A stretch of DNA of 61,750 nt, filler included, from Chthonomonadaceae bacterium (GTDB lineage Bacteria > Armatimonadota > Chthonomonadetes > Chthonomonadales > Chthonomonadaceae), in assembly GCA_035650735.1 (NCBI GenBank). It is 3 parts of 3 records of this genome, joined end to end, with 100 filler letters (N's around TTAATTAATTAA, not from the genome) between each part and the next. Parts side by side here need not be neighbours in the genome. Positions count along the whole stretch, not along the records: positions 30,931 to 50,398 come from DASRGZ010000068.1; 2 more parts are not named here. One strand, given 5' to 3'. A program made the position numbers and the translations under genes. The notes beneath the pieces are model-generated. The model was not told where the DNA came from. It made no database searches and saw only the letters and a list, made by a program, of their open reading frames with translations. Each line of letters begins with the position of its first letter. Within the stretch, counting starts at the first letter, position 1. This document shows positions 1 to 61,750 of the stretch, in pieces.

Positions 1-1475
1 TGGACGTAAGCGGCGGCCAGGTTATAGATTATCTTCCCCCGCTCAGCCGAGTTCGTATTGACGGCCAGGGCCTTTGAGAACAGATCGGCTGCCGTTGCAT
101 AGTCCTGCGCGTTATAGGCGGTCACGCCCTGGTTGACCAGAGCGACGACGCTCTGCGCGCTCACGGTGCGCCGATACTGGTCGTAACTGTGGAGAAAGGC
201 GATGACGCCCGCCGAGATGCCGCCTCCCAGCACCGCCGAGAGCAGGATCGTCACCAGGAACGCACGCGCTCCCGGCGAGAGCGTAAAAGCTGGCGCAGCA
301 GGGCGGCTCGGATAGGCCGGCGTGCCGAACGGATAGGTCCCGCCGGCTCCGGCAACGGGCGCCGATGGGGCCGGCTGCGGCAGCGACGGCGCGGCATTGG
401 CGCTGCCGGGAGCGCCGGCGTTGTTCCAGTTCCAGGGCAGCGGATCGCCGACAGGGGCCGCAGCGGGCATCGCGGAGGGTGCCGGCGCAGCAATATATCC
501 GCCCGGCGGCACGTTCCCGTAATTGGCGCTCTGCCCGCTCCTGCCGCCGCTATAGCCGCCCGGCACCCAGGAGGGCGGCGGAACAGGCAGCTGAGCGCCT
601 GTGCTATGGTAGCCGTAGCCCATGCCGGTACGGCTCATCGTCTGCATACCGGGAGGCAACGCTGGCATCTGCTCGGCCTGCTGAAGCTCGCGCTTCATCT
701 GCTCGGCGGAGACGTGGCGCTCCCGGGGGTCTTTGGCGAGCGCGCGCAGGATCACCTGTTCGATGGCGGGCGGAACGCCCATCATCGGCGCGGGCGGAGC
801 GTGCATGATGGCGTAAGTGATGCTGACGACGCTGTCGCCTCCGAAGGGCTTGCGCCCGGTCAACATCTCGTAGAGGACAACGGCCAGCGAGAACAGATCG
901 GAGCGGTAGTCAATGTCGCGCCCGATGATCTGCTCCGGCGACATATAGCTGGGCGTGCCGAAAACCTGCCCGTCGCCGGTGAGCGCGGGCTCTTCGGTCA
1001 GGCGGGCGATGCCGAAATCGGTCAGCTTAATCTGTCCGCCCGGCAGGATGTGGATGTTGTCGGGCTTGATGTCGCGGTGAATGACGCGGTTGGCGTGGGC
1101 ATAGGCGAGGGCGTCGAGGACCTGATAGGCGATGGTGAGCGCGTCTTTGAGCGGCAGCGCGCCCTGCACTTGCATCCTGTCCCGGAGGGTCTGGCCCTCC
1201 AGATACTCCATTGCGATAAAGTGCCGACCGTTCTCCTCGCCAAAATCGAAGACGGCCACGATGTTGGGGTGGCTGAGACGCCCGGCGGCGCGGGCCTCGC
1301 GGACAAAGCGCTCGATGCGCTCGCGGCGTGCCTGGCCGGTCAAGCTGGGTGGAATATTCAGTTCCTTCAGCGCGATGCGACGGCCCAGCGTACTGTCCAC
1401 CGCCTCATAGACGATATCGTTGCTGCGCGCGATCTCCCGCACGATCCGATATTTGCCTTTGATTAAATCCACCAA
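1..1475 (-). CDS. Hanks-type Ser/Thr protein kinase with Pro-rich linker, TM segment and C-terminal TPR-like region (runs off the window edge)
   Basis: Manual minus-strand translation (absent from the ORF track because there is no stop in the window): (M)VDLIKGKYRIVREIARSNDIVYEAVDSTLGRRIALKEL...HRDIKPDN...LTDFGIAR...GTPSYMSPEQ; later VLVTILLSAVLGGGISAGVIAF and YNAQDYATAADLFSKAL. GGAGAG RBS before TTG 1475 / GTG 1472. Confidence 0.92.
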   Translation of the reverse strand, partial: MVDLIKGKYRIVREIARSNDIVYEAVDSTLGRRIALKELNIPPSLTGQARRERIERFVREARAAGRLSHPNIVAVFDFGEENGRHFIAMEYLEGQTLRDRMQVQGALPLKDALTIAYQVLDALAYAHANRVIHRDIKPDNIHILPGGQIKLTDFGIARLTEEPALTGDGQVFGTPSYMSPEQIIGRDIDYRSDLFSLAVVLYEMLTGRKPFGGDSVVSITYAIMHAPPAPMMGVPPAIEQVILRALAKDPRERHVSAEQMKRELQQAEQMPALPPGMQTMSRTGMGYGYHSTGAQLPVPPPSWVPGGYSGGRSGQSANYGNVPPGGYIAAPAPSAMPAAAPVGDPLPWNWNNAGAPGSANAAPSLPQPAPSAPVAGAGGTYPFGTPAYPSRPAAPAFTLSPGARAFLVTILLSAVLGGGISAGVIAFLHSYDQYRRTVSAQSVVALVNQGVTAYNAQDYATAADLFSKALAVNTNSAERGKIIYNLAAAYV

Positions 1476-2071
1476 GCGTTTCTCTCCGCCAGGCGCCGGG
1501 CCAGTTGCGCCGCATTGCCGCCCTGGAACGCACACACAGTTATATTATACGTCTAATTAGGTTGCGAATACAGCGTATCCTGCTCCAGGTCTACAGGATG
1601 ACTTCCTCCCTGCTTTCCTGCCGTGCTTCGAGCCATGCTGCCATGCCTGCCGCGCCCTGTCCAGCACCGGGGGCCTGGACAGGTCACCAATCAGCAGACC
1701 AATATACATGTTTTTTGGAACTTTTTCCCATTTTTCCCGTCTTCGTTACGGAACGGGCAGGGGCTAATACGTCTCAGCAGGGACGCAAGCGAGACGACAG
1801 TAATAAAAGGTATATGCTTGGTGGTTAGTAAGGTTATTATCGCAAGCTACCATCAAGGCGACGACGCCCTTTCTCCTGTCCCCTCACTATACAAAGGGCG
1901 CCACCTTTATTGAACCAGGTGCGACCACCGTATACCTAAGTTGAATATCAGATTAGAGCACAATGGTTTGCCGGTCGTATTATGTAAGCTTGGCGATCTC
2001 TGAGCAGACGTGGCAGCTCTCTTGCACGCTTATATCGAGACCAAGGTAAGAAAGGAAGGAAGGTAAGAAAC

Positions 2072-2941
2072 ATGGATCGTTCGTTCTTCTCAGGCCCCGC
2101 TCCCAGAGGGGCCTATCGCTTTGCGAGATTACAGGCTGCCGCGCTGCTGCTCATGCTGACCCTGTTACTGGCATGGGGAGCACCGAACGCGCAGGCTGCC
2201 CCCAAGCCAACGAGCATCAACGTCGTCCCGACGATCACCAGTATTCAGATCGTTAACGGCCAGCTCGTAGCGAGCGGCACCGCGACCGCCGTCATCCACG
2301 GGAAGACCTACACAGCAGCGTTCCAAAATGTCCCTGTTAATATCAGCCTGGCAGCGGACCAGTCCGCTGCGGCCGCGGCCGGCTGTCCCATCCTGGACCT
2401 GAGGCTCGGGCCTATCTTCCTGGATCTGCTCGGATTGGAGGTGCAGACCAGCCCCATCTGTCTTACGATCACCGCCTACCACAATGGCGGATTGTTGGGG
2501 GACCTGCTCTGTGATGTCGCCAACCTGCTGAATGGGGGCCTCACGCTGAGCCAGGTCCTGGCGGGCCAGGGCACGGCCACCCTGCCTGGGCTGACCTCTT
2601 CCCAGATTAGCTCGTTGCTGTCCGGTTTAACCGATCTCTTCAACGCAGCCCTTCCGCAGCTCTTGCAGGCGGTACTGCAATCAATTCAGATAGTGGATCA
2701 GGGCCACACCTGCTCTATTTTGCACCTGGCGCTTGGGCCTATTGATCTCACGCTGCTAGGTCTAAACGTTCACCTGGATAACTGTTCGAATGGACCCGTC
2801 ACCGTGGACATCACCGCCGTTACCGGACAGGGCAACTTGTTAGGGAACCTGCTTTGCCAGTTGGTTGACGGCAATCAATTGAGCCTGGGCTCGACCTTGC
2901 AGCAAATTCTCAACCAACTGGTGGCGTTGCTCACCGGCTAA
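2072..2941 (+). CDS. Secreted hypothetical protein with an internally duplicated C-x-IL-x-L-x-LGPI-x-L-x-LLGL-x-V module
   Basis: Signal peptide (LLLMLTLLLAWGAPNAQA); two similar modules GCPILDLRLGPIFLDLLGLEV...GLLGDLLC and TCSILHLALGPIDLTLLGLNV...NLLGNLLC; purine-rich RBS; terminator downstream. Confidence 0.85.
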   Translation: MDRSFFSGPAPRGAYRFARLQAAALLLMLTLLLAWGAPNAQAAPKPTSINVVPTITSIQIVNGQLVASGTATAVIHGKTYTAAFQNVPVNISLAADQSAAAAAGCPILDLRLGPIFLDLLGLEVQTSPICLTITAYHNGGLLGDLLCDVANLLNGGLTLSQVLAGQGTATLPGLTSSQISSLLSGLTDLFNAALPQLLQAVLQSIQIVDQGHTCSILHLALGPIDLTLLGLNVHLDNCSNGPVTVDITAVTGQGNLLGNLLCQLVDGNQLSLGSTLQQILNQLVALLTG

Positions 2942-2993
2942 ACCCGGTTCACTGCTGACTCTGGCAGTCTGACCATTCTAGGTAAGAACAACG

Positions 2994-3028
2994 TGGGCCG
3001 CCTGCCCTTTCAGCAGGCGGCCCATTTT
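2994..3028 (+). terminator. Rho-independent terminator
   Basis: 12-bp stem TGGGCCGCCTGC/GCAGGCGGCCCA, 7-nt loop, followed by TTTT, about 50 bp after the stop codon. Confidence 0.75.
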
Positions 3029-3141
3029 GATGCGATCCGCGGCGTCCTAGAGCGTGCACGGTATCTGCTGGCAGCCCACACCACCAGAGGGTGTATGCCC
3101 TTTTTTGCCTGCTTCGAGAGAGGACTTGGAGGCTGATGACC

Positions 3142-3173
3142 GCTTGGTGCTCGCTAAAAAGCGAGCACCAAGC
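3142..3173. repeat. Perfect 14-bp hairpin between convergent genes
   Basis: GCTTGGTGCTCGCT-AAAA-AGCGAGCACCAAGC. Confidence 0.7.
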
Positions 3174-3264
3174 CTCTAATGAGCGGCTGGCCTATCTCCT
3201 CAAGAGGACCCAAGTGCATCCCACGCTCTAAAGAGCCGGACGCAGCCAGAGGCCGTACCCCTTC

Positions 3265-5823
3265 TTAGTGCATCGCCGGAGGATTGGGCACGATCTCGGC
3301 GATAGGAGCGGGCGCCGGCGCACGGCGCGGCTTTTTGGCAGCCGCCGCCTTCTCCCGCTTTTGCTCCTCACTGACCGCAGCCGCCTGCGCTTTCGGCTCC
3401 AGCGCCAGTTCCAGCACGCGATCAATGTCGTCTACGAACTCGAAACGCATCTCCTTGCGGACCTCCTCCGGCAGATCCTCGAGCACGTCCTTGCGGTTGC
3501 GCTCCGGCAGGATCACCATCTGGATGCCGGCGCGGCGCGCCCCCAGCACCTTCTCCTTGATGCCGCCCACCGGCAATACCTTGCCGGAAAGCGTCACCTC
3601 GCCGGTCATCGCCAGCAGCGGCCGGACCTTGCGCCCGCTGAAGAGCGAGGCCAGCGCGGTCGTCATCGTTACGCCCGCCGACGGCCCATCCTTGGGAATG
3701 GCCCCCGCCGGGACGTGGATATGGATGTCGTGCTTCTCGTAGAAGTCTGCCGGAGCGCCAAACTCCCCGGCGTGCGCCCGCACATAGGAGAGCGCCGCCT
3801 GCGCCGACTCGCGCATCACCTCGCCCAACTGGCCGGTCAGCGTCAGCGCGGAAGGCCGGTTGCCCGGCGTGGGCATGGCCGTCGCTTCAACGAAGACGAT
3901 ATCGCCGCCCATCGGCGTCCAGACCAGGCCGGTCGCCACGCCGGGCCGCTCTACCCGGTTCATTGCCTCCTCGCTCTCAAAGCGCGGCGCTCCCAGATAC
4001 TCGGTCACGACCTCCGGCGTCACCTCCAGCGTGGTCAGCTTCCCCTCGGCGAAGGCGCGCGTCGCCTTGCGGCAGACCGCCGCGATCTCGCGCTCCAGAT
4101 TGCGAACGCCTGCCTCCCGTGTATAGCCCCGCACCAGATGGCGCACCGAATCCGGCGTAAAGGTGATTCGGCCGGTGATGCCGTGCTCTTCGGCCTGCTT
4201 CGGGATCAGATGCCGCTCGGCGATGGCAACCTTCTCCTCCTCCGTGTAGCCCGCGATCTCGATGATCTCCATGCGGTCGCGCAGCGGCGGCAGGATGGTA
4301 TCGAGCACGTTGGCCGTCGTGATAAACAGCACCTTGCTCAGGTCGAACGGCACATCCAGGTAGTGGTCGCGGAACGACGTGTTCTGCTCCGGGTCAAGCA
4401 CTTCCAGCAGCGCGCTGGAGGGGTCGCCCCGAAAGTCGGCCTGCACCTTATCAATCTCGTCCATCATGAAGACGGGGTTGTTGGTCTCGACACGACGGAT
4501 GCCCTGGATGATCTGGCCCGGCAGGGCGCCGATATAGGTGCGGCGGTGGCCGCGTATTTCGGCCTCGTCGCGCACGCCGCCCAGCGAGATGCGCACGAAC
4601 TTGCGCCCCATCGCCTTGGCGATAGACCGGCCCAGCGAGGTTTTGCCCACACCCGGAGGACCGACGAAGCAGAGGATCGGCTGGCGGGTCGTGCCGTCCT
4701 GCTTAAATTTGCGGACGGACAGGTACTCCAGGATGCGGTCTTTGACCTTCTCCAGGCCGTAGTGGTCCGCGTCCAGCACCTCTTTGACCGCGGGAATATC
4801 CAGATTATCCTCGGTATGGACCTGCCAGGGCATGCTGACCATCCAGTCGAGGTAGGTGCGCGCCACGTTGTACTCCGGCGCCGCCGGATTCATGCGGGTA
4901 AGGCGATCGAGCTCGCGCTCGGCCTCGCGCCGCGCCTCTTCCGGCATGCCTGCGCTGGCGATCTTTTCGCGCAGCTCTTCGAGCTCCTGGGTGCGCTCAT
5001 CGCCCTCGCCCAGCTCCTTCTGGATCTGGCGCATCTGCTCGCGCAGGTAGTACTCGCGCTGCGTCTTGCCAAGCTCCTGGGCCACCTCGGACTGAAGGCG
5101 GCTGCCCAACTCCAGCACCTGCACCTCGCGCCCCAGCAGCTCCATCAGCCGCATCATGCGCGGCTTGAGATCGATTGTCTCCAGGATCTCCTGCCGCTCC
5201 TGGAAGCTCAGGCGCGGCATCTGCTGGGCGATGAGATCCGTCAGGATGTGCGGGTCCTGGACATTGTTGGGCAGGGCCGCCATCTCGTCAGGCAGATCGG
5301 GCGAAAGCTGGACGATCTTGACAAACATGGAGCCGATGTTGCGCTGGAGCGCCTCGATCTCCATCTTCTGGTCTTCGGGGATCGGCTTTTCTTCGATGGG
5401 CCGGACGCGCACGCGCAGATAAGGCGTGGTCTGAACCGCCTCCACGATCTCCATGCGCTGGAGGCCCTGCACAATCAGTCGGATCCCATCGGGCACCTGG
5501 GCCATCGTGCGGATCGCCACCACGGTACCGATCCGGTATACGTCATCGAGCGTGGGGTTCTCGATGCTCGGGTCTTTCATGCAGGTCACAGCGATCAGCC
5601 GGTCGCCGCTGACGACGGTATCGTTGACTAGCTTGATCGAGTTCTCACGCCCCACTCCCAGCGGCGTGACGAGCACCGGGAAAATCACCACCTCTCGCAG
5701 CGGCAGCAGATTCAACACCTCCGGGATGCTCAGCTTGTTTTCCCCCGGGCTTTCCGGCTGCACGCCGTTGCCCTTGAGGCCATCCGCTTGCTCTAATATG
5801 TCAGAAAGGTTCTTTTTTCCCAT
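3265..5823 (-). CDS. lon: ATP-dependent Lon protease
   Basis: LPLREVVIFP N-domain, Walker A GPPGVGKTS, GHRRTYIGALPG, catalytic PKDGPSAG and PVGGIKEK; start placed at MGKKNLS (5823). Confidence 0.97.
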   Translation of the reverse strand: MGKKNLSDILEQADGLKGNGVQPESPGENKLSIPEVLNLLPLREVVIFPVLVTPLGVGRENSIKLVNDTVVSGDRLIAVTCMKDPSIENPTLDDVYRIGTVVAIRTMAQVPDGIRLIVQGLQRMEIVEAVQTTPYLRVRVRPIEEKPIPEDQKMEIEALQRNIGSMFVKIVQLSPDLPDEMAALPNNVQDPHILTDLIAQQMPRLSFQERQEILETIDLKPRMMRLMELLGREVQVLELGSRLQSEVAQELGKTQREYYLREQMRQIQKELGEGDERTQELEELREKIASAGMPEEARREAERELDRLTRMNPAAPEYNVARTYLDWMVSMPWQVHTEDNLDIPAVKEVLDADHYGLEKVKDRILEYLSVRKFKQDGTTRQPILCFVGPPGVGKTSLGRSIAKAMGRKFVRISLGGVRDEAEIRGHRRTYIGALPGQIIQGIRRVETNNPVFMMDEIDKVQADFRGDPSSALLEVLDPEQNTSFRDHYLDVPFDLSKVLFITTANVLDTILPPLRDRMEIIEIAGYTEEEKVAIAERHLIPKQAEEHGITGRITFTPDSVRHLVRGYTREAGVRNLEREIAAVCRKATRAFAEGKLTTLEVTPEVVTEYLGAPRFESEEAMNRVERPGVATGLVWTPMGGDIVFVEATAMPTPGNRPSALTLTGQLGEVMRESAQAALSYVRAHAGEFGAPADFYEKHDIHIHVPAGAIPKDGPSAGVTMTTALASLFSGRKVRPLLAMTGEVTLSGKVLPVGGIKEKVLGARRAGIQMVILPERNRKDVLEDLPEEVRKEMRFEFVDDIDRVLELALEPKAQAAAVSEEQKREKAAAAKKPRRAPAPAPIAEIVPNPPAMH

Positions 5824-5934
5824 GATAAATACTCTCGATTCGTTTTGGTTACTGACGGTGCCGGGGGCAACAAGGGCGCAGAATCTGCCTCTCGGCAAAC
5901 TACGACTTTAAGCGCAGGCCGGCTTAAGATCCAT

Positions 5935-6378
5935 TTAGCCGCTCGACACCTGAATGGACCGAATTTCCGGCGTCGTTTTCTCCTGTTTGGGCAGAGAAAT
6001 GACGAGAAAACCATCCCGATAGTTCGCCGTAATCCGATCCCGGTCAAAATAAAACTCGCCGGGCAAGGAGATATGCCGCTCGAAAGGCCCGAAGTAGATC
6101 TCTAACTGGTAGCACCGAACGCGTTCGCGCCGCTCGTCCTGGGCCTCGGCGCGCTCGCCGGAAATGGTGAGGGTACGGTTATCGGCGGAGAGGATCACGT
6201 TGATCTTCTCCGGCTGCACTCCGGCCAGCTCGATCTTGACGACGAGCGCGCCCGCCGTCTCATACATATCCACCGGCGGATGGAATAGGGCAGCGCGCAG
6301 CGCGTCCTCAGTGAACCGCTGTATCTCCTGCTCCAGCTGGCGAAAAAGCTCAAAGTGGCTAAAATCTCGTTTTGCCAT
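5935..6378 (-). CDS. Hsp20/alpha-crystallin small heat-shock protein
   Basis: PPVDMYET...KIELAGV...LTISGER...YFGPFERHISLP...ITANYRDGFLVISLPK; upstream of lon. Confidence 0.93.
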   Translation of the reverse strand: MAKRDFSHFELFRQLEQEIQRFTEDALRAALFHPPVDMYETAGALVVKIELAGVQPEKINVILSADNRTLTISGERAEAQDERRERVRCYQLEIYFGPFERHISLPGEFYFDRDRITANYRDGFLVISLPKQEKTTPEIRSIQVSSG

Positions 6379-6404
6379 GCGTCCTTGTTCCTTCGCGTGA
6401 TTGA

Positions 6405-7070
6405 TCACCTGGCGCCGTCACTCTGGCTCTGCGCGGCAGTCCGGGCCGGTCGGGGCAGGCGCACGCTAGGCGATGGCCTGTCCGCAAGCGGCGTGCCCGA
6501 TTTGCTTTTGACGACGGCCTGCTCTCGGCGTGCCCGCACGAGCCCCCGAACGCCCATTCCATCGCCGGGATAGCGCGCCAGAAACTCGTTCCAGGCTGCC
6601 TCTGCCTCCTTCCACTGGCGCGCACGCTCGCAGAGCATAGCCAGCTCCTGCCGGCCCCATCGGTTATCGGGAGCCGCCTGCAGGCTTTGCCGCATCCAGG
6701 CGATGGCCTGCGCATAGTCCTTCTCGATGGCGTAGAGATCGGAAAGGGCAGAGCAATAGCGGGCGCGGTCTGCCGGCATAAGCTGCATTCCCTCTTTGAG
6801 CACGGTAATCGCCTCGGGGAGTCGCTGCATATTCTGATACAGGTAAGAAAGCCCCTCGCGCGCTTCAAAAAAGCCCGGCTCCGCCTCGATAGCCTGCCGG
6901 AACTCCTCCCCGGCGCCAGGCCAATCCCCCTCGCGCGTCAGGCGGTTGGCCTCGTCAAAATGCGCCGCTGCACGCACCTGCGGCTCCGCGACGGAAAGCT
7001 GGCGGGTCAGATAGGCCGCGCCGACCAGGGCCGTACAGACGCAAACAAAGGTGGTTGTTCGTCGCTTCAT
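6405..7070 (-). CDS. Membrane-anchored tetratricopeptide repeat protein
   Basis: N-terminal hydrophobic segment followed by several TPR-like helix pairs (EEFRQAIEAEPGFFEAREGLSYLY; AIAWMRQSLQAAPDN). Confidence 0.8.
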   Translation of the reverse strand: MKRRTTTFVCVCTALVGAAYLTRQLSVAEPQVRAAAHFDEANRLTREGDWPGAGEEFRQAIEAEPGFFEAREGLSYLYQNMQRLPEAITVLKEGMQLMPADRARYCSALSDLYAIEKDYAQAIAWMRQSLQAAPDNRWGRQELAMLCERARQWKEAEAAWNEFLARYPGDGMGVRGLVRARREQAVVKSKSGTPLADRPSPSVRLPRPARTAAQSQSDGAR

Positions 7071-7427
7071 GCAAGGTCCTCCGGGCCGCGCCGGCTCCGG
7101 CAGCCAGCCATAGCGCAGCCGGGAACAAACACGGGCACTGCTCCAGCGCCCGCGTGCCGACAAGGGAAGCGTGGGAACACAACCACCTGTGCATATTATG
7201 CTCAATCTATGTTATAATACCCCTATCAACCGCGCACAGTTCCCGCTTCCGAGTTGCTCTCTATGAGAACTTTTCCTCACCATATGACCGCAATAGCGGC
7301 GGCTCTGTTCTCTTTATTTTACTGCTAATAAGGAATTGCAGGGCAGAGCGCCGAACCTCAATAGCAACCCAAGATCCTCGCGCTCGGCCTTCGCAGGAGG
7401 GCCGCCATTAACTCCATTCAGTAGATG

Positions 7428-7795
7428 ATGATCAGGCCTGAAAACGAGCACACGGAGAACAAGCGCATGCTGAACGAGTGGAAGGGGCCGTGATCTCCCT
7501 GGCCGCCTTCGCCACGGCCCGCGGGGGCGGCAGGAGGTCTGGAACCCGGCCTCCCTGCCGTACGATATGCCGGTCGAGGTCCTGTGCGCGAGGCACCCAT
7601 CTCGCCCGCGCAACCGTAAGCTGGCGGATGCCCTCTTCCGGGCCGGGCTCATCGAGCAGTGGGGCACGGGCACGATGCGGATACGGGCGGCTTGTGAAGC
7701 GCGAGGATTGCCCGAGCCAAAGTTCGAACTAAGGATGGGCTGTATGAGGGTCACGCTGTACTCGGACCCGGAGTCGTGCCATAGAGGGAGGGAAC
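7428..7795 (+). pseudogene. Internally deleted AlbA_2/Schlafen + HATPase_c_4 (RecG-C-like) gene remnant
   Basis: MIRPENEHTENKR...(frameshift)AVISLAAFATARGG resembles an AlbA_2 N-terminus and is joined directly to EVWNPASLPYDMPVEVL...HPSRPRNRKLADALFRAGLIEQWGTG, typical of HATPase_c_4. Confidence 0.7.
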
Positions 7796-7867
7796 TGCCG
7801 GACTAGGGCTCGAACCTAGAACCTGCTGATCCAGAGTCAGCCGCTCTGCCAATTGAGCTATCCGGCA
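7795..7867 (-). tRNA. tRNA-Gln (anticodon CTG), CCA not encoded
   Basis: Reverse complement folds: acceptor TGCCGGA/TCCGGCA, D arm GCTC/GAGC, anticodon arm GCTGA-CTCTGGA-TCAGC, T arm CTAGG-TTCGAGC-CCTAG, discriminator G. Confidence 0.97.
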
Positions 7868-7877
7868 ACGTACAAGT

Positions 7878-7906
7878 ATAATACACGGACACGCGGCAAA
7901 TGTCAA
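7878..7906 (-). promoter_or_regulatory. Sigma70-type promoter of tRNA-Gln
   Basis: TTGACA-17 nt-TATTAT on the minus strand, 10 nt upstream of the tRNA. Confidence 0.8.
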
Positions 7907-7978
7907 TACCTACAATCTCCCTCTTCGCCGTAGATGGGTGTATAATGTGGACAGATCGAACGATGCGGGAGATGCCTA

Positions 7979-8627
7979 ATGGGAAGCATTGCCGACCAGT
8001 TGCCCCCGGAGATCGCTCAGCAGATCCACCCCGACCGGCGCAAGAACGAAGCGGCGTACTGGGCCGTCCGGGACCAACTGCTCGATCAATATGGAGGTCA
8101 ATGGATCGGATTCGCCGATGGCAAGGTGGTTGCGTCGGGCAGCAGTCCCGTGACTATGTTTCACGCCGCCGAGGAGACGGGTCTGCACCCTTTCTTCATC
8201 TGCGTTGGAAAAGAGGAACAACCGTGCCGCATCCGTCGTGCTACATTCCCCTATGACGCTAGTTATCCCGGTGAAGCCTTGCCAGTTGATTACAGTTGAA
8301 TTCCGACACGCCCGCGGATCGCCGGACGTTGTCCTGGATCGAGTAATTCCCGATTCGGGGGCGGATGCGAGCGTCTTGCCCTGGGCGGCCTGTCAACTCC
8401 TTCAGTTGACTCCAGCCCCGGGCGTGCAAAGCTTGATAAGTGGTGTTGCTGGCAGTTCGGTGGCAACGCTCGCCTTTCAGGTCTGGGCCTGGCTCGAGGG
8501 CCAGGATTACCCGTGCCGGTTGCAGGCAGACTTCGTGGGGAGCGAGCGGATCCTGGGCCGAGACGTTCTGAATCGCTTGGAGATTCTGTTCCGCGGACCG
8601 GTCGGTGAGGTTGTCGTCAATCCGTGA
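7979..8627 (+). pseudogene. DUF5678-like domain + retropepsin-like (clan AA) aspartyl protease, split by a frameshift near 8285
   Basis: ORF1 (LLDQYGGQWIGFADGKVVASG) ends YPGEALPV; the overlapping frame continues ITVEFR...VIPDSGADASVLP...ILGRDVLNRL (DSG catalytic motif and ILGRD). One extra base explains the split; a sequencing error is possible. Confidence 0.7.
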
Positions 8628-8651
8628 TGAGGACTGCACGCGCACACTCTT

Positions 8652-10388
8652 CTATCCGCCTGGTCGCGAAGTCTTCTCGATCTTGGCCCAGGTGTCGCGG
8701 AGGGTGACGGTCCGATTGAAAACCGGCTTGTCGGGCGCGGAGTCCGTGTCTACACAGAAATACCCCAATCGCTCGAACTGGTAGCGCGTTCCGGGCGCGG
8801 CGGTCGCGATGCTCGGCTCAACGAAGCCGGATACTACGCGCAGCGAGTCTGGATTGAGGTTATCAAGGTAGGTCTGTCCGGGCTCCACGTCGTCCGGGTC
8901 GGGCTTCAGGAACAGATGCTCGTAGACTCGGATTTCGGCCCGGACCGCCGTCGGCGCCGCGACCCAATGCAGGGTGGCTTTCACTTTCCGACCGTCCGGC
9001 GCATCACCGCCCCGCGTCTGGGGGTCGTAGGTGCAGCGTAGCTCGGTCACAGCGCCGCTTGCGTCCTTCACTACCTCCACGCATTTGATGAAGTAGGCGT
9101 TTCGCAGCCGCACCTCACGGCCGGGCGCCAACCGGTAGAACTTGGGCGGCGGGTCCTCCCGGAAGTCGTCGCGCTCGATGTAGAGCTCCCGGGCGAAGGG
9201 GACTTTGCGCGTCCCGGCATCCGGGTCTTCCGGGTTATTGATGACGTCCAATTCCTCCGTCTCACCCTCCGGATAGTTGACCAGCACCACCTTCAGCGGG
9301 TCCAGCACGGCCATGGCGCGGGGGGAGTGCCGGTTCAAGTCCTCCCGTATACAGTCCTCCAGGATCGCGATATCCACAAAGCTGTCGGTCTTGGCGATCC
9401 CGATCCGGCGGCAGAACTCCCGAATAGCCTCAGGCGTGACGCCGCGCCGCCGCAGCCCCGAAAGCGTCGGAAGCCTCGGATCGTCGTAGCCCTGCACATA
9501 GCCCCCGTTCACCAGCTCAATGAACCGGCGCTTGCTCAGCACCGTGTAGTACAGGTTCAGCCGGGCGAACTCAATCTGGCGTGGATGATAGATGCCCAGC
9601 TCTTCTAGGAACCAGTTGTAGAGCGGGCGGTGGATTTCGTACTCCTGCGAGCAGAGGGAATGGGTGATGCCCTCGATGGAGTCTCCCTGACCGTGCGCCC
9701 AGTCATAGGTGGGATAGATGCACCACTTGTTGCCCTGGCGGTGATGCTCGGCGTGGATGATTCGGTACATGATCGGGTCGCGCATGATAATGTTGGGCGA
9801 GGCCATGTCGATCTTGGCGCGCAGCGTCCTGGCGCCATCGGGGAACTCGCCGGCACGCATGCGGGCGAAGAGGTCCAGGTTCTCCTCCACGCTCCGGTTC
9901 CGGTAGGGACTTTCCGTGCCGGGCGTGGTGAGCGTCCCACGAGTGGCGCTTACCTCCTCCGCCGACAGGTCGCACACGTAGGCTTTGCCCTTGCGGATCA
10001 ACTCGACCGCCCACGCGTATAACTGCTCGAAGTAGTCCGAGGCGAAATAGAGCCGATCCCCCCAGTCGGCGCCGAGCCAGCGAACGTCCTCGATAATGGC
10101 GTCTACGAACTCCTTCTCCTCGCGCAGAGGGTTCGTGTCGTCGAAGCGCAGGTTGAACAGGCCGCCGAAGTCAACGGCGATGCCGTAGTCTATCCACACG
10201 GCCTTCGCATGTCCAATGTGGAGGTAAGCGTTTGGCTCCGGAGGGAACCGCGTGTGGACGTGGTCGAACTTCCCGGTACGCAGATCCTCCTTGATCGCTT
10301 CGCGGATGTAGTCGGTCTGCATTTCACGCGTTTCCGTCTTTGGTTCCGGCTGCGTCGCGCTTGCTACTGTCTCTTGTGCTTGGCCCAT
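8652..10388 (-). CDS. glnS: Glutamine--tRNA ligase
   Basis: [17 protein letters not shown] (HIGH), [48 protein letters not shown]. Confidence 0.97.
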
Positions 10389-10637
10389 AATCCTCTCGCT
10401 TGCTCCCGCCCTCGCTGGCGGCGTTGGCGTCTTCGCGCCGCCGGTGATCCCTGGTACGCCCCGGGTCTGTGGCCCGGTCGTAGGGTGTCAACAGAGATAT
10501 GCCGCCCATAGATCCGCGTGAGCCCCGGTATTGGTGTTGTTTTCTGCTCCTTCTTATACGTAAAAGCCGCGTTTTCCTGCGCATCTATCGCGTAGTCCCG
10601 GGTCCTTCCGTGTTCCGGCATAGACGGGATAGAAGCC

Positions 10638-10750
10638 GCTGCAATGATGCGTGCGCAGTTGTCACGGCCACTTCTCCCAGAGAGCGCTGGGGATTTCATC
10701 CAATTGAAAGATGCTGCAATGGTGCGTGCGCAGTTGTCACGGCTACTTCT
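10638..10750. repeat. 38-bp direct repeat pair separated by a 37-bp insert
   Basis: GCTGCAATGATGCGTGCGCAGTTGTCACGGCCACTTCT (10638-10675) and GCTGCAATGGTGCGTGCGCAGTTGTCACGGCTACTTCT (10713-10750), 2 mismatches. Confidence 0.9.
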
Positions 10751-11066
10751 GAAAGACTTCCTTCGCGACCATGATGGCGGACATCGCCTTCGGCCACCCG
10801 GAATAGAAGGCCAGGTGGGTGATGACCTCGACGAGCTCGGTCTCCGAGAGGCCGTTCTCCCTGGCCTTGTTGAGGTGGAACGGGAGCTGCTCGGTGTTTC
10901 CGCCGGCAATGAGCGCGGCGACGGTGATGAGGCTGCGGTCGCGCGGGGCGAGTTCCTCACGCGCCCATACGTCCCCGAATAGGACGCCATCCGTCAGTTG
11001 GACAAGTTTGGGCGCGAAAGCGCCGATCATTTTCTGCGCGCTCGATTGTTCCTTTGGTTCGGACAT
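10743..11066 (-). CDS. Carboxymuconolactone decarboxylase family protein
   Basis: LFGDVWAREELAPRDRSLITVAALIA...EVITHLAFYSGWPKA. Confidence 0.93.
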   Translation of the reverse strand: MSEPKEQSSAQKMIGAFAPKLVQLTDGVLFGDVWAREELAPRDRSLITVAALIAGGNTEQLPFHLNKARENGLSETELVEVITHLAFYSGWPKAMSAIMVAKEVFQK

Positions 11067-11118
11067 TCCGTATCTCCTTTGCTCTTAAGTTTGGCGGTCA
11101 GGACCAGTCGCCGTTTAT

Positions 11119-12102
11119 TTACTGATGCCCGACGATGGGATGAGGCACATACGGCGCTTCCAGATAGGCGACCTCTTCCTGGGTCAGTTTCACAGACAGA
11201 GCGCCGACGGCCTCTTCCAGATGCGTGATCTTCGTCGCCCCGATGATGGGCGCCGTCACCGGCTGCTTCTGTAACAGCCAGGCAAGCGCGATATGCACGC
11301 GCGGAACCCCATGCTTTTCGGCGATCTCCGCAACCCGCTCCACGACCCGTCGGTCCGTTTCGGCGGTCGCATCGTATTTGCTTTTGGCAATTTGATCCGT
11401 TTGGGCGCGCAGCGTGCTCTCTGGTGACCAGTCACGGGTTAGTCTTCCAGAGGCGAGCGGGCTATAGGGGATCACCCCGATCTTCTCCTCGCGGCACACC
11501 GCCAGCATCTCGCGCTCCTCTTCGCGGTAGATCAGGTTTAGATGATCCTGCATGGATACGAAGCGGGTCCACCCATGCTTCTCGGCGACGTAGAGCGCCT
11601 TCTGAAACTGCCAGGCCCACATCGCCGAAGCGCCAATGTAGCGGGCCTTGCCCGCCCTCACCACATCATGCAGCGCTTCCATCGTCTCCTCGATAGGGGT
11701 CTGGTAATCCCAGCGATGGATCTGGTAGAGGTCTACATAATCTGTCTCAAGGCGCTTTAAGCTGTGGTCAATCTCGCTCAGGATGGCCTTGCGCGATAGT
11801 CCCGCGCCATTCGGCCCCTCGCGCATTTTGCCGAAGACCTTCGTGGCGATCACGACCTCATCCCGATTGGCAGACTCCTTCAGAGCGCGCCCAAGGATTT
11901 CCTCACTCTTGCCGAGGGAATAGACATTGGCGGTATCGAAGAAATTGATCCCAAGCTCCAGGGCTTTCTGGATGATGGGCCGACTATCTTCTTCGTTCAG
12001 CACCCATTTGTGTATCCAACGCTCCGCATCCCCGAACCCCATGCAACCGAGGCAGATGCGCGACACATCCATTCCCGTGTTTCCCAGCTTCGCGTATTCC
12101 AT
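11119..12102 (-). CDS. Aldo/keto reductase
   Basis: VSRICLGCM, GINFFDTANVY, VVIATK, DLYQIHRWD, IPYSPLASG. Confidence 0.95.
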   Translation of the reverse strand: MEYAKLGNTGMDVSRICLGCMGFGDAERWIHKWVLNEEDSRPIIQKALELGINFFDTANVYSLGKSEEILGRALKESANRDEVVIATKVFGKMREGPNGAGLSRKAILSEIDHSLKRLETDYVDLYQIHRWDYQTPIEETMEALHDVVRAGKARYIGASAMWAWQFQKALYVAEKHGWTRFVSMQDHLNLIYREEEREMLAVCREEKIGVIPYSPLASGRLTRDWSPESTLRAQTDQIAKSKYDATAETDRRVVERVAEIAEKHGVPRVHIALAWLLQKQPVTAPIIGATKITHLEEAVGALSVKLTQEEVAYLEAPYVPHPIVGHQ

Positions 12103-12229
12103 CCGCTCTCTCCTTCTGTCATCTGAGTTAACCCGTCCATTACGCCACTCGCTAGCTTTGCCAACGTTCAGGCGTTGGTCGCGCGCGGCATGATCTTGAC
12201 GGTTGCGGAGCGGGCGCAGGCGCTCCTCC

Positions 12230-13252
12230 TTACGGGCGAAGCAATGCCTTAATCGCGCGGCGCTCGTCCATCGCGCGATACGCTTCTGCCACTTGGTCCA
12301 GTGGAAGCGTCAGGTCAAAGACCTTGCCGGGGTTGACCTGACGCTTCCACACGAGGTCTATCAGCTCGGGCAGGTAGCGGCGCACCGGTGCAGGGCCGCC
12401 CAGCAGGTGAACCTCGGCGAAGAACAACTCCTCACCGGGCAACTGCACGCCGTGGGAGACCCCGACGAAACCGATGTGCCCGCCGGGACGGGTGGAACGG
12501 ATGGACTGCATCATCGCTTCCTGGGTGCCGACGGCCTCAATCACGGAGTGCGCGCCCAGTCCGTCGGTCATGTCCTTGATGCGCGCTACGCCCTTATCAC
12601 CGCGCTCCGTCACGATGTCGGTTGCGCCAAACTCAAGAGCGAGTTTCTGCCGCGTCTCGTGATGGCTCATCATAATGATGCGCTCGGCGCCCATCTGCCT
12701 GGCCGCGATCACCCCACACAGGCCGACGGCGCCATCTCCCACGACCACGACCGTCTTGCCCGGCTGCACGTCGGCCGCGTCGGCGGCAAACCAGCCGGTG
12801 CCGAAGACATCGGAGGTTGCCAGCAGGCTCGGGATCAGGTCATCGGACGGGATGTCTGGGGTAGCGACCAGCGTGCCGTCGGCAAGCGGGACGCGCAGCC
12901 AGGGAGCCTGCGCGCCCTCCGCTCCCATGAGCCGGGCGTCTACGCACCGACTCTGATAACCGGCCTGGCAAATGGGGCAGGTGTTATCGGAGGCGAAAAA
13001 CGAGCCGACGACGAACTGGCCGGGTTTGATGTTCCTGACCGCGCTGCCGACCTCTTCGACGATGCCGCAGTATTCGTGCCCCATCGGGGTCGGGTAGGCG
13101 GGCGCGTCAATGCCGCGATAAGGCCACAGGTCGGACCCGCACACGCAAGTGGCCGAAAGCTTGAGGATAGCATCTGTTGGCTCGATGATTTTAGGGTCCG
13201 GGCGCTCCTCGAAACGCACGTCGCGCGGGCCGTAGAGAATAGCTCCTCGCAT
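12230..13252 (-). CDS. Zinc-dependent alcohol dehydrogenase family protein
   Basis: CVCGSDLW, MGHEYCG, VVGDGAVG; start placed at MRGAILYGP after a GGAG RBS. Confidence 0.93.
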   Translation of the reverse strand: MRGAILYGPRDVRFEERPDPKIIEPTDAILKLSATCVCGSDLWPYRGIDAPAYPTPMGHEYCGIVEEVGSAVRNIKPGQFVVGSFFASDNTCPICQAGYQSRCVDARLMGAEGAQAPWLRVPLADGTLVATPDIPSDDLIPSLLATSDVFGTGWFAADAADVQPGKTVVVVGDGAVGLCGVIAARQMGAERIIMMSHHETRQKLALEFGATDIVTERGDKGVARIKDMTDGLGAHSVIEAVGTQEAMMQSIRSTRPGGHIGFVGVSHGVQLPGEELFFAEVHLLGGPAPVRRYLPELIDLVWKRQVNPGKVFDLTLPLDQVAEAYRAMDERRAIKALLRP

Positions 13253-13478
13253 GGTTGTATCTCCTTGTCTTTCCTGGAACCTTCCAGTTTCTGTGCCCTC
13301 GTTCTCTTTCCCTCGAAAACGGACGCTCACTTGAACGGAAGTCTAAGAGACTTATTTGCAGTTAACGTTATCCTTCTCTATTTTCAGGGTATTCTACGTT
13401 GTGAGCAGCGCAAGGTGGTATAACGATAGTCGAGGATTATTGAACTATCCTGCAAATCTGAGGGAGGGCAGAAGCAGC

Positions 13479-14432
13479 ATGAACGAGGAAGCCCGTAGGG
13501 AAGCAGTAACAGAGCGGGAGGCGCAGAGGACGCAAGCTAACCGGGAGGAACTGGTCGAGCGTATCGCGCAGGCTGTCCCGGAAGATGGGGTGGTTGAGCC
13601 GATGAAGGGGCTTTTTCTGCGCCGCTCCTCTGCGCCTACAAAGCCGGTTCACGGGGTAGCAGCCCCGGCCTTTTGCGTCATCGCGCAGGGGAATAAGGAG
13701 ATCGTTGTCGGGGAGACCCGCTACCGCTACGACCCCGCCCACTACCTCCTTAACACGGTCGAGTTGCCCGTGGTGAGCCAGGTGGTCGAGGCGTCCAGGG
13801 AGCAGCCGTACCTGAGTCTGCGCTTCAACCTGGACCCCGTCCTCGTCGGCTCGGTCCTGGTCGAGGCCGGGCAGCCTACCCCGCGCGGTAACGCCGACGT
13901 AAGGGCCATCAACGTTAGCGCCTTAGATGCCGGGCTGCTCGACGCCACCGTCCGGCTCGTTCGGCTCCTGGACGTCCCTGAGGAGGCGCGGGTGCTCGCC
14001 CCACTGGTCACCCGGGAAATTGTCTTCCGGTTGCTGATGGGCGAGCAGGGCGGGAGGCTGCGCCACCTCGTGGCTCAGGGCGGTTACGCCGACCGCATCG
14101 CCAGGGCCGTAGAGCGGATTCGCAACGACTTCGACAAGCCACTGCGGATTGACGACCTCGCGCGGGAACTGGGGATGAGCGCCTCGGGCTTGCACCACCA
14201 GTTCAAGGCCGTGACTGCCCTGACCCCCTTGCAGTTCCAGAAGCAGCTTCGGCTTCAGGAGGCCCGCCGTCTCATGCTGGGTGAGGACCTCGACGCCGCG
14301 AGCGCTGGCTACCGTGTGGGCTACGACGACGCCGCACACTTCAATCGGGAGTACAAGCGGCTCTTCGGTATGCCGCCCATGCGCGATGTGGGACGGTTGC
14401 GGGAGGCCGCCAGAGCGAGCGCGGGTCCGTAG
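13479..14432 (+). CDS. AraC family transcriptional regulator (AraC_N/YqhC-like), divergent from the oxidoreductase operon
   Basis: CVIAQGNKEI...LPVVSQVVEAS...PYL N-domain; C-terminal double HTH (TPLQFQKQLRLQEARRLM, VGYDDAAHFNREYKRLFG). Confidence 0.95.
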   Translation: MNEEARREAVTEREAQRTQANREELVERIAQAVPEDGVVEPMKGLFLRRSSAPTKPVHGVAAPAFCVIAQGNKEIVVGETRYRYDPAHYLLNTVELPVVSQVVEASREQPYLSLRFNLDPVLVGSVLVEAGQPTPRGNADVRAINVSALDAGLLDATVRLVRLLDVPEEARVLAPLVTREIVFRLLMGEQGGRLRHLVAQGGYADRIARAVERIRNDFDKPLRIDDLARELGMSASGLHHQFKAVTALTPLQFQKQLRLQEARRLMLGEDLDAASAGYRVGYDDAAHFNREYKRLFGMPPMRDVGRLREAARASAGP

Positions 14433-14514
14433 AAATACTACCAATGAGGCACGATGGTCGCGGAGAACGTGGTTTCTAATAACTTACGCAGGTTCCGAAA
14501 GGGTGCCCGCTTCA

Positions 14515-15429
14515 TCAGACGTTGAGGGTCCTGAGAAACGCGACGCTCTGCTGCGTGAGCTCCCAGTTCTGCTCGACGAAATAGTTCTTCACGCCGCCTA
14601 CCTTCGCTGCCTTGAACGTCTTCACCCAATCGATGGAGCCTCGACCGAGCGCAACCTGCGGATACCTTGACCGGCGTCTGCGCGCGGGCGCGCTCTCTGC
14701 CGACGGTTCCGCAGCCTGGGCGCTCATGTCCACATCCTGTAGATGCATCGAGAAGAAGCGACCAGGATACTTAAGAAAGTAGTCGGCTGCGACAAACCCG
14801 GCGGTGATCGTTGACATCTGAAACTGGAGCTTCACCAGCTTCGGATCGAGCAGGTCGAGCAACAGGTCGTAGGTCCGCTTACCCTCGACCATCGAGGTCT
14901 CGAAGCCTTCGTTGTGCAGCCCCTGTTGCATACCGGCCTTCGCGGCAACAGCGGCGATCTGATTATATTCGTCTGCTGCCCTCTTTACCTGGTCGAGCGT
15001 CGGGTGGTTTCCTCCGTTCCCATCGCCCAGGCTGGCGGTGATCATCTGCGTGATCCCGACCTCTTTGGCCCATTCGATGCTCTTCTGTTGGCTGTGCCGC
15101 AACTCATTCATGGTGAAGTGAGAGCTTTCGGATTTCATGCCGTGATCGGCCAGAACCTTCCTGACTTCGCTCCCATTGGCCAGCGAGGCGAATTCCTCTC
15201 CGTAACCGATCGGTGAGCAGAGCTCGAGCCGTGTCACGCCTATCTCGGCCATCCTCTGGACATACGCCGGGAAGTCCTTAAGCATCGAACGGGTGGGCCA
15301 GACCTGACAGCCGATCGGCAGACCGAGCGGATTACCTTTCGCCTCCAGGGAACTCGCGACGAAAAGCGCGAGCGCACCGGAACGGACGGTGGCCCTTTCG
15401 ATAAACTCTCTTCTCGACATCCGACCCAT
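14515..15429 (-). CDS. Tat-exported sugar phosphate isomerase/epimerase (TIM barrel)
   Basis: SRREFI twin-arginine motif; LHNEGFE, MHLQD, YFVEQ. Confidence 0.85.
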   Translation of the reverse strand: MGRMSRREFIERATVRSGALALFVASSLEAKGNPLGLPIGCQVWPTRSMLKDFPAYVQRMAEIGVTRLELCSPIGYGEEFASLANGSEVRKVLADHGMKSESSHFTMNELRHSQQKSIEWAKEVGITQMITASLGDGNGGNHPTLDQVKRAADEYNQIAAVAAKAGMQQGLHNEGFETSMVEGKRTYDLLLDLLDPKLVKLQFQMSTITAGFVAADYFLKYPGRFFSMHLQDVDMSAQAAEPSAESAPARRRRSRYPQVALGRGSIDWVKTFKAAKVGGVKNYFVEQNWELTQQSVAFLRTLNV

Positions 15430-15444
15430 GTGCCTCGCCCTTTC

Positions 15445-17040
15445 CTATATTTCCCAGCCCGGACGATACTCGCGCGTCAGGAGCTCGTTCGCCTCAGGGA
15501 CGTTGGTGATCTTCGCGGCGGCAGCATCCCAGAGCAGCCGTCGGCCGCCCAGCCGCAGGGAGATGGCGGCCAGGTTCACGGCATCGCTGATCGGGCCTGC
15601 GAGCAGGAAATCGCCATAGCTGCGCGGCCCTCCTTTGAAGGCTGCGATCCAGGCGGCATCGCGCGCTGTTCGTCCGCCTCCCTGCCTGTCGCCGGGGCGG
15701 CGGGGAGCCGGTTCGGGCAAGTTGTTCGCCGCGCGATAGGCGCGCATTCTCGCTTCGGGAATCAGCCGTGCATTTTCGCCGCGGAAGCCGGCCAGTATCT
15801 TCCCCTTGTCGCCAACGAACAGCATCCCCTCCTCGTCCAGTTCCTTGTTCTCGGCCATGAGCTCCTCGGGGACGGCTGGCTTGATGCCGCCGTCATACCA
15901 GAAGATGTCCAGGGCGGCGCGTTCTCCCTTAGAGGCGAATCGCATCCGAACCGTGCAGGCGGCAGGGAAGGAGTAGTCGTTCTCGATACGCAGGCAGACA
16001 TGATCCGCTACCGTACAGACGTGGCTGGGGGTCGATTCGACACTGATTGGGGAGTCCAGGTCGAGGAGTTGGAAGATCGGCCACAGGCTGTAGTGTCCCA
16101 TGTCGGCAATGGACCCACCGCCAAACTCGTACCAGCCGCGGAAATTGGTATGCGTGTAGTTGGGGTGATACGGGCGATCCCGCGAGGGGCCGAGCCAGAG
16201 GGTCCAGTCGAAACCCGGCGGTATAGGAGGCCGCTCCGTCGGGAGTGTCGGAAATTGAGGCCACATCGGTCGCATAGACCAGTTGTGGATCGCACGAAGC
16301 GTCCCGATGGCGCCGTTCTTGACCATCTCCAGCGCCTGCTTCTGACTGATGCCTTCACTGGCCGGCAGGAAGTGCGTCGCGATCTGCTTCGCGCGGGCCG
16401 TCTCGATGACGGCCCTGGCCTCCAGCAGACGATTTGCCAGAGGTTTGTGTACGACCACGTTCATGCCTTTCTTAAGGGCCGCAAGGGAGATGGTCGCGTG
16501 GGTGTGATCCGGCGTCATCACCTTCACCGCGGTCACATCCTTCTCTTTCTCTAGCAGCTCGCGGAAGTCCGCATACGTGGAACATCCCTTGAAATTCTCC
16601 CTGCCGCGCTGCTTGGCGTAGTAGGCTTCCACGACCTCCTTGCCGACGTCGCGACCGCCAGGGACACGGTTATCGCCCTCTCTCCAGGTCGGGTTCTGGA
16701 GGAGTCGTCGAATGCTGTCGCGGACCTCGCCTTTGCTCCACTCCAGGTAGTGGGAGCCGTCTTTCTCGACATCGCAGACGGCGACAATCTGGACGTCCGG
16801 GCTGGCGAGTATTCCCCCGATCTCCCGGATCGCCTGCGTGCCGAAGCCGATGCAGGCCAGAGAAATCTTCTCGCTAGGCGCGACGTATCCCGGCCCACCT
16901 AAGACGTGTCGCGGCACGATGGTGAAGGCCGTCGCGGCCGCACCGCTGGTGAGCATGAATTGGCGCCGTGAGAGGCTGCGCGGAGGAGACACGTTGCTCG
17001 TGTCGGCTGGGGTCGCAGGGGTGGGTTTTTTGGTGTTCAT
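15445..17040 (-). CDS. Tat-exported Gfo/Idh/MocA family oxidoreductase
   Basis: LSRRQFM, IVPRHVLGG, IGFGTQ, MTPDHTH, HKPLA, WLGP, GGSIADMGHY. Confidence 0.9.
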   Translation of the reverse strand: MNTKKPTPATPADTSNVSPPRSLSRRQFMLTSGAAATAFTIVPRHVLGGPGYVAPSEKISLACIGFGTQAIREIGGILASPDVQIVAVCDVEKDGSHYLEWSKGEVRDSIRRLLQNPTWREGDNRVPGGRDVGKEVVEAYYAKQRGRENFKGCSTYADFRELLEKEKDVTAVKVMTPDHTHATISLAALKKGMNVVVHKPLANRLLEARAVIETARAKQIATHFLPASEGISQKQALEMVKNGAIGTLRAIHNWSMRPMWPQFPTLPTERPPIPPGFDWTLWLGPSRDRPYHPNYTHTNFRGWYEFGGGSIADMGHYSLWPIFQLLDLDSPISVESTPSHVCTVADHVCLRIENDYSFPAACTVRMRFASKGERAALDIFWYDGGIKPAVPEELMAENKELDEEGMLFVGDKGKILAGFRGENARLIPEARMRAYRAANNLPEPAPRRPGDRQGGGRTARDAAWIAAFKGGPRSYGDFLLAGPISDAVNLAAISLRLGGRRLLWDAAAAKITNVPEANELLTREYRPGWEI

Positions 17041-17225
17041 TGTAGGCCCTCGCAAAACGCAACGAGATGTCGTGGCGCATTGGCGCTCGATGAAACGATG
17101 TGCCACTCATGCGCTTCTCGTTCTAGAGTTAAGGAAATAATTCCTCCGCGCCTGGTATTGATTTCACACGGTACAGAGCGGCGCTAACGCTCGAAGAGGT
17201 GTTGATGCGAACGCTTGAAATGGGA

Positions 17226-17256
17226 AGCCCGCTCGGTCAATGCAACCGAGCGGGCT
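17226..17256 (-). terminator. Stem-loop, probable terminator of the nusB-folD-hyi unit
   Basis: AGCCCGCTCGGT-7 nt-ACCGAGCGGGCT about 30 bp past the stop; weak U-tract. Confidence 0.55.
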
Positions 17257-17287
17257 AATAAAGGCCGATCGCCGGACGTTTGACGAA

Positions 17288-18046
17288 TCATACGCCGCAG
17301 ACCTTGTACGCGTGCTCTAGCGCCGCGAGGGGATCGCCCGTGGGCATAAACTCCTGACCGACGTAGCCCTCGTAATCGGTGGCGGCAATGGCGCGCATAA
17401 TGGCCGGGTAGTAGAGCTCCTGGGCTTCGCCCAACTCATTGCGCCCCGGGTTGCCCGCCGTGTGGAAATGGCCGATGTAGGCGATGTTGTCACGGATGGT
17501 CCGAATGACGTCGCCTTCCATGATCTGCATGTGGTAAATATCGTAGAGCAGCTTGACGCGCGGGGAGTTGACCGCCTGGCAGACGGCCACGCCCCAGGCC
17601 GTGCGATCACACTGGTAATCGGGATGATCCACACGGGAATTAAGCAGCTCCAGGGCCAGAGTCACCCCGGCCTCCTCAGCCGCCCTGGCGACGCGCCGCA
17701 GGCCCTCCGCCGTGATCTCGATGCCTTTGAGGTCGTCCAGGCCGTTGCGATTGCCGCTGAAGACGATCAGCACGGGAATATCCCACCGCTGCGCCAGCTC
17801 CAGGTTGGCCTGGATCTCCCGCTCGATGCGGTCGTGATTTTCGCGCCGGTTCAGGCCGTCGGTCAGGGAGCGGTGGCCGCCGGTGCTTACGATCCGCAGC
17901 CCGGCGTCGCGCACTTTTGGCCAGAGCTCCTGCGGGCACATCTCCACTCCCGCATAGCCGATGCGGGCGGCAGCGGCGATCAGGTCGTCCGGGGTGACTT
18001 TGTTGGCAAAGCACCACCACGCCAGCGATTGTTTAATCTTCCCCAT
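17288..18046 (-). CDS. Hydroxypyruvate isomerase family protein
   Basis: [45 protein letters not shown]. Confidence 0.92.
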
Positions 18047-18131
18047 GATAGGCTCTCTTCTCCTTAGCTCTCTCTGCGCAGGGCACGCCACCGCACAGGA
18101 AAACGCCTCTCCCCTCTCCTTGAGACGAGGA

Positions 18132-19037
18132 TTATCCGATCTGGCCGTGCGCGGCGTGCAGGGTGTTGCGCAGCAGCATGGCGATAGTCATCGGGCCGAC
18201 GCCGCCGGGAACAGGCGTGATGTAGGAGGCTACCCGCGCTGCCGTTTCGAACTCCACATCCCCCACGTCGCCGGCACGGCCCTCCACCCGGTTGTAACCG
18301 GCGTCAATCACCACCGCGCCCGGCTTAATCATGTCGCCCTTGATGAGCTCGGCGCGGCCCACCGCCGCCACCAGAATATCGGCCCGGCGCGTGACCTCGG
18401 CCAGATTGGGCGTGCGCGAGTGGCAGATGGTGACGGTGGCGTTGCGGTTAAGCAGCAGCATCGCCACCGGCTTGCCCAGGATGATGCTGCGGCCCACCAC
18501 GACCGCCGACTTGCCTTCTATAGGCAGGCCATATCGGTCCATCAATTCGATGATGCCGGCAGGAGTGCAGGAGGGAAAGGCTGGCTCGCCGTTGATGAGT
18601 CCACCCAGGCTCATTCGGCTGATCCCGTCCACGTCTTTGGCGGGCGAGACGCGGTCCAGGACGGCGGGCTCATGGAGGTGCTTGGGCAGTGGGTGCTGCA
18701 CCAGGATGCCGCTGATGGCGGGGTCTGCATTCAGCCGCTCGACCAGTTCTTCCGCCTCCACCTGCGTCGCGTCCTGGCCCAGCCGATGGATAGAGGACTC
18801 CATGCCAACCCACTTGCACGCCTTCTGCTTCATGGCTACGTAGGTCTCGGAGGCCGGATTGTTGCCGATCAGGACGGCAGCCAGGTGCGGAGTCGGCCCG
18901 CCCGCCGCTTTGCGCTGCTTCACCCCCTCCGCGACCTCCGCGCGAATGGCCCGCGCCGTCGCCGTCCCGTCCAGCAAAAGGGCGCCGCCTTCGACGGCAT
19001 ATTTGTTCCCTTGTTCCTCGTTCTGCTGCCTGGTCAT
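18132..19037 (-). CDS. folD: Bifunctional methylenetetrahydrofolate dehydrogenase/cyclohydrolase
   Basis: [54 protein letters not shown]. Confidence 0.97.
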
Positions 19038-19082
19038 AGATATAGATCCAACGCTCCTATCTCGTTTTCAAGCAGGAACCAA

Positions 19083-19447
19083 CCTAACCCCCCGTCCCCC
19101 TTCCCTCATAGGGAAGGGGGGACCCGGCTTCGCCTCTCCCGGCAGGCTAAACCCTGCCGCTGTGGGGCCTACGGCCCGCTGCCTGCCTGCGCAGGCAGCG
19201 GAAAATCCCGGCTTCTGCTCTCCCCTCCCCTGTTGTTGGGGATAGCCAGGCGGAGGGCTGTCGCAAGGCAGAGCCGTGTCGCAAGGTGTCGCTAGGCGGA
19301 GCCGGAGGCCGTAACTCCGGCGACCCTTGCAGTGGGCCGAACCATGGCAGGCCCGACCCTGGCAGTCCATTGTAGCCCCGACCCTGGCAGTGGGGACAGG
19401 GGGTGGGGACCTCCCCTCTCCTTCTCAAGGAGAGGGGCCGGGGGTGC
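19083..19447. repeat. Composite cluster of REP-like palindromes containing nested 43-bp hairpin elements
   Basis: CCCCCTTCCCT-cat-AGGGAAGGGGG; GGCAGGCTAAACCCTGCC unit; CCCCTCTCCTT-ctc-AAGGAGAGGGG; repeated GCNAGGCRGAG and CGACCCTKGCAGT motifs at 19245-19391. Confidence 0.85.
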
Positions 19448-19472
19448 GGGCCAGATCCGGGAGGTTCGCGGG

Positions 19473-20552
19473 TTACGCTTCCTGCGCTTCCAGTACCGGG
19501 ACTTCCGGCAGATCCACCACTTCGTCGCGCTCGTCGGCTTCGATGTCCCCGTCGGTCGGCGCGGCGGGCGCCAGTTTGTCGCCTACCTGGGCCGCCAGCG
19601 CGCCGAGCACCCCGTTGACGAAACGCCCTGACTCGGCGGTGCTGTACTTCTTGGCAAGCTCAATCGCCTCATTGATGGAGGCGCCGGTCGGAATGCCGGG
19701 CAGATAAAGCATCTCAAAGGCGGCGATCCGCAGGATATTGCGATCCACGGCGACCTGCCGCTCCAGCCGCCAGCCGGAGGAGAGCGCCGCCAGGCGTCGA
19801 TCCAGCATGTTCCGATGCTCCAACACGCCGGTAACCAGCTTGTAAGTGAAGGCAGCGGTGCGCAGCCAGTCGCCGGTCTGTTTCTGAACGATGTCGCCCA
19901 CTTTGTTCCAACGCGCCGTCGAGGCCCGGTTGAACTCCTCGCGCCGCGCCCGCAGATAGTCCTGCACCGCAACCGGCCCGGCAGCCATCGGCATCCCAAC
20001 AGCGAGCTCCTTGCTAAAGGCGAGCGCGGTCTTGCGCATTTCCGGCTCCAGCAGGCGTGGCAGCTCCTCGCGCGCCCGCTCGGCAAATTGCAGGAACCGC
20101 GCGCGCTCCTCCGGCGTCAGCGCCGCGATCTGGACGGACAGTCCATCGGACGGGATAACGGCCTGCGGTATCAGCGCCGAATCCGACAGCGGGGTCAGCA
20201 GATACGCCGGCTGGAGCGGCACGCCCGGCGCCCGGTTGCGGAAGGCACGCTCCAGGCGCACCTCCTGCCAGTAGGGAGCCTCGGCAAAGAGCCGTCCGAG
20301 AAACTGCGTCACGGCCCGCTCCAGCGGCAGGCGCAGGGTGGGCAGCGTATCGCGCAGCGTGCGCGTGATGAAATCCAGGCTGTTCTCTTCGGCATGGGAG
20401 CCGCTGGCTGACCGCGAGCCGCGATGCACAAACTCCATGCGTAGCTGTTCCAGCGCGGTCTCCAGCGCCTCTTGCGGCTCCGGCTTGCCGACATCTATCT
20501 GATAGAGAATTTTCAAGGCCCATTCGCGGGCGAGGCGGCGGTAACTGACCAT
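19473..20552 (-). CDS. nusB: Transcription antitermination factor NusB with a large internal insertion
   Basis: RRLAREWALKILYQ N-terminus; C-terminal WRLERQVAVDRNILRIAAFEM...INEAIELAKKYSTAESGRFVNGVLG; lies next to folD. Confidence 0.9.
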   Translation of the reverse strand: MVSYRRLAREWALKILYQIDVGKPEPQEALETALEQLRMEFVHRGSRSASGSHAEENSLDFITRTLRDTLPTLRLPLERAVTQFLGRLFAEAPYWQEVRLERAFRNRAPGVPLQPAYLLTPLSDSALIPQAVIPSDGLSVQIAALTPEERARFLQFAERAREELPRLLEPEMRKTALAFSKELAVGMPMAAGPVAVQDYLRARREEFNRASTARWNKVGDIVQKQTGDWLRTAAFTYKLVTGVLEHRNMLDRRLAALSSGWRLERQVAVDRNILRIAAFEMLYLPGIPTGASINEAIELAKKYSTAESGRFVNGVLGALAAQVGDKLAPAAPTDGDIEADERDEVVDLPEVPVLEAQEA

Positions 20553-20867
20553 ACGGCAACTCCTTGCGCCCTGGCGACAGGCGCGTGCGTCGCGCCTCGG
20601 ATGCGCAAGCAGGATTAATAACCAGGGAAAACACGCCGATCTCTGCCTATTGTTTCCGCATTCTGCGGCGTGGTTCCTGCTTGAGCGCGCAATCTAATGG
20701 CGGGCTTCTCTACAGGTTAGACGAACGGATTCACGCCGGGGGCCACCGGAAGTTCGCAGCGCCAAAAGAAGGAATGTCGCCAGGCTATGGGGAACCGTGG
20801 TAGAGACTGGAGACGCTGGACGATGCCTTCTTTCTTGGCCGGCGTTACACGTCAAGGAGTAGAACCG

Positions 20868-21101
20868 ATGGCAACCATCACCTGCGTCCGCTGCGGACAA
20901 AGCGCCGAAGCGCTGCAATCCCCACCTATGGGCGGACAGTTGGGCGCGGATATTCAAAGCAAGATCTGCCCCGACTGCTGGAACGAGTGGGTGGGCCAGC
21001 AGATGCTCATTATCAATCATTATGGCCTGCAAATGGCCGACCCGGACGACCGCAAGCGGCTGATCCAGGCGATGAAAGAGTTCCTGAACCTGGAATCCTG
21101 A
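20868..21101 (+). CDS. Fe(II)-trafficking/oxidative damage protection protein (YggX-like)
   Basis: PPMGGQLGADIQSKICPDCWNEWVGQQMLIINHYGL; AAGGAG RBS. Confidence 0.8.
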   Translation: MATITCVRCGQSAEALQSPPMGGQLGADIQSKICPDCWNEWVGQQMLIINHYGLQMADPDDRKRLIQAMKEFLNLES

Positions 21102-21164
21102 ACCGCTTTGATAGAGAAATTACGTGCTGCCTCCGGCTCCCTGACTGCCTTTTCGTAGAGGCGA

Positions 21165-21229
21165 ATTTTCCCGCCCACGTAGGTGGGCAGCGGGCCGCAG
21201 GCCCCACAGCGGCAGGGTTTAGCCTGCCG
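21165..21229. repeat. REP-like element (GGCAGGCTAAACCCTGCCGCTGTGGGGC family)
   Basis: Reverse-complement match to 19140-19205 and near-identical to 48938-48998. Confidence 0.85.
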
Positions 21230-21272
21230 CCAGGTTGAATTTCCATTAACGAAAAACGGAGGACATGCATAA

Positions 21273-22406
21273 ATGAGCGCTCCCATTGGAATGGGCGTTG
21301 TCGGCGCGGGCAGCATCGGCATTCGCGGCGCGCTGCAGCATCTTTGCCTGCCGGACGTCCAGGACCGCGTCACCCTGGCTGCCGTCTGTGACCCCGTGCC
21401 CGGACGCGCGCAGGCCGCCGCCGAGAAGTATGGCGTGGCGCGCGCCTACGAAAGCTACGAGGAGTTGCTGAATGACCCCAACGTTCACGCCGTCACGATT
21501 GGCTCCCCCATCGGCCTGCACTATGAGCAGGGCTTGCAGGCTATCCGTGCCGGCAAGCACGTCCACTTTAATAAGACGATGACCACGACTGCCGCCGAGG
21601 CGACCCATCTCATCAACGAGGCAGCGGAACGCGGCATCAAGCTGGTCGCCTCGCCGGGCCAGATGCTCCGCCCACAAAACAAGCGCATCCGTAAGCTCAT
21701 CCAGGAGGGCGCGCTGGGCCGGCTGGCCTGGGCGGCGACGGGCGCGGCCTTCGGCACCTACCACGAGCGCGAGGGCCTGCGCCAGGGCGAGGACGTGCTC
21801 AGCAACATCAACCCGGCCTGGTACTGGCGCCGGCCCGGCGGCGGTCCCCTCTACGATATGACCGTCTACGGCCTGCACACGCTGACCGGCGTGCTCGGCC
21901 CGGCCAAGCGCGTCACGGCGATGTCCGGCATAGCCATCCAGGAGCGCGAGTATCGAGGACAGAAGTACCCCTCCGACGCCGACGACAACACCCTGCTGCT
22001 GCTCGATTTTGGCGACACCCTGTTCGCCTTCGTCTACGGCACCTTTGCCGGAACGCTCACCCAGTTCGGGCAGCCCAGCTTCTACGGGCAGAAGGGCAGC
22101 ATCGTGGGCTTGAAGCTGAACGGCGAACCGCTGGACTATCCAGGCCGGGCGGAGGTGGAAAGCGCCTCGCAAGGCGGCAACATCCTGCTGCCCCATGTGG
22201 TCGGCCCCCATCGCGAGCTAGACGAAGCCCACGTCTTTGAGGACATCATGCAGTTGGTGGATTGGGTGCGGGAGGGCATCCCCTCGATCTGCACGGCAGA
22301 GCACGCGCGCCATGTCATCGAAATTATCGAAGCGGGATATCGCGCCGCTCAGACCGGCCAGACCCAGACTCTGACCACCACCTTCGTTCCCCCCGATGGC
22401 GCATAG
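21273..22406 (+). CDS. Gfo/Idh/MocA family oxidoreductase
   Basis: GVVGAGSIG, AIRAGKHV, GGGPLYDMTVYGLH. Confidence 0.92.
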   Translation: MSAPIGMGVVGAGSIGIRGALQHLCLPDVQDRVTLAAVCDPVPGRAQAAAEKYGVARAYESYEELLNDPNVHAVTIGSPIGLHYEQGLQAIRAGKHVHFNKTMTTTAAEATHLINEAAERGIKLVASPGQMLRPQNKRIRKLIQEGALGRLAWAATGAAFGTYHEREGLRQGEDVLSNINPAWYWRRPGGGPLYDMTVYGLHTLTGVLGPAKRVTAMSGIAIQEREYRGQKYPSDADDNTLLLLDFGDTLFAFVYGTFAGTLTQFGQPSFYGQKGSIVGLKLNGEPLDYPGRAEVESASQGGNILLPHVVGPHRELDEAHVFEDIMQLVDWVREGIPSICTAEHARHVIEIIEAGYRAAQTGQTQTLTTTFVPPDGA

Positions 22407-22495
22407 GAGCCGGAAAGGCGGCGACGGGATCAGGGGGCAAGGGTAACGCAAAGCGCGCAGCCATTGCCTCCTTTCCCCCTCTGGAGAAGTAGGCG

Positions 22496-23434
22496 ATGAC
22501 TCAATCGGTATCCCCCCCGCAAGTTCAAGAGCAGCTTCGCGACCGATTTCGCGGCGTACTGGTGGGCCTGGCGGTCGGCGATGCGCTCGGCGCGCCCCTG
22601 GAGTTTCAGCCAGCGCGCAAGCCCGATCACTACGTCACGGAGATGATCGGCGGCGGCTGGCAAAAGCTGCCGCCGGGCCAATGGACCGACGATACGCAGA
22701 TGGCGCTCTGCGTGGTGGAGAGCCTGCTGGCCCGACGAGTCTTTGATCCGGACGATATCGCACGCCGGTTTGTCGTCTGGATGCAATCCGGCCCTCCTGA
22801 CATCGGCCTGCACACGCGGCGTGTATTAGACGCCATCAGCCGGGGTGAGCCCTGGGAACAGGCCAGCAAGGAGGTGCAGGCGCTCAACCCCGACAACGCG
22901 TCCAACGGCTCGCTCATGCGCTGCGCTCCCCTGTCTCTGTTCCTCTACCGCCGCCCGGATTACCTGGCGACGCTCGCGCCCGTGCTCTCCCGCATCACCC
23001 ATGCCCATCCGGACTGCGAATGGACCTGCGTCTTCGTCAACGTCGCCATTGCCTGGCTGGTACAGGGCAAGAGCAAGCAGGAGGCCGTTGACCTGGCCTA
23101 TGAGGCCTGCGATAACGCTTCGCAGGAGCTGAAGGAGCGCATCGGGCGGGCCATGGAGCCGACCAGCGAGGTTGCCCCGACCGGCTACGTGCTGGACACG
23201 CTGGAGGTGGCGCTCTGGTCGTTTCTGCATGCCGGCAGTTTTGAGGAGGCGCTGCTGACGGCGGTGAACCGGGGGGCGGACGCGGACACGGTAGGAGCCG
23301 TGACGGGCGCGCTGGCCGGGGCGCGCTATGGCCTCTCGCAGATTCCCCTGCGCTGGCTGGAGGTGCTGCGCGAGCGCGACGTTCTGATAGATTACGCCGA
23401 CCGCCTGCTCGAACTCGCTCTATCTTTCTCCTAG
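22496..23434 (+). CDS. ADP-ribosylglycohydrolase (DraG/ARH family)
   Basis: GLAVGDALGAPLEF, GQWTDDTQMAL, SNGSLMR, GADADTVGAVTGALAGA. Confidence 0.95.
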   Translation: MTQSVSPPQVQEQLRDRFRGVLVGLAVGDALGAPLEFQPARKPDHYVTEMIGGGWQKLPPGQWTDDTQMALCVVESLLARRVFDPDDIARRFVVWMQSGPPDIGLHTRRVLDAISRGEPWEQASKEVQALNPDNASNGSLMRCAPLSLFLYRRPDYLATLAPVLSRITHAHPDCEWTCVFVNVAIAWLVQGKSKQEAVDLAYEACDNASQELKERIGRAMEPTSEVAPTGYVLDTLEVALWSFLHAGSFEEALLTAVNRGADADTVGAVTGALAGARYGLSQIPLRWLEVLRERDVLIDYADRLLELALSFS

Positions 23435-23576
23435 CTCTGCCCAAAAACTCGCGGATTGATTGCGCCGACCGTTTCTTGCTGCCCGAAGCGGCAGGCCTGG
23501 GTCCGTTCCGGGATGCGGCCAGGCAGCGAAACGGATGGCTTCAAGGCCCATTATCGTTGTCCGAGGAGGCAAGAGG

Positions 23577-24521
23577 ATGCGCGTTGTCGTTATCGGTGGC
23601 AGCGGCCACATCGGCACCTACCTGGTGCCGCGCTTAGTGGAGGCGGGGCATGAGGTGATCTCGATCAGCCGGGGACGCCAGCAGCCGTATCAGCCGCACG
23701 GCGCCTGGGAACACGCCCAGCAGGTGTCCCTCGACCGCAGTGCGGAGGAGGCGCAGGGAACCTTCGGGTCGCGCGTGCGCGCGCTCCAGCCGGACGTGGT
23801 CATGGATATGATCTGCTTCACGCTGGAGAGCGCCCGCCAACTTGTCGAGGCGCTGCGAGGCCAGGTGCAGCACTTCCTGCACTGCGGCACCATCTGGGTG
23901 CATGGCCCTACCGTGCAGGCTCCGGTCACGGAGACGCAGCCGCGCCGTCCCTTTGGCGATTACGGCATCCAGAAGGCGGCCATCGAAGCGTATCTGCTGC
24001 AAGAAGCGCGCCTCCACGGCTTTCCCGCCACCGTCCTGCATCCGGGCCATATCGTCGGGCCGGGCTGGCCGCCCCTGAACCCGGCGGGGCATTTCAACCC
24101 ACAGGTCTTTGTGCGTCTGGCGCGCGGCGAGGAGCTGGCCCTACCGAACCTCGGCATGGAAACCGTCCACCATGTCCATGCCGACGACGTGGCCCAGGCG
24201 TTCCAGTTGGGAATGGAGAACTGGAACACGGCGGTGGGCGAGAGCTTCCATGTCGTCTCCCCGGCGGCGCTGACTTTGCGCGGCTACGCCGAGGCGGTGG
24301 CAGGATGGTTCGGGCAGCCCGCGCGGCTGCGCTTTCTGCCCTGGCCGGAATGGCGCGCTACCGTCAGCGAGGAGGAAGCATCCGCAACCTGGGATCACAT
24401 CGCGCACAGCCCCAATTGCAGCATCGCCAAGGCCCAGCGCCTGCTTGGTTACCAGCCGCGCTATAGCTCGCTGCAGGCCGTCCATGAGGCGGTCACCGCA
24501 CTCATGAAGAGTTTAGAATAA
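23577..24521 (+). CDS. NAD-dependent epimerase/dehydratase
   Basis: MRVVVIGGSGHIG, YGIQK (YxxxK), VHADDVA. Confidence 0.92.
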   Translation: MRVVVIGGSGHIGTYLVPRLVEAGHEVISISRGRQQPYQPHGAWEHAQQVSLDRSAEEAQGTFGSRVRALQPDVVMDMICFTLESARQLVEALRGQVQHFLHCGTIWVHGPTVQAPVTETQPRRPFGDYGIQKAAIEAYLLQEARLHGFPATVLHPGHIVGPGWPPLNPAGHFNPQVFVRLARGEELALPNLGMETVHHVHADDVAQAFQLGMENWNTAVGESFHVVSPAALTLRGYAEAVAGWFGQPARLRFLPWPEWRATVSEEEASATWDHIAHSPNCSIAKAQRLLGYQPRYSSLQAVHEAVTALMKSLE

Positions 24522-24635
24522 GCCGATTGAACTTCACACCCTAAGGCGATAAGCCCGGAAAACCGACATTAAGCCTGAGCTACACCTCTTTTGATTTGAG
24601 GCGCAAACCTGGCGTTGCCCCGGACAGGAGACCCG

Positions 24636-24926
24636 ATGGAAACAGACGCGGCATTGGTAGGCAGGCTGACACGGGAGATCATGGCTTATCTGGAGAGAGA
24701 ACAGCGGATACAGGAATTATGGCTTCAGGTGGAGGGGCACATGGGGATGTCTTATCTGGCCGAATGTCTTGGGGATCTGGCCCTTGTACCCAAGCACCTG
24801 GAAGCCGCGAAGCGCCTGGTGGCGGAGATCAGTGCGCTAGAGTCTGCCGAACCCATCCCTCCGACGCAGATCCCCTCGGTAACCTGGCCTCGTTGCCAGC
24901 ACACGCCCCGCTGCGTGACAAACTAG
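24636..24926 (+). CDS. Small hypothetical protein
   Basis: AGGAG RBS before ATG; helical-looking 96-aa product; no recognised motif. Confidence 0.45.
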   Translation: METDAALVGRLTREIMAYLEREQRIQELWLQVEGHMGMSYLAECLGDLALVPKHLEAAKRLVAEISALESAEPIPPTQIPSVTWPRCQHTPRCVTN

Positions 24927-24937
24927 CGCTTCTCTAT

Positions 24938-25408
24938 CTACTCAGAAATGGCTTCGTTCCTCAAAACAGCTCCATGCTTTTGAGGCTCAAAAGCATCAGG
25001 CCAGAGCGTATATTCGTCGTAGGTCGCCCCGTCCATCAGCGTCCCATTCAAACTCGCCCTCGTGAAGTCTGCCGAAAGGATGTACGCTTGGCTTAAGTCT
25101 GCTTTATCCAGACAAGCCTCAACGAAGGAAGCCCCGGAAAGAATGGTGTTCCTTAGTATTGCGCCAGTCAGACAGGCCTTATCTAAAAGGGCGTTCGCTA
25201 AACACGCTTTGGTGAAATCCGCCGCTCTAAGATCGGCTTCTTCTAGTTCTGCATTTCGCACATCTGCCTCTTTAAAAGAAGCCCCACGCATCTTTGCGCC
25301 TTGCAAGTTGACGCGGTGAAGGTCTTGCTTATCCAGATTGACGTATTCTAGCGTGTCCGCATTTACATGGATCACTTTTCCGGTCACATGGCTTCGGATT
25401 TCGATCAT
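24938..25408 (-). CDS. Pentapeptide repeat protein, candidate immunity protein
   Basis: Tandem A-(D/N)-L-x-x repeats (AELEE ADLRA ADFTK ACLAN...); AGGAG RBS; starts 15 bp after the Rhs stop. Confidence 0.88.
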   Translation of the reverse strand: MIEIRSHVTGKVIHVNADTLEYVNLDKQDLHRVNLQGAKMRGASFKEADVRNAELEEADLRAADFTKACLANALLDKACLTGAILRNTILSGASFVEACLDKADLSQAYILSADFTRASLNGTLMDGATYDEYTLWPDAFEPQKHGAVLRNEAISE

Positions 25409-25423
25409 GAAAGGCTCCTAAAA

Positions 25424-28400
25424 TTAATAGCTGCCCGGCCACCGAGTCGGATCAACAACCAGTTGTCCCCAGGAAAAGGTTCTTGCGAAGGGTTCCGTAC
25501 TCGGAATCATAACGGGTTCTATTCCTGCCAACCGAGCGGCGATGTAGCTATAGTGTCCGTCAATAATGACATTGCCATTGTACTTGATTTCCCTGCCAGC
25601 CCAGTTCCAAGTACCGTCGTGCAGCCTCTTCACCATCTCATCAATCTTCGGCCCGGATACCTGTGGCTGGCGGGCCAGAAAGGGATCATTCGCCAATTCC
25701 GGCACATTGGAAAGCGCGCCACGCCCAACAGGGCAGGTATTATGCACCCAGACGCCGCCATTGGCCTTGCCCACAAAGTAGGTGTGGTCATCCTCTACCT
25801 CTAAGTTGTAGACGCTGACACCCTCCGGATGGTTCTGCCGACTCACCGACTTGACCACCAGAGGAGGTCCCGCGCGCGTGACGATCTGGGACCCAATGCC
25901 TAGCTGACCCAACGGCACTAGCCCTCGGTCGGCAGAAAAAACCAGATGCTCCGGCGTCCCCGTCAGTCGCTCCACCACGTGACCGCTCTGCACATCGGCC
26001 AGTTCTACGGTGGCCGTCGCATAGACCGTGCGCCGGAAGGTGCGCACGACCCGCTTGTACTCGCTCTTACCGGTCTGCGGATTGCGGCTGGCTACCGTGT
26101 CTCCTGGCTTAATCTGCTCCACCGGTTGGGTGGTCTCCCTGGCCGCTTGGGCACTGGAGGTGCTTCCCTCGGTCGTCTTGACAGGCACATTCACCAGCGT
26201 TCCCGCCACAAAGCACTCACTCGCCAGAACGGACTCGACCTCGGCTTCGGCAGTTTCGGCTCCTAATCCCTCGGTGGCTAAGGTGAGCGCCACCTCACCG
26301 GCTACCTGGCCGCCCAAGTACCAGCCCGAGCAGGGATCAACCCCCCCTATCCCCAGCCAGTCCCGCATACTCGCCGTCAAGCCAAAGCTCAACGCATCCC
26401 CGAACCCGGCGCTGAAGTTGCCCAAGTCCTGCTCGCTGAACAAGCCCGATGGGTCCAGGAAGTTGGTCGGACTGTTGCCCACATACCGGTAGAGGTTAAG
26501 CCCTCCGGCAGAGCCTATCGGGTCGCGGGTCAGGAACCTTCCGGTGCCAGGGTCATAGTAACGCCAGCCAAGCAGCACCAGACCGGTCTCGCTGTCGGTA
26601 TAATACCCGGCCTGACCTCCGTAGCCGAAGGGACTGCCCAGCTTGCCGACCGTGCTGGTCCAGGACCCATAGGCATCGAAGGCCACACTGGCGTTTGGGG
26701 TGCCGGTGGCATCCAGCAACTGAGCCAGGTGGCCCAGGGGGTCAAAGGTATAGAAATGGCTGCTGCCGTCCCGTCGGGCCAGGAGGCCGTTGCCCCCGAA
26801 GGTGTTGGTGGCCGCGACGGTGCCGTAGCTGTTAAGCTCACAGACGGGCAGCAAGCCATCGTAGAGGTAGTAGGTGGTTCCTGCCGTAGTCTGCTTCCAG
26901 GCTCGAAAGCCTCCTGCCGCGTAGCCTGCCGAGAAGCTGCTGCCAATGCCCGTCAGCCGGTTCTCCGGGTCAAAGCTGAACCCTGCTGTGCCCCGATAGG
27001 TCGTCGGGTTACCGTTACCGTCATAGACATAGCCGCTGCCAGAGTTCTGGTTGTCGGCGTTATAGAAGTTGGCTATCCCTTTGAAAGAGGTCGGATTGCC
27101 CGCCGCATCGTAGGCAAAGCCGAAGGTGTAGCCCCCATTGCGCACGGAATGCTCCTGGGTGAGCTGGTCCTTGGTGTCATACCAGTAATCTATCTTGCCG
27201 CTGTAGGCGCTGGCCTCCGGGAGGTTGGGCGTCTGCGTAAGCAGGTTGCCTACTCCGTCGTAGAACAGGCTGCCAAACTCTGAGCGCAGGGTGTTGTCAC
27301 CCCTCTTATTGGTCAGGTCGGTCAGCAAGCCCCGGGCGTTGTAGGTGTAGAAGGCGGTGTTGACAAGGGAGCCTGTCGCATTGTTGCTCTGCTGACTGGC
27401 TAACCACCCATTGTTAAGGTAGGTCCAGGAGAAGCTCTCGCCATAGGGATTGGTTATCCCACTCAGGCGGTTATCGCCATCGTAGGTATAGGAGAAGGAG
27501 CCAGCAGGAGTGCTCAGGGATTTGCGATCTCCGGAGCGCCAGTAGTCATAGCCCAGGGTGAAGCTGTTGCTTCCTGCCGGCAGCCCTGCATAGGTTGTGG
27601 TGATGGTCAGGGGCGCATCCCGGTCGTCATAGCTGTAGGTCTGGGTGCCGGTGCCGTCACTGCGGGAGTCAATGCGTCCATAGCTATCGTAGTCCAGATG
27701 GACGTTGAGGGACTGATAGGCTGCCGGATACTGGATGTCGGTCAGGCGGCTTTCGACATCGTTGTAGATATAGTTGGTGACGATTCCCCGGCCATCAATA
27801 CGCTGGGTGGGGTTGCCGTTGTTGTCATAGCTGGGGAACTGAAGGGTGTCGCCACCTGGATAGGTCACGCTGGCTAGATAGCCGGCAGCGTTATAGGCAT
27901 AACTGGTGTTTTGGTTCTTGCCATCTCTATGCCCTGTAAGCCGATACATCGCGTCATAAGTGAGTATTATAGGTTCCCCGGTATCGCCCGCAACGGAGAG
28001 CAGTTCGCCTTCAGGGCCATAGCTGTAAGTCACCCGACGGATCCGAGTTCCACTCTCGTCATAGGCATCGGCCATTGTCCGCGGCCCGCCAGGATAGAGA
28101 TAGGTATACTGGAGATAGGCACGACCTGAGCCCGTCTGCCCGGTAGCAGGGAAGGTTACCGATACCAGTTGGTCGGTCAGATTGTATGTGAAGTCCGTCT
28201 CGTTGCCGTTGGCATCAAGGATGGCTGTACGATTGCCGCGGGCATCGTAGCGGAAATGGGAGACGTTTCCCATTGGATCGGTGATCGTTAGGGGCTGCCC
28301 CCACCCTTCCACCTGAGAATAGGTACCATCGGTGACGTAATTGAAAAGGGTCAAGGGATTGGTTGTGGAGCCACTGCTGGGAGGCACAGTGAGCCTGGTG

Positions 28401-30633
28401 ATATTGCCTAGTGTATCGTAAGAAAAGAGCGTATAGAACGTCTGCTGTCCATAGCTAGTCTGGCCGGGCAGAGGGCCGCTCATTTGCTGCAGCCAGCCCT
28501 GCGGCTCGGAGTAGGTAAAAGTGTACGGATTTTTCCCTCCCTCTTGAACCATAGTCAAGCGCCCTAACTGGAAGTTGTTATAGTTCCAGCCATAGGTTGT
28601 CGCTTGTCCACGCGGCGATATCACCGCCACCGGATTGCCGTATCTATCCCAGGTAAAGGTCGTGACGCCTTTATTCACTCCCCCGGAGGCGATGCCGTTG
28701 CCATCCTGGAAGAAGCTCGGGCGGTTGGGAGCATTAGCAGAACCATATGCCCAAAGAGCGATCAGGGTTGTGTTGTTGCCGTTGGCATCGGTAGCGCCGT
28801 TGGTTAGGCTCACGCGGCGCATGGCAGCATCATAGGTCGTCGTATAGGAGTAGACCAGGTTGCCCTGCGCATCCTTGATTTTCACCTGCGTCTGGTCGTT
28901 GCCAAGGTCGGTGTAGGTACGGCTGTAGCCATTGGCGTCCACGATGCCGGATACGTAGAGGCTCGAATTGTAATTGATAGTGGTCGTGCTGTTGCCGGTC
29001 CCTGTTGGCGAGGGAACAGTGATGGTGGACAACATTGATACCTGACTGAGGCTATTGGCATACGGATTGGCAAGGCTCTGGTAGCCATAGGTATAGCGCG
29101 CCGGCGGGTTGCTCGTGCCAGCGGCTACAATCTCAGAGACGAAGTTCAATTCGGAAAAGGAGCCGCTATATTGGGGCAGAGGAGCCGAGTAATTATAGTA
29201 GACGCTGCGGCCATAGTAATCGGTCACCGAAAGGATATGGCCCGTGCCATCGGCGGCCCGGTTGATGGTCAGTAAGGTTTCGCTGCTGCGCGCATCCGTA
29301 ATGCTTGCCAGCAGGGGGAAACCGCCTCCTGCATTGAGAGATTGCTGTGAGGAAGGGAAGCCGTAGTTGAAATTGATGGCGTATCCATTGCGGGGAACGA
29401 TCTGCGCTAACTGGTAGCACAGGGTCATGATAGCGTTAAATCCGATATCCTCGGTAAACTTGACGCACTTCGTGGTTATCAATTGGGTCTGGTCTGGCAA
29501 GGTGATGGTGTAGTGGCTGTTGAAGTGGCCGCTGGCATCGGCGGCATCATAATCCCACTCAATCAACAATCCGACCCCGTTATCAGGGGTGCAGGCCACG
29601 CTGGGGTGCGTAGCGGAGGGGACGTCGTTGGCAGTGAAGCGAACGCGAGAGCCGTTGGGCAAGATCAGGTATTTGGTACCTGTTTGTGGAGCGAAGTTGG
29701 CACTGCTGACGGTAAAGGCGCCGGAATGGGGATTGGGATCTCCGTACAGGTAGCGTATCTCATAACCCGAACTGGGCGCAGCCGTCATGGGGACGGTAAT
29801 CGTAGCTTTGGCAGCCGATCCCTGGAGAAAGGCGTCCCAGCCGTTTTTCGCTGCAGAGGAAGCGATCTGTGTGCCATTGAGCAGGATTTGCCAAGTCAGC
29901 CCACTGGGAGGCGCATTGCTGCCCAGGCAAGGTAGTGCAGGCCCGTTGTAGTCGCCCTGGGGTATCGTAGCCACAGGGAGGATATCAAAGACGCCAGAAA
30001 AGCTAACGCTATCAATATCCCGCCACCGCAGTTCGTAGTTATCGGCGATGGCGGCGTTGGCCGGAGGAGTGACCGTAAAGCCGGTGTCCTGTGGCGCAAC
30101 CGTAACTGACCAGCCACCGTTTGAGGCAGAACTGGCGATAGGGGTGCCATTGAACCAGATTTCCCATACAGCCGTACCAGGAATGCTTGGATCATTTCTG
30201 CCGGTAAAGCGTCCGGAATAAGATTGGGTACCGGGCCAAGTATGCATATTGATGCGGCTGTTGGGGTCATAGACTACGACATTATATGGATGCGACCAGC
30301 CGACGCCGAAATCATCCGACTCATAATGGACAGCCTGTCCCCGTAGGCTGTTATAGAAACGTTTCCAAATAATGGGCAGACCATGCCGATAGTAGACGAT
30401 GAGATCAGGAGCCGGAGAGTACTCCTCTTCTCCGGTAGCCAGGTTCACCGGATCGCCAGCGGAGGAACCAAACGGAGACCCGCTACCGTTACAGTCCATC
30501 GGGCACTGTGTCTCCGGAAGGCAATGGAGCGCGCTGGGAGGACTGGCGCAGTTAAACCCATCCGCTCCAGATCCTGCCAGGTAGTAAAAGATATGCTCCT
30601 TGAGCTGGAAAGGATCAGGCGCAGTAATCCCCA
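25424..30633 (-). CDS. Rhs/YD-repeat polymorphic toxin with pre-toxin Hint domain and ParB/Srx-like C-terminal tip; 5' end cut by an IS21-like element
   Basis: GDPVNLATGE...FGVGWSH (DUF6531-like), many YD repeats, core end RYYDPGTGRFLTRDPIG...NFLDPSGL, Hint CFVAGTLV...TPEH...VYNLEVEDDHTYFV...VWVHN-T, tip IIDGHYSYIAARLAG. Confidence 0.92.
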
Positions 30634-30830
30634 GGTCAGCCAACGTCCAGCGCCGGGGAAACGACCGTTTGCCGGCCTTTTTACGCCCACCTGAATAACG
30701 ACAAATAGATTTCCGCCCAAACGACAATTAGAACTCCCGCTGGCTTGCAGCGAATAGACTTGTTCCAGTCCATCGCAAGGAGACTGGAATGGTCACAGAT
30801 CAGCAAGTGAGGAGGCTTCTGTCGTTGAGC
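30634..30830 (+). mobile_element. IS21-family element left end and start of istA, truncated by the assembly gap
   Basis: Reiterated AACGAC(A/C) subterminal motifs; AAGGAG RBS then ATG at 30789 giving MVTDQQVRRLLSLS, an IstA-like N-terminus. Exact left boundary is approximate. Confidence 0.65.
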
Positions 30831-30930
30831 NNNNNNNNNNNNNNNNNNNNNNNNNNNNNNNNNNNNNNNNNNNNTTAATTAATTAANNNNNNNNNNNNNN
30901 NNNNNNNNNNNNNNNNNNNNNNNNNNNNNN
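30831..30930. other. Assembly gap / contig linker
   Basis: N-run containing TTAATTAATTAA (stops in all six frames). Confidence 0.98.
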
Positions 30931-31071
30931 CAGCCGCTGTCCCAAAGCCCTATGGCGTGCGGTCTGGCTGTTTGTGTATGCTTACAACACAAGACAGTTA
31001 AAGAAGCGGGCGAACCCGCAGTACCAGTATGCATTGGTTGATTGCCTACCTGCAATCAGTTAGACACTCCC
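30931..31071 (+). mobile_element. IS1-family transposase C-terminal remnant with element end
   Basis: SRCPKALWRAVWLFVYAYNTRQLKKRANPQYQYALVDCLPAIS* followed by TAGACACTCCC. Confidence 0.6.
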
Positions 31072-31078
31072 AACAAAG

Positions 31079-31190
31079 GGATACCGTTGGCGAATTCAGA
31101 ACCGGCTAGAATTGAACCTTACGCTTCCCCTCGGATCGAACAGCCGAATCTCACGTTGAGACGGCAATTACGAATTCGCTAATGGTATCC
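31079..31190. mobile_element. MITE-like element with 19-bp imperfect terminal inverted repeats
   Basis: GGATACCGTTGGCGAATTC ... GAATTCGCTAATGGTATCC; a third copy of the end lies at 36209-36228. Confidence 0.55.
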
Positions 31191-31286
31191 GAACCTTTCC
31201 GGTTGCACTTGCCACTCTTTTACTTTTCCACTTCTCCCCGCCTCTTGTTGTTACAAAAGCCGTTCCCGAATTCTATGTTACCGATA

Positions 31287-31315
31287 TTGACAGAACGCTG
31301 ACTTTCGGTTACAAT
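31287..31315 (+). promoter_or_regulatory. Sigma70 promoter of the resolvase gene
   Basis: TTGACA-17 nt-TACAAT upstream of an AAGGAG RBS. Confidence 0.75.
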
Positions 31316-31341
31316 CGGGCATTCCAAGCAAGGAGTGAACC

Positions 31342-31893
31342 ATGCTTGTCGGCTATGCGCGCGTATCCACTCAGGACCAGAACCTCGACTTACAAAAGGA
31401 TGCCTTGAAGCAGGCAGGATGCAAGCAAATCTTTGAAGATAAAACCAGTGGTGTGAAGACAGAACGGGAAGGCTTGATGAAAGCGTTCGCTCAGTTACGC
31501 GAAGGAGATACTCTTGTCGTCTGGAAGCTCGACCGGCTAGGCAGGAGTTTGAAGCATCTGGTGACAACCATTCATGCCCTTCAGGAGCAGGGCATTGAGT
31601 TCAAGAGCCTTCAGGAAAATCTCGACACGGGGAGTAGCGGGGGTAAACTCATTTTCCATATCTTCGCGGCGCTGGCAGAATTCGAGCGCGACATCATACG
31701 GGAGCGAACGCAGGCCGGGCTTTCGGCAGCGCGAGCCAGAGGACGACAGGGTGGCCGACCGAAAGGCAGGGATGTCACCAAGCGCGCGGCGGCGCTCGCC
31801 TTGAGCCAGGACAAGAACCGGTCGGTGACAGAAATCTGCAAGATGTTGAGCATCTCCCGCACCAGTTTTTATCGTTATACCAGCAGCCAGTAA
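31342..31893 (+). CDS. Serine recombinase (resolvase/invertase) with C-terminal HTH
   Basis: GYARVSTQDQ, LVVWKLDRLGRS, LAEFERDIIRERT, GGRPK, ISRTSFYRY. Confidence 0.96.
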   Translation: MLVGYARVSTQDQNLDLQKDALKQAGCKQIFEDKTSGVKTEREGLMKAFAQLREGDTLVVWKLDRLGRSLKHLVTTIHALQEQGIEFKSLQENLDTGSSGGKLIFHIFAALAEFERDIIRERTQAGLSAARARGRQGGRPKGRDVTKRAAALALSQDKNRSVTEICKMLSISRTSFYRYTSSQ

Positions 31894-31988
31894 GCCAGCC
31901 CTGTTCGGAATGTGTCTGCCTTTCTCGACGCTTTAGACGGGGGAAGCAATGAAGTGCGCGATAAGAAGACATTCAACAGCCGAGCTAA

Positions 31989-32915
31989 CAGTCTATCTCA
32001 AAAGTTGGCGGTGAGTTTGTCCAAGCGCCGGAACCAGAGCAATCCGCAGGCCAACTTCAGCACGGCCAGATAGTTGCTGGCCTTCTTTTCCCAGCGGATC
32101 AGAATGCCCCGACAACGGTTGAGCCAACCGAAGGTGCGCTCCACCACCCAACGCCGCGCCGGGAGCGTTTTCTGCGCGTCCGGGTCGCGTTTCTCCTCGC
32201 CAATGCGGCGAATGTGGGGTACCTATCCGGCCTCCCCAGCGGCCTGCTGTCCGGTCGGGTTGTCGCAGCCTTTGTCCAGACAGAGATGCTGGGGCGTCTG
32301 CTCGGTCGGTTGCGGACGCTCGACGACTACGGCCTCCAGCGTGGCAGCCAACAGTTGGCTATCGTCGACATTGGCTCCGGCGATGACGACGGCTAACGGC
32401 CCTCCGTCGGCTTCGACCAACAGGCTTTTCTGGACGCCTTGCTTACCACGATCCGTGGGGTTGTTGCCGAGGCATTCGTCTTGCGCCCCCTTTTAGGACT
32501 GCCCGGCGCTTTGCTCAGGCAGCCATCGGCGGCTTGCCAGTGCCAGTCTACGCCGTCGAGATCGCCACAGCGGGTCTGGATCCTGGCCCAGAACAGATCG
32601 AAGACGCCCGCCTGTTCCCAGCGCTGTTGGGTGCGATGCACACTGGCGTCATCGCCGAAGCGTTGGGGCAGTTGGTTCCACTGACAGCCGGTTCGCATCC
32701 GGTAGATCATGCCGTTGAGGGCTTTGCGGGCATCAATGCGTTTGCGTCCCATCCTCTTGGGCGGATCGTAGCGATCCAAGACGTAGGCGAAGAGTTCCCA
32801 GAGGGCATCGGGAACTTCCCAGATTGTAGGCAAGGGGGCAGCCGACATCGTTTTCTCCGGCAAACAAGGATGTCTCTATGGTCGGCTAACCCCAAACTCT
32901 TTTTGAGATAGACTG
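31989..32915 (-). mobile_element. IS5-family insertion sequence with inactivated transposase
   Basis: Perfect 15-bp IRs CAGTCTATCTCAAAA / TTTTGAGATAGACTG with TAA target duplication; orfA RTGCQWNQLP, AAAAGGGGG frameshift site, orfB NPTDRGK...LCLDKG...RWVVERTFGWL with a premature TAG at 32223. Confidence 0.92.
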
Positions 32916-32919
32916 TAAG

Positions 32920-34399
32920 CTAGACTTTGTCCATGCGCCTGGGCTCAGGCGGCATAACATAAGGTCTCGGTCATTCTATCCATCAGCAGGTCTACGACTT
33001 TTGCGCTGTCGCTGGATTCACCCGACATCCCAAAAGTCGTTTCCCGCCAGAGATGGGAGCGTACCAATGCCAGCGTGTCCGAGAACGTCGCCTGTTGTTT
33101 CGGATACCAACGGGCTTGGCGAACCCACAGACCGTTCTGCTCCATCAGAGGCTTGGCAAACAAGGTGATCAGCGAAAACAGGCCCAACAAGACCGGGGGC
33201 GTCCGGTCAATCGCCCGCTCGCTCCATTGGCGTTGGGTTTCCCCCCTAGGTGTGTGCGCACTTCCTGGAAACTCACCTCCAACTGCCAGCGCAAAACGAA
33301 CCAGGACAGGATTTGCGCCGGGTCGGCCGATAGGTCGGTACACAACAGCGCCTGGGGCGTAAACTTGCCGTGCGGGTCGCGCACCAAGACAAAGCGGATA
33401 GGCACGACCAGACCGTGATTATACCAGACACAACAGGACGAGACAATCTCGACGTCGCGGTCGCGTTGGCTATACCTGCGCGCCACCCGCACACAGGTCC
33501 ACGGCGTGTTCGGGTCAGCGGCGACCTGTTCCAGGGTAGGAAGGCGCGCACCTTTGACCCGCGGACGCCCACTTTTGCCCGACCCCTTGGGCGGTTGGGG
33601 CGGTGCCGGGGCATCCAAGCCAGCATCCAGACGCAACCGGGTCACAACGGTTATCTGCTGTTGCACCGCGCTCCGCAGCAGTTCCAGGACGCTGTAGCTG
33701 CCATCCCCGACAAAGAGGAGCGACCGGTCGGGCAGCCAGCGGCGTACCTGCACAAGCATCTGACCTGTCCAGACCGACAGGGTTTTGTGCCGCTTCTTGT
33801 GTTCTTGATGGGAGCGCTCCGAAGGCGCCAGTACAGCAAAGAACGGCAGGCCCCAGACCCGCCCGGCCCAGGGGATGGGAACCAGGAGCATGAATACGAT
33901 CCAGCGTAAGCCACTGGACTTGACAAAGAAGCTCTTGCTGGAGCGGGCGCTATCCTTATAGATGCCCTTCTTGGCGATCTTGCTGCCGCGACGGCGCTCC
34001 AGGGTTTCGTCGCCGCCGATAAGGAGCGGACCGTCGGGCGCGAAAGTTTCGACCAACAAATGCAGTAGCAGGCAGGCGGCCTTTCGAGCGGACCAGTGCG
34101 CCCGGTTGAGGACGCGATGATAGTCCTGAGAGACCGGCGTCTGGGATAAGCCCATCACGCGCAGCGCCGAAGCGACGGTGCGTCGGCCCGGTGTCAAGAC
34201 CGCTCCGACGAGCAAGACTTGCGCGTGGGCAAAGACGGAGCGCGAGAATCATGGCGCAAAAGACACAAGAACCGCTATAATAGGTTCGGGCAGAGTAAGC
34301 ATGGCAGACCTTTCTTGGCGGGAAGATCAATACCATAGCTTACCTGCTCTTCTGTTTATTTTAGGATTTGGGGTACAGCCCCAAATGGACAAAGTCTAG
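32920..34399 (-). mobile_element. IS701-like (DDE_5) insertion sequence, transposase pseudogene 32945-34302
   Basis: Ends CTAGACTTTGTCCAT / ATGGACAAAGTCTAG (CTAG probably the target duplication); MLTLPEPIIAVLVSFAP*...GGDETLERRRG...FVLRWQLEVSFQEVRTHLG, with an early TGA and a frameshift near 33240. Confidence 0.85.
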
Positions 34400-34437
34400 G
34401 TAAGAACTGAGCCGCCAAAAAGCGTTCCACACTATAC

Positions 34438-34710
34438 CTACGTGGTTGGCGGCTCGTTCTCTGCACCGACTGGTTCGAGCGCATTACTGCCTTGCAGTGA
34501 GGCTGCATTTTGACAAAGTGTTGCCAACTCCTCTTCGTACATGAGAGCGTCGAACTGATTTCCAGCCGAGTCGGTGAAGGTGACTTCATAAGCAGGCGGC
34601 TCAATGTCATATAATGCCCAGATAATCCCTTCTGCCCCGGCTTTCAATCCAGAAACGGAGTGGTCGTATCTTAACGCGACACGTTCTCCTTCACGATACT
34701 TGAAGATCAT
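34438..34710 (-). CDS. DUF4926-like small protein, candidate immunity protein
   Basis: GERVALRYD...GLKAGAEGII...PPAYEVTFTD; start overlaps the upstream stop (ATGA). Confidence 0.75.
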   Translation of the reverse strand: MIFKYREGERVALRYDHSVSGLKAGAEGIIWALYDIEPPAYEVTFTDSAGNQFDALMYEEELATLCQNAASLQGSNALEPVGAENEPPTT

Positions 34711-36065
34711 TTCAAGTATCCTATCTTTCTGCCGAACTCCTGTGCCGTCGCAGGAATGCTATCCACTTCACCCCTGAAAAAACGTGCTCGTTCAAGGTTG
34801 TACAAGCGGGCCAACTCAGCATTCGTTCCAACAGTTCGTCCTGCAACAGCCTCATATGCACGCGCTGCGACTGCTCTTTGTTCTGCACTCATGAGCGCTA
34901 ATTTTGAATTATCTCGGATAGCATCAACGGCGAGCGTTTTGTACTCTCCAGGCAGCATTCGGCGGATGATTTCACCCGGCGCGGTCTTTGCTATCTCTTC
35001 CGCGCTCAAGATTTCCGGCACGCAGCCGCCGCCATTGTGAACAAGCAGACGGTTCTTGCCGACGAAGAAGTTCTCCGTTCCCTCTACTTTGAGGTTGTAG
35101 ACCATCTTCCGCTCGGCTTTGACCTCCAGGCTTTGGACGGCAACGATCTTGCCATCCTCCGTTTTAATGAGGGCGCCCGGTTGCAAGCGTCCTGCCTGCA
35201 CCCAGCCCTTGCCCTCGATGCTGAAGGGATGCTCTGGCGTCGTTTCGATAGTTTCCCCGTCTGTATGCAGGTACAGAATACGATCCGTCATGCGCCGGGT
35301 TGTGCCGATGACACGACTGATGACATTGCCATTTTCGTCGGGGATGGACGGCGGAGGCGGGGTGTACCATTTAGTTTGGACCTTCTTCACGAGAGCGATG
35401 TAGTCGCCTTTCATGTGAATACGGTCGCCGGGTTTAAGTTCTCTGGCTTGCTTGGCGATTCCACTGGTAAGCGCGGCGATCTTATCCGCCGGAACAATCA
35501 GCGTCTCATCAAAAGTATCGCCACCTTGCGACAGGTCGAGTTCCAGCGTGGTTTCTTCGCGAGTATATTGTGCGCGGAGATCGTTCCGGCGGGCAGTTCG
35601 GTCGAGTTCCAGCGTGGTTTCTTCGCGAGGCTTGGGAGAAGGCGGCTTGACAGGAACCAGTTCCTCTTTCGTCTCTGTGACAAGGTTGGGCTTGATGCTC
35701 TTGACGATCATCCACTTGCCGTTGTGCCAAACCTTGTCGCCTTCGTTGAGTTGGTCGGCCCGTTTCCAACCCCCGCCTTCGCTCACCATCTGGATTTCCT
35801 GCTCTTGATGCAGGGGAGAAGGCAAGGGAGCAATCTCAGAAAAAGAGAGGGGAGTGCCAGCGGCGAAAGCCGCAGGTTGTGCAGGAGCCACAGGCGCAGA
35901 GTGAGCAGGCACGAACTTCCAAGCCAGCGCGAAGACGGTTAAGAGGAGAAGAGCAACCGAGCCTGCCAGCCACTTTATGGGCAGGCGAGAAGCAGAAGAA
36001 GAAGCAGACACGGGCTTTGTGGCAACGGAAAGCGCACGTTGGACGCGACGACGGGCCGAGGACAT
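34707..36065 (-). CDS. Membrane-anchored protein with atypical Hint domain and unknown C-terminal (toxin-like) domain
   Basis: AAGGAG RBS before MSSARRR; TM WLAGSVALLLLTVFALAW; Hint motifs IETTPEHPF...GWVQAGRLQPG...VYNLKVEGTENFFVG...LLVHN; ~108-aa tip follows. Confidence 0.85.
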   Translation of the reverse strand: MSSARRRVQRALSVATKPVSASSSASRLPIKWLAGSVALLLLTVFALAWKFVPAHSAPVAPAQPAAFAAGTPLSFSEIAPLPSPLHQEQEIQMVSEGGGWKRADQLNEGDKVWHNGKWMIVKSIKPNLVTETKEELVPVKPPSPKPREETTLELDRTARRNDLRAQYTREETTLELDLSQGGDTFDETLIVPADKIAALTSGIAKQARELKPGDRIHMKGDYIALVKKVQTKWYTPPPPSIPDENGNVISRVIGTTRRMTDRILYLHTDGETIETTPEHPFSIEGKGWVQAGRLQPGALIKTEDGKIVAVQSLEVKAERKMVYNLKVEGTENFFVGKNRLLVHNGGGCVPEILSAEEIAKTAPGEIIRRMLPGEYKTLAVDAIRDNSKLALMSAEQRAVAARAYEAVAGRTVGTNAELARLYNLERARFFRGEVDSIPATAQEFGRKIGYLK

Positions 36066-36613
36066 GACAGCAACTCCTTTCTTCCATGCGGATCGAGACA
36101 TGTACCGGGCTTTGCTTCCCATTCGACTTTCCGCAATCTGTTTCCTTCTGTCTCGGACAGAAGGATTGCATGGCAATGCCCGTTCTTGGACTCTCAGAAC
36201 CCAGCTTGCTGAATTCGCCAACGGTATCTGTAGGTAATCGCTCCCAACGGTGTTGACGTATCTCCTCAGTAGCAGGCTGCGTGAGATTGATCCACACGGC
36301 TGGGAGTGTCTACCAAAATGTATTGCTGGCTGGTAAATTCGCAGGCAAGTTAGCAGGCCAGGCTGGGTGGAGCGGCAGGCTGGATCCGTAAAAGAGCGCA
36401 CGGCCCTGTCCGCGTTTTTGCTTGCCTGTGCCGCCGTTTCCTCTTCTAGCAATCCGTGTCTAAGCCAGCGCAACCAGGAGCCTGTTCGCATGTTTCCGCT
36501 CCTTTTTGGGGTAGACTAAACAGCATACCATCTACGGCTTTTCTATGCGCACGCGAGCATCACAAGCTTGCGATTGCGCCTGACGGACGAGAAATTATTA
36601 GAAAGGACGAACG

Positions 36614-37648
36614 ATGAAGGTTGGCATACTCACTGGCGGCGGAGACTGCCCGGGGCTCAACCCGGCGATCCGCGGCTTTGTGATGCAGGGATTGGACTAC
36701 GAGTTTGAGATATGGGGCATCCTCGAAGGTTGGAAGGGATTGGTGCAGGGCATCGTGGAAGACAAGCCCCTGACGGTCGAGCGCGTCGAAGAGATCATCT
36801 CGCAGGGCGGCACCATCCTGCGCTCTTCCCGCACTAACCCCTATAAGAACCCGGAGCAGTTGCAGGCGGTCAAGGAGAACATCCGGAAGTATAGGTTTGA
36901 CGTCATCGTCGCGCTGGGCGGCGAGGATACGCTGGGCGTGGCCAGCAAGCTCTGGAGGGACGGCATCCCCACCGTGGGCATCCCCAAGACGATGGATAAC
37001 GACCTGAGCGAGACGGACTACACGTTCGGGTTCGATTCGTCGGTTCAGGTTGCGACCGACGCGGTGGACCGGCTGCGCGACACGGCCAAATCACACAGCC
37101 GCGTGATCGTGCTGGAAGTGATGGGGCGGCACGCCGGCTGGGTGGCGCTCTACACGGGCATCGCGGGCGGGGCGGATTGGATCCTGCTACCCGAAGAGCC
37201 GCTGGACATGGAGGCGATGTGCGCCCACCTCAAGGCCGTGCGGGCGCGCGGCAAGAACTACAGCATTGTGGTCGCCTCCGAGGGGGTGGAGCTTCCGCAC
37301 GTGGATGAGTCGAAGGCGGAGCTGGATGCGTTCGGCCATGTGATCCTGGGCGAGCGCAACGTCGGCGAGTACATCGCTCAAGAGATCGAGAAGCGCACCG
37401 AGATCGAGACGCGCTCGGCGGTCATCGGCCATATACAGCGCGGCGGCTCGCCAACCGCCTTTGACCGCGTGCTGGCCTCGCGCCTGGGCATCCGGGCGGC
37501 GCAGTGCGTCCACGAGAGGGACTTCGGCAAGATGGTCGCCCTGCACGGCACCGAGGTCGTCCCCGTCCCAATAGAGAAGGCGGTCGGCACGCTACGCACC
37601 GTTCCCCACGAACTCTACGCCAGCATCAAAACCCTCTTCAACAAATAA
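36614..37648 (+). CDS. pfkA: 6-phosphofructokinase (group III-like)
   Basis: TGGGDCPGLN, LGGEDT, PKTMDNDL, TFGFD, EVMGRHAGWVA, GHIQRGG. Confidence 0.95.
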   Translation: MKVGILTGGGDCPGLNPAIRGFVMQGLDYEFEIWGILEGWKGLVQGIVEDKPLTVERVEEIISQGGTILRSSRTNPYKNPEQLQAVKENIRKYRFDVIVALGGEDTLGVASKLWRDGIPTVGIPKTMDNDLSETDYTFGFDSSVQVATDAVDRLRDTAKSHSRVIVLEVMGRHAGWVALYTGIAGGADWILLPEEPLDMEAMCAHLKAVRARGKNYSIVVASEGVELPHVDESKAELDAFGHVILGERNVGEYIAQEIEKRTEIETRSAVIGHIQRGGSPTAFDRVLASRLGIRAAQCVHERDFGKMVALHGTEVVPVPIEKAVGTLRTVPHELYASIKTLFNK

Positions 37649-37664
37649 AATCAAACAAACCTTT

Positions 37665-37806
37665 CAACAGGATGAACAGGATGATTCAGGATTAAACAGG
37701 ATTTCAAAACCCACCTAACCAACCGAGTGCCTATGCTTGCTTTCCTCATTGGTTTTGGCTTTTGTCTTCATCCTGTAAATCCGGAGTAATCCTGTTCATC
37801 CTGTTG
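37665..37806. repeat. AACAGGAT/ATCCTGTT palindromic repeat element (intergenic)
   Basis: Left arm of tandem (A)ACAGGAT units, right arm of ATCCTGT units; right arm 36/37 identical to 45304-45340. Confidence 0.88.
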
Positions 37807-37829
37807 GAATCGGTTTTGGGAGGTGGACG

Positions 37830-38852
37830 ATGGCCGAGGTAGTCTGCCTGGGCGAAGCGCTGATTGATTTTGTGGCGATGCAGAGCGGCGTCGAAGTGGG
37901 CGCGGCGTCCAGTTTCGTGCGCGCGCCGGGGGGCGCTCCGGCCAATGTCGCCGTCGGCGTCGCCAGGCTGGGGCACACCAGCGCGTTTCTCGGCAAGGTT
38001 GGCGACGACCCCTTCGGGCGGTTCCTGGCGGAGACGTTGGCGCAGGCCGGCGTGGATACGGGCGGCATGGTGCTCGACCCAGTGCATCGCACCGGACTGG
38101 CCTTCGTGTCGCTCACCGCCGACGGTGAACGGGATTTCTGCTTCTTCCGCCACCCCAGCGCGGATAGCACCTATGCGCCGGAAGAGCTGGACCGCGCCCG
38201 CATCGCCTCCGGGCGCATCTTCCATTTTGGCTCCATTACCCTGATAGAAGAACCGGCCCGCTCCACAACGCTGGCCGCCTTGGGAGAGGCACGCGCGGCC
38301 AACCTGCTCGTCTCCTACGATCCCAACCTGCGTCCCCCTCTCTGGCCCGACCTCACCGCCGCACGAAAAGGTATCCTGCACGCCGCGCCGTTTGCCGATA
38401 TAGTAAAGGTAAGCGAGGAAGAGCTGGTCTTCCTGATGGAAGAGGGCGATAAGGTTCCCGATCCGCCCATTGCGGAGGAGCGCGTTGCAGCCAGCGCAGA
38501 GCGTTTTCTGGAGCAGCACCCGGAATTGAAGCTGCTTGCGGTGACGCGGGGAGCGCGCGGCTGTTCTTGGTGGACGCCGCATCGGGCCGGTAAGAGCTTG
38601 CCGGGCTTGCGCGTGCAGGCAGTGGATGCCACCGGCGCGGGCGATGGGTTTGTCGCCGGGCTGCTGGTGGGCCTGCTGGAGCGCCATCTGGCGGAGGGCA
38701 AGAAGCTGGCGACGGCAGAGGAGTCGGCGCTGGAGGCGGTTCTCACCCAGGCCAATGCGGTTGGCGCCCTCACGGTAACCCAGAAGGGGGCCATTCCGGC
38801 CCTGCCGACGGCGGCGCAATTAGCGCAGTTCCGGCGTCAAGTCGGGGCCTAG
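37830..38852 (+). CDS. PfkB family carbohydrate kinase (fructokinase-like)
   Basis: LGEALIDF, PGGAPANVA, SYDPNLR, VDATGAGDGFVAG. Confidence 0.93.
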   Translation: MAEVVCLGEALIDFVAMQSGVEVGAASSFVRAPGGAPANVAVGVARLGHTSAFLGKVGDDPFGRFLAETLAQAGVDTGGMVLDPVHRTGLAFVSLTADGERDFCFFRHPSADSTYAPEELDRARIASGRIFHFGSITLIEEPARSTTLAALGEARAANLLVSYDPNLRPPLWPDLTAARKGILHAAPFADIVKVSEEELVFLMEEGDKVPDPPIAEERVAASAERFLEQHPELKLLAVTRGARGCSWWTPHRAGKSLPGLRVQAVDATGAGDGFVAGLLVGLLERHLAEGKKLATAEESALEAVLTQANAVGALTVTQKGAIPALPTAAQLAQFRRQVGA

Positions 38853-38854
38853 CA

Positions 38855-38973
38855 ACCTCACCCTTAACCAACCTCACCCTGGCCTGCGGCCACCCCTCTC
38901 CTTAGCAAGGAGAGGGGCCTGCCTATCCACACTCTCCCCTCTCCTTCGTAAGGAGAGGGGCCGGGGGTGAGGT
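38855..38973. repeat. Pair of REP-like palindromes (CCCCTCTCCTT-N3/4-AAGGAGAGGGG)
   Basis: Same unit as at 19411-19446; located immediately after the stop codon. Confidence 0.85.
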
Positions 38974-39004
38974 CGCTCGATTCACTCTAAATAAGGAAGT
39001 CTGC

Positions 39005-39610
39005 ATGACGTATTGGATGGCGGGCGCACGCAGGACGGCACGCTCTAGCGGGAAAGCAGCGGCAAAACATTCACCGGCGAGCGCAATCCCTGCCGTGCGG
39101 CGAGGCCGGAGGCAGTTCGGGCTGATGGTCATAGGCGCGGTTGGCGTTCTGGTGGGAATGCGGATGGGGCCTGCCCATCGCGGCGCGCAAGCCCCGGCAT
39201 GGACGGAGCGGACGCTGGCGGGAACGTGGGAACTGCAATCTATCAAAGGGGATCCGGTTGGGCCGAACGCCGATTCGGTAATCTTATCGCAGCGGGTTAC
39301 GTTTCAAGCCGGAAAGTTGACGGGAGAGACGCATTTGCGCGCGAACACCGACGCGGCAACGACAGCCATGCCCTTCCCCGATCAAAGCGTGCGCAAAGTG
39401 ATCCCCGGCGCGCTCAGCCAGGATGTCACCGTAACCTGGGATGGAACGTATAAACTACTGGATAGGAATCGGATTGAGCTTCAAATCGGGAAGGCGAATT
39501 ATCGGGCTGCCGTCACCCTCAACCCGCAGGCGCATACGATGGAGGCGGACCACGATATTATCCTGACCTATCCAGGGCCGGCGCGCTACCGGTCCCTGCC
39601 ACAAAGATAG
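39005..39610 (+). CDS. Hypothetical membrane-anchored protein
   Basis: AAGGA RBS; one hydrophobic segment, then LAGTWELQSI beta-rich domain. Confidence 0.65.
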   Translation: MTYWMAGARRTARSSGKAAAKHSPASAIPAVRRGRRQFGLMVIGAVGVLVGMRMGPAHRGAQAPAWTERTLAGTWELQSIKGDPVGPNADSVILSQRVTFQAGKLTGETHLRANTDAATTAMPFPDQSVRKVIPGALSQDVTVTWDGTYKLLDRNRIELQIGKANYRAAVTLNPQAHTMEADHDIILTYPGPARYRSLPQR

Positions 39611-39713
39611 CAGTCCGATCTCCATGGCGCTGCCCTGCGGAAGAAGGAAGCGATGCACGCCGTGCCGAAATTATAGCATCTATTCCGTTGGAAGCTTCAG
39701 GAGTGCGGGGAAC

Positions 39714-40073
39714 ATGGACGAGCGTGAGGAATTTGGCGGCAAATCGAGGCTGGATAAATTTCGGGCGGCGGTTCGGCAGGAGTTTGGTCGTAATCTCGAA
39801 AAAGCCACGCCTGCGAACGTGCGCGAGTTCATGGACCGCTACCAGGAAGAGATTTTCGAGGGCAGCATCCGCGAGCGCTTCGAGCTAAACGAGCCGAAGA
39901 CCACCTACGAAGAGATCCTCAAGGACTTCTTTGCCCGCGTGCTGGATCGCCCCTCCGACGAAGCCCTGATTATGCTCTGGACCATCGCGTTTGAGATGTC
40001 GTTTGCTGCCATCGAGCAGCACCTCTCGCTGCGCCTGGAGCCTCTCTTTGGGGACCTGAACGACAGCGAGTAG
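39714..40073 (+). CDS. Hypothetical protein
   Basis: AGGAG RBS upstream, GC3-rich codon usage, 119 aa starting MDEREEF. Confidence 0.7.
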   Translation: MDEREEFGGKSRLDKFRAAVRQEFGRNLEKATPANVREFMDRYQEEIFEGSIRERFELNEPKTTYEEILKDFFARVLDRPSDEALIMLWTIAFEMSFAAIEQHLSLRLEPLFGDLNDSE

Positions 40074-40252
40074 CCCCGAATCCTCCTCCAATTACACTGC
40101 TGTTCCACAAGATGAAGTCGCTCGGTCGCTATGGCCGGGCGGCTTTTCGTTTAGTAGAAGAATGTGAAATAGTTCACATTTGCCCATCCTTAACGAAACC
40201 CTATCAGACAAGGGCCGTATTCTTGGCGAATACCTCTTACAAAGGAGCCGCC

Positions 40253-41931
40253 GTGAAAACCATTCCCCTTTCCGCCCTTGCCTTGCTGCTTACCTGGCCT
40301 GCCGTCTCTCATGCCGACAGTGTGAACGATTACGTTCGGGAGCAGATGCGCAAGCAGCATATTCCGGGCCTCTCCCTGGCCGTCCTCAAAGACAGCAGCC
40401 TCATCAAAGTCAGGGGCTACGGGTTTGCCAACCTGGAACTGCACTCCCCTGCCAGGCCGGAAACGGCTTACCAGTTAGCTTCGGTTACCAAACAGTTCGT
40501 GGCAGCGGCGATCATGCTGCTGGTGCAGGATGGGAAGATCGGCCTTGATGATAAGATCAGCACCTACCTGAGTGATAGTCCTGCGGCCTGGAAGGACATC
40601 ACCGTGCGTCATCTTCTGACGCACACCTCCGGCATTAAGGACTACCTGAACGAGCTGCATGAGAATACGCGACAGGACACAACCCCGGAAAAGATCATCC
40701 AAAGCTCACCCAACTGCCCCTCAACTTCCCGCCCGGCCAACGCTGGTCATATAGCAACACGGGATATGTCCTGCTGGGCATGATTATACAGAAGGTCAGC
40801 GGCAAGACCTACGATGCCTTCCTGGCGGAACGGGCCTTCAAGCCGTCAGGGATGACCGCCACACGCCGCAGCAGCCTGGAGGACATCATCCCCGGACGGG
40901 CCGCAGGTTATGTCTGGGAACATGGCAAGATACGCAACAGCGAATACCTCAATCCTACCCTCTGGGACAACGGCGATGGCGGAATGCTTTCGACGGCGCT
41001 GGATTTAGCCCGATGGAATGCCGCTCTGGACGGCGACAGTCTGTTGAGCGCCTCCAGTAAACAGGCTATGTGGACGCCCGTGAAGCTGGCTAACGGCTCA
41101 ACCTATGCGTATGGCTTTGGCTGGGGCGTGGAGGAGGTCAACGGGCACAAGCGTATCTCCCATAGCGGGGGACGGCCCGGCGCGGCAACAGTAATCGCCC
41201 GCTATCCCGGCGATAAACTGACCGTGATCGTCCTCACCAACGGCGGGGCTGCCAACCCCGACACGCTCGCTCAAGGCATCGCGCGGCGTTACGTTCCCGG
41301 CCTGCTGCCGCGCCAGAAAGAGGCCAAAGTCGCTGCTAACACGCTCGCCTCCTACGCGGGTTATTACAACGCTTTCGGCGGGGCGCTCAAAGTCACAGTA
41401 GACAAGGGACATCTTCTCTTCTGGATGGGCGACCGTCTGTTGGATGAGTTCTTGCCTGTTTCCGAAACCAGGTTTGTCTCGGAAGAGGCCCACCGCGAGT
41501 TTGAGATCAAGAAAGCCGCCTCTGGAGCAGTCACGGGAATGCGTCTTCGTATGGGGACGCAGGAGATGCAGCTTGAGCGTATCGGTCCACTGGTTCAGAC
41601 GCTCAAGGGACAGATAGCGGGCGGGCCGACAGCAAATCCTCAAGCAGAGACGGTGCTCGCGGCGCTGGCGCAGGGCCAGAAACTTGAAAGCCAATGCGTC
41701 ACGAAAGGGCTATGCAAAGACATCCCTGGTTCCCTACCTGAGTTGGCAGGCGTACAGTCTTTCGCTTTTCTTGCCGCCCAGGATTGCGCACTCGGTTCTA
41801 TAGAGCGGCATGGCAGCAAAGTAAATCGCGTTCTCTACTACAAAGCGCTGCGCGGCCAGGAGAGCAAATATGTCCTGGTTTACCTGACCGCCGAAGGACT
41901 GGTCACAGACTTTGATTTCATCGAAGAATAG
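40253..41931 (+). pseudogene. Serine hydrolase (beta-lactamase class C/PBP-like) split by frameshifts near 40700-40735
   Basis: Signal peptide, ASVTK (SxxK), LLTHTSG, then out-of-frame PGQRWSYSNTGY and HSGG; two single-base losses in short homopolymers restore the frame. Confidence 0.8.
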
Positions 41932-41933
41932 AC

Positions 41934-42830
41934 TCAGCCTTTGATTCCCGTCAGAGTCACGCCCTGAATAAAGGTCCGCTGCGCCAGGAAGAAGACGATG
42001 ATGATCGGCACGGTCATAACGGTAGAGGCTGCCATCAGCATTCCCCACTCCGCCCCGTGCTGGCTCACAAAGCGCTGCAAGCCCAGGGAGAGCGTATAGG
42101 TGCGCTCGTCATTGAGGTAGAGCAGCGGGCCGAGGAAGTCGTTCCAGGTGCCAATAAACGTAAAGAGCGCCACGGTCGCCAGCGCCGGACGCGCCAGCGG
42201 CAGGATGACGCGGGCATAGGTGCCGAACTCCGTGCAGCCGTCTATGCGGGCGGCGTCGGAGAGCTCGTTGGGAATGGTCATAAAGAACTGCCGCAGCAGG
42301 AAGATGTTGAACGCGCTGCCGAAGAAGGCCGGCACCCAGAGCGGCTTGTAGGAGCCGATCCAGCCCAGCCACTTGAAGATGGCGAAGGTCGGGATCATAG
42401 TCACCTGGCCGGGTAGGATCATGGTCGCCAGCAGGGAAGCGAACACCCACTCCCGCCCCCGCCAGCGGATCTTGGCCAGGCTGTAGGCGACCAGCGAGCA
42501 GGAGAGCACCGTCCCGACCACATTCAGCGCGCAGAGCAGCAGCGTGTTCAGCGTGTATTGCAGGAACGGAATATAGGTCAGGGCGTGCGGATAGTTGCGC
42601 CACTGGATCGGATGGGGCACCCAGACCGGCGGCATCTTAAAGACCTGCGCGTCCGGCTTGAGCGAGGTGCTGACCAGCCAGTAGAACGGCAGCCCGAAGA
42701 ACAGGCCGATTCCCAGCAGGGCGGCGTGCGCGCCGAGGGCGCGCAGAAAGGCGGTGCGGCGGCGTGCTCTCTGTCTCTCCTGCGCGGCAGAGGCGGCATG
42801 GACGGCGTTGGGCTTTTGCATCGTCAGCAT
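41934..42830 (-). CDS. Carbohydrate ABC transporter permease
   Basis: PFYWLVSTSLK, ELSDAARIDG (EAA motif), WNDFLGPL. Confidence 0.95.
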   Translation of the reverse strand: MLTMQKPNAVHAASAAQERQRARRRTAFLRALGAHAALLGIGLFFGLPFYWLVSTSLKPDAQVFKMPPVWVPHPIQWRNYPHALTYIPFLQYTLNTLLLCALNVVGTVLSCSLVAYSLAKIRWRGREWVFASLLATMILPGQVTMIPTFAIFKWLGWIGSYKPLWVPAFFGSAFNIFLLRQFFMTIPNELSDAARIDGCTEFGTYARVILPLARPALATVALFTFIGTWNDFLGPLLYLNDERTYTLSLGLQRFVSQHGAEWGMLMAASTVMTVPIIIVFFLAQRTFIQGVTLTGIKG

Positions 42831-42831
42831 C

Positions 42832-43746
42832 TCAGCGCGCCTCCCCGGCATAGTAGACCCACTTCGCCGACGAGCGGAAGATCAGCAGGGCGCAGGCCAG
42901 CGTGAGGAGGAACAGCACCCACGCCATCGCCGAGGCGTAGCCCATGCGGAAATCTGTGAAGGCACGGTTGAACAGGTGCAGCGCGTAGAAGAGGGTCGAA
43001 TCCTCCGGGCTGCCCGTGCCGCCGGTCATGACGTAGACCTGCGTGAAGTACTGGAAGGCGCCGATCAGCCCCATGATCAGGTTGAACAGGATGACCGGCG
43101 AGAGCATCGGCAGGGTGACGTGGCGGAACTGCGCCCACTTTCCCGCCCCGTCCAGCCGTGCCGCTTCGTAGAGGGCTTCGGGCACGTCCTGTAACCCGGC
43201 CAGGTAGATGACCATACCGCCGCCCGCGCCCCACAGGCCCATCAGGATCAGCGCAGGCTTGGCCCAGGCCGGGTCTTGCAGCCAGGCCGGGGAGTTGGCA
43301 ATACCGATCCTGCCCAGCAGAATGTTGACCAGCCCTATCTCCGGATTGAGCAGCCACAGCCACAGAATGGAGGTGGCGACTACCGGCGTGATGGAGGGCA
43401 GGTAGTAGAGCGTGCGATAGAAGGAGATGCCGCGCACTTTCTGGTTTAGCAGCAGGGCGATAGCCAGGCTCACCGCCAGCCCGATGGGCAGGCCAACGAC
43501 GACCATATAGAGCGTGTTCCAGAGCGCCTTCCAGAACAACGGGTCATCGAAGAGCATCTGTCGGTAGTTGTGCAGGCCGACCCAATGCGGGGGCCGGATG
43601 GCATCGTAGCTGCAAAAGCTATAGTAGAGCGAGGCGGCGATAGGATAGGCGGTAAAGACCAGCAGACCTATCAGCCAGGGCGCCGCAAACAGCAGCCCAT
43701 GGATCTGATCTTGCCGCCGCACTTTGCGCGTGGATTTCATCGGCAT
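42832..43746 (-). CDS. Carbohydrate ABC transporter permease
   Basis: VGLHNY, FYRTLYYLP, LYEAARLDGA, MGYASAMAW; start moved to MPMKSTRK after an AAGGA RBS. Confidence 0.93.
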   Translation of the reverse strand: MPMKSTRKVRRQDQIHGLLFAAPWLIGLLVFTAYPIAASLYYSFCSYDAIRPPHWVGLHNYRQMLFDDPLFWKALWNTLYMVVVGLPIGLAVSLAIALLLNQKVRGISFYRTLYYLPSITPVVATSILWLWLLNPEIGLVNILLGRIGIANSPAWLQDPAWAKPALILMGLWGAGGGMVIYLAGLQDVPEALYEAARLDGAGKWAQFRHVTLPMLSPVILFNLIMGLIGAFQYFTQVYVMTGGTGSPEDSTLFYALHLFNRAFTDFRMGYASAMAWVLFLLTLACALLIFRSSAKWVYYAGEAR

Positions 43747-43761
43747 AGCGTTCCTTGCTGC

Positions 43762-43923
43762 CCTTACCCCCCGGTCCCCTTCCCTACTCGCTCGTCCCTC
43801 GCTAGGGAAGGGGATGACCCGGCTTCTGCTCTCCCTTCTCCCTTGGGGGGAGAAGGGCCGGGGAGGAGGGGAGAACAAGGCTTCTCCCCTCCCGCAGCGC
43901 CGGGAGAATGGCCGGGGGTAAGG
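43762..43923. repeat. Cluster of REP-like palindromes inside the ABC operon
   Basis: CCCCTTCCCTA...TAGGGAAGGGG and CCCTTCTCCC-TTGG-GGGAGAAGGG units; shares CCCGGCTTCTGCTCTCCC with the 19207 region. Confidence 0.8.
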
Positions 43924-43932
43924 GCAGCAAAA

Positions 43933-45357
43933 TCATCGTAGATCGGCTAAGATTTCGTGTAGTTCGTCGGTCATGCGGCGCTGCAAGTCGTCCAGGAGAG
44001 CTTGCGGGTCGCCGCCGTGCATGGCCGCATCCTCCACACGCCCGATCTCGCGGGTATAGGTAGGCGCAATGGGCACGGGCGGCGGGCCAAATGAGTTTTC
44101 TCCGTTGACCAGCGCAATGGCGAAGCGGAACATCGGATCCCTCTGGAAGCGCGGATCCTGGCCGGACGCCTTGAGCGGCGGGCTGTTCTTGATGCCCCAG
44201 CAGAACTCGGTGACGGCGTGCGGGCTGGTGATCCAGTTCAGGAACTCCCAGGCTTCCCTTTTGTGCTTGCAGGCCACCGGGATCACGAAGACGCTGCCGC
44301 CCGCCGTCGTCGTGTTGGGGCGTCCCTCCGGCGGATAGGGCAGCGGAAACCACCCGTATTCCAGGTTCGGTGCGTAGCGGCGCAGGAACTCCTCCGACCA
44401 GTCGCCCGTAGTCCACATCGCCATCTTGCCTACAAAGAAGGGGCCGTTGGCCGTCTCGTTGCTGCCGAAAGTCGAGCGGAAGGCATCCAGGCGGCGGATG
44501 TCGTAGAGCTTCGCGTACGAGGCCATCCAGCGCAGCGCGTCCACGTTATGCGGATCGTTGGCGGTGATCCTCCCGGTCGCCGGATCGTACCACCTGCCGC
44601 CAAAGACGTAGGCCCATGTCTCCAGCCCTTCCGGTCGAAAGCCGTAGCGGAGGAAATGGCCCTGCGCGTCGTAGCGGGTGCAGGCTTTGGCGGCGCGGTC
44701 GAGCTCTTCGATGGTTCTAGGCGGACGATCCGGGTCTAATCCAGATTCCCGGAAGATTTGCTTATTGTAAACGATGAAGTTGGAGCCGGTGGTCGCGGCA
44801 AGCGCGTAGACGTGGCCGTTCACGCGCAGCATCCGGGCCACGCCCGGCGTGAACTCTCGATCCACGTCGCGCCCGGAGCGGCGCAGGTAATCGTCGAGCG
44901 GGGTCAGCACGCCGCGCATCGCATAGGCGGCCAGCTCGTTCGCCCAGACCGTAGACATCACATCTGGAGTGGAGCCGCCCGCGAAGGCGATCCGCACCTT
45001 CTGATAGCTGCCCGTGTTGTTGAACTGGGTCAGAATGCGGACGTGGATGTCCGGGTGCGTCCGGTTGAACTCGGCGATGAGCTTTTCCTGCGTCTCTAGC
45101 TCATGCCCGGACCAACCCGTCCAGTAGATGATCTCGGGCGGCCCCTGGCGCTGCCGCCCGCACCCCACCAGCAAGAGAACGCCCACCAGCCCAAGAAAAG
45201 CTAAATACCCAACAGGATTAACAGGATTTTTCAGGATGAACAGGATTTTAAAAGCCCTTAGAATCCTGTTGAGCCACCTACCTGACTCCGCCCTTGTATG
45301 GTAATCCTGTAAATCCTGAGTAATCCTGTTCATCCTGTTGAAGCGTCCTTGTTTCAT
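43933..45357 (-). CDS. Sugar ABC transporter substrate-binding lipoprotein
   Basis: LLLVGC lipobox, LIAEFNRTHPDIHV, PDVM, FFVGKMAM, AWEFLNWI; ATG overlaps the upstream TGA. Confidence 0.92.
   Translation of the reverse strand: MKQGRFNRMNRITQDLQDYHTRAESGRWLNRILRAFKILFILKNPVNPVGYLAFLGLVGVLLLVGCGRQRQGPPEIIYWTGWSGHELETQEKLIAEFNRTHPDIHVRILTQFNNTGSYQKVRIAFAGGSTPDVMSTVWANELAAYAMRGVLTPLDDYLRRSGRDVDREFTPGVARMLRVNGHVYALAATTGSNFIVYNKQIFRESGLDPDRPPRTIEELDRAAKACTRYDAQGHFLRYGFRPEGLETWAYVFGGRWYDPATGRITANDPHNVDALRWMASYAKLYDIRRLDAFRSTFGSNETANGPFFVGKMAMWTTGDWSEEFLRRYAPNLEYGWFPLPYPPEGRPNTTTAGGSVFVIPVACKHKREAWEFLNWITSPHAVTEFCWGIKNSPPLKASGQDPRFQRDPMFRFAIALVNGENSFGPPPVPIAPTYTREIGRVEDAAMHGGDPQALLDDLQRRMTDELHEILADLR
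45210..45340. repeat. AACAGGAT/ATCCTGTT palindromic repeat inside the 5' coding region
   Basis: CAACAGGATTAACAGGAT...ATCCTGTTCATCCTGTTG; same family as 37665-37806. Confidence 0.88.
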
Positions 45358-46211
45358 GCTTCTACCGGAACCCACACGCCGCCGCCCGCCTGGGATTTTT
45401 CCGCCCCTTCTAGAATGGCAACGACCGAGATCGCCTCTTGCGGCGTAATATCCGGTTGGCTGGTAGCGAAGAAATTCAGAACCGCCATCATCTGGTTGGC
45501 GTAAAACTGCTCGTACTGCTTGACCGTCGTGATGCGATAGCTGTTGCCGACGCGGATGCCAAGCTGCCAGGAGAAGACCTCATAGCCGTTATCGCAGGCG
45601 TGGACCTCGATGAGGGCACGGTGCCCGTCGCCGTAGTCCAGCGTGACAAAGCTATCGCCGGGAACGCCGGTATCTATGACGCGCCGGACGCCGCCGCCCA
45701 TCACCCGCACGACCGGCGAGACGGAGTGGATGCCGTAGCCTTTCCACTGACCCATGCCGCGCGAGTACATCGCCTGGATGGGCTGGGGCGCGTCGGCCAG
45801 CAACTCATTCAGTTCCTCGGCGTAGCGCAGAGCGGAGCAGCAGAGCAGCGGCGTGCGGTTCTTTTCTGCCTGTGCGACAATGGTGCGGGCCTCGGCAACC
45901 GTAGGGGCCAGGTACTTATCCACGAAGGTCGGCTTGCCCAGCGGCAGGACCTGATCGCAGAACGCCGGATGGACATCAATGTTATCCGGAGCGAGCACCA
46001 TGACCGCATCGGCATCGCGTGCAGCGTCCTGGGGCGAGGCGGCGCGACGGACCTTGTTCTTGACGCACCAGTCATCGCCGGTCGGGTTCGACTCCCAGGC
46101 GGCGACGATCTCGGCCTCCCTTCCCGCCCTGCCGGCGCGGATCAGGCGCAGGAAGACGTCCGCGTGATAGTTATTGAGGTGATGGTCTACCAGACCGATC
46201 CGAATAGCCAC
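45354..46211 (-). CDS. Gfo/Idh/MocA-like oxidoreductase
   Basis: IRIGLV, LGKPTFVDKYLAP, CSALRYA, YGIHSV. Confidence 0.8.
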   Translation of the reverse strand: MAIRIGLVDHHLNNYHADVFLRLIRAGRAGREAEIVAAWESNPTGDDWCVKNKVRRAASPQDAARDADAVMVLAPDNIDVHPAFCDQVLPLGKPTFVDKYLAPTVAEARTIVAQAEKNRTPLLCCSALRYAEELNELLADAPQPIQAMYSRGMGQWKGYGIHSVSPVVRVMGGGVRRVIDTGVPGDSFVTLDYGDGHRALIEVHACDNGYEVFSWQLGIRVGNSYRITTVKQYEQFYANQMMAVLNFFATSQPDITPQEAISVVAILEGAEKSQAGGGVWVPVEA

Positions 46212-46515
46212 AATCCTTCCCTTTCTGCTTTACCATAGGGTCCTTCTGTTTTTCCGGCACTCGAGGCCGGGCCATGAATGATCCGTCTGGTCCGCATCCC
46301 CAGCCGGGCATTAAAATACCCGTCTGGGTGGCCTACGGCCAAGCGTCCTCGCGGACGCCCCGTGCAGGCGGGTTCTTCCCGCTCTACAAAGGCAACCACC
46401 TATCGCCAGGATGGTGGTTCCGTCCGGAAGGACGGTTGGCGGCGTAGCCGCCCCCCAGCCGGGTACTTTCAGTGCCCGGCACGAGAGGGCTATGGGTGTT
46501 CATTTGCGGTTCATT

Positions 46516-48777
46516 CTATGCCTGTGAGCGGGAATGCGCTTCCAGAGAGCCAGGGCCAGCAGGCCGACGAAAAAAGCACAGCGCCATCCCGCGCGCCAGC
46601 AGACTCTGCCAGAACAGAGCCGCCGACGGCAGGAGGGCTATATCCTCCAATCCGCGCGGGCGGAGGCGTACCATTTGGGTATGGCCGTCCTCCAGAGTGA
46701 GGACACTGGCAAGGCCCGTCACGGAGACCATGCTGCCGACGGCGGGTGGGGTGAGCGTGAGCGGGGCCGCCTCCACGCCGGGGCCTTTCAATCCGGCCAG
46801 CGTGACCTGAATGCGCGTGCCATCGTCCAGGGTCAGGCCGTCCGCGCTCGATTCGACGACCGCGCCCTGCACGCGCACCAGCACGCCGTTATAGCGGCCT
46901 TCCCCATTGAGGATCTCCTTGCCGGTGACGGCAACGGGGGCGGGCAGGACGCTCATCGGCTGGATGTCGGTCAGGCGGACGGTGGCGCGATCTATCGTAG
47001 GCTCGCCCTCCACCGGAAGCAGCGTGCCCGTCACCGAGACGATATCGCCGGCCTGGAACGGCAGCAGAGACGGGGAAGCCAGCCGCACGCGCATCCCGAA
47101 GCCGTGCGCGTCCGCGACATAGAGATTGCCGGGGAAGATGTCCGAGCCGAGGGTCACCAGCAGCTTCTCCAGGCGCACCGGCGTTCCGCTGGGAGCCTGG
47201 CTTAAATCGGGCAGCTTGCCTTGCAGGGCCGCGATGGAGGGCGTCAGCGGAATGGCCGCGCCCAGCGTGAACGGCACAGTCGTGACCTTGCCCGCTGAGA
47301 CGGTCGCTGCGCTCTTCTGCGGCGCATAGCCCGGCGCGGAGACGCGCAGCGTGTAGCGGCCAGGCGGCAGGTCCACGGCGGCGTAGAAGCCGGTGCCGTC
47401 CGTCGTGCGGGTGAGGGTCTTGCCGCGCCCACGCAGAGTCACCAACGCGCCATCTACCGGAAGCAGATCGGGCGTGAGCACAAAGCCCTTGAGGATACCC
47501 CGCTTCGGATGCGCTTTCCAGTCCATCGGGGGGAGGGGAACATCGGCAGGGAACGGCGGCGCGGCGGCGTAGCGGGAGGGCTGGCCGAGCATGGCATAGA
47601 ACTCCGGCTGATACTGGAGCTCAGCGCGCTTTCCGGCGGCATCTTTCTCCTCGCTGGCGTTGGTGCCCGCGTAGGAGTAGAGCATCACGCCGTAGGGCCG
47701 GCGGCCTCTGGCGCTGGGCTGCCGGGCGATCTGCATAAGCTCCAGCGTCTGCGGGATGGTATTCATCCAGTTGCCGACGGCCACGGCGGCGGCGCGGCGA
47801 TACTGATGGTTCTTGATAAACTCGCTCCAGTGCCTCTGGTAATCGGCGTAGCGGCCTGCCTGGAAATAGGTCATCGGGCAGGCGAGGTCGATCAGGCCCT
47901 CCTGGAGCCAGCCGCGCCAGTCCTGGTAGACCCGGTTCATCGCCGCCGATTTGGTATACCACTCCGCTTCGGTATGCGGGGCGTCGCCCCAGGTGATGAC
48001 CGCCGCCGAGACGACGATCTTCGGATTGACCTGCACGGCATGGGCGTAGACCTTGCGCACAAGCGCCGTCACCTGGTCGCGCCGCCACTGCTGCCAGGTC
48101 GGGTCCGTGGGGGCGGGTAGGTTCGTGCCGGGCAGCCAGCGGATGGGCTTCTTCCCGGCATAGCGCTGTCGGAAGCGGGCCACGCTGACCGGGTTATAGC
48201 CCCACTCTCTGCCGCCGTAGCGCACGAAATCGAAGTGGATGCCGTCCACGTTGTAGTGCCGGGCCACGTCCAGATAGATGCGGAACGTCCAGTCGGCGGC
48301 GTCGGGGTTGCCGGGGTCTAGCTTGGTGGCTTCGCCGTCAAAGTTGGCGCCCTGCGGGTTGAGAGAAAGCCATTCCGGGTGCAGGCGGACGACGTTGAAG
48401 GGATTTCGCGCATCGCCTCCGACCGCGCAGGTATTGATCCAGGCGTGGACGGCAATGGGCGGGTTCAGCGCGTGCGCCTTCTGGATCAGGTAAGCCAGCG
48501 CGTCGAAATGGCTCTGGTCATCGGAGGCCCAGGGCTCATAGTGAGACAGATAATAGGCGTCGCCGCGCTTGCGCACCTGAGCGAAGATGGCGTTGCAGTG
48601 GGCGTCGTGGAGCCGCTGCAGGAGCTCATCCACCTGTTCCGGCGTCTTGATGCCGGGATTGAAGGCGTCGGCCCAGAAGGCGCGCAGCTCCGGGCGTGCG
48701 GTAGCGGCACGGACGGGAGAGAGCCAGAACAGGAGGAAGGCTAGCAGTGCGAGGAACCAGACCATGCGGTATTTCAT
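46516..48777 (-). CDS. Exported GHL10 (DUF187/YddW-like) glycoside hydrolase with carboxypeptidase-regulatory-like and OB-fold-like C-terminal domains
   Basis: ELRAFW, FAQVRKRGDAYY, VHAWIN, LDPGNP, YNVDGIHFDFVRY, QWRRDQVT, QDWRGW; TDGTGFY...LPPGRYTLRVSAPGY. Confidence 0.9.
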   Translation of the reverse strand: MKYRMVWFLALLAFLLFWLSPVRAATARPELRAFWADAFNPGIKTPEQVDELLQRLHDAHCNAIFAQVRKRGDAYYLSHYEPWASDDQSHFDALAYLIQKAHALNPPIAVHAWINTCAVGGDARNPFNVVRLHPEWLSLNPQGANFDGEATKLDPGNPDAADWTFRIYLDVARHYNVDGIHFDFVRYGGREWGYNPVSVARFRQRYAGKKPIRWLPGTNLPAPTDPTWQQWRRDQVTALVRKVYAHAVQVNPKIVVSAAVITWGDAPHTEAEWYTKSAAMNRVYQDWRGWLQEGLIDLACPMTYFQAGRYADYQRHWSEFIKNHQYRRAAAVAVGNWMNTIPQTLELMQIARQPSARGRRPYGVMLYSYAGTNASEEKDAAGKRAELQYQPEFYAMLGQPSRYAAAPPFPADVPLPPMDWKAHPKRGILKGFVLTPDLLPVDGALVTLRGRGKTLTRTTDGTGFYAAVDLPPGRYTLRVSAPGYAPQKSAATVSAGKVTTVPFTLGAAIPLTPSIAALQGKLPDLSQAPSGTPVRLEKLLVTLGSDIFPGNLYVADAHGFGMRVRLASPSLLPFQAGDIVSVTGTLLPVEGEPTIDRATVRLTDIQPMSVLPAPVAVTGKEILNGEGRYNGVLVRVQGAVVESSADGLTLDDGTRIQVTLAGLKGPGVEAAPLTLTPPAVGSMVSVTGLASVLTLEDGHTQMVRLRPRGLEDIALLPSAALFWQSLLARGMALCFFRRPAGPGSLEAHSRSQA

Positions 48778-48784
48778 GGCCTAA

Positions 48785-48812
48785 ATGGTACCCCAAAGCG
48801 CGGGATTGTCAA
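48785..48812 (-). promoter_or_regulatory. Sigma70-like promoter, probably giving a leaderless transcript
   Basis: TTGACA-16 nt-TACCAT-7 nt-ATG with no SD sequence. Confidence 0.55.
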
Positions 48813-48830
48813 CCCGTCGGAAAACCCGAC

Positions 48831-49000
48831 AGGCTGAACCCTGCCGCTGTGGAGCCTTCGGCTCGTTGACTGCTAGGGTCGGCGCTCAACGGTTCGCGCC
48901 TCCGCCTAGCGACACCTACGCGGGCAAAACACCTTTCTCGCCCACGTAGGTGGGCGACGGGCGCTTTGCGCCCCACAGCGGCAGGGTTTAGCCTGCCGGG
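48831..49000. repeat. Inverted doublet of REP-like elements; left copy carries a 43-bp hairpin insertion at 48868-48913
   Basis: AGGCTGAACCCTGCCGCTGTGG ... CCACAGCGGCAGGGTTTAGCCT; alignment with the 19144 and 21170 copies reveals the insertion. Confidence 0.88.
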
Positions 49001-49016
49001 CCTGCACCGGGCTTCC

Positions 49017-49841
49017 CTATCGCATCAGCTCGCATTGTAGCTCGTGTTGATATATCTGGGCCGCCTTATCCAGCATCACATCCAGCCTGCCGGTCTGTTC
49101 ACCTACCGAAATTAACTGGGTGACGAGCGTGGGCAGGAAGCCGAACGCCGCTAACGGCTCGGCAAGGCCCTGTCGCGGCTCATCCTGCGTCTGGAAGCGC
49201 CCCCGCTGCGCCTCTGGAGGCGGCAGAGGACGTTCCGGCGTGCCCTGGGCCGGGAGGGACTGCGCCATCGCCCGAACGGCCTCCTGCTGTGTGCGGGGAA
49301 GCCGGTCCGCCACCGTTTCCAGCAGGATAGAAAGGGGCACGCCCGCGGTGAGCAGCAGGCTCAGCGAACGGCAAAGTAGCATTAAGGTCATCTTGCGTTG
49401 GGCTTGGCTCAGGTCGGCCCAATCCTGCGGCAGGGGCTGGTCGGCAGGCAGCAGAAGCCGCGCCGTTCCTTTTTCCGGCCCGGCCAGGCGCGAGAGTTTC
49501 TAACCTTCTTCGAGTAAATCCGCCAGGTAGTTCAGACTCTCTTCGAGAATGCCGCCGATCTCGCCCACTCGGATCATTTTTACATAAAAGCCGGAGAAAA
49601 GGTCGGGCCTCTCTCCCATGATACGCGACAGGGGATAGCCCTCCTGAAGTTTCTCGCGCAGTTCTGTTGCGTAGGCGGCGAAGGGCGGCGGAGCGTCCTG
49701 TTCCAGGATGGTCATGATACGCACCAGCGATAGGCCCGCATCTACCAGCGTGGAGAACTGGCGTGTGAACAGCGCCAGCGCCAGCGCAGAGTCCCTTTCC
49801 ACCGTACCGTTCGTGCTTTGCGGCTTGTCTTTTCCTGCCAT
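49017..49841 (-). pseudogene. Type II secretion F/PilC-domain protein with one in-frame amber stop
   Basis: FTRQFSTLVDAGLSL...MIRVGEIGGILEESLNYLAD, TAG at 49500-49502, then same frame continues to LLLTAGVPL...ISVGEQTGRLDVMLDKAA. Confidence 0.8.
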
Positions 49842-49843
49842 CG

Positions 49844-50161
49844 TTATCCCTCTTCGTGTGTCTGTTCCTGCCAGCGGCGGCGCGGCTCGCCGAGCAGTGT
49901 GGCGGCCTCCGCGCGCAGCAGGCGGCGCAACTGCAATTTCGCCCGGTGTATTCGGCCTTCGATGGTTGTGACCGGCACATTCAAGAACGCAGCGATCTCC
50001 TCATACGAGGATTGCCCCCAGATCCGCATGAGCAACGTGAGTCGATTCCCTTCCGGGAGCGCCATGAGCGCCTGCCTCCAGGCCCGATACTCCTCCCTGA
50101 CAAGGACGACCTCCAGCGGGCGCTGCGCCGGATCGGCCAGGAAGCGCGCTTCCGCTGTAGG
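49844..50161 (-). pseudogene. ECF sigma factor region 4 fragment; N-terminal half replaced by a repeat block at the contig end
   Basis: PLEVVLVREEYRAWRQALMALPEGNRLTLLMRIWGQSSYEEIAAFLNVPVTTIEGRIHRAKLQLR. Confidence 0.75.
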
Positions 50162-50163
50162 CG

Positions 50164-50398
50164 CGACCCTTGCAGTCCGTTGTAGGCCCGACCCTGGCAG
50201 TGGGGGCCGGGGGGTGGGGTCAGCATCCTGGCGGACGCTGCCTCTCGCCAGAGGTTCCGTCCGCCAGTCGCAAGGCAGAGGCGCGAGTGTCGCCAGGCGG
50301 AGATCGCCAGGCAGAGCCGCGAACCGTTGAGCGGCGTCCCTGGCAGTCGAGCGTGCGTAGTTCCGACCCTAGCAGTCGTAGCGCCGTCCCTTGCAGTC
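50164..50398. repeat. Stack of nested 43-bp hairpin elements plus REP half and a separate hairpin
   Basis: Three left arms (50270, 50292, 50306) followed by three right arms ending AGTC (50348, 50377, 50398); two further right arms at 50164-50201. Confidence 0.88.
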
Positions 50399-50498
50399 NN
50401 NNNNNNNNNNNNNNNNNNNNNNNNNNNNNNNNNNNNNNNNNNTTAATTAATTAANNNNNNNNNNNNNNNNNNNNNNNNNNNNNNNNNNNNNNNNNNNN
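50399..50498. other. Assembly gap / contig linker
   Basis: N-run containing TTAATTAATTAA. Confidence 0.98.
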
Positions 50499-50633
50499 AT
50501 TGTGCAGTATGGGGGAGTGTTCCGGGATGGTTTACTGGCCGTATCCGTTGCCGATGGGCACAGCGTCACCCTGCACGCGCCGAAGGAGATCATGCATGGG
50601 CTGGACTGGCACGAAGGCAATCTCAAGCCCTGA
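50499..50633 (+). CDS. 3' end of an unknown gene truncated by the gap
   Basis: Open frame IVQYGGVFRDGLLAVSVADGHSVTLHAPKEIMHGLDWHEGNLKP*. Confidence 0.45.
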   Translation: MVQYGGVFRDGLLAVSVADGHSVTLHAPKEIMHGLDWHEGNLKP

Positions 50634-50795
50634 GCTAGCGGCTCGAAGTCGAGAAGGCCGGGAAGCCCCGGCGACAAGAACCTCTCTCTAGAGCATCAGG
50701 GAACCTATTCCGCCGGCCCCTGTTGATCATTGGACTATGCGTTCCTCGACGACTTATATAAGCAACTTAGGACACGGCCAGGGATACCCCAGCGC

Positions 50796-50834
50796 AAGGG
50801 CGCGATTGACAATCGCGCCCTTTTGCAGTACACT
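50796..50834 (+). promoter_or_regulatory. Sigma70-like promoter whose -35 box sits inside a perfect 12-bp inverted repeat
   Basis: TTGACA (50806)-17 nt-TACACT (50829); AAGGGCGCGATT-GAC-AATCGCGCCCTT. Confidence 0.6.
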
Positions 50835-50901
50835 GGAACGATTTTGTGCGGCAACAACGAATTAGTACGTAGGTATCTTAGCCAGGAGGACGCTTGCTGT
50901 A

Positions 50902-51789
50902 ATGATGCAACTTGCAGCTATCACCGACGAGATCTCGCAGGACTTTGAGCACGCGCTGGACGTGCTGCTGGAATATGGAGCGACGGGCGCCGAGCTGCGC
51001 GCCCTCTGGGATACCAATATCGCCGACCTCTCCGAAGAGCAGGTCGCCCGCGCCAAAGCCGCCCTGCGCGCCCGCAACCTGCGCGTCGTCGGGTTAGCCA
51101 CGCCCTTCTATAAGTGCGATCTCTTCGAGGACACGCCCGAAGGCACCGAGGAGACCCACCGAATGCATCTGGCCAAGCCGCGCGACCTCTCGCAGCAGAT
51201 GGATTTGCTGGGCCGCTGCATTGAGCTGGCTCATACGTTCGACACGCCGCTGCTGCGCGTCTTCACCTTCTGGCGCAAGGAAGCGTTGACCCCCGAAATC
51301 GAGGACCGGATCGTGGACGCCTTTGACGAGCCGCTGCGGCTGGCCGAGCGGGAAGGCGTCACCCTGATCCTGGAAAACGAGCACGCCTGTTTCATCGGAA
51401 CGGGAGCCGAGGCGGCGCGCATTGCCGGCAAGCTCAACTCGCCGCACCTCAAGCTCTGCTGGGATCCCGGCAACGCCTTTGCTGCGGGCGAAGTGCCGTA
51501 CCCGGATGGCTATGAGGCCGTCAAGCCCTGGATAGCCCATATTCATATCAAGGATGGCCGCATCGTCAATACGCCTGAGCATGGCCCCCAGGTGCAGTGG
51601 TGCGTCGTCGGGGAGGGCGAAATTGACTATGCGGGCCAGTTCGCCGCGCTCAAGCACGATGGCTATACTGGCTACATCTCACTCGAAACCCATTATGTGC
51701 CTTTGCACGGCAGCGGTCCGGGAGGCAAGGGAACGCCGGAGGAAGGCTCTCGCCCCTCGCTGGCCGCGCTGCGCCAATTCATCGCATAA
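50902..51789 (+). CDS. Sugar phosphate isomerase/epimerase (xylose isomerase-like TIM barrel)
   Basis: ITDEISQDFE, LILENEH, WDPGNA, HIHIKD, YISLETH; AGGAGG RBS. Confidence 0.9.
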   Translation: MMQLAAITDEISQDFEHALDVLLEYGATGAELRALWDTNIADLSEEQVARAKAALRARNLRVVGLATPFYKCDLFEDTPEGTEETHRMHLAKPRDLSQQMDLLGRCIELAHTFDTPLLRVFTFWRKEALTPEIEDRIVDAFDEPLRLAEREGVTLILENEHACFIGTGAEAARIAGKLNSPHLKLCWDPGNAFAAGEVPYPDGYEAVKPWIAHIHIKDGRIVNTPEHGPQVQWCVVGEGEIDYAGQFAALKHDGYTGYISLETHYVPLHGSGPGGKGTPEEGSRPSLAALRQFIA

Positions 51790-52071
51790 AGAAAATCGTT
51801 TGTCGTTGGGTAGACATCCCCAACCGTGTAGATCCCTTTCAAGCGGCTGCCGCCGCGGAGAGACCTCAACTTAAGAGGCCAGGTTGCTAGAGTTTTAGGC
51901 TGCTAATATCCAATCCGGTGAATTTCTTCCCATATGCGCTGCACCTTGAGGTAGCCATACGATAAGTATTCCATCGGACTTGATATAAGGCATCCTAAGC
52001 GGCTGCCGCCGAGGAGAGGCATCCACACCGTGGGGAAGAAGTACCGTTGTTGTATAAGGACCATAAATTCG

Positions 52072-53991
52072 ATGCCTGATCTGTTTTCCATTAGCGCCTG
52101 GCAAAGATGGTGGCAGCGTGCGGGCCGCGCCTGCGGCTGGATTCTGGCTGCTGTGTTCGGCATACCGCTGGTCATCAGCTTTGGCCTGAGCCAATATACC
52201 CGCGGTAACCAGCCAAACCCGGCCGCCGAGCGCAGCGCCGTGATCGCCCGCGTCAACGGCGAGCCCATCACCAACGCCGAATTCAATCAGTTGGCGGGCG
52301 AGCTGACCCGCCAGGGCGCAGAGCCGGGTCCGCAGTTTGCCTCCGCACAGGGCATGGCCCTGGAAAATCTCATCAAGCAGACTGCGCTCATCCAGGAGGC
52401 GCAGCGGCGCCGCCTGCATCCCTCCGAAGCCGACATAGACAGCGCCATCGCCCAGCAGCGCGCCCAACTACGCAACACCTTCGGCCATGAAGTCTCCGAC
52501 TCGGAGTGGGAGAGCTACCTGGAAAGCCGCTTCGGCATGACCCCCGGCGAATACCGGGACTTCCTCAGCAAGCAGCTGCTCATCCCGGCGCTCTTCCAGG
52601 ACATTAAGAACCAGATCAATGTCACGGAGGCGGACGCCAACAACCAGTATGCCGAGGTCAAGCTGGCGCTGGTGCTGATTCCTTCCGGCCCCACCCCGTT
52701 GCCCAACCCGAAAGGCATCAAACCGCTGCCGGACGCCGAGGCCCGAAAGAAGGCCGACGACCTGCGGGCGCAGGTGGAGAAAGGGGCCGATATTGCCGCT
52801 ATCGCCCGCGCCAACTCCGCCGACCCCAGCGCCAAGACCGGCGGCACGCTGGACTGGCGGCGCGAGTACCAGGGCATCCCCGGTGCGCCGGACATGCTGG
52901 GCATCCTCCATTACGGCAAGGAGTTCGACGAGGCCGTACACAAGACGCCCAAGGGCCAGCTCACGCCGGTCGTCAAGATCACCGGCTTCCAGCAGGGCTA
53001 TGGGTTCGCCCGCGTGCTGGATCGGCGCATCAACAAGCCCAAGGACTTCGACCCCAAGAAGGAGGTCGAGCAGATCAAGGATACGCGGGCGCGCGAGGCA
53101 TTTGGCAAGCTCATCAACGACTTGATGCAAAAGGCCAGAATCGAAGTGGTAGACCCGGATAAGAAGGCCTACTACGACTTCGTCAAGCTCCAGGAGATGC
53201 AGCAGCAGCAGTTCCTGGGCCAGATGGGCCGGGCACCGGAGGGCGCTCCCCCGCCGACGCCGGCCGACATCGAGAAACAGCAGGCGCTGGTTGAAAACGA
53301 GTTTGACGCCTTGCTGAAGCGCCATCCCGAAGACGAAACCGCCGCCCTGATCGTGGCCCAGAACCTGAAGAGCAAGAAGATTACCGCGCCCAATGAGATA
53401 GCCCAGAGAAATCAGCGGCTGATCCAGCTCTATGAGATGGTGCTGACCCGTACCGAGAACCGCCAGATACGCTTTGACCTGGCTTCGCTCTACCGCGAGA
53501 CCAAGCAGAACGACAAGGCGCTCCAGCAGTACGAAAAGATCCAGAGGCTCCTCAACGACGCGCCGCCCTACGACCTGACCACCATGCAGGAGGCCCAGCA
53601 GGTGCACCAGCAACTAGCCGCCGGGTTCCGCAGCCTGAACAAGCCGGACCAGGCAGCCCAGGAAGAGGCCGCGGTCAAGGATCTGGAGGGCAAGATCAAG
53701 GCGGAGCGGGATAAGGTCAGCGCCGAGCAGCGCCACGCCGCGCTCCAGGCGCCCAACATCAGCCTGCCCGGAGGCGGCAAAGGCACGATCCAGAAGACCT
53801 TGCCCGTCCCGGGTAGCGCCGCGAAGCCCGCCGGACAGCCGCCCGCAGCGACACCGCCTGCTCCCGGAACGGGCAAGGCGCCGGAAGCGCCCGGCGCGGC
53901 CAGGCCCACACCGCAGGCTCAGCCCGCCGTACCTGCCGCGCCCAAAGCCGCCGGCGAGTCCCAGCCTAAAGCGGGCAAGCCGGGGCCGTAG
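52072..53991 (+). CDS. SurA/PpiD/PrsA-like parvulin peptidyl-prolyl isomerase with TPR-like and Pro/Ala-rich tail
   Basis: N-terminal TM, VIARVNGEPIT, IARANSADPSAKTGGTLDW, EFDEAV; start codon uncertain. Confidence 0.85.
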   Translation: MPDLFSISAWQRWWQRAGRACGWILAAVFGIPLVISFGLSQYTRGNQPNPAAERSAVIARVNGEPITNAEFNQLAGELTRQGAEPGPQFASAQGMALENLIKQTALIQEAQRRRLHPSEADIDSAIAQQRAQLRNTFGHEVSDSEWESYLESRFGMTPGEYRDFLSKQLLIPALFQDIKNQINVTEADANNQYAEVKLALVLIPSGPTPLPNPKGIKPLPDAEARKKADDLRAQVEKGADIAAIARANSADPSAKTGGTLDWRREYQGIPGAPDMLGILHYGKEFDEAVHKTPKGQLTPVVKITGFQQGYGFARVLDRRINKPKDFDPKKEVEQIKDTRAREAFGKLINDLMQKARIEVVDPDKKAYYDFVKLQEMQQQQFLGQMGRAPEGAPPPTPADIEKQQALVENEFDALLKRHPEDETAALIVAQNLKSKKITAPNEIAQRNQRLIQLYEMVLTRTENRQIRFDLASLYRETKQNDKALQQYEKIQRLLNDAPPYDLTTMQEAQQVHQQLAAGFRSLNKPDQAAQEEAAVKDLEGKIKAERDKVSAEQRHAALQAPNISLPGGGKGTIQKTLPVPGSAAKPAGQPPAATPPAPGTGKAPEAPGAARPTPQAQPAVPAAPKAAGESQPKAGKPGP

Positions 53992-54008
53992 GCAGGGCGT
54001 CCGCCGTC

Positions 54009-54824
54009 ATGTCTCGCAAAAGGATGCCGAGCGCGCCGCCCGCCGCCAATCTTGAATTGGCGGCGGGCGGCGCGGCCTGTGCTGCGCCCTCTCTGCAAGC
54101 TGAGAAGCCAGCGTTGGGGCGCGCGCCCGGCACCCTCTACCTCGTCTCCACGCCCATCGGCAACCTCGAAGACATCAGCCTGCGCGCCCTGCGCGTTCTG
54201 CGTCAGGTGCGCCTGGTCGCCGCGGAGGATGCGCGCATCACCCGCAAGCTCCTCGACCACTTCGCCATCCCCACCCAGGTCCTCACCTATCGCCTCCATA
54301 GCCGCTGCAACCAGACGGAAGAGCTCCTGGCCTGCCTGCGCGCCGGGCAAGAGATCGCCCTCGTCTCCGACGCGGGAACCCCCGCCATCGCCGACCCCGG
54401 CTCCCGGCTGATCGCCGCGGCCATCGCCCAGGGGGTGCCGGTCGTCCCCATCCCCGGCCCGGTCGCCGCCATCAGCGCCCTGGTCGTCTCCGGCCTGCCG
54501 ACCGGTCGCTTCGCCTTCGATGGCTTTCCGCCCCGCCCCCGCGCCGACCGCCAGGCCTTTTTCGCCTCCCTCGCCCGCGAGACGCGCACGATCCTGCTCT
54601 ACGAAAAAGCCTCCTGCCTGCACGCCACCCTGGAAGACCTCCTCTCCGCCCTCGGCCCCGACCGTGCCCTGGCTATCGCACGCGACCTGACCAAGCCCGG
54701 CGAAACCATCTATCGCGGCACGCTGGGTCAGGCCATCCCGCCGTTTCGCCGCCGCAAACCGCGCGGCGAGTTTGTGCTGGTCATCGCCGGAAGCCCCACG
54801 CCTGACGCCCCTTCCCCGGAGTAA
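54009..54824 (+). CDS. rsmI: 16S rRNA (cytidine1402-2'-O)-methyltransferase
   Basis: LYLVSTPIGNLEDISLRAL, AAEDAR, ALVSDAGTPAIADPG, ARDLTK, RGEFVLVI. Confidence 0.93.
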   Translation: MSRKRMPSAPPAANLELAAGGAACAAPSLQAEKPALGRAPGTLYLVSTPIGNLEDISLRALRVLRQVRLVAAEDARITRKLLDHFAIPTQVLTYRLHSRCNQTEELLACLRAGQEIALVSDAGTPAIADPGSRLIAAAIAQGVPVVPIPGPVAAISALVVSGLPTGRFAFDGFPPRPRADRQAFFASLARETRTILLYEKASCLHATLEDLLSALGPDRALAIARDLTKPGETIYRGTLGQAIPPFRRRKPRGEFVLVIAGSPTPDAPSPE

Positions 54825-54942
54825 TTATCGCCCGCCGAGGAATAAGCCCCGACCAAGCGCACGCCACCCTTCCCAGGGCAGTTACGGTGGCAAGCAGACT
54901 CAGGAGATTCTGCTTTTCGGCAGGTGTCGGAAGCCCTGCCTG

Positions 54943-55896
54943 CTACGGGACAGGAGTGAGCAGGAAGGGTCCCTGGCTATTGTCAAGCTCGCCCCAACCG
55001 AATATCTGCCCGCTATCGGTAATCTTCCATGCTTCCCATAGTTTCCAGAGTTTCCAGCCGGATTTCCCGACAAGCCTCGTGATCAGGGCTATCATCTTCC
55101 CGTCCTGCCAGAGAAAGGCGACATTTAAATCGGAGTTCCGGTCCGCGGCAGTCCCGACCACCTGGCCGAGATTGTTGATGCTGTAGGCTGCGCTCTGCGT
55201 ACCGCCCAATGTGCCGAGATCCTGCATCCTGCCCTTTTGCCAGAGGAAGGCATGGCTGACCCCTTCGGCGGTGTCGGCCTCCCCGACGACCTCACCTTTG
55301 TCGTTGAGGCCGTAGGCATGACTGCTCAGGCCCCCCAATGTGCCGAGATCCTGCATCCTGCCCTTCTGCCAGAGGAAGGCATGAAAGCTGCCATCAGCAG
55401 TTCGCGAATCACCGACGACCTGGCCTTGATCGTTGATGCTATAGGCGTAACTCCATCTGCCGCCGAGCGTAGACAGATCCTGCATCCTGCCCTTCTGCCA
55501 GAGAAAGGCATGATAGCGGTTCGCACTGGTGAGCGAAGCGCCGACGACCTCGCCTCTATCGTTGAGACCGTAGGCACGACTCTCTCTGCCGCCCAACGTG
55601 CCGATATCCTGGGCTTTGCCCTGGCTCCAAAGGCAGGCATGAAAATAGAGCGTGCCCGGGGCATAGCGGAAGCCGACCGCCTGGCCCCAGGAGTTGTGGG
55701 CGGTAACCCTACCCTGCTTACCGAGCAATTTCACAGCGCTTATGGGAGAGCGTACTGCTTGCGCTTCGCTGGGTTCGGTGACAACATAATGGCTCCCGTC
55801 CCTTTCCAAGTGACCCAGGTTGAAACGAAAGAGCACAAAGGCTGCCACGAGGGAACCGAAAAGCAGGGAACCACTCTTGCGAAGATGCCGTACCAT
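54943..55896 (-). CDS. Extracellular HAF-repeat protein
   Basis: About five repeats of HAFLWQKGRMQDLGTLGG-x-S-x-AY-x-(I/L)ND-x-G-x-VVG after an N-terminal hydrophobic segment. Confidence 0.9.
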   Translation of the reverse strand: MVRHLRKSGSLLFGSLVAAFVLFRFNLGHLERDGSHYVVTEPSEAQAVRSPISAVKLLGKQGRVTAHNSWGQAVGFRYAPGTLYFHACLWSQGKAQDIGTLGGRESRAYGLNDRGEVVGASLTSANRYHAFLWQKGRMQDLSTLGGRWSYAYSINDQGQVVGDSRTADGSFHAFLWQKGRMQDLGTLGGLSSHAYGLNDKGEVVGEADTAEGVSHAFLWQKGRMQDLGTLGGTQSAAYSINNLGQVVGTAADRNSDLNVAFLWQDGKMIALITRLVGKSGWKLWKLWEAWKITDSGQIFGWGELDNSQGPFLLTPVP

Positions 55897-56148
55897 ACCT
55901 ATTACTCCTGTCCTGTTGGCAGGCCTGAGGGCCTCCTAAGGAAATCCTCTACCGCTGAGTTTGTTCTCAGGCGTCGTGGCAGCGGCAACCCACTGCGCCT
56001 CATTTGGATAGGTTTATGAAGTAAGCAAGGGCGCTTACTATCTTTAAGTAGCACAGAGCAACGGGACCAAAATGTGACGAGGCAGGAACTCTGAAACCCA
56101 GCGGGAATATTTTTTATGTTTTGCTCGCGAGAGGTAAGATGTGGCGTC

Positions 56149-59043
56149 ATGAACCAGGATTATCCGCTGAAAATGCTCTTATTTGGCGACTTTGATGTGA
56201 AGGTAGACGGCCAACCTCTTCCTTCCCTGCCCGGACAGACTAGCAAAAGTCTATTTGCGTACCTGGCCGTTCACCATGGCAGGGCTGTAAATAAACTTAC
56301 TGTGATGACAGACATATGGGGGCCTGGCGAGCATTCAGAGGCACTAAGACAGGCTCTCACTCGTCTTTGCCGTGCGCTCGGCGATCTTTCCAGGAATATC
56401 GTGTCTACGCGAGGTCAACTTCAGTTAGTGCTGCGGGACGGGGTAGATGATGTTGACGTGGTTCGGTTTAATAAGGCTACAGCCGCGGCCTCGCAGGGGA
56501 ATATTGACGCGTTACGCGAGGCGATTGCACTGTACGGGCGGGGACCGCTGCTGGCCGGTTGGGGAGAGTCCAATTTAAGAGATAGCAACGAGGTGATAGA
56601 TAGGTGGGTGCATGGGGCACGAAAGGAGTATCAGAGGCGATACATAGACACATTGGAACGTTTTTACGCCCAGGCAATTCAGGGAGATCGCTATAGAGAC
56701 GCTTTGCTGTGCCTACATGGTTTAGTGCCGACAGGGGTGATAAAGATAGAGGCTTGGAAGGCATTCGTGCAGAGGCTTATCGCGGATAGGGAATATGAGG
56801 AAGCCTATGACCGCTGCATGGAACTGAATAAAATCGTTACGCTGTCAGCGCTCGAAACCAGGCAGATATTGCAGGGCATTCCCGATGAGCGGCTAGAACG
56901 GCTAGAGGCCAGGCACAACCTGCGGTACCCCCCGCATGACTCTGAACCGATAGACATTCTACGACAGCGTATCAAATTAATAGGGCGCGACGAGGATGCC
57001 CATGCTATTGCAGAAATGCTGAAAGAAGAATACCGTAGATTCATCGTTCTAACCGGGCCGGGCGGGATCGGGAAAACAAGTCTGGCTACGGAGGTCGGCC
57101 ACCTAGTTCGGCTCGGCATTGCGGAGAAAGTCTGGTTTGCCGACGGCATCAAGGCTATAGACCTGGCTCCCGTGACCGACCCTGCTGCCGTAGCTACACA
57201 GATATGTTCTGTTCTAAGAATCCGGGAAAATTCTGATCAACCGGATAAACAAGACGCGCTTGCTCGCTGGATTGGGGCGCAAGAAATCCTGCTGATCCTG
57301 GACAATTGCGAGCACCTGTCCGATGGGTGTAGCGAGTTAGCGAATCACCTTCTGGATAACTGCCCGCGCTTGCGTATTCTAGCCACTTCTCGGCGCGCAT
57401 TTAACACAGGCGAGACTTGGGCGGTGTCTCCCCTCGATCTTCCTCCGCCCTCGACGCCTGATACGCCTGAAGCCCTTCGCCGCTATTTCGCAGTACAGAT
57501 GTTTCTGGAATGCGCCAGGCCGCGCACGTTTGCACTAACGTCGGCGAACGCTCGATATGTAGCCGAGCTCTGCCGCCGACTGGATGGCGTGCCGCTGATG
57601 CTCAAACTGGCGGCGTCACGGATGGATAGATTGTCTCCAGAGGGTATGTTAGAACATTTCAGAGCACTACTCGATTTTCGTACCCCAGGTGTTGAAGATA
57701 AACGTTATCCGGAGCGGACGCCGCGAGCGATCATAAACTGGTCGTATGGTCTGCTTAATGATCAAGAGCAGGAACTGCTATCTCGGCTGTCAGCGTTTGC
57801 TGGTGGCTGGACATTGAAAGCGGCAGAACAGGTTTGCCTCGGAGGAGATATAGAGGAATCGCATGTGCTGCACCTGCTGATAGAATTGGTGAACGTTGGC
57901 CTGGTAGAGTATGATGAGGGACAGTCTCGCTACCGCCTGTTGGAACTCATACGAGAGTATGCCGGGGAGAAGCTAGCCGAAAACGGTGAGGAAGAACGCC
58001 TTGTTCGAGAGAAGCATCGCGACTATTTCATGGTTCTGGCAGAAACTATCAATCGGAAACTGGGCGGGAGGGAGCAGGCTCGATGTCTGGATGAGATGGA
58101 GACGGAGTATGCTAATCTAAAGCAGGCACTAGCCCTATGCCGGAATGACCCGGAGGGGGCCGAAAAGGGATTGCGACTGGGAGCGGCTTTGCAGGAGTTC
58201 TGGTGGGTGCGGGGACGCTACAAAGAAGGGAGTGAATACTATGCTGCCCTTCTGTCCCACCCCCAGGCGCAGCAACGCACAAAGCCGCGCGCGGATGTAC
58301 TTAATGGAGCGGGGGCATTAGCCCGGATGCAAGGAGACTATCACGCCGCTCGTAATTACCATACGGAGAGCCGGGATATATTTCGGGAGTTGGGTGACCA
58401 ACGGAACATCGCCTATGCCCTCAGCAACCTGGCAATTGTAGTCTGTGAGCTGAATGAGGTAGACCACGCTCGTTCTCTCTTTGAGGAAAGCCTGGAGATA
58501 CATCGGCAGTTGCCAAATAATGATGAGGGCATTGCCTACTGCCTGGGTAACTTCGGAAGAATGGCTTATTACCAGAACGATTACACTGCCGCGCGTTCTC
58601 TCTTTGAGGAAAGCCTGGGGATGCTGAGGGCATTGGAGCACGAATTAGGAATCGCTAACTGTCTTGAGCACCTGGGAATTATATCTCGCCACCAGGGAGA
58701 TTATGCCTCCGCCTGTTCTTTCTTGCGGGATAGCCTGATACTCAATCAAAAGTTGAATAACCACCCAGCGATTCTTTCTTGCTTAGAATCGTTTGCCGAC
58801 CTAGCCTGCGACGAAGGCGAATGGGCGCGGGCGGTACACCTGTACGGAGCGGCAGAAAAACATCGCCAGAACATGGATTTGCCCCCGACAAGATCATCGA
58901 ATGAGAAGGTCGAATACGACCGCCACCAGATGGAAGCTCATCAGGTTTTAGGCGAAGAAGCTTTTTGTGCATCTTGGGAGGAAGGGCGTGGCCTGCCCCT
59001 GGAACGGGCGGTTAAGTACGCTCTCAGCGGCCCCGATTCCTAA
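56149..59043 (+). CDS. AfsR/SARP-like regulator: wHTH-BTAD, NB-ARC/STAND ATPase and TPR
   Basis: LFGDFDVKVDG, ALYGRGPLL, LTGPGGIGKTSLA, LLILDNCEHL, ILATSR, LCRRLDGVPL, YRLLELIREYA, tandem TPRs (ARSLFEESL). Confidence 0.92.
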   Translation: MNQDYPLKMLLFGDFDVKVDGQPLPSLPGQTSKSLFAYLAVHHGRAVNKLTVMTDIWGPGEHSEALRQALTRLCRALGDLSRNIVSTRGQLQLVLRDGVDDVDVVRFNKATAAASQGNIDALREAIALYGRGPLLAGWGESNLRDSNEVIDRWVHGARKEYQRRYIDTLERFYAQAIQGDRYRDALLCLHGLVPTGVIKIEAWKAFVQRLIADREYEEAYDRCMELNKIVTLSALETRQILQGIPDERLERLEARHNLRYPPHDSEPIDILRQRIKLIGRDEDAHAIAEMLKEEYRRFIVLTGPGGIGKTSLATEVGHLVRLGIAEKVWFADGIKAIDLAPVTDPAAVATQICSVLRIRENSDQPDKQDALARWIGAQEILLILDNCEHLSDGCSELANHLLDNCPRLRILATSRRAFNTGETWAVSPLDLPPPSTPDTPEALRRYFAVQMFLECARPRTFALTSANARYVAELCRRLDGVPLMLKLAASRMDRLSPEGMLEHFRALLDFRTPGVEDKRYPERTPRAIINWSYGLLNDQEQELLSRLSAFAGGWTLKAAEQVCLGGDIEESHVLHLLIELVNVGLVEYDEGQSRYRLLELIREYAGEKLAENGEEERLVREKHRDYFMVLAETINRKLGGREQARCLDEMETEYANLKQALALCRNDPEGAEKGLRLGAALQEFWWVRGRYKEGSEYYAALLSHPQAQQRTKPRADVLNGAGALARMQGDYHAARNYHTESRDIFRELGDQRNIAYALSNLAIVVCELNEVDHARSLFEESLEIHRQLPNNDEGIAYCLGNFGRMAYYQNDYTAARSLFEESLGMLRALEHELGIANCLEHLGIISRHQGDYASACSFLRDSLILNQKLNNHPAILSCLESFADLACDEGEWARAVHLYGAAEKHRQNMDLPPTRSSNEKVEYDRHQMEAHQVLGEEAFCASWEEGRGLPLERAVKYALSGPDS

Positions 59044-59491
59044 GCTAGACTTTATTCGGCCAGGCGGCATAGCAGAGCGTATCCGCGGGCAATCTCCAGA
59101 AGCGTTCCGGATGCGGTTGTGCCGACGTCGCCGCACTAACTCCCACTACGCGGTTCCTCCGCCAATCATGCGGACGATATCCTCGCCATGTGGCTGCCGC
59201 TTTCCATCGTCGCAAACGGTTCCATCGGAGTTCTTGCGCCGCAGATCGCCGGCAGCCCTATCAGCCTCTTTTTCCACTGCTTGCTCCACGGAAGGTTGAA
59301 TTGGCAACCACATTTGAGGTCAGCGCTGCCCTTCCCAGGAGAATTTCCAAAAAAATACATCTAGTCTAATATTAGAGCCGACGCGATGGCATGGAATATG
59401 CATTAGTCTTTTGCGAGCCTCCGTACTCAATGGCCCAACATGCCTTGCGCTTCCGCGACCGGCGGGCGCACTACAACGGAGCTTCGAGGCA

Positions 59492-59815
59492 ATGGCACAA
59501 CGCGCTAAGGCAGCGAAAAACGGCACTGCCAGGCAACCGTCGGCAGCGTCAGAACCTGGAACCGCCGGCTCTCAAGCTCGGCCCCAACGCGGCCTGCAGC
59601 TCCGACGCGCCGGGCAGCCCGTGCAGACGGACCTGTTCTTAGAGGCGCTCTGGCCGACCGTCTCGGCGTCTCCAGAGCAATGGCGCATCCGCGTGGCCCG
59701 GCAGGATGTTCTTCCGGCGTTCCCGATATCCACTGGCTTCTACGCGCCGAAGCGTCCTGGCCTGCCGGATACGCCCGATATGACTTTATCGGAGGCGCGC
59801 TTGCGTCCCCAATGA
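59492..59815 (+). CDS. Possible hypothetical protein
   Basis: Open frame MAQRAKAAK... with GGAG/GAGG upstream; no recognised motif. Confidence 0.3.
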   Translation: MAQRAKAAKNGTARQPSAASEPGTAGSQARPQRGLQLRRAGQPVQTDLFLEALWPTVSASPEQWRIRVARQDVLPAFPISTGFYAPKRPGLPDTPDMTLSEARLRPQ

Positions 59816-60199
59816 CGCAAATGACGCCCGTTCCTATCGCTAACAAGCGCCAAGATGCGCAGCACCAGATAACAGTAGCGCCCGACGAAACCATAGCAAG
59901 GAGGAAGGATGAAGAAAACAAGCGCTCTTTTCATCCTTCTGCCTTCCTCCTTCATCCTTGCTTAGTAGCAGGGCTACCCAGAAAGTTTCGTTCGTGCCTA
60001 TTTTTAGGCACCCGGAGGACGCGCCCGGAACGGCCGGCTCCCCTTTCTCGGGACTCGACCCTGACCGCTGCCTTGCCGCCCAGAGCGAAGGAAGAAGAAC
60101 GAGAATCAATCCTAACCCTGTAAGCTCATCGAATCACCGATGTATAATCACCTAAGGCGGAAGGCACCGACCAACCACGCAACGCGGAGACCGGAAACG

Positions 60200-61060
60200 A
60201 TGGAGACCGTGCGCGATACCGATGCGTCGTCGCTCAGGACAGCCCCCAACCGTGACGTGCCCATCCCCACCAACACCGACGGAAACGGACTCGGCCAGGC
60301 AGCAGACGGATCCCAGAACGGCGCCTCACGCCGCTATGCGGTCGTCGTTGAGGGCGCCCATACCGCCAACGGACATGCCGCCCATCGCCTGGCGTTCTCC
60401 GCCAATAGCCATCGCTTCGCCCTTAATTATCGCGATCCGCTCTTCCCCTGCAAGTCGGTGCCGTATGCCCACCTCAAGCGCGGCTTAGATATTGTCGCTG
60501 CCCTCCTGATCCTGTTCTTCTCGCTGCCCATTATGCTTGTCGTGGCCCTGCTCGTCAAGCTCACCTCACGCGGCCCCATCCTCTTCAAGCAGGTGCGCGT
60601 CGGCCGGGGCGGACGCTACTTCTGGTGCTACAAGTTCCGCTCCATGTGCGCCGATGCCGAGGCCCAGAAAGAACGGCTCGCCCATCTCAACGAAGCTAGC
60701 GGCCCCGTCTTTAAGATCAAAGACGATCCCCGTGTCACCCCTATCGGCAGGTTCCTGCGCAAATACAGCCTGGACGAACTGCCGCAACTGATTAACGTCC
60801 TGCGGGGGGATATGTCCCTCGTCGGTCCGCGCCCGCCCATTCCCTGCGAGGTGGAAGCCTATGGCCCGCGCGAGCGGGCTCGGCTTTCCGTGCAGCCGGG
60901 CCTGACCTGCCTCTGGCAAGTCAGTGGCCGCAGCAACATCTCGTTTGAGCACTGGATCGAACTGGACTTGCTCTATATTGACACGATGTCGTTTGCCAAC
61001 GATTTGAAAATCATCTTGCGGACGATCCCGGCCGTCTTGAGCGGCGCCGGCGCGCATTGA
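60200..61060 (+). CDS. Priming sugar transferase (WcaJ/ExoY-like phosphoglycosyltransferase)
   Basis: LKRGLDI, GPILFKQVRVG, YKFRSM, DDPRVTPIGRFLRKYSLDELPQL, GDMSLVGPRP, PGLTCLWQV. Confidence 0.95.
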   Translation: METVRDTDASSLRTAPNRDVPIPTNTDGNGLGQAADGSQNGASRRYAVVVEGAHTANGHAAHRLAFSANSHRFALNYRDPLFPCKSVPYAHLKRGLDIVAALLILFFSLPIMLVVALLVKLTSRGPILFKQVRVGRGGRYFWCYKFRSMCADAEAQKERLAHLNEASGPVFKIKDDPRVTPIGRFLRKYSLDELPQLINVLRGDMSLVGPRPPIPCEVEAYGPRERARLSVQPGLTCLWQVSGRSNISFEHWIELDLLYIDTMSFANDLKIILRTIPAVLSGAGAH

Positions 61061-61493
61061 TCTGCGGCTGGCGCCCGCCTAAATCGCCCCACCGGGCGTC
61101 CGTTTCAACCCTTTGCCTTTCTCGTCTGCCAGCTGTCTCCTCTCCAGGCCGCCTGGTCCACGGCGGCAACGTACGCTTCCCCGTTCTGGTACGATGGGAA
61201 TCCGGCTTGCAGCCAGGATAGCCGGTACAATCGCCGGTTCTCTTGTCAGGAGGAGAGGCGCCTGCGTCGGATGGGTGCATATTCCCTGCCGGGGCGCCAA
61301 AAATAGAAGCACACGCAACCGCTGGCTCCGAGACGTGCAAAGTGCGCCAGCGTCGAAATCAAAATTTTTTATCGGCCTCAGGAATGAAGGCAGGCGGCTT
61401 GCCGCCGGGGCTTTGTTCTGGCACCGGGCGGGTGGCCCTTGTCCTGCGTCGGGCCTCCGACGCCTGCCCGCCGATTACGCTGTGAACTAAGAG

Positions 61494-61750
61494 ATGTCTG
61501 ACACAACGACGACTGAGAGAGGGCATTATACACCGCCTGCCTTTGCCCCGGTGGAGGCGACGCCTGCCGGTGGGGAACAGGCCGCCCGCAAGATGCGAGC
61601 CTCCTGGCGCGTGGGCCTGTTTGTGTTCTTGTTAGGGTCTGTGATAGCTTACGTCTACGCCTTCCTGCTCTACCCCCGCCAGGGCCTCATCCAACCCGTC
61701 ATCGACCTCAACGGCTTCGGACAACTGGCCCGACACCTGGCCCACGGAGA
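61494..61750 (+). CDS. Membrane protein, possibly ArnT/PMT-like glycosyltransferase (runs off the window edge)
   Basis: MSDTTTT...VGLFVFLLGSVIAYVYAFLLY...DLNGFGQLARHLAHG; follows a sugar transferase gene. Confidence 0.5.
   Translation, partial: MSDTTTTERGHYTPPAFAPVEATPAGGEQAARKMRASWRVGLFVFLLGSVIAYVYAFLLYPRQGLIQPVIDLNGFGQLARHLAHG

Follow-up and report, generated by a model that had tools for sequence, protein, structure and literature searches.

A gene-less, REP-like palindromic repeat family with strong self-nesting in a Chthonomonadaceae genome

The CGTC-tagged REPs, as presented in the main text of their description, form families CGTC-1 to -4 of small, extragenic, high-copy palindromes with a plain 8-9-bp stem starting with two A-T pairs, a loop of 4-5 nt, an unpaired 5′ tetranucleotide head (CGTC, TGTC or CCTC) and an unpaired 3-nt tail (CCA). 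They are organised as head-to-head dimers and do not flank a transposase gene, and some REP families sit within other palindromes (Di Nocera, De Gregorio & Rocco 2013, PMC3733652). The RAYT-mobilised REPs, BIMEs and REPINs are, in the outline drawn from PMC3333891 and PMC3116915, high-copy, extragenic, gene-less imperfect palindromes with a conserved stem irregularity and a flanking 5′ tetranucleotide, GTAG (GYAG), in genomes with arm-flanked Y1 genes. TnpA-REP of E. coli, as far as it is outlined there, requires both the stem irregularity and the tetranucleotide, acts on single-stranded DNA only, cuts between C and T and performs strand transfer (PMC3333891). How REP families without a transposase spread is an open question, on which the system described here bears. 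MITEs (e.g. Nezha, NEMIS/Correia and RUP) are non-autonomous, structured, high-copy, intergenic elements of 70-300 nt with terminal inverted repeats that match an IS and with target-site duplications, and nested MITE insertions are known in general. Elements derived from IS200/IS605 insert 3′ of a fixed tetra- or pentanucleotide without duplication, strand-specifically and with a bias for the lagging-strand template. The SDR of Nostoc and relatives, which Elhai and colleagues are said to have described in 2008, are reportedly gene-less repeats of 21-27 nt, apparently mobile and with no known enzyme, that are embedded in other repeats and hairpins. The literature searched contained no account of REP stacks that are physically nested, or of repeats in Chthonomonas, and neither 'Armatimonadetes' nor 'Chthonomonas' is mentioned in the main text of PMC3733652.

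Here we describe a new family of REP-like, gene-less palindromic repeats with strong self-nesting, present in about 900 copies in the 6.5-Mb genome (G000) of an uncultured soil bacterium of the Chthonomonadaceae (Armatimonadota). The analysis started from a window of 61,750 nt, that is, the whole stretch of DNA under study, made of three parts of this genome joined with filler. The unit reads (T)GTC-GCNAGG-CRGAG-(4-7 bp stem and 7-11 nt loop)-CGWC-CCTNGC-AGT, measures about 43 nt and holds no gene. One of its strands is predicted to fold as a two-tier hairpin, in which the outer tier is the 6-bp stem GCNAGG/CCTNGC, the conserved CRGAG opposite CGWC forms an asymmetric internal loop, the inner tier consists of the 4-7-bp stem of free sequence with its loop, and the 5′ head (T)GTC and the 3′ tail AGT stay unpaired. 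For counting, L was the left half GCNAGGCRGAG and R the right half, which takes the form CGWCCCTNGCAGT in the stack at 50267-50398. The exact whole-unit pattern matched 343 times genome-wide and 0 times in a reversed control, and 521 times when one mismatch was allowed, while half-site tokens came to 1067 for L (reversed control 209) and 1029 for R (reversed control 144). In the window, 7 left and 9 right halves were found, compared with 0.86 and 0.02 expected from shuffles.

Pair statistics were judged against shuffled-partner controls. The inner stem was fully paired in 181 of 204 units and occurred as 10 different paired sequences, a compensatory variation that bears out, for this tier, the stem covariation claimed by the first-pass annotation. 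The outer stem gave the claim little help, as only some of the units had a complementary or wobble pair at its variable base (A-G 110, A-T 67, C-G 66 and T-A 45 among 391 units), its covariation was weak and the middle layer of the stack at 50267-50398 is itself mismatched. G-T wobbles at this position numbered 35 on the written strand and 6 on the other, and the nest junction likewise has its T-G pair on the written strand, both of which point to strand-specific pairing. The internal bulge proved as conserved as had been stated, and covariation links its two variable bases (CGGAG-CGAC 277, CAGAG-CGTC 57 and CCGAG-CGTC 19, n=391). The most frequent inner stem-loop, CCGCGAACCGTTGAGCGG, was present in 65 of the 391 simple units. 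Single units folded moderately better than shuffles, and the inner unit at 50303-50347 formed a two-tier hairpin (z -2.27 for DNA, -2.78 for RNA); the whole stack as single-stranded DNA folded no better than shuffles (z -0.96, -0.73).

With the CGTC REPs, as far as the main text describes them, the unit shares small size, extragenic location, high copy number, the lack of a flanked transposase gene and a 3-nt unpaired tail (AGT in place of CCA), and its unpaired tetranucleotide head may correspond to theirs. It differs from them in its two-tiered stem (6 bp, internal loop, 4-7 bp), which starts with G-C, in its longer loop and in its nested organisation (PMC3733652). Among the combinations listed, positions -4 to -1 read TGTC in 95 of 235 non-redundant flanks, and GGTC, GATC and CCTC completed the commonest heads; TGTG also occurred and CGTC was rare. 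The outlined features of RAYT-mobilised REPs that recur in the unit are the imperfect palindrome with its conserved irregularity and flanking tetranucleotide, the high copy number, the extragenic and gene-less character and the co-occurrence with arm-flanked Y1 genes, but its head is NGTC and it has no conserved 5′ GTAG (GYAG) (PMC3333891, PMC3116915); GCAG is found at the 3′ end only, partly inside the stem. Unlike REPINs and BIMEs, the unit does not form inverted doublets, and same-orientation nesting dominates. Like MITEs it is intergenic, structured, non-autonomous and high-copy, yet at 43 nt it is smaller than they are, it has neither IS-matching terminal inverted repeats nor a target-site duplication, and the assembly contains no IS-sized multi-copy repeat. 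The Nostoc SDR, as reportedly described, would resemble the unit in being very small, gene-less and embedded in other repeats, and would differ in phylum and sequence, the unit being larger and two-tiered. Stacks had no match in Rfam at the gathering threshold or at E<=1, and the unit had none among plasmids and phages, in line with the initial impression that it belongs to no described family.

The features of the window are as follows.

50267..50397, + strand: outer unit, split by the middle unit
50267-50288, + strand: left part of the outer unit, GTC GCAAGG CAGAG GCGC GAG T
50377-50397, + strand: right part of the outer unit, CGTA GCGC CGTC CCTTGC AGT
50289..50376, + strand: middle unit, split by the inner unit; outer stem mismatched, GCCAGG / CCTAGC
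50289-50302, + strand: left part of the middle unit, GTC GCCAGG CGGAG
50348-50376, + strand: right part of the middle unit, C GAGCGTGCGTA GTTC CGAC CCTAGC AGT
50303..50347, + strand: innermost, intact unit, ATC GCCAGG CAGAG CCGC GAACCGTTGA GCGG CGTC CCTGGC AGT
50202..50266, + strand: host context, a G-rich palindrome remnant, GGGGGCCGGGGGGTGGGGTC, then the left part of repeat family F5
50164..50201, + strand: two right halves without left halves, CGACCCTTGCAGT CCGTTGTAGGCC CGACCCTGGCAGT
48869..48913, - strand: single unit in an F4-type repeat, GTC GCTAGG CGGAG GCGC GAACCGTTGA GCGC CGAC CCTAGC AGT
19242..19391, + strand: mid-contig stack in an F1-type G-rich palindrome, four left halves and four right halves

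In the stack at 50267-50398, which makes up the last 132 bases of contig C68, three left halves (50270, 50292 and 50306) and three right halves (50335, 50364 and 50385) follow one another in nested order. In the stack at 19242-19391 one left half is truncated (GTCGCAAGGT) and one right half degenerate (CCATGGCAG). The orphan right halves at 50164 begin 4 bases past a TAG at 50158-50160, possibly the stop codon of a gene. The first-pass annotation saw an element that appears to insert into itself; the three layers at 50267-50398, however, are not three local insertions but one copy of a 128-nt three-level composite with 10 near-identical copies in the genome, four of them at contig ends, indicating that the stack arrived here by block copying instead of being assembled layer by layer in place. 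The left flank ..GTCCGC(C/T)AGTC accompanies 10 of 10 copies and the right flank CGC(T/C)TGGC.. all 8 that no contig end cuts short, and the F5 left part (..GGCGGACGC..GTTCCGTCCGCCAG) embeds the composite. Uninterrupted forms of the two split layers exist elsewhere: the middle unit as CGGAG-GAAC-GAGCG.. in 14 copies, and the outer unit as GCGCGAG-CAAG-CGTAGCGC in 10, with the joint 50287>50377 and 'CAAG' between present in the Logan contigs of 4 of 4 runs. The middle/inner junction type, CGGAG/ATC..AGT/CGAGCG, accounts for 41 of 265 L-L spacers.

Genome-wide, 419 L+R+ runs were found, of which 175 were single (1,1) and 244 multi-layer, with up to 5 left halves, upholding the original description of a very small structured repeat nested in itself. 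Nested order (L^nR^m) far outnumbered tandem order, LRLR being seen in 4 cases; a single inverted token lay inside a stack and inverted neighbours were rare. Direct head-to-tail junctions between units were absent genome-wide, and the predicted circle-type junction CCTNGCAGTSGCNAGG had 0 matches in the assembly. In interrupted outer units the split stem was still fully paired in 39 of 78 cases (shuffle mean 18.7, maximum 30) and N/N′ was pairable in 49 of 78 (mean 33.2, maximum 44), and the 56 two-level stacks comprised 33 different outer-by-inner combinations. Since the outer halves still match and the combinations are so many, an intact unit must have been interrupted by a different unit many times. 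The layers of one stack usually come from different subfamilies, indicating that they are not local duplications.

That this nesting is an artefact of short-read assembly through short repeats would agree with the terminal position of the stack on C68, with the presence of a stack within 300 nt of 74 of 448 contig ends and with the fact that Logan contigs break at every stack. Six sequencing runs from three studies contain the organism at about 12x. The Logan contigs of the four runs compared do not bridge the 50267-50398 locus and, as they stop at stacks, neither confirm nor refute nesting there. An artefact is nonetheless extremely improbable: of the 1045 token clusters, 952 are over 300 nt away from any contig end, the four-level stack at 19242-19391 sits in the middle of its contig, another genome (G019) has a stack built on the same grammar, and random mis-joins would not produce anything like so regular a grammar. 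In addition, three other assemblies yielded 51 type-A nests internal to contigs 6 to 147 kb long, with 100% identity to G000, and six of these loci came from two assemblies each.

The junctions followed a common rule, in which the unit stood in place of 2-5 nt of a short G(N)A loop or bulge. Filled and empty versions of both paralogous and orthologous sites, which the earlier annotation had proposed to look for, were present; the GTC duplication on its list was not, and no target-site duplication was seen at unit junctions. Three settings offer target sites: the unit itself, at its apex (NNNC-GAA-CC) and in its bulge; palindromes rich in G; and the GGCC-GNA-GGCC mini-hairpin at the centre of the inverted arms (55-76 nt) that flank Y1 genes, together with the dispersed copies of each arm family. 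The host contexts occupied by units number at least six; they are unrelated to one another, and each also exists empty. At the apex, the change from NNN-CGAA-CCRTTG to NNN-T[GTC..AGT]-CCRTTG explained 115 of 265 L-L spacers. In another genus (G010), the Y1 arm TTGGCC-GAA-GGCC became TTGGC-TGTC..AGT-GGCC in 4 copies, and it was empty in L103 and L110. Among 194 F4 anchors, 84 were empty (GGCC-GYA-GGCC), 48 filled and 62 other variants; 30 of 96 F5 anchors were filled, and both empty (GGGG-GA-GGGG) and filled F1 palindromes occurred among the 80 of 107 anchors listed. Set beside IS200/IS605-derived elements, insertion is orientation-specific, next to a left flank ..GG(T/G)(G/A)TC; target bases are lost, and units showed no replication-strand bias relative to GC skew (p = 0.58, a weak proxy in a draft genome). 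We know of no transposase chemistry that predicts the replacement of 2-5 nt. Candidate empty sites for simple insertion (NNNTGTCC.., GGAGATCGAGCG and GAGT..GTAGCGC) gave 1, 3 and 0 matches, none of them in element context.

Taken as a whole, the data are likely to reflect a REP-like, gene-less miniature palindromic repeat that nests in itself at loop targets and whose stacks are then copied as blocks. Copies would be added in a single fixed orientation at two kinds of target: short purine loops or bulges of the type G(N)A with closing G/C pairs (C-GAA, C-GCA-G, C-GTA-G and G-GA-G), and sites directly 3′ of ..AGG(T). Each new unit would bring a fresh target, so that stacks would grow from the apex inwards into L^nR^n 'onions', and finished stacks are then copied as blocks with their host repeat, the one at 50267-50398 being such a copy. 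The unit is probably mobilised as single-stranded hairpin DNA, and single units, not only blocks, would move. Counting against this explanation, insertion is always seen as replacement and a clean simple-insertion empty site is absent; nor do whole stacks fold exceptionally, and orientation is unbiased relative to GC skew and gene strand.

Alternatively, the units might not be individually mobile today but modules of larger REPIN-like repeats (Y1 arms and G-rich palindromes), in which a few ancient nestings were followed by block amplification and the layers were shuffled by gene conversion, unequal recombination or replication slippage. This would suit the ten-fold occurrence of the 128-nt composite in one host context, recurrent composite spacers such as CCGTGTCGCAAGGTGTC (20 times), the truncated left halves and orphan right halves, the absence of polymorphism between assemblies and the likeness of the loop segment CGAA-CCATTGCAG to the right half CGAC-CCTNGCAG. 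It would also suit the unbalanced stacks, which are frequent among the 419 runs ((1,2) 69, (2,3) 19, (3,2) 16, (1,3) 16 and (2,1) 15). We consider it unlikely, as the many outer-by-inner combinations with matching outer halves, the different subfamilies of the layers, the recurrence of one exact junction both in the unit apex and in the loop of a Y1 arm from another genus, and the unrelated host contexts with empty counterparts all speak against it. Even so, unbalanced stacks, truncated halves and block-amplified composites indicate that part of the nesting reflects inheritance and recombination, not repeated insertion, and, with the 51 loci of the other assemblies identical to G000, ongoing movement was not seen.

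Within self-nesting at loop targets, a more specific proposal is that the unit is a hyperparasite of REPIN-like repeats that uses an undescribed 'loop replacement' on folded single-stranded DNA and nests in itself through its apex target. We regard this proposal as doubtful. The Y1 transposases of the lineage, acting off-target, or another enzyme would excise a G(N)A mini-loop that G/C pairs close and ligate the whole hairpin in its place with constant polarity; carrying its own target at the apex, the element would be an obligate self-nester. Loop replacement, if true, would be a new transposition mode for 'orphan' REP families without a transposase, such as the CGTC class.

As first noted for the window, no enzyme gene was found inside or beside the unit. 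The early comparison with substrates of HUH/RAYT transposases gained circumstantial support from the Y1 genes: every well-resolved Y1 gene was flanked by inverted arms, these arms are the host repeat families of the unit, each dispersed in about 100 copies (in G000, the Y1 gene at C166:80092-80433 lies between F5 arms), and Y1-arm loops harbour units. The comparison failed in that, of 21 Y1 loci inspected across G000, G001, G010 and G019, the unit flanked none. The REPtron layout, with inverted copies flanking a single-copy RAYT gene, is thus lacking, and the scores place both G000 Y1 proteins with the IS200 type instead of RAYT (32 and 27 bits for REP_Tyr_transpos, cut-off 80); the unit is a guest inside REPIN-like arms, not an arm itself. 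Judging from their sequences, both G000 Y1 genes look damaged: one protein reads H-V-P, lacking the second His that the HUH motif requires, and the other gene is split by a frameshift. Intact Y1 genes of the lineage include the HIH-bearing one at G001 C482:194-590 and the G010 C544 gene. Y1 genes were present in 31 of 41 relatives, most of those 31 without the unit. A Y1 transposase acting in trans may move the unit, although the balance leans against it. A screen for an autonomous version, with a gene between the left and the right half, produced 32 candidate pairs; the two that were inspected carried housekeeping genes, e.g. argS, and the idea was rejected. As for a multi-copy IS as mobiliser, the whole assembly held one repeat pair of at least 400 bp; the binned genome may have lost IS elements, so their lack is not evidence of absence.

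The expectation of further copies beyond the window and in relatives was confirmed, as the unit was present in 4 of 41 relatives, G000 counted, abundantly in G000 only and with few copies in the three related genomes. No structured unit was found in 400 other Armatimonadota genomes. A contig scan gave six matches outside Chthonomonadaceae among the matches listed; they lacked the left-half context and the inner stem and look like chance. In G000, 352 of 370 stacks lay outside crude ORF calls, 72 were between convergent and 43 between divergent genes (background 710 and 665, a mild convergent enrichment), and the inner-stem structure is conserved. These features would be expected of hairpins kept for the benefit of the host, either as RNA elements (transcript stabilisers or terminators) or as DNA sites for a nucleoid or topology protein, roles with which REPs and BIMEs have been credited, as the main text of that description relates (PMC3733652). 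Such a function is very unlikely here, for stacks were oriented at random to the flanking genes (105 same, 101 opposite), with no gene-strand bias of units, the hairpin is followed by G-runs in place of a T-run, and the element is nearly confined to one genome. Moreover, the gene pair whose spacer of about 490 nt (18990-19482) holds the stack at 19242-19391 lies about 35 nt apart without the element in relatives (about 35 nt in G001, about 55-90 nt in G010 and G019).

The suggestion that the units are integron attC sites, or another substrate of a tyrosine recombinase, found no backing and its probability is close to nil. The unit resembles such sites in its general architecture (paired stems in two tiers, an asymmetric spacer left unpaired and a terminal loop that varies) and in nothing more specific; R-box motifs (RYYYAAC/GTTRRRY) are absent from it, no cassette ORFs or cassette arrays lie between units, and the copies are nested, not tandem, and scattered by the hundreds over intergenic spacers.

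The system amounts to a natural experiment, with its copies, hundreds of filled and empty targets of at least six kinds, a junction rule valid in two genera and a physical link to Y1 arms, and this material makes both enzyme and reaction testable with oligonucleotides and recombinant Y1 proteins. For the organism itself, the stacks are the reason why its assemblies break, and short repeats, at 3.3% of the genome, have lengthened its intergenic spacers and broken up probable operons. Beside the single unit at 48869..48913, Logan contigs showed a 75-nt skip (48863>48939) at single-copy depth, which might come either from an empty allele or from a paralogous copy.

The final 132 bases of contig C68 (50267-50398) in the source genome, G000 (6.52 Mb in 224 contigs, 63% G+C), carried three copies of a hairpin unit, and the nesting proposed for them in the first-pass annotation was borne out by their order, L-L-L then R-R-R (L, left half; R, right half). 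The window, in which N spacers join three contigs, held 7 left halves where 0.86 were expected and 9 right halves where 0.02 were.

Features of the window
1-30830, contig C66
19242-19391, mid-contig stack of four levels, in a spacer of ~490 nt (18990-19482) between two minus-strand genes
30931-50398, contig C68
50164-50222, two orphan right halves and no left halves, starting 4 bases past the TAG at 50158-50160
50270, 50292 and 50306, left halves (GCNAGGCRGAG), upstream of all three right halves
50335, 50364 and 50385, right halves (CGWCCCTNGCAGT)
50499-61750, contig C75

The TAG at 50158-50160 may be the stop codon of a gene. Beyond the two orphan right halves came the right arm, rich in G, of a palindrome of F1 type, and the left side of this locus was apparently lost or overwritten. 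A tRNA gene at 7795-7867 (-) was the sole Rfam gathering-level match in the window.

Genome-wide, the whole-unit pattern AGGCRGAG-N12-22-CGWCCCTNGCAGT occurred 343 times against 0 in a reversed control, and 521 times when one mismatch was permitted. Exact half-site tokens amounted to 1067 left and 1029 right halves (209 and 144 in the reversed genome), from which we estimated roughly 850-900 units. The 419 L+R+ runs included 175 single units, 72 (2,2) and 26 (3,3) runs, as well as unbalanced ones ((1,2) 69, (2,3) 19, (3,2) 16, (1,3) 16 and (2,1) 15), and the deepest had 5 left halves. LRLR order was seen in 4 cases and an inverted token within a stack in 1 case genome-wide, while direct head-to-tail junctions numbered 0 in the assembly. 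Altogether, these counts indicate that same-orientation nesting is the rule. By crude ORF calls, 352/370 stacks were intergenic, 105 being oriented as their co-directional neighbour genes and 101 opposite to them. Convergent spacers were mildly favoured (72 vs 43 divergent; background 710 and 665), and stacks showed no bias relative to gene strand or local GC skew.

Short-repeat islands (~1060, median 114 nt) occupied about 3.3% of the G000 assembly, in which one pair (C130/C157) was the only exception to an absence of repeats of at least 400 bp. A stack was present within 300 nt of 74 of the 448 contig ends, which makes these repeats a main source of breaks in the assembly. Misassembly at the contig end, which would make the nesting spurious, was countered by 51 type-A nests inside 6-147-kb contigs of three metagenome assemblies, all 100% identical to G000; six type-A nest loci turned up twice, in two different assemblies. 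Such nests speak against an artefact of the G000 assembly alone, although one of the three assemblies is possibly G000's own source and none is apparently long-read. Three studies (soil 2017, mine 2024) contributed 6 runs with this organism, at ~12x.

The unit reads (T)GTC - GCNAGG - CRGAG - inner stem - loop - inner stem' - CGWC - CCTNGC - AGT. Among 391 units, the head was GTC in 228, ATC in 80, GTG in 36 and CTC in 25, and the base after the tail AGT was C in 190 and G in 157. A T directly preceded the head in 128/235 non-redundant flanks, with GG before that base. The internal loop was conserved, its two variable bases being linked (CGGAG-CGAC 277, CAGAG-CGTC 57, CCGAG-CGTC 19; n=391). The covariation originally claimed for both stems held for the inner one: its 4 bp were fully paired in 181/204 units of the GAA-loop class, with 10 different paired sequences (e.g. 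CCGC/GCGG, GCGC/GCGC, GGCC/GGCC, GCCC/GGGC, GGGC/GCCC, GTTC/GAAC and CGCC/GGCG), and this variation is genuinely compensatory. Outer-stem covariation was weak, because the free bases N/N' were only partly complementary (A-G 110 as against A-T 67, C-G 66 and T-A 45; n=391), with C at the right-side N' in 2 cases only. G-T wobbles at N/N' numbered 35 on the written strand vs 6 on the opposite strand, a mild indication that folding involves one particular strand. In fold predictions, single units adopted this two-tier hairpin (DNA z -0.5 to -2.3, RNA z -1.7 to -2.8), and the stability of whole stacks did not exceed that of shuffles (z -0.96 and -0.73). In 'intact' units genome-wide, the loop segment CGAA-CCATTGCAG resembled the right half CGAC-CCTNGCAG but for an additional base; an older layer, half of it deleted, may survive in the apex.

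Stacks were themselves flanked by repeats. Families F1-F3 are G-rich palindromes (e.g. CCCCTCCCCTGTTCTTGGGG..GGGGNNNGGGGGTGGGG), and F4-F6 are inverted arms of Y1 (IS200-like HUH) transposase genes; each arm contained a central mini-hairpin, GGCC-GNA-GGCC. Host sites occurred in empty and filled forms.

Empty and filled forms of host sites
Own apex: NNNC-GAA-CCRTTG.. to NNNT-[GTC..AGT]-CCRTTG.., 115/265 L-L spacers; uninterrupted form, 156 copies
Outer layer of the stack at 50267-50398: GCGCGAG-CAAG-CGTAGCGC (10 copies) to GCGCGAG-T[GTC..AGT]-CGTAGCGC
Middle layer of the same stack: CGGAG-GAA-CGAGCG to CGGAG-[ATC..AGT]-CGAGCG, 41/265 spacers
F1: GGGG-(GA/A/G)-GGGG to GGGG-[ATC or GTC..AGT]-GGGG, many of both states among 80 of 107 anchors
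F4: GGCC-G(C/T)A-GGCC, 194 anchors (empty 84, filled 48, other variants 62)
F5: CAG-GA-CGC, filled in 30/96 anchors
Y1 arm in G010 (another genus): TTGGCC-GAA-GGCC to TTGGC-T GTC..AGT-GGCC, four dispersed copies

The change from C-GAA to T-GTC..AGT was identical in the G010 arm and the G000 own apex, and the G010 arm was empty beside Y1 genes L103 and L110. The empty form of the outer layer (joint 50287>50377 with 'CAAG' between) was present in 4/4 runs at multi-copy depth. A second class of sites lay directly 3' of ..AGG(T), including truncated left halves (GTCGCNAGGT), GCGTAGGT and CCCTCGTAGG. Plain-insertion empty sites, with no bases lost, were looked for in G000 and not found; this leaves two readings, a reaction that swaps out 2-5 nt or empty paralogues that differ from the true pre-insertion state. 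At 48863-48939, 75 nt including the unit at 48869-48913 were skipped by a single-copy-depth contig in 3/4 runs, which would fit either an empty allele or another, paralogous copy of F4.

The comparison of orthologous sites showed a filled and an empty state around 19242-19391, where the spacer measured ~490 nt in G000 vs ~35 nt between the same two genes in G001 (same genus); in G010 and G019, another relative, the pair lay about 55-90 nt apart. The G000 spacer held at least four small repeats, namely a CCCCCTTCCCT hairpin, an empty F4, an F1 that contains the stack, and one more hairpin. These different palindromic repeats, which widen a probable operon junction at 19040-19470, include the 'empty' F4 arm (..CTGTGGGGCCTACGGCCCGCTGCC..) and a CCCCTCTCCTT-CTC-AAGGAGAGGGG hairpin.

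In interrupted outer units, the split stem was fully paired in 39/78 cases against a shuffle mean of 18.7 (max 30), and N/N' were pairable in 49/78 against 33.2 (max 44). Inner and outer layers mostly belonged to different subfamilies, with 33 combinations in 56 two-level stacks. Matching halves, mixed subfamilies and the same junction in different hosts and two genera argue for repeated whole-unit insertion. Block inheritance is indicated by the 128-nt three-level composite at 50267-50398, which was present at 10 loci with a few base differences and always in F5 context (at a contig end in 4/10), by recurrent composite spacers among L-L spacers and by the many unbalanced stacks. We conclude that both processes are at work, and that the stack at 50267-50398 is a block copy holding no local record of three insertions.

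The unit was present in 3/40 relatives: G001 (2 exact units with different inner hairpins), G010 (4 units) and G019 (1, in the form of an LRR stack where a contig ends). Across 400 further genomes of Armatimonadota we found four single one-mismatch matches with no structure, about the reversed-control level, and unit structure was absent from matches outside Chthonomonadaceae among those listed in the contig scan. Stacks matched nothing in Rfam or in plasmid and phage collections; identity with an Rfam family, a MITE or an integron attC site was rejected. The unit works like a REP, i.e. a gene-less palindromic repeat. It shares the head-stem-loop-stem-tail design of CGTC-tagged REPs and neither has a dedicated transposase, but it lacks the defining features of CGTC-1..4, as it does those of REP/RAYT. 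No account of systematic physical self-nesting of REP-like elements was found in the literature searched, a set that excludes the most probable precedent (Elhai et al. 2008).

Y1 (PF01797) arms in G000, G001, G019 and G010 were 55-76 nt long, inverted, 420-600 nt apart and with three hairpins each, matching the REPtron/TIRtron layout known for RAYT-like genes from PMC3733652 and PMC3333891.

Y1 genes with inverted arms
G000: C166:80092-80433 and C166:12640-12873 (L019, L020)
G001: C482, C321, C344 and C118
G019: C79
G010: C546 and C544

PF01797 genes numbered two in G000 (both on C166) and four armed ones in G001, and Y1 genes occurred in 31/41 relatives. Y1-gene arms were dispersed ~100 times each in G000: copies of at least 40 nt numbered 82-109 and 94-101 for the two G000 genes, and 127 for the arm of G001 C482 (F4). 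The earlier idea of an HUH/RAYT substrate gained circumstantial support from the units in Y1-arm loops, but 0/21 Y1 loci in four genomes were flanked by a unit, and the two G000 proteins scored 32 and 27 bits as RAYT against a cut-off of 80 (75.7 and 58.4 bits as IS200-type). Within G000, no unit lay within 3 kb of either Y1 gene and no gene was found inside a unit. One Y1 protein there has H-V-P at the HUH motif position, and the other gene is frameshifted at a GGGGG run. Since flanking units are absent and these proteins look damaged, the Y1 link rests on position (the Y1-arm loop, which reads GTAG in F4), orientation-specific integration and analogy with TnpA-REP. The self-targeting junction rule and the association of units with Y1 arms would both surprise specialists and are open to experimental test. 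As described in PMC3333891, TnpA-REP acts on single strands only, requires an irregularity in the stem and a tetranucleotide beside it, cuts between C and T with little specificity, and also recombines strands. The right half holds CCTNGC, with such a C-T step beside the hypervariable base N'; strand exchange between that C and T would account for the frequent N/N' mismatch.
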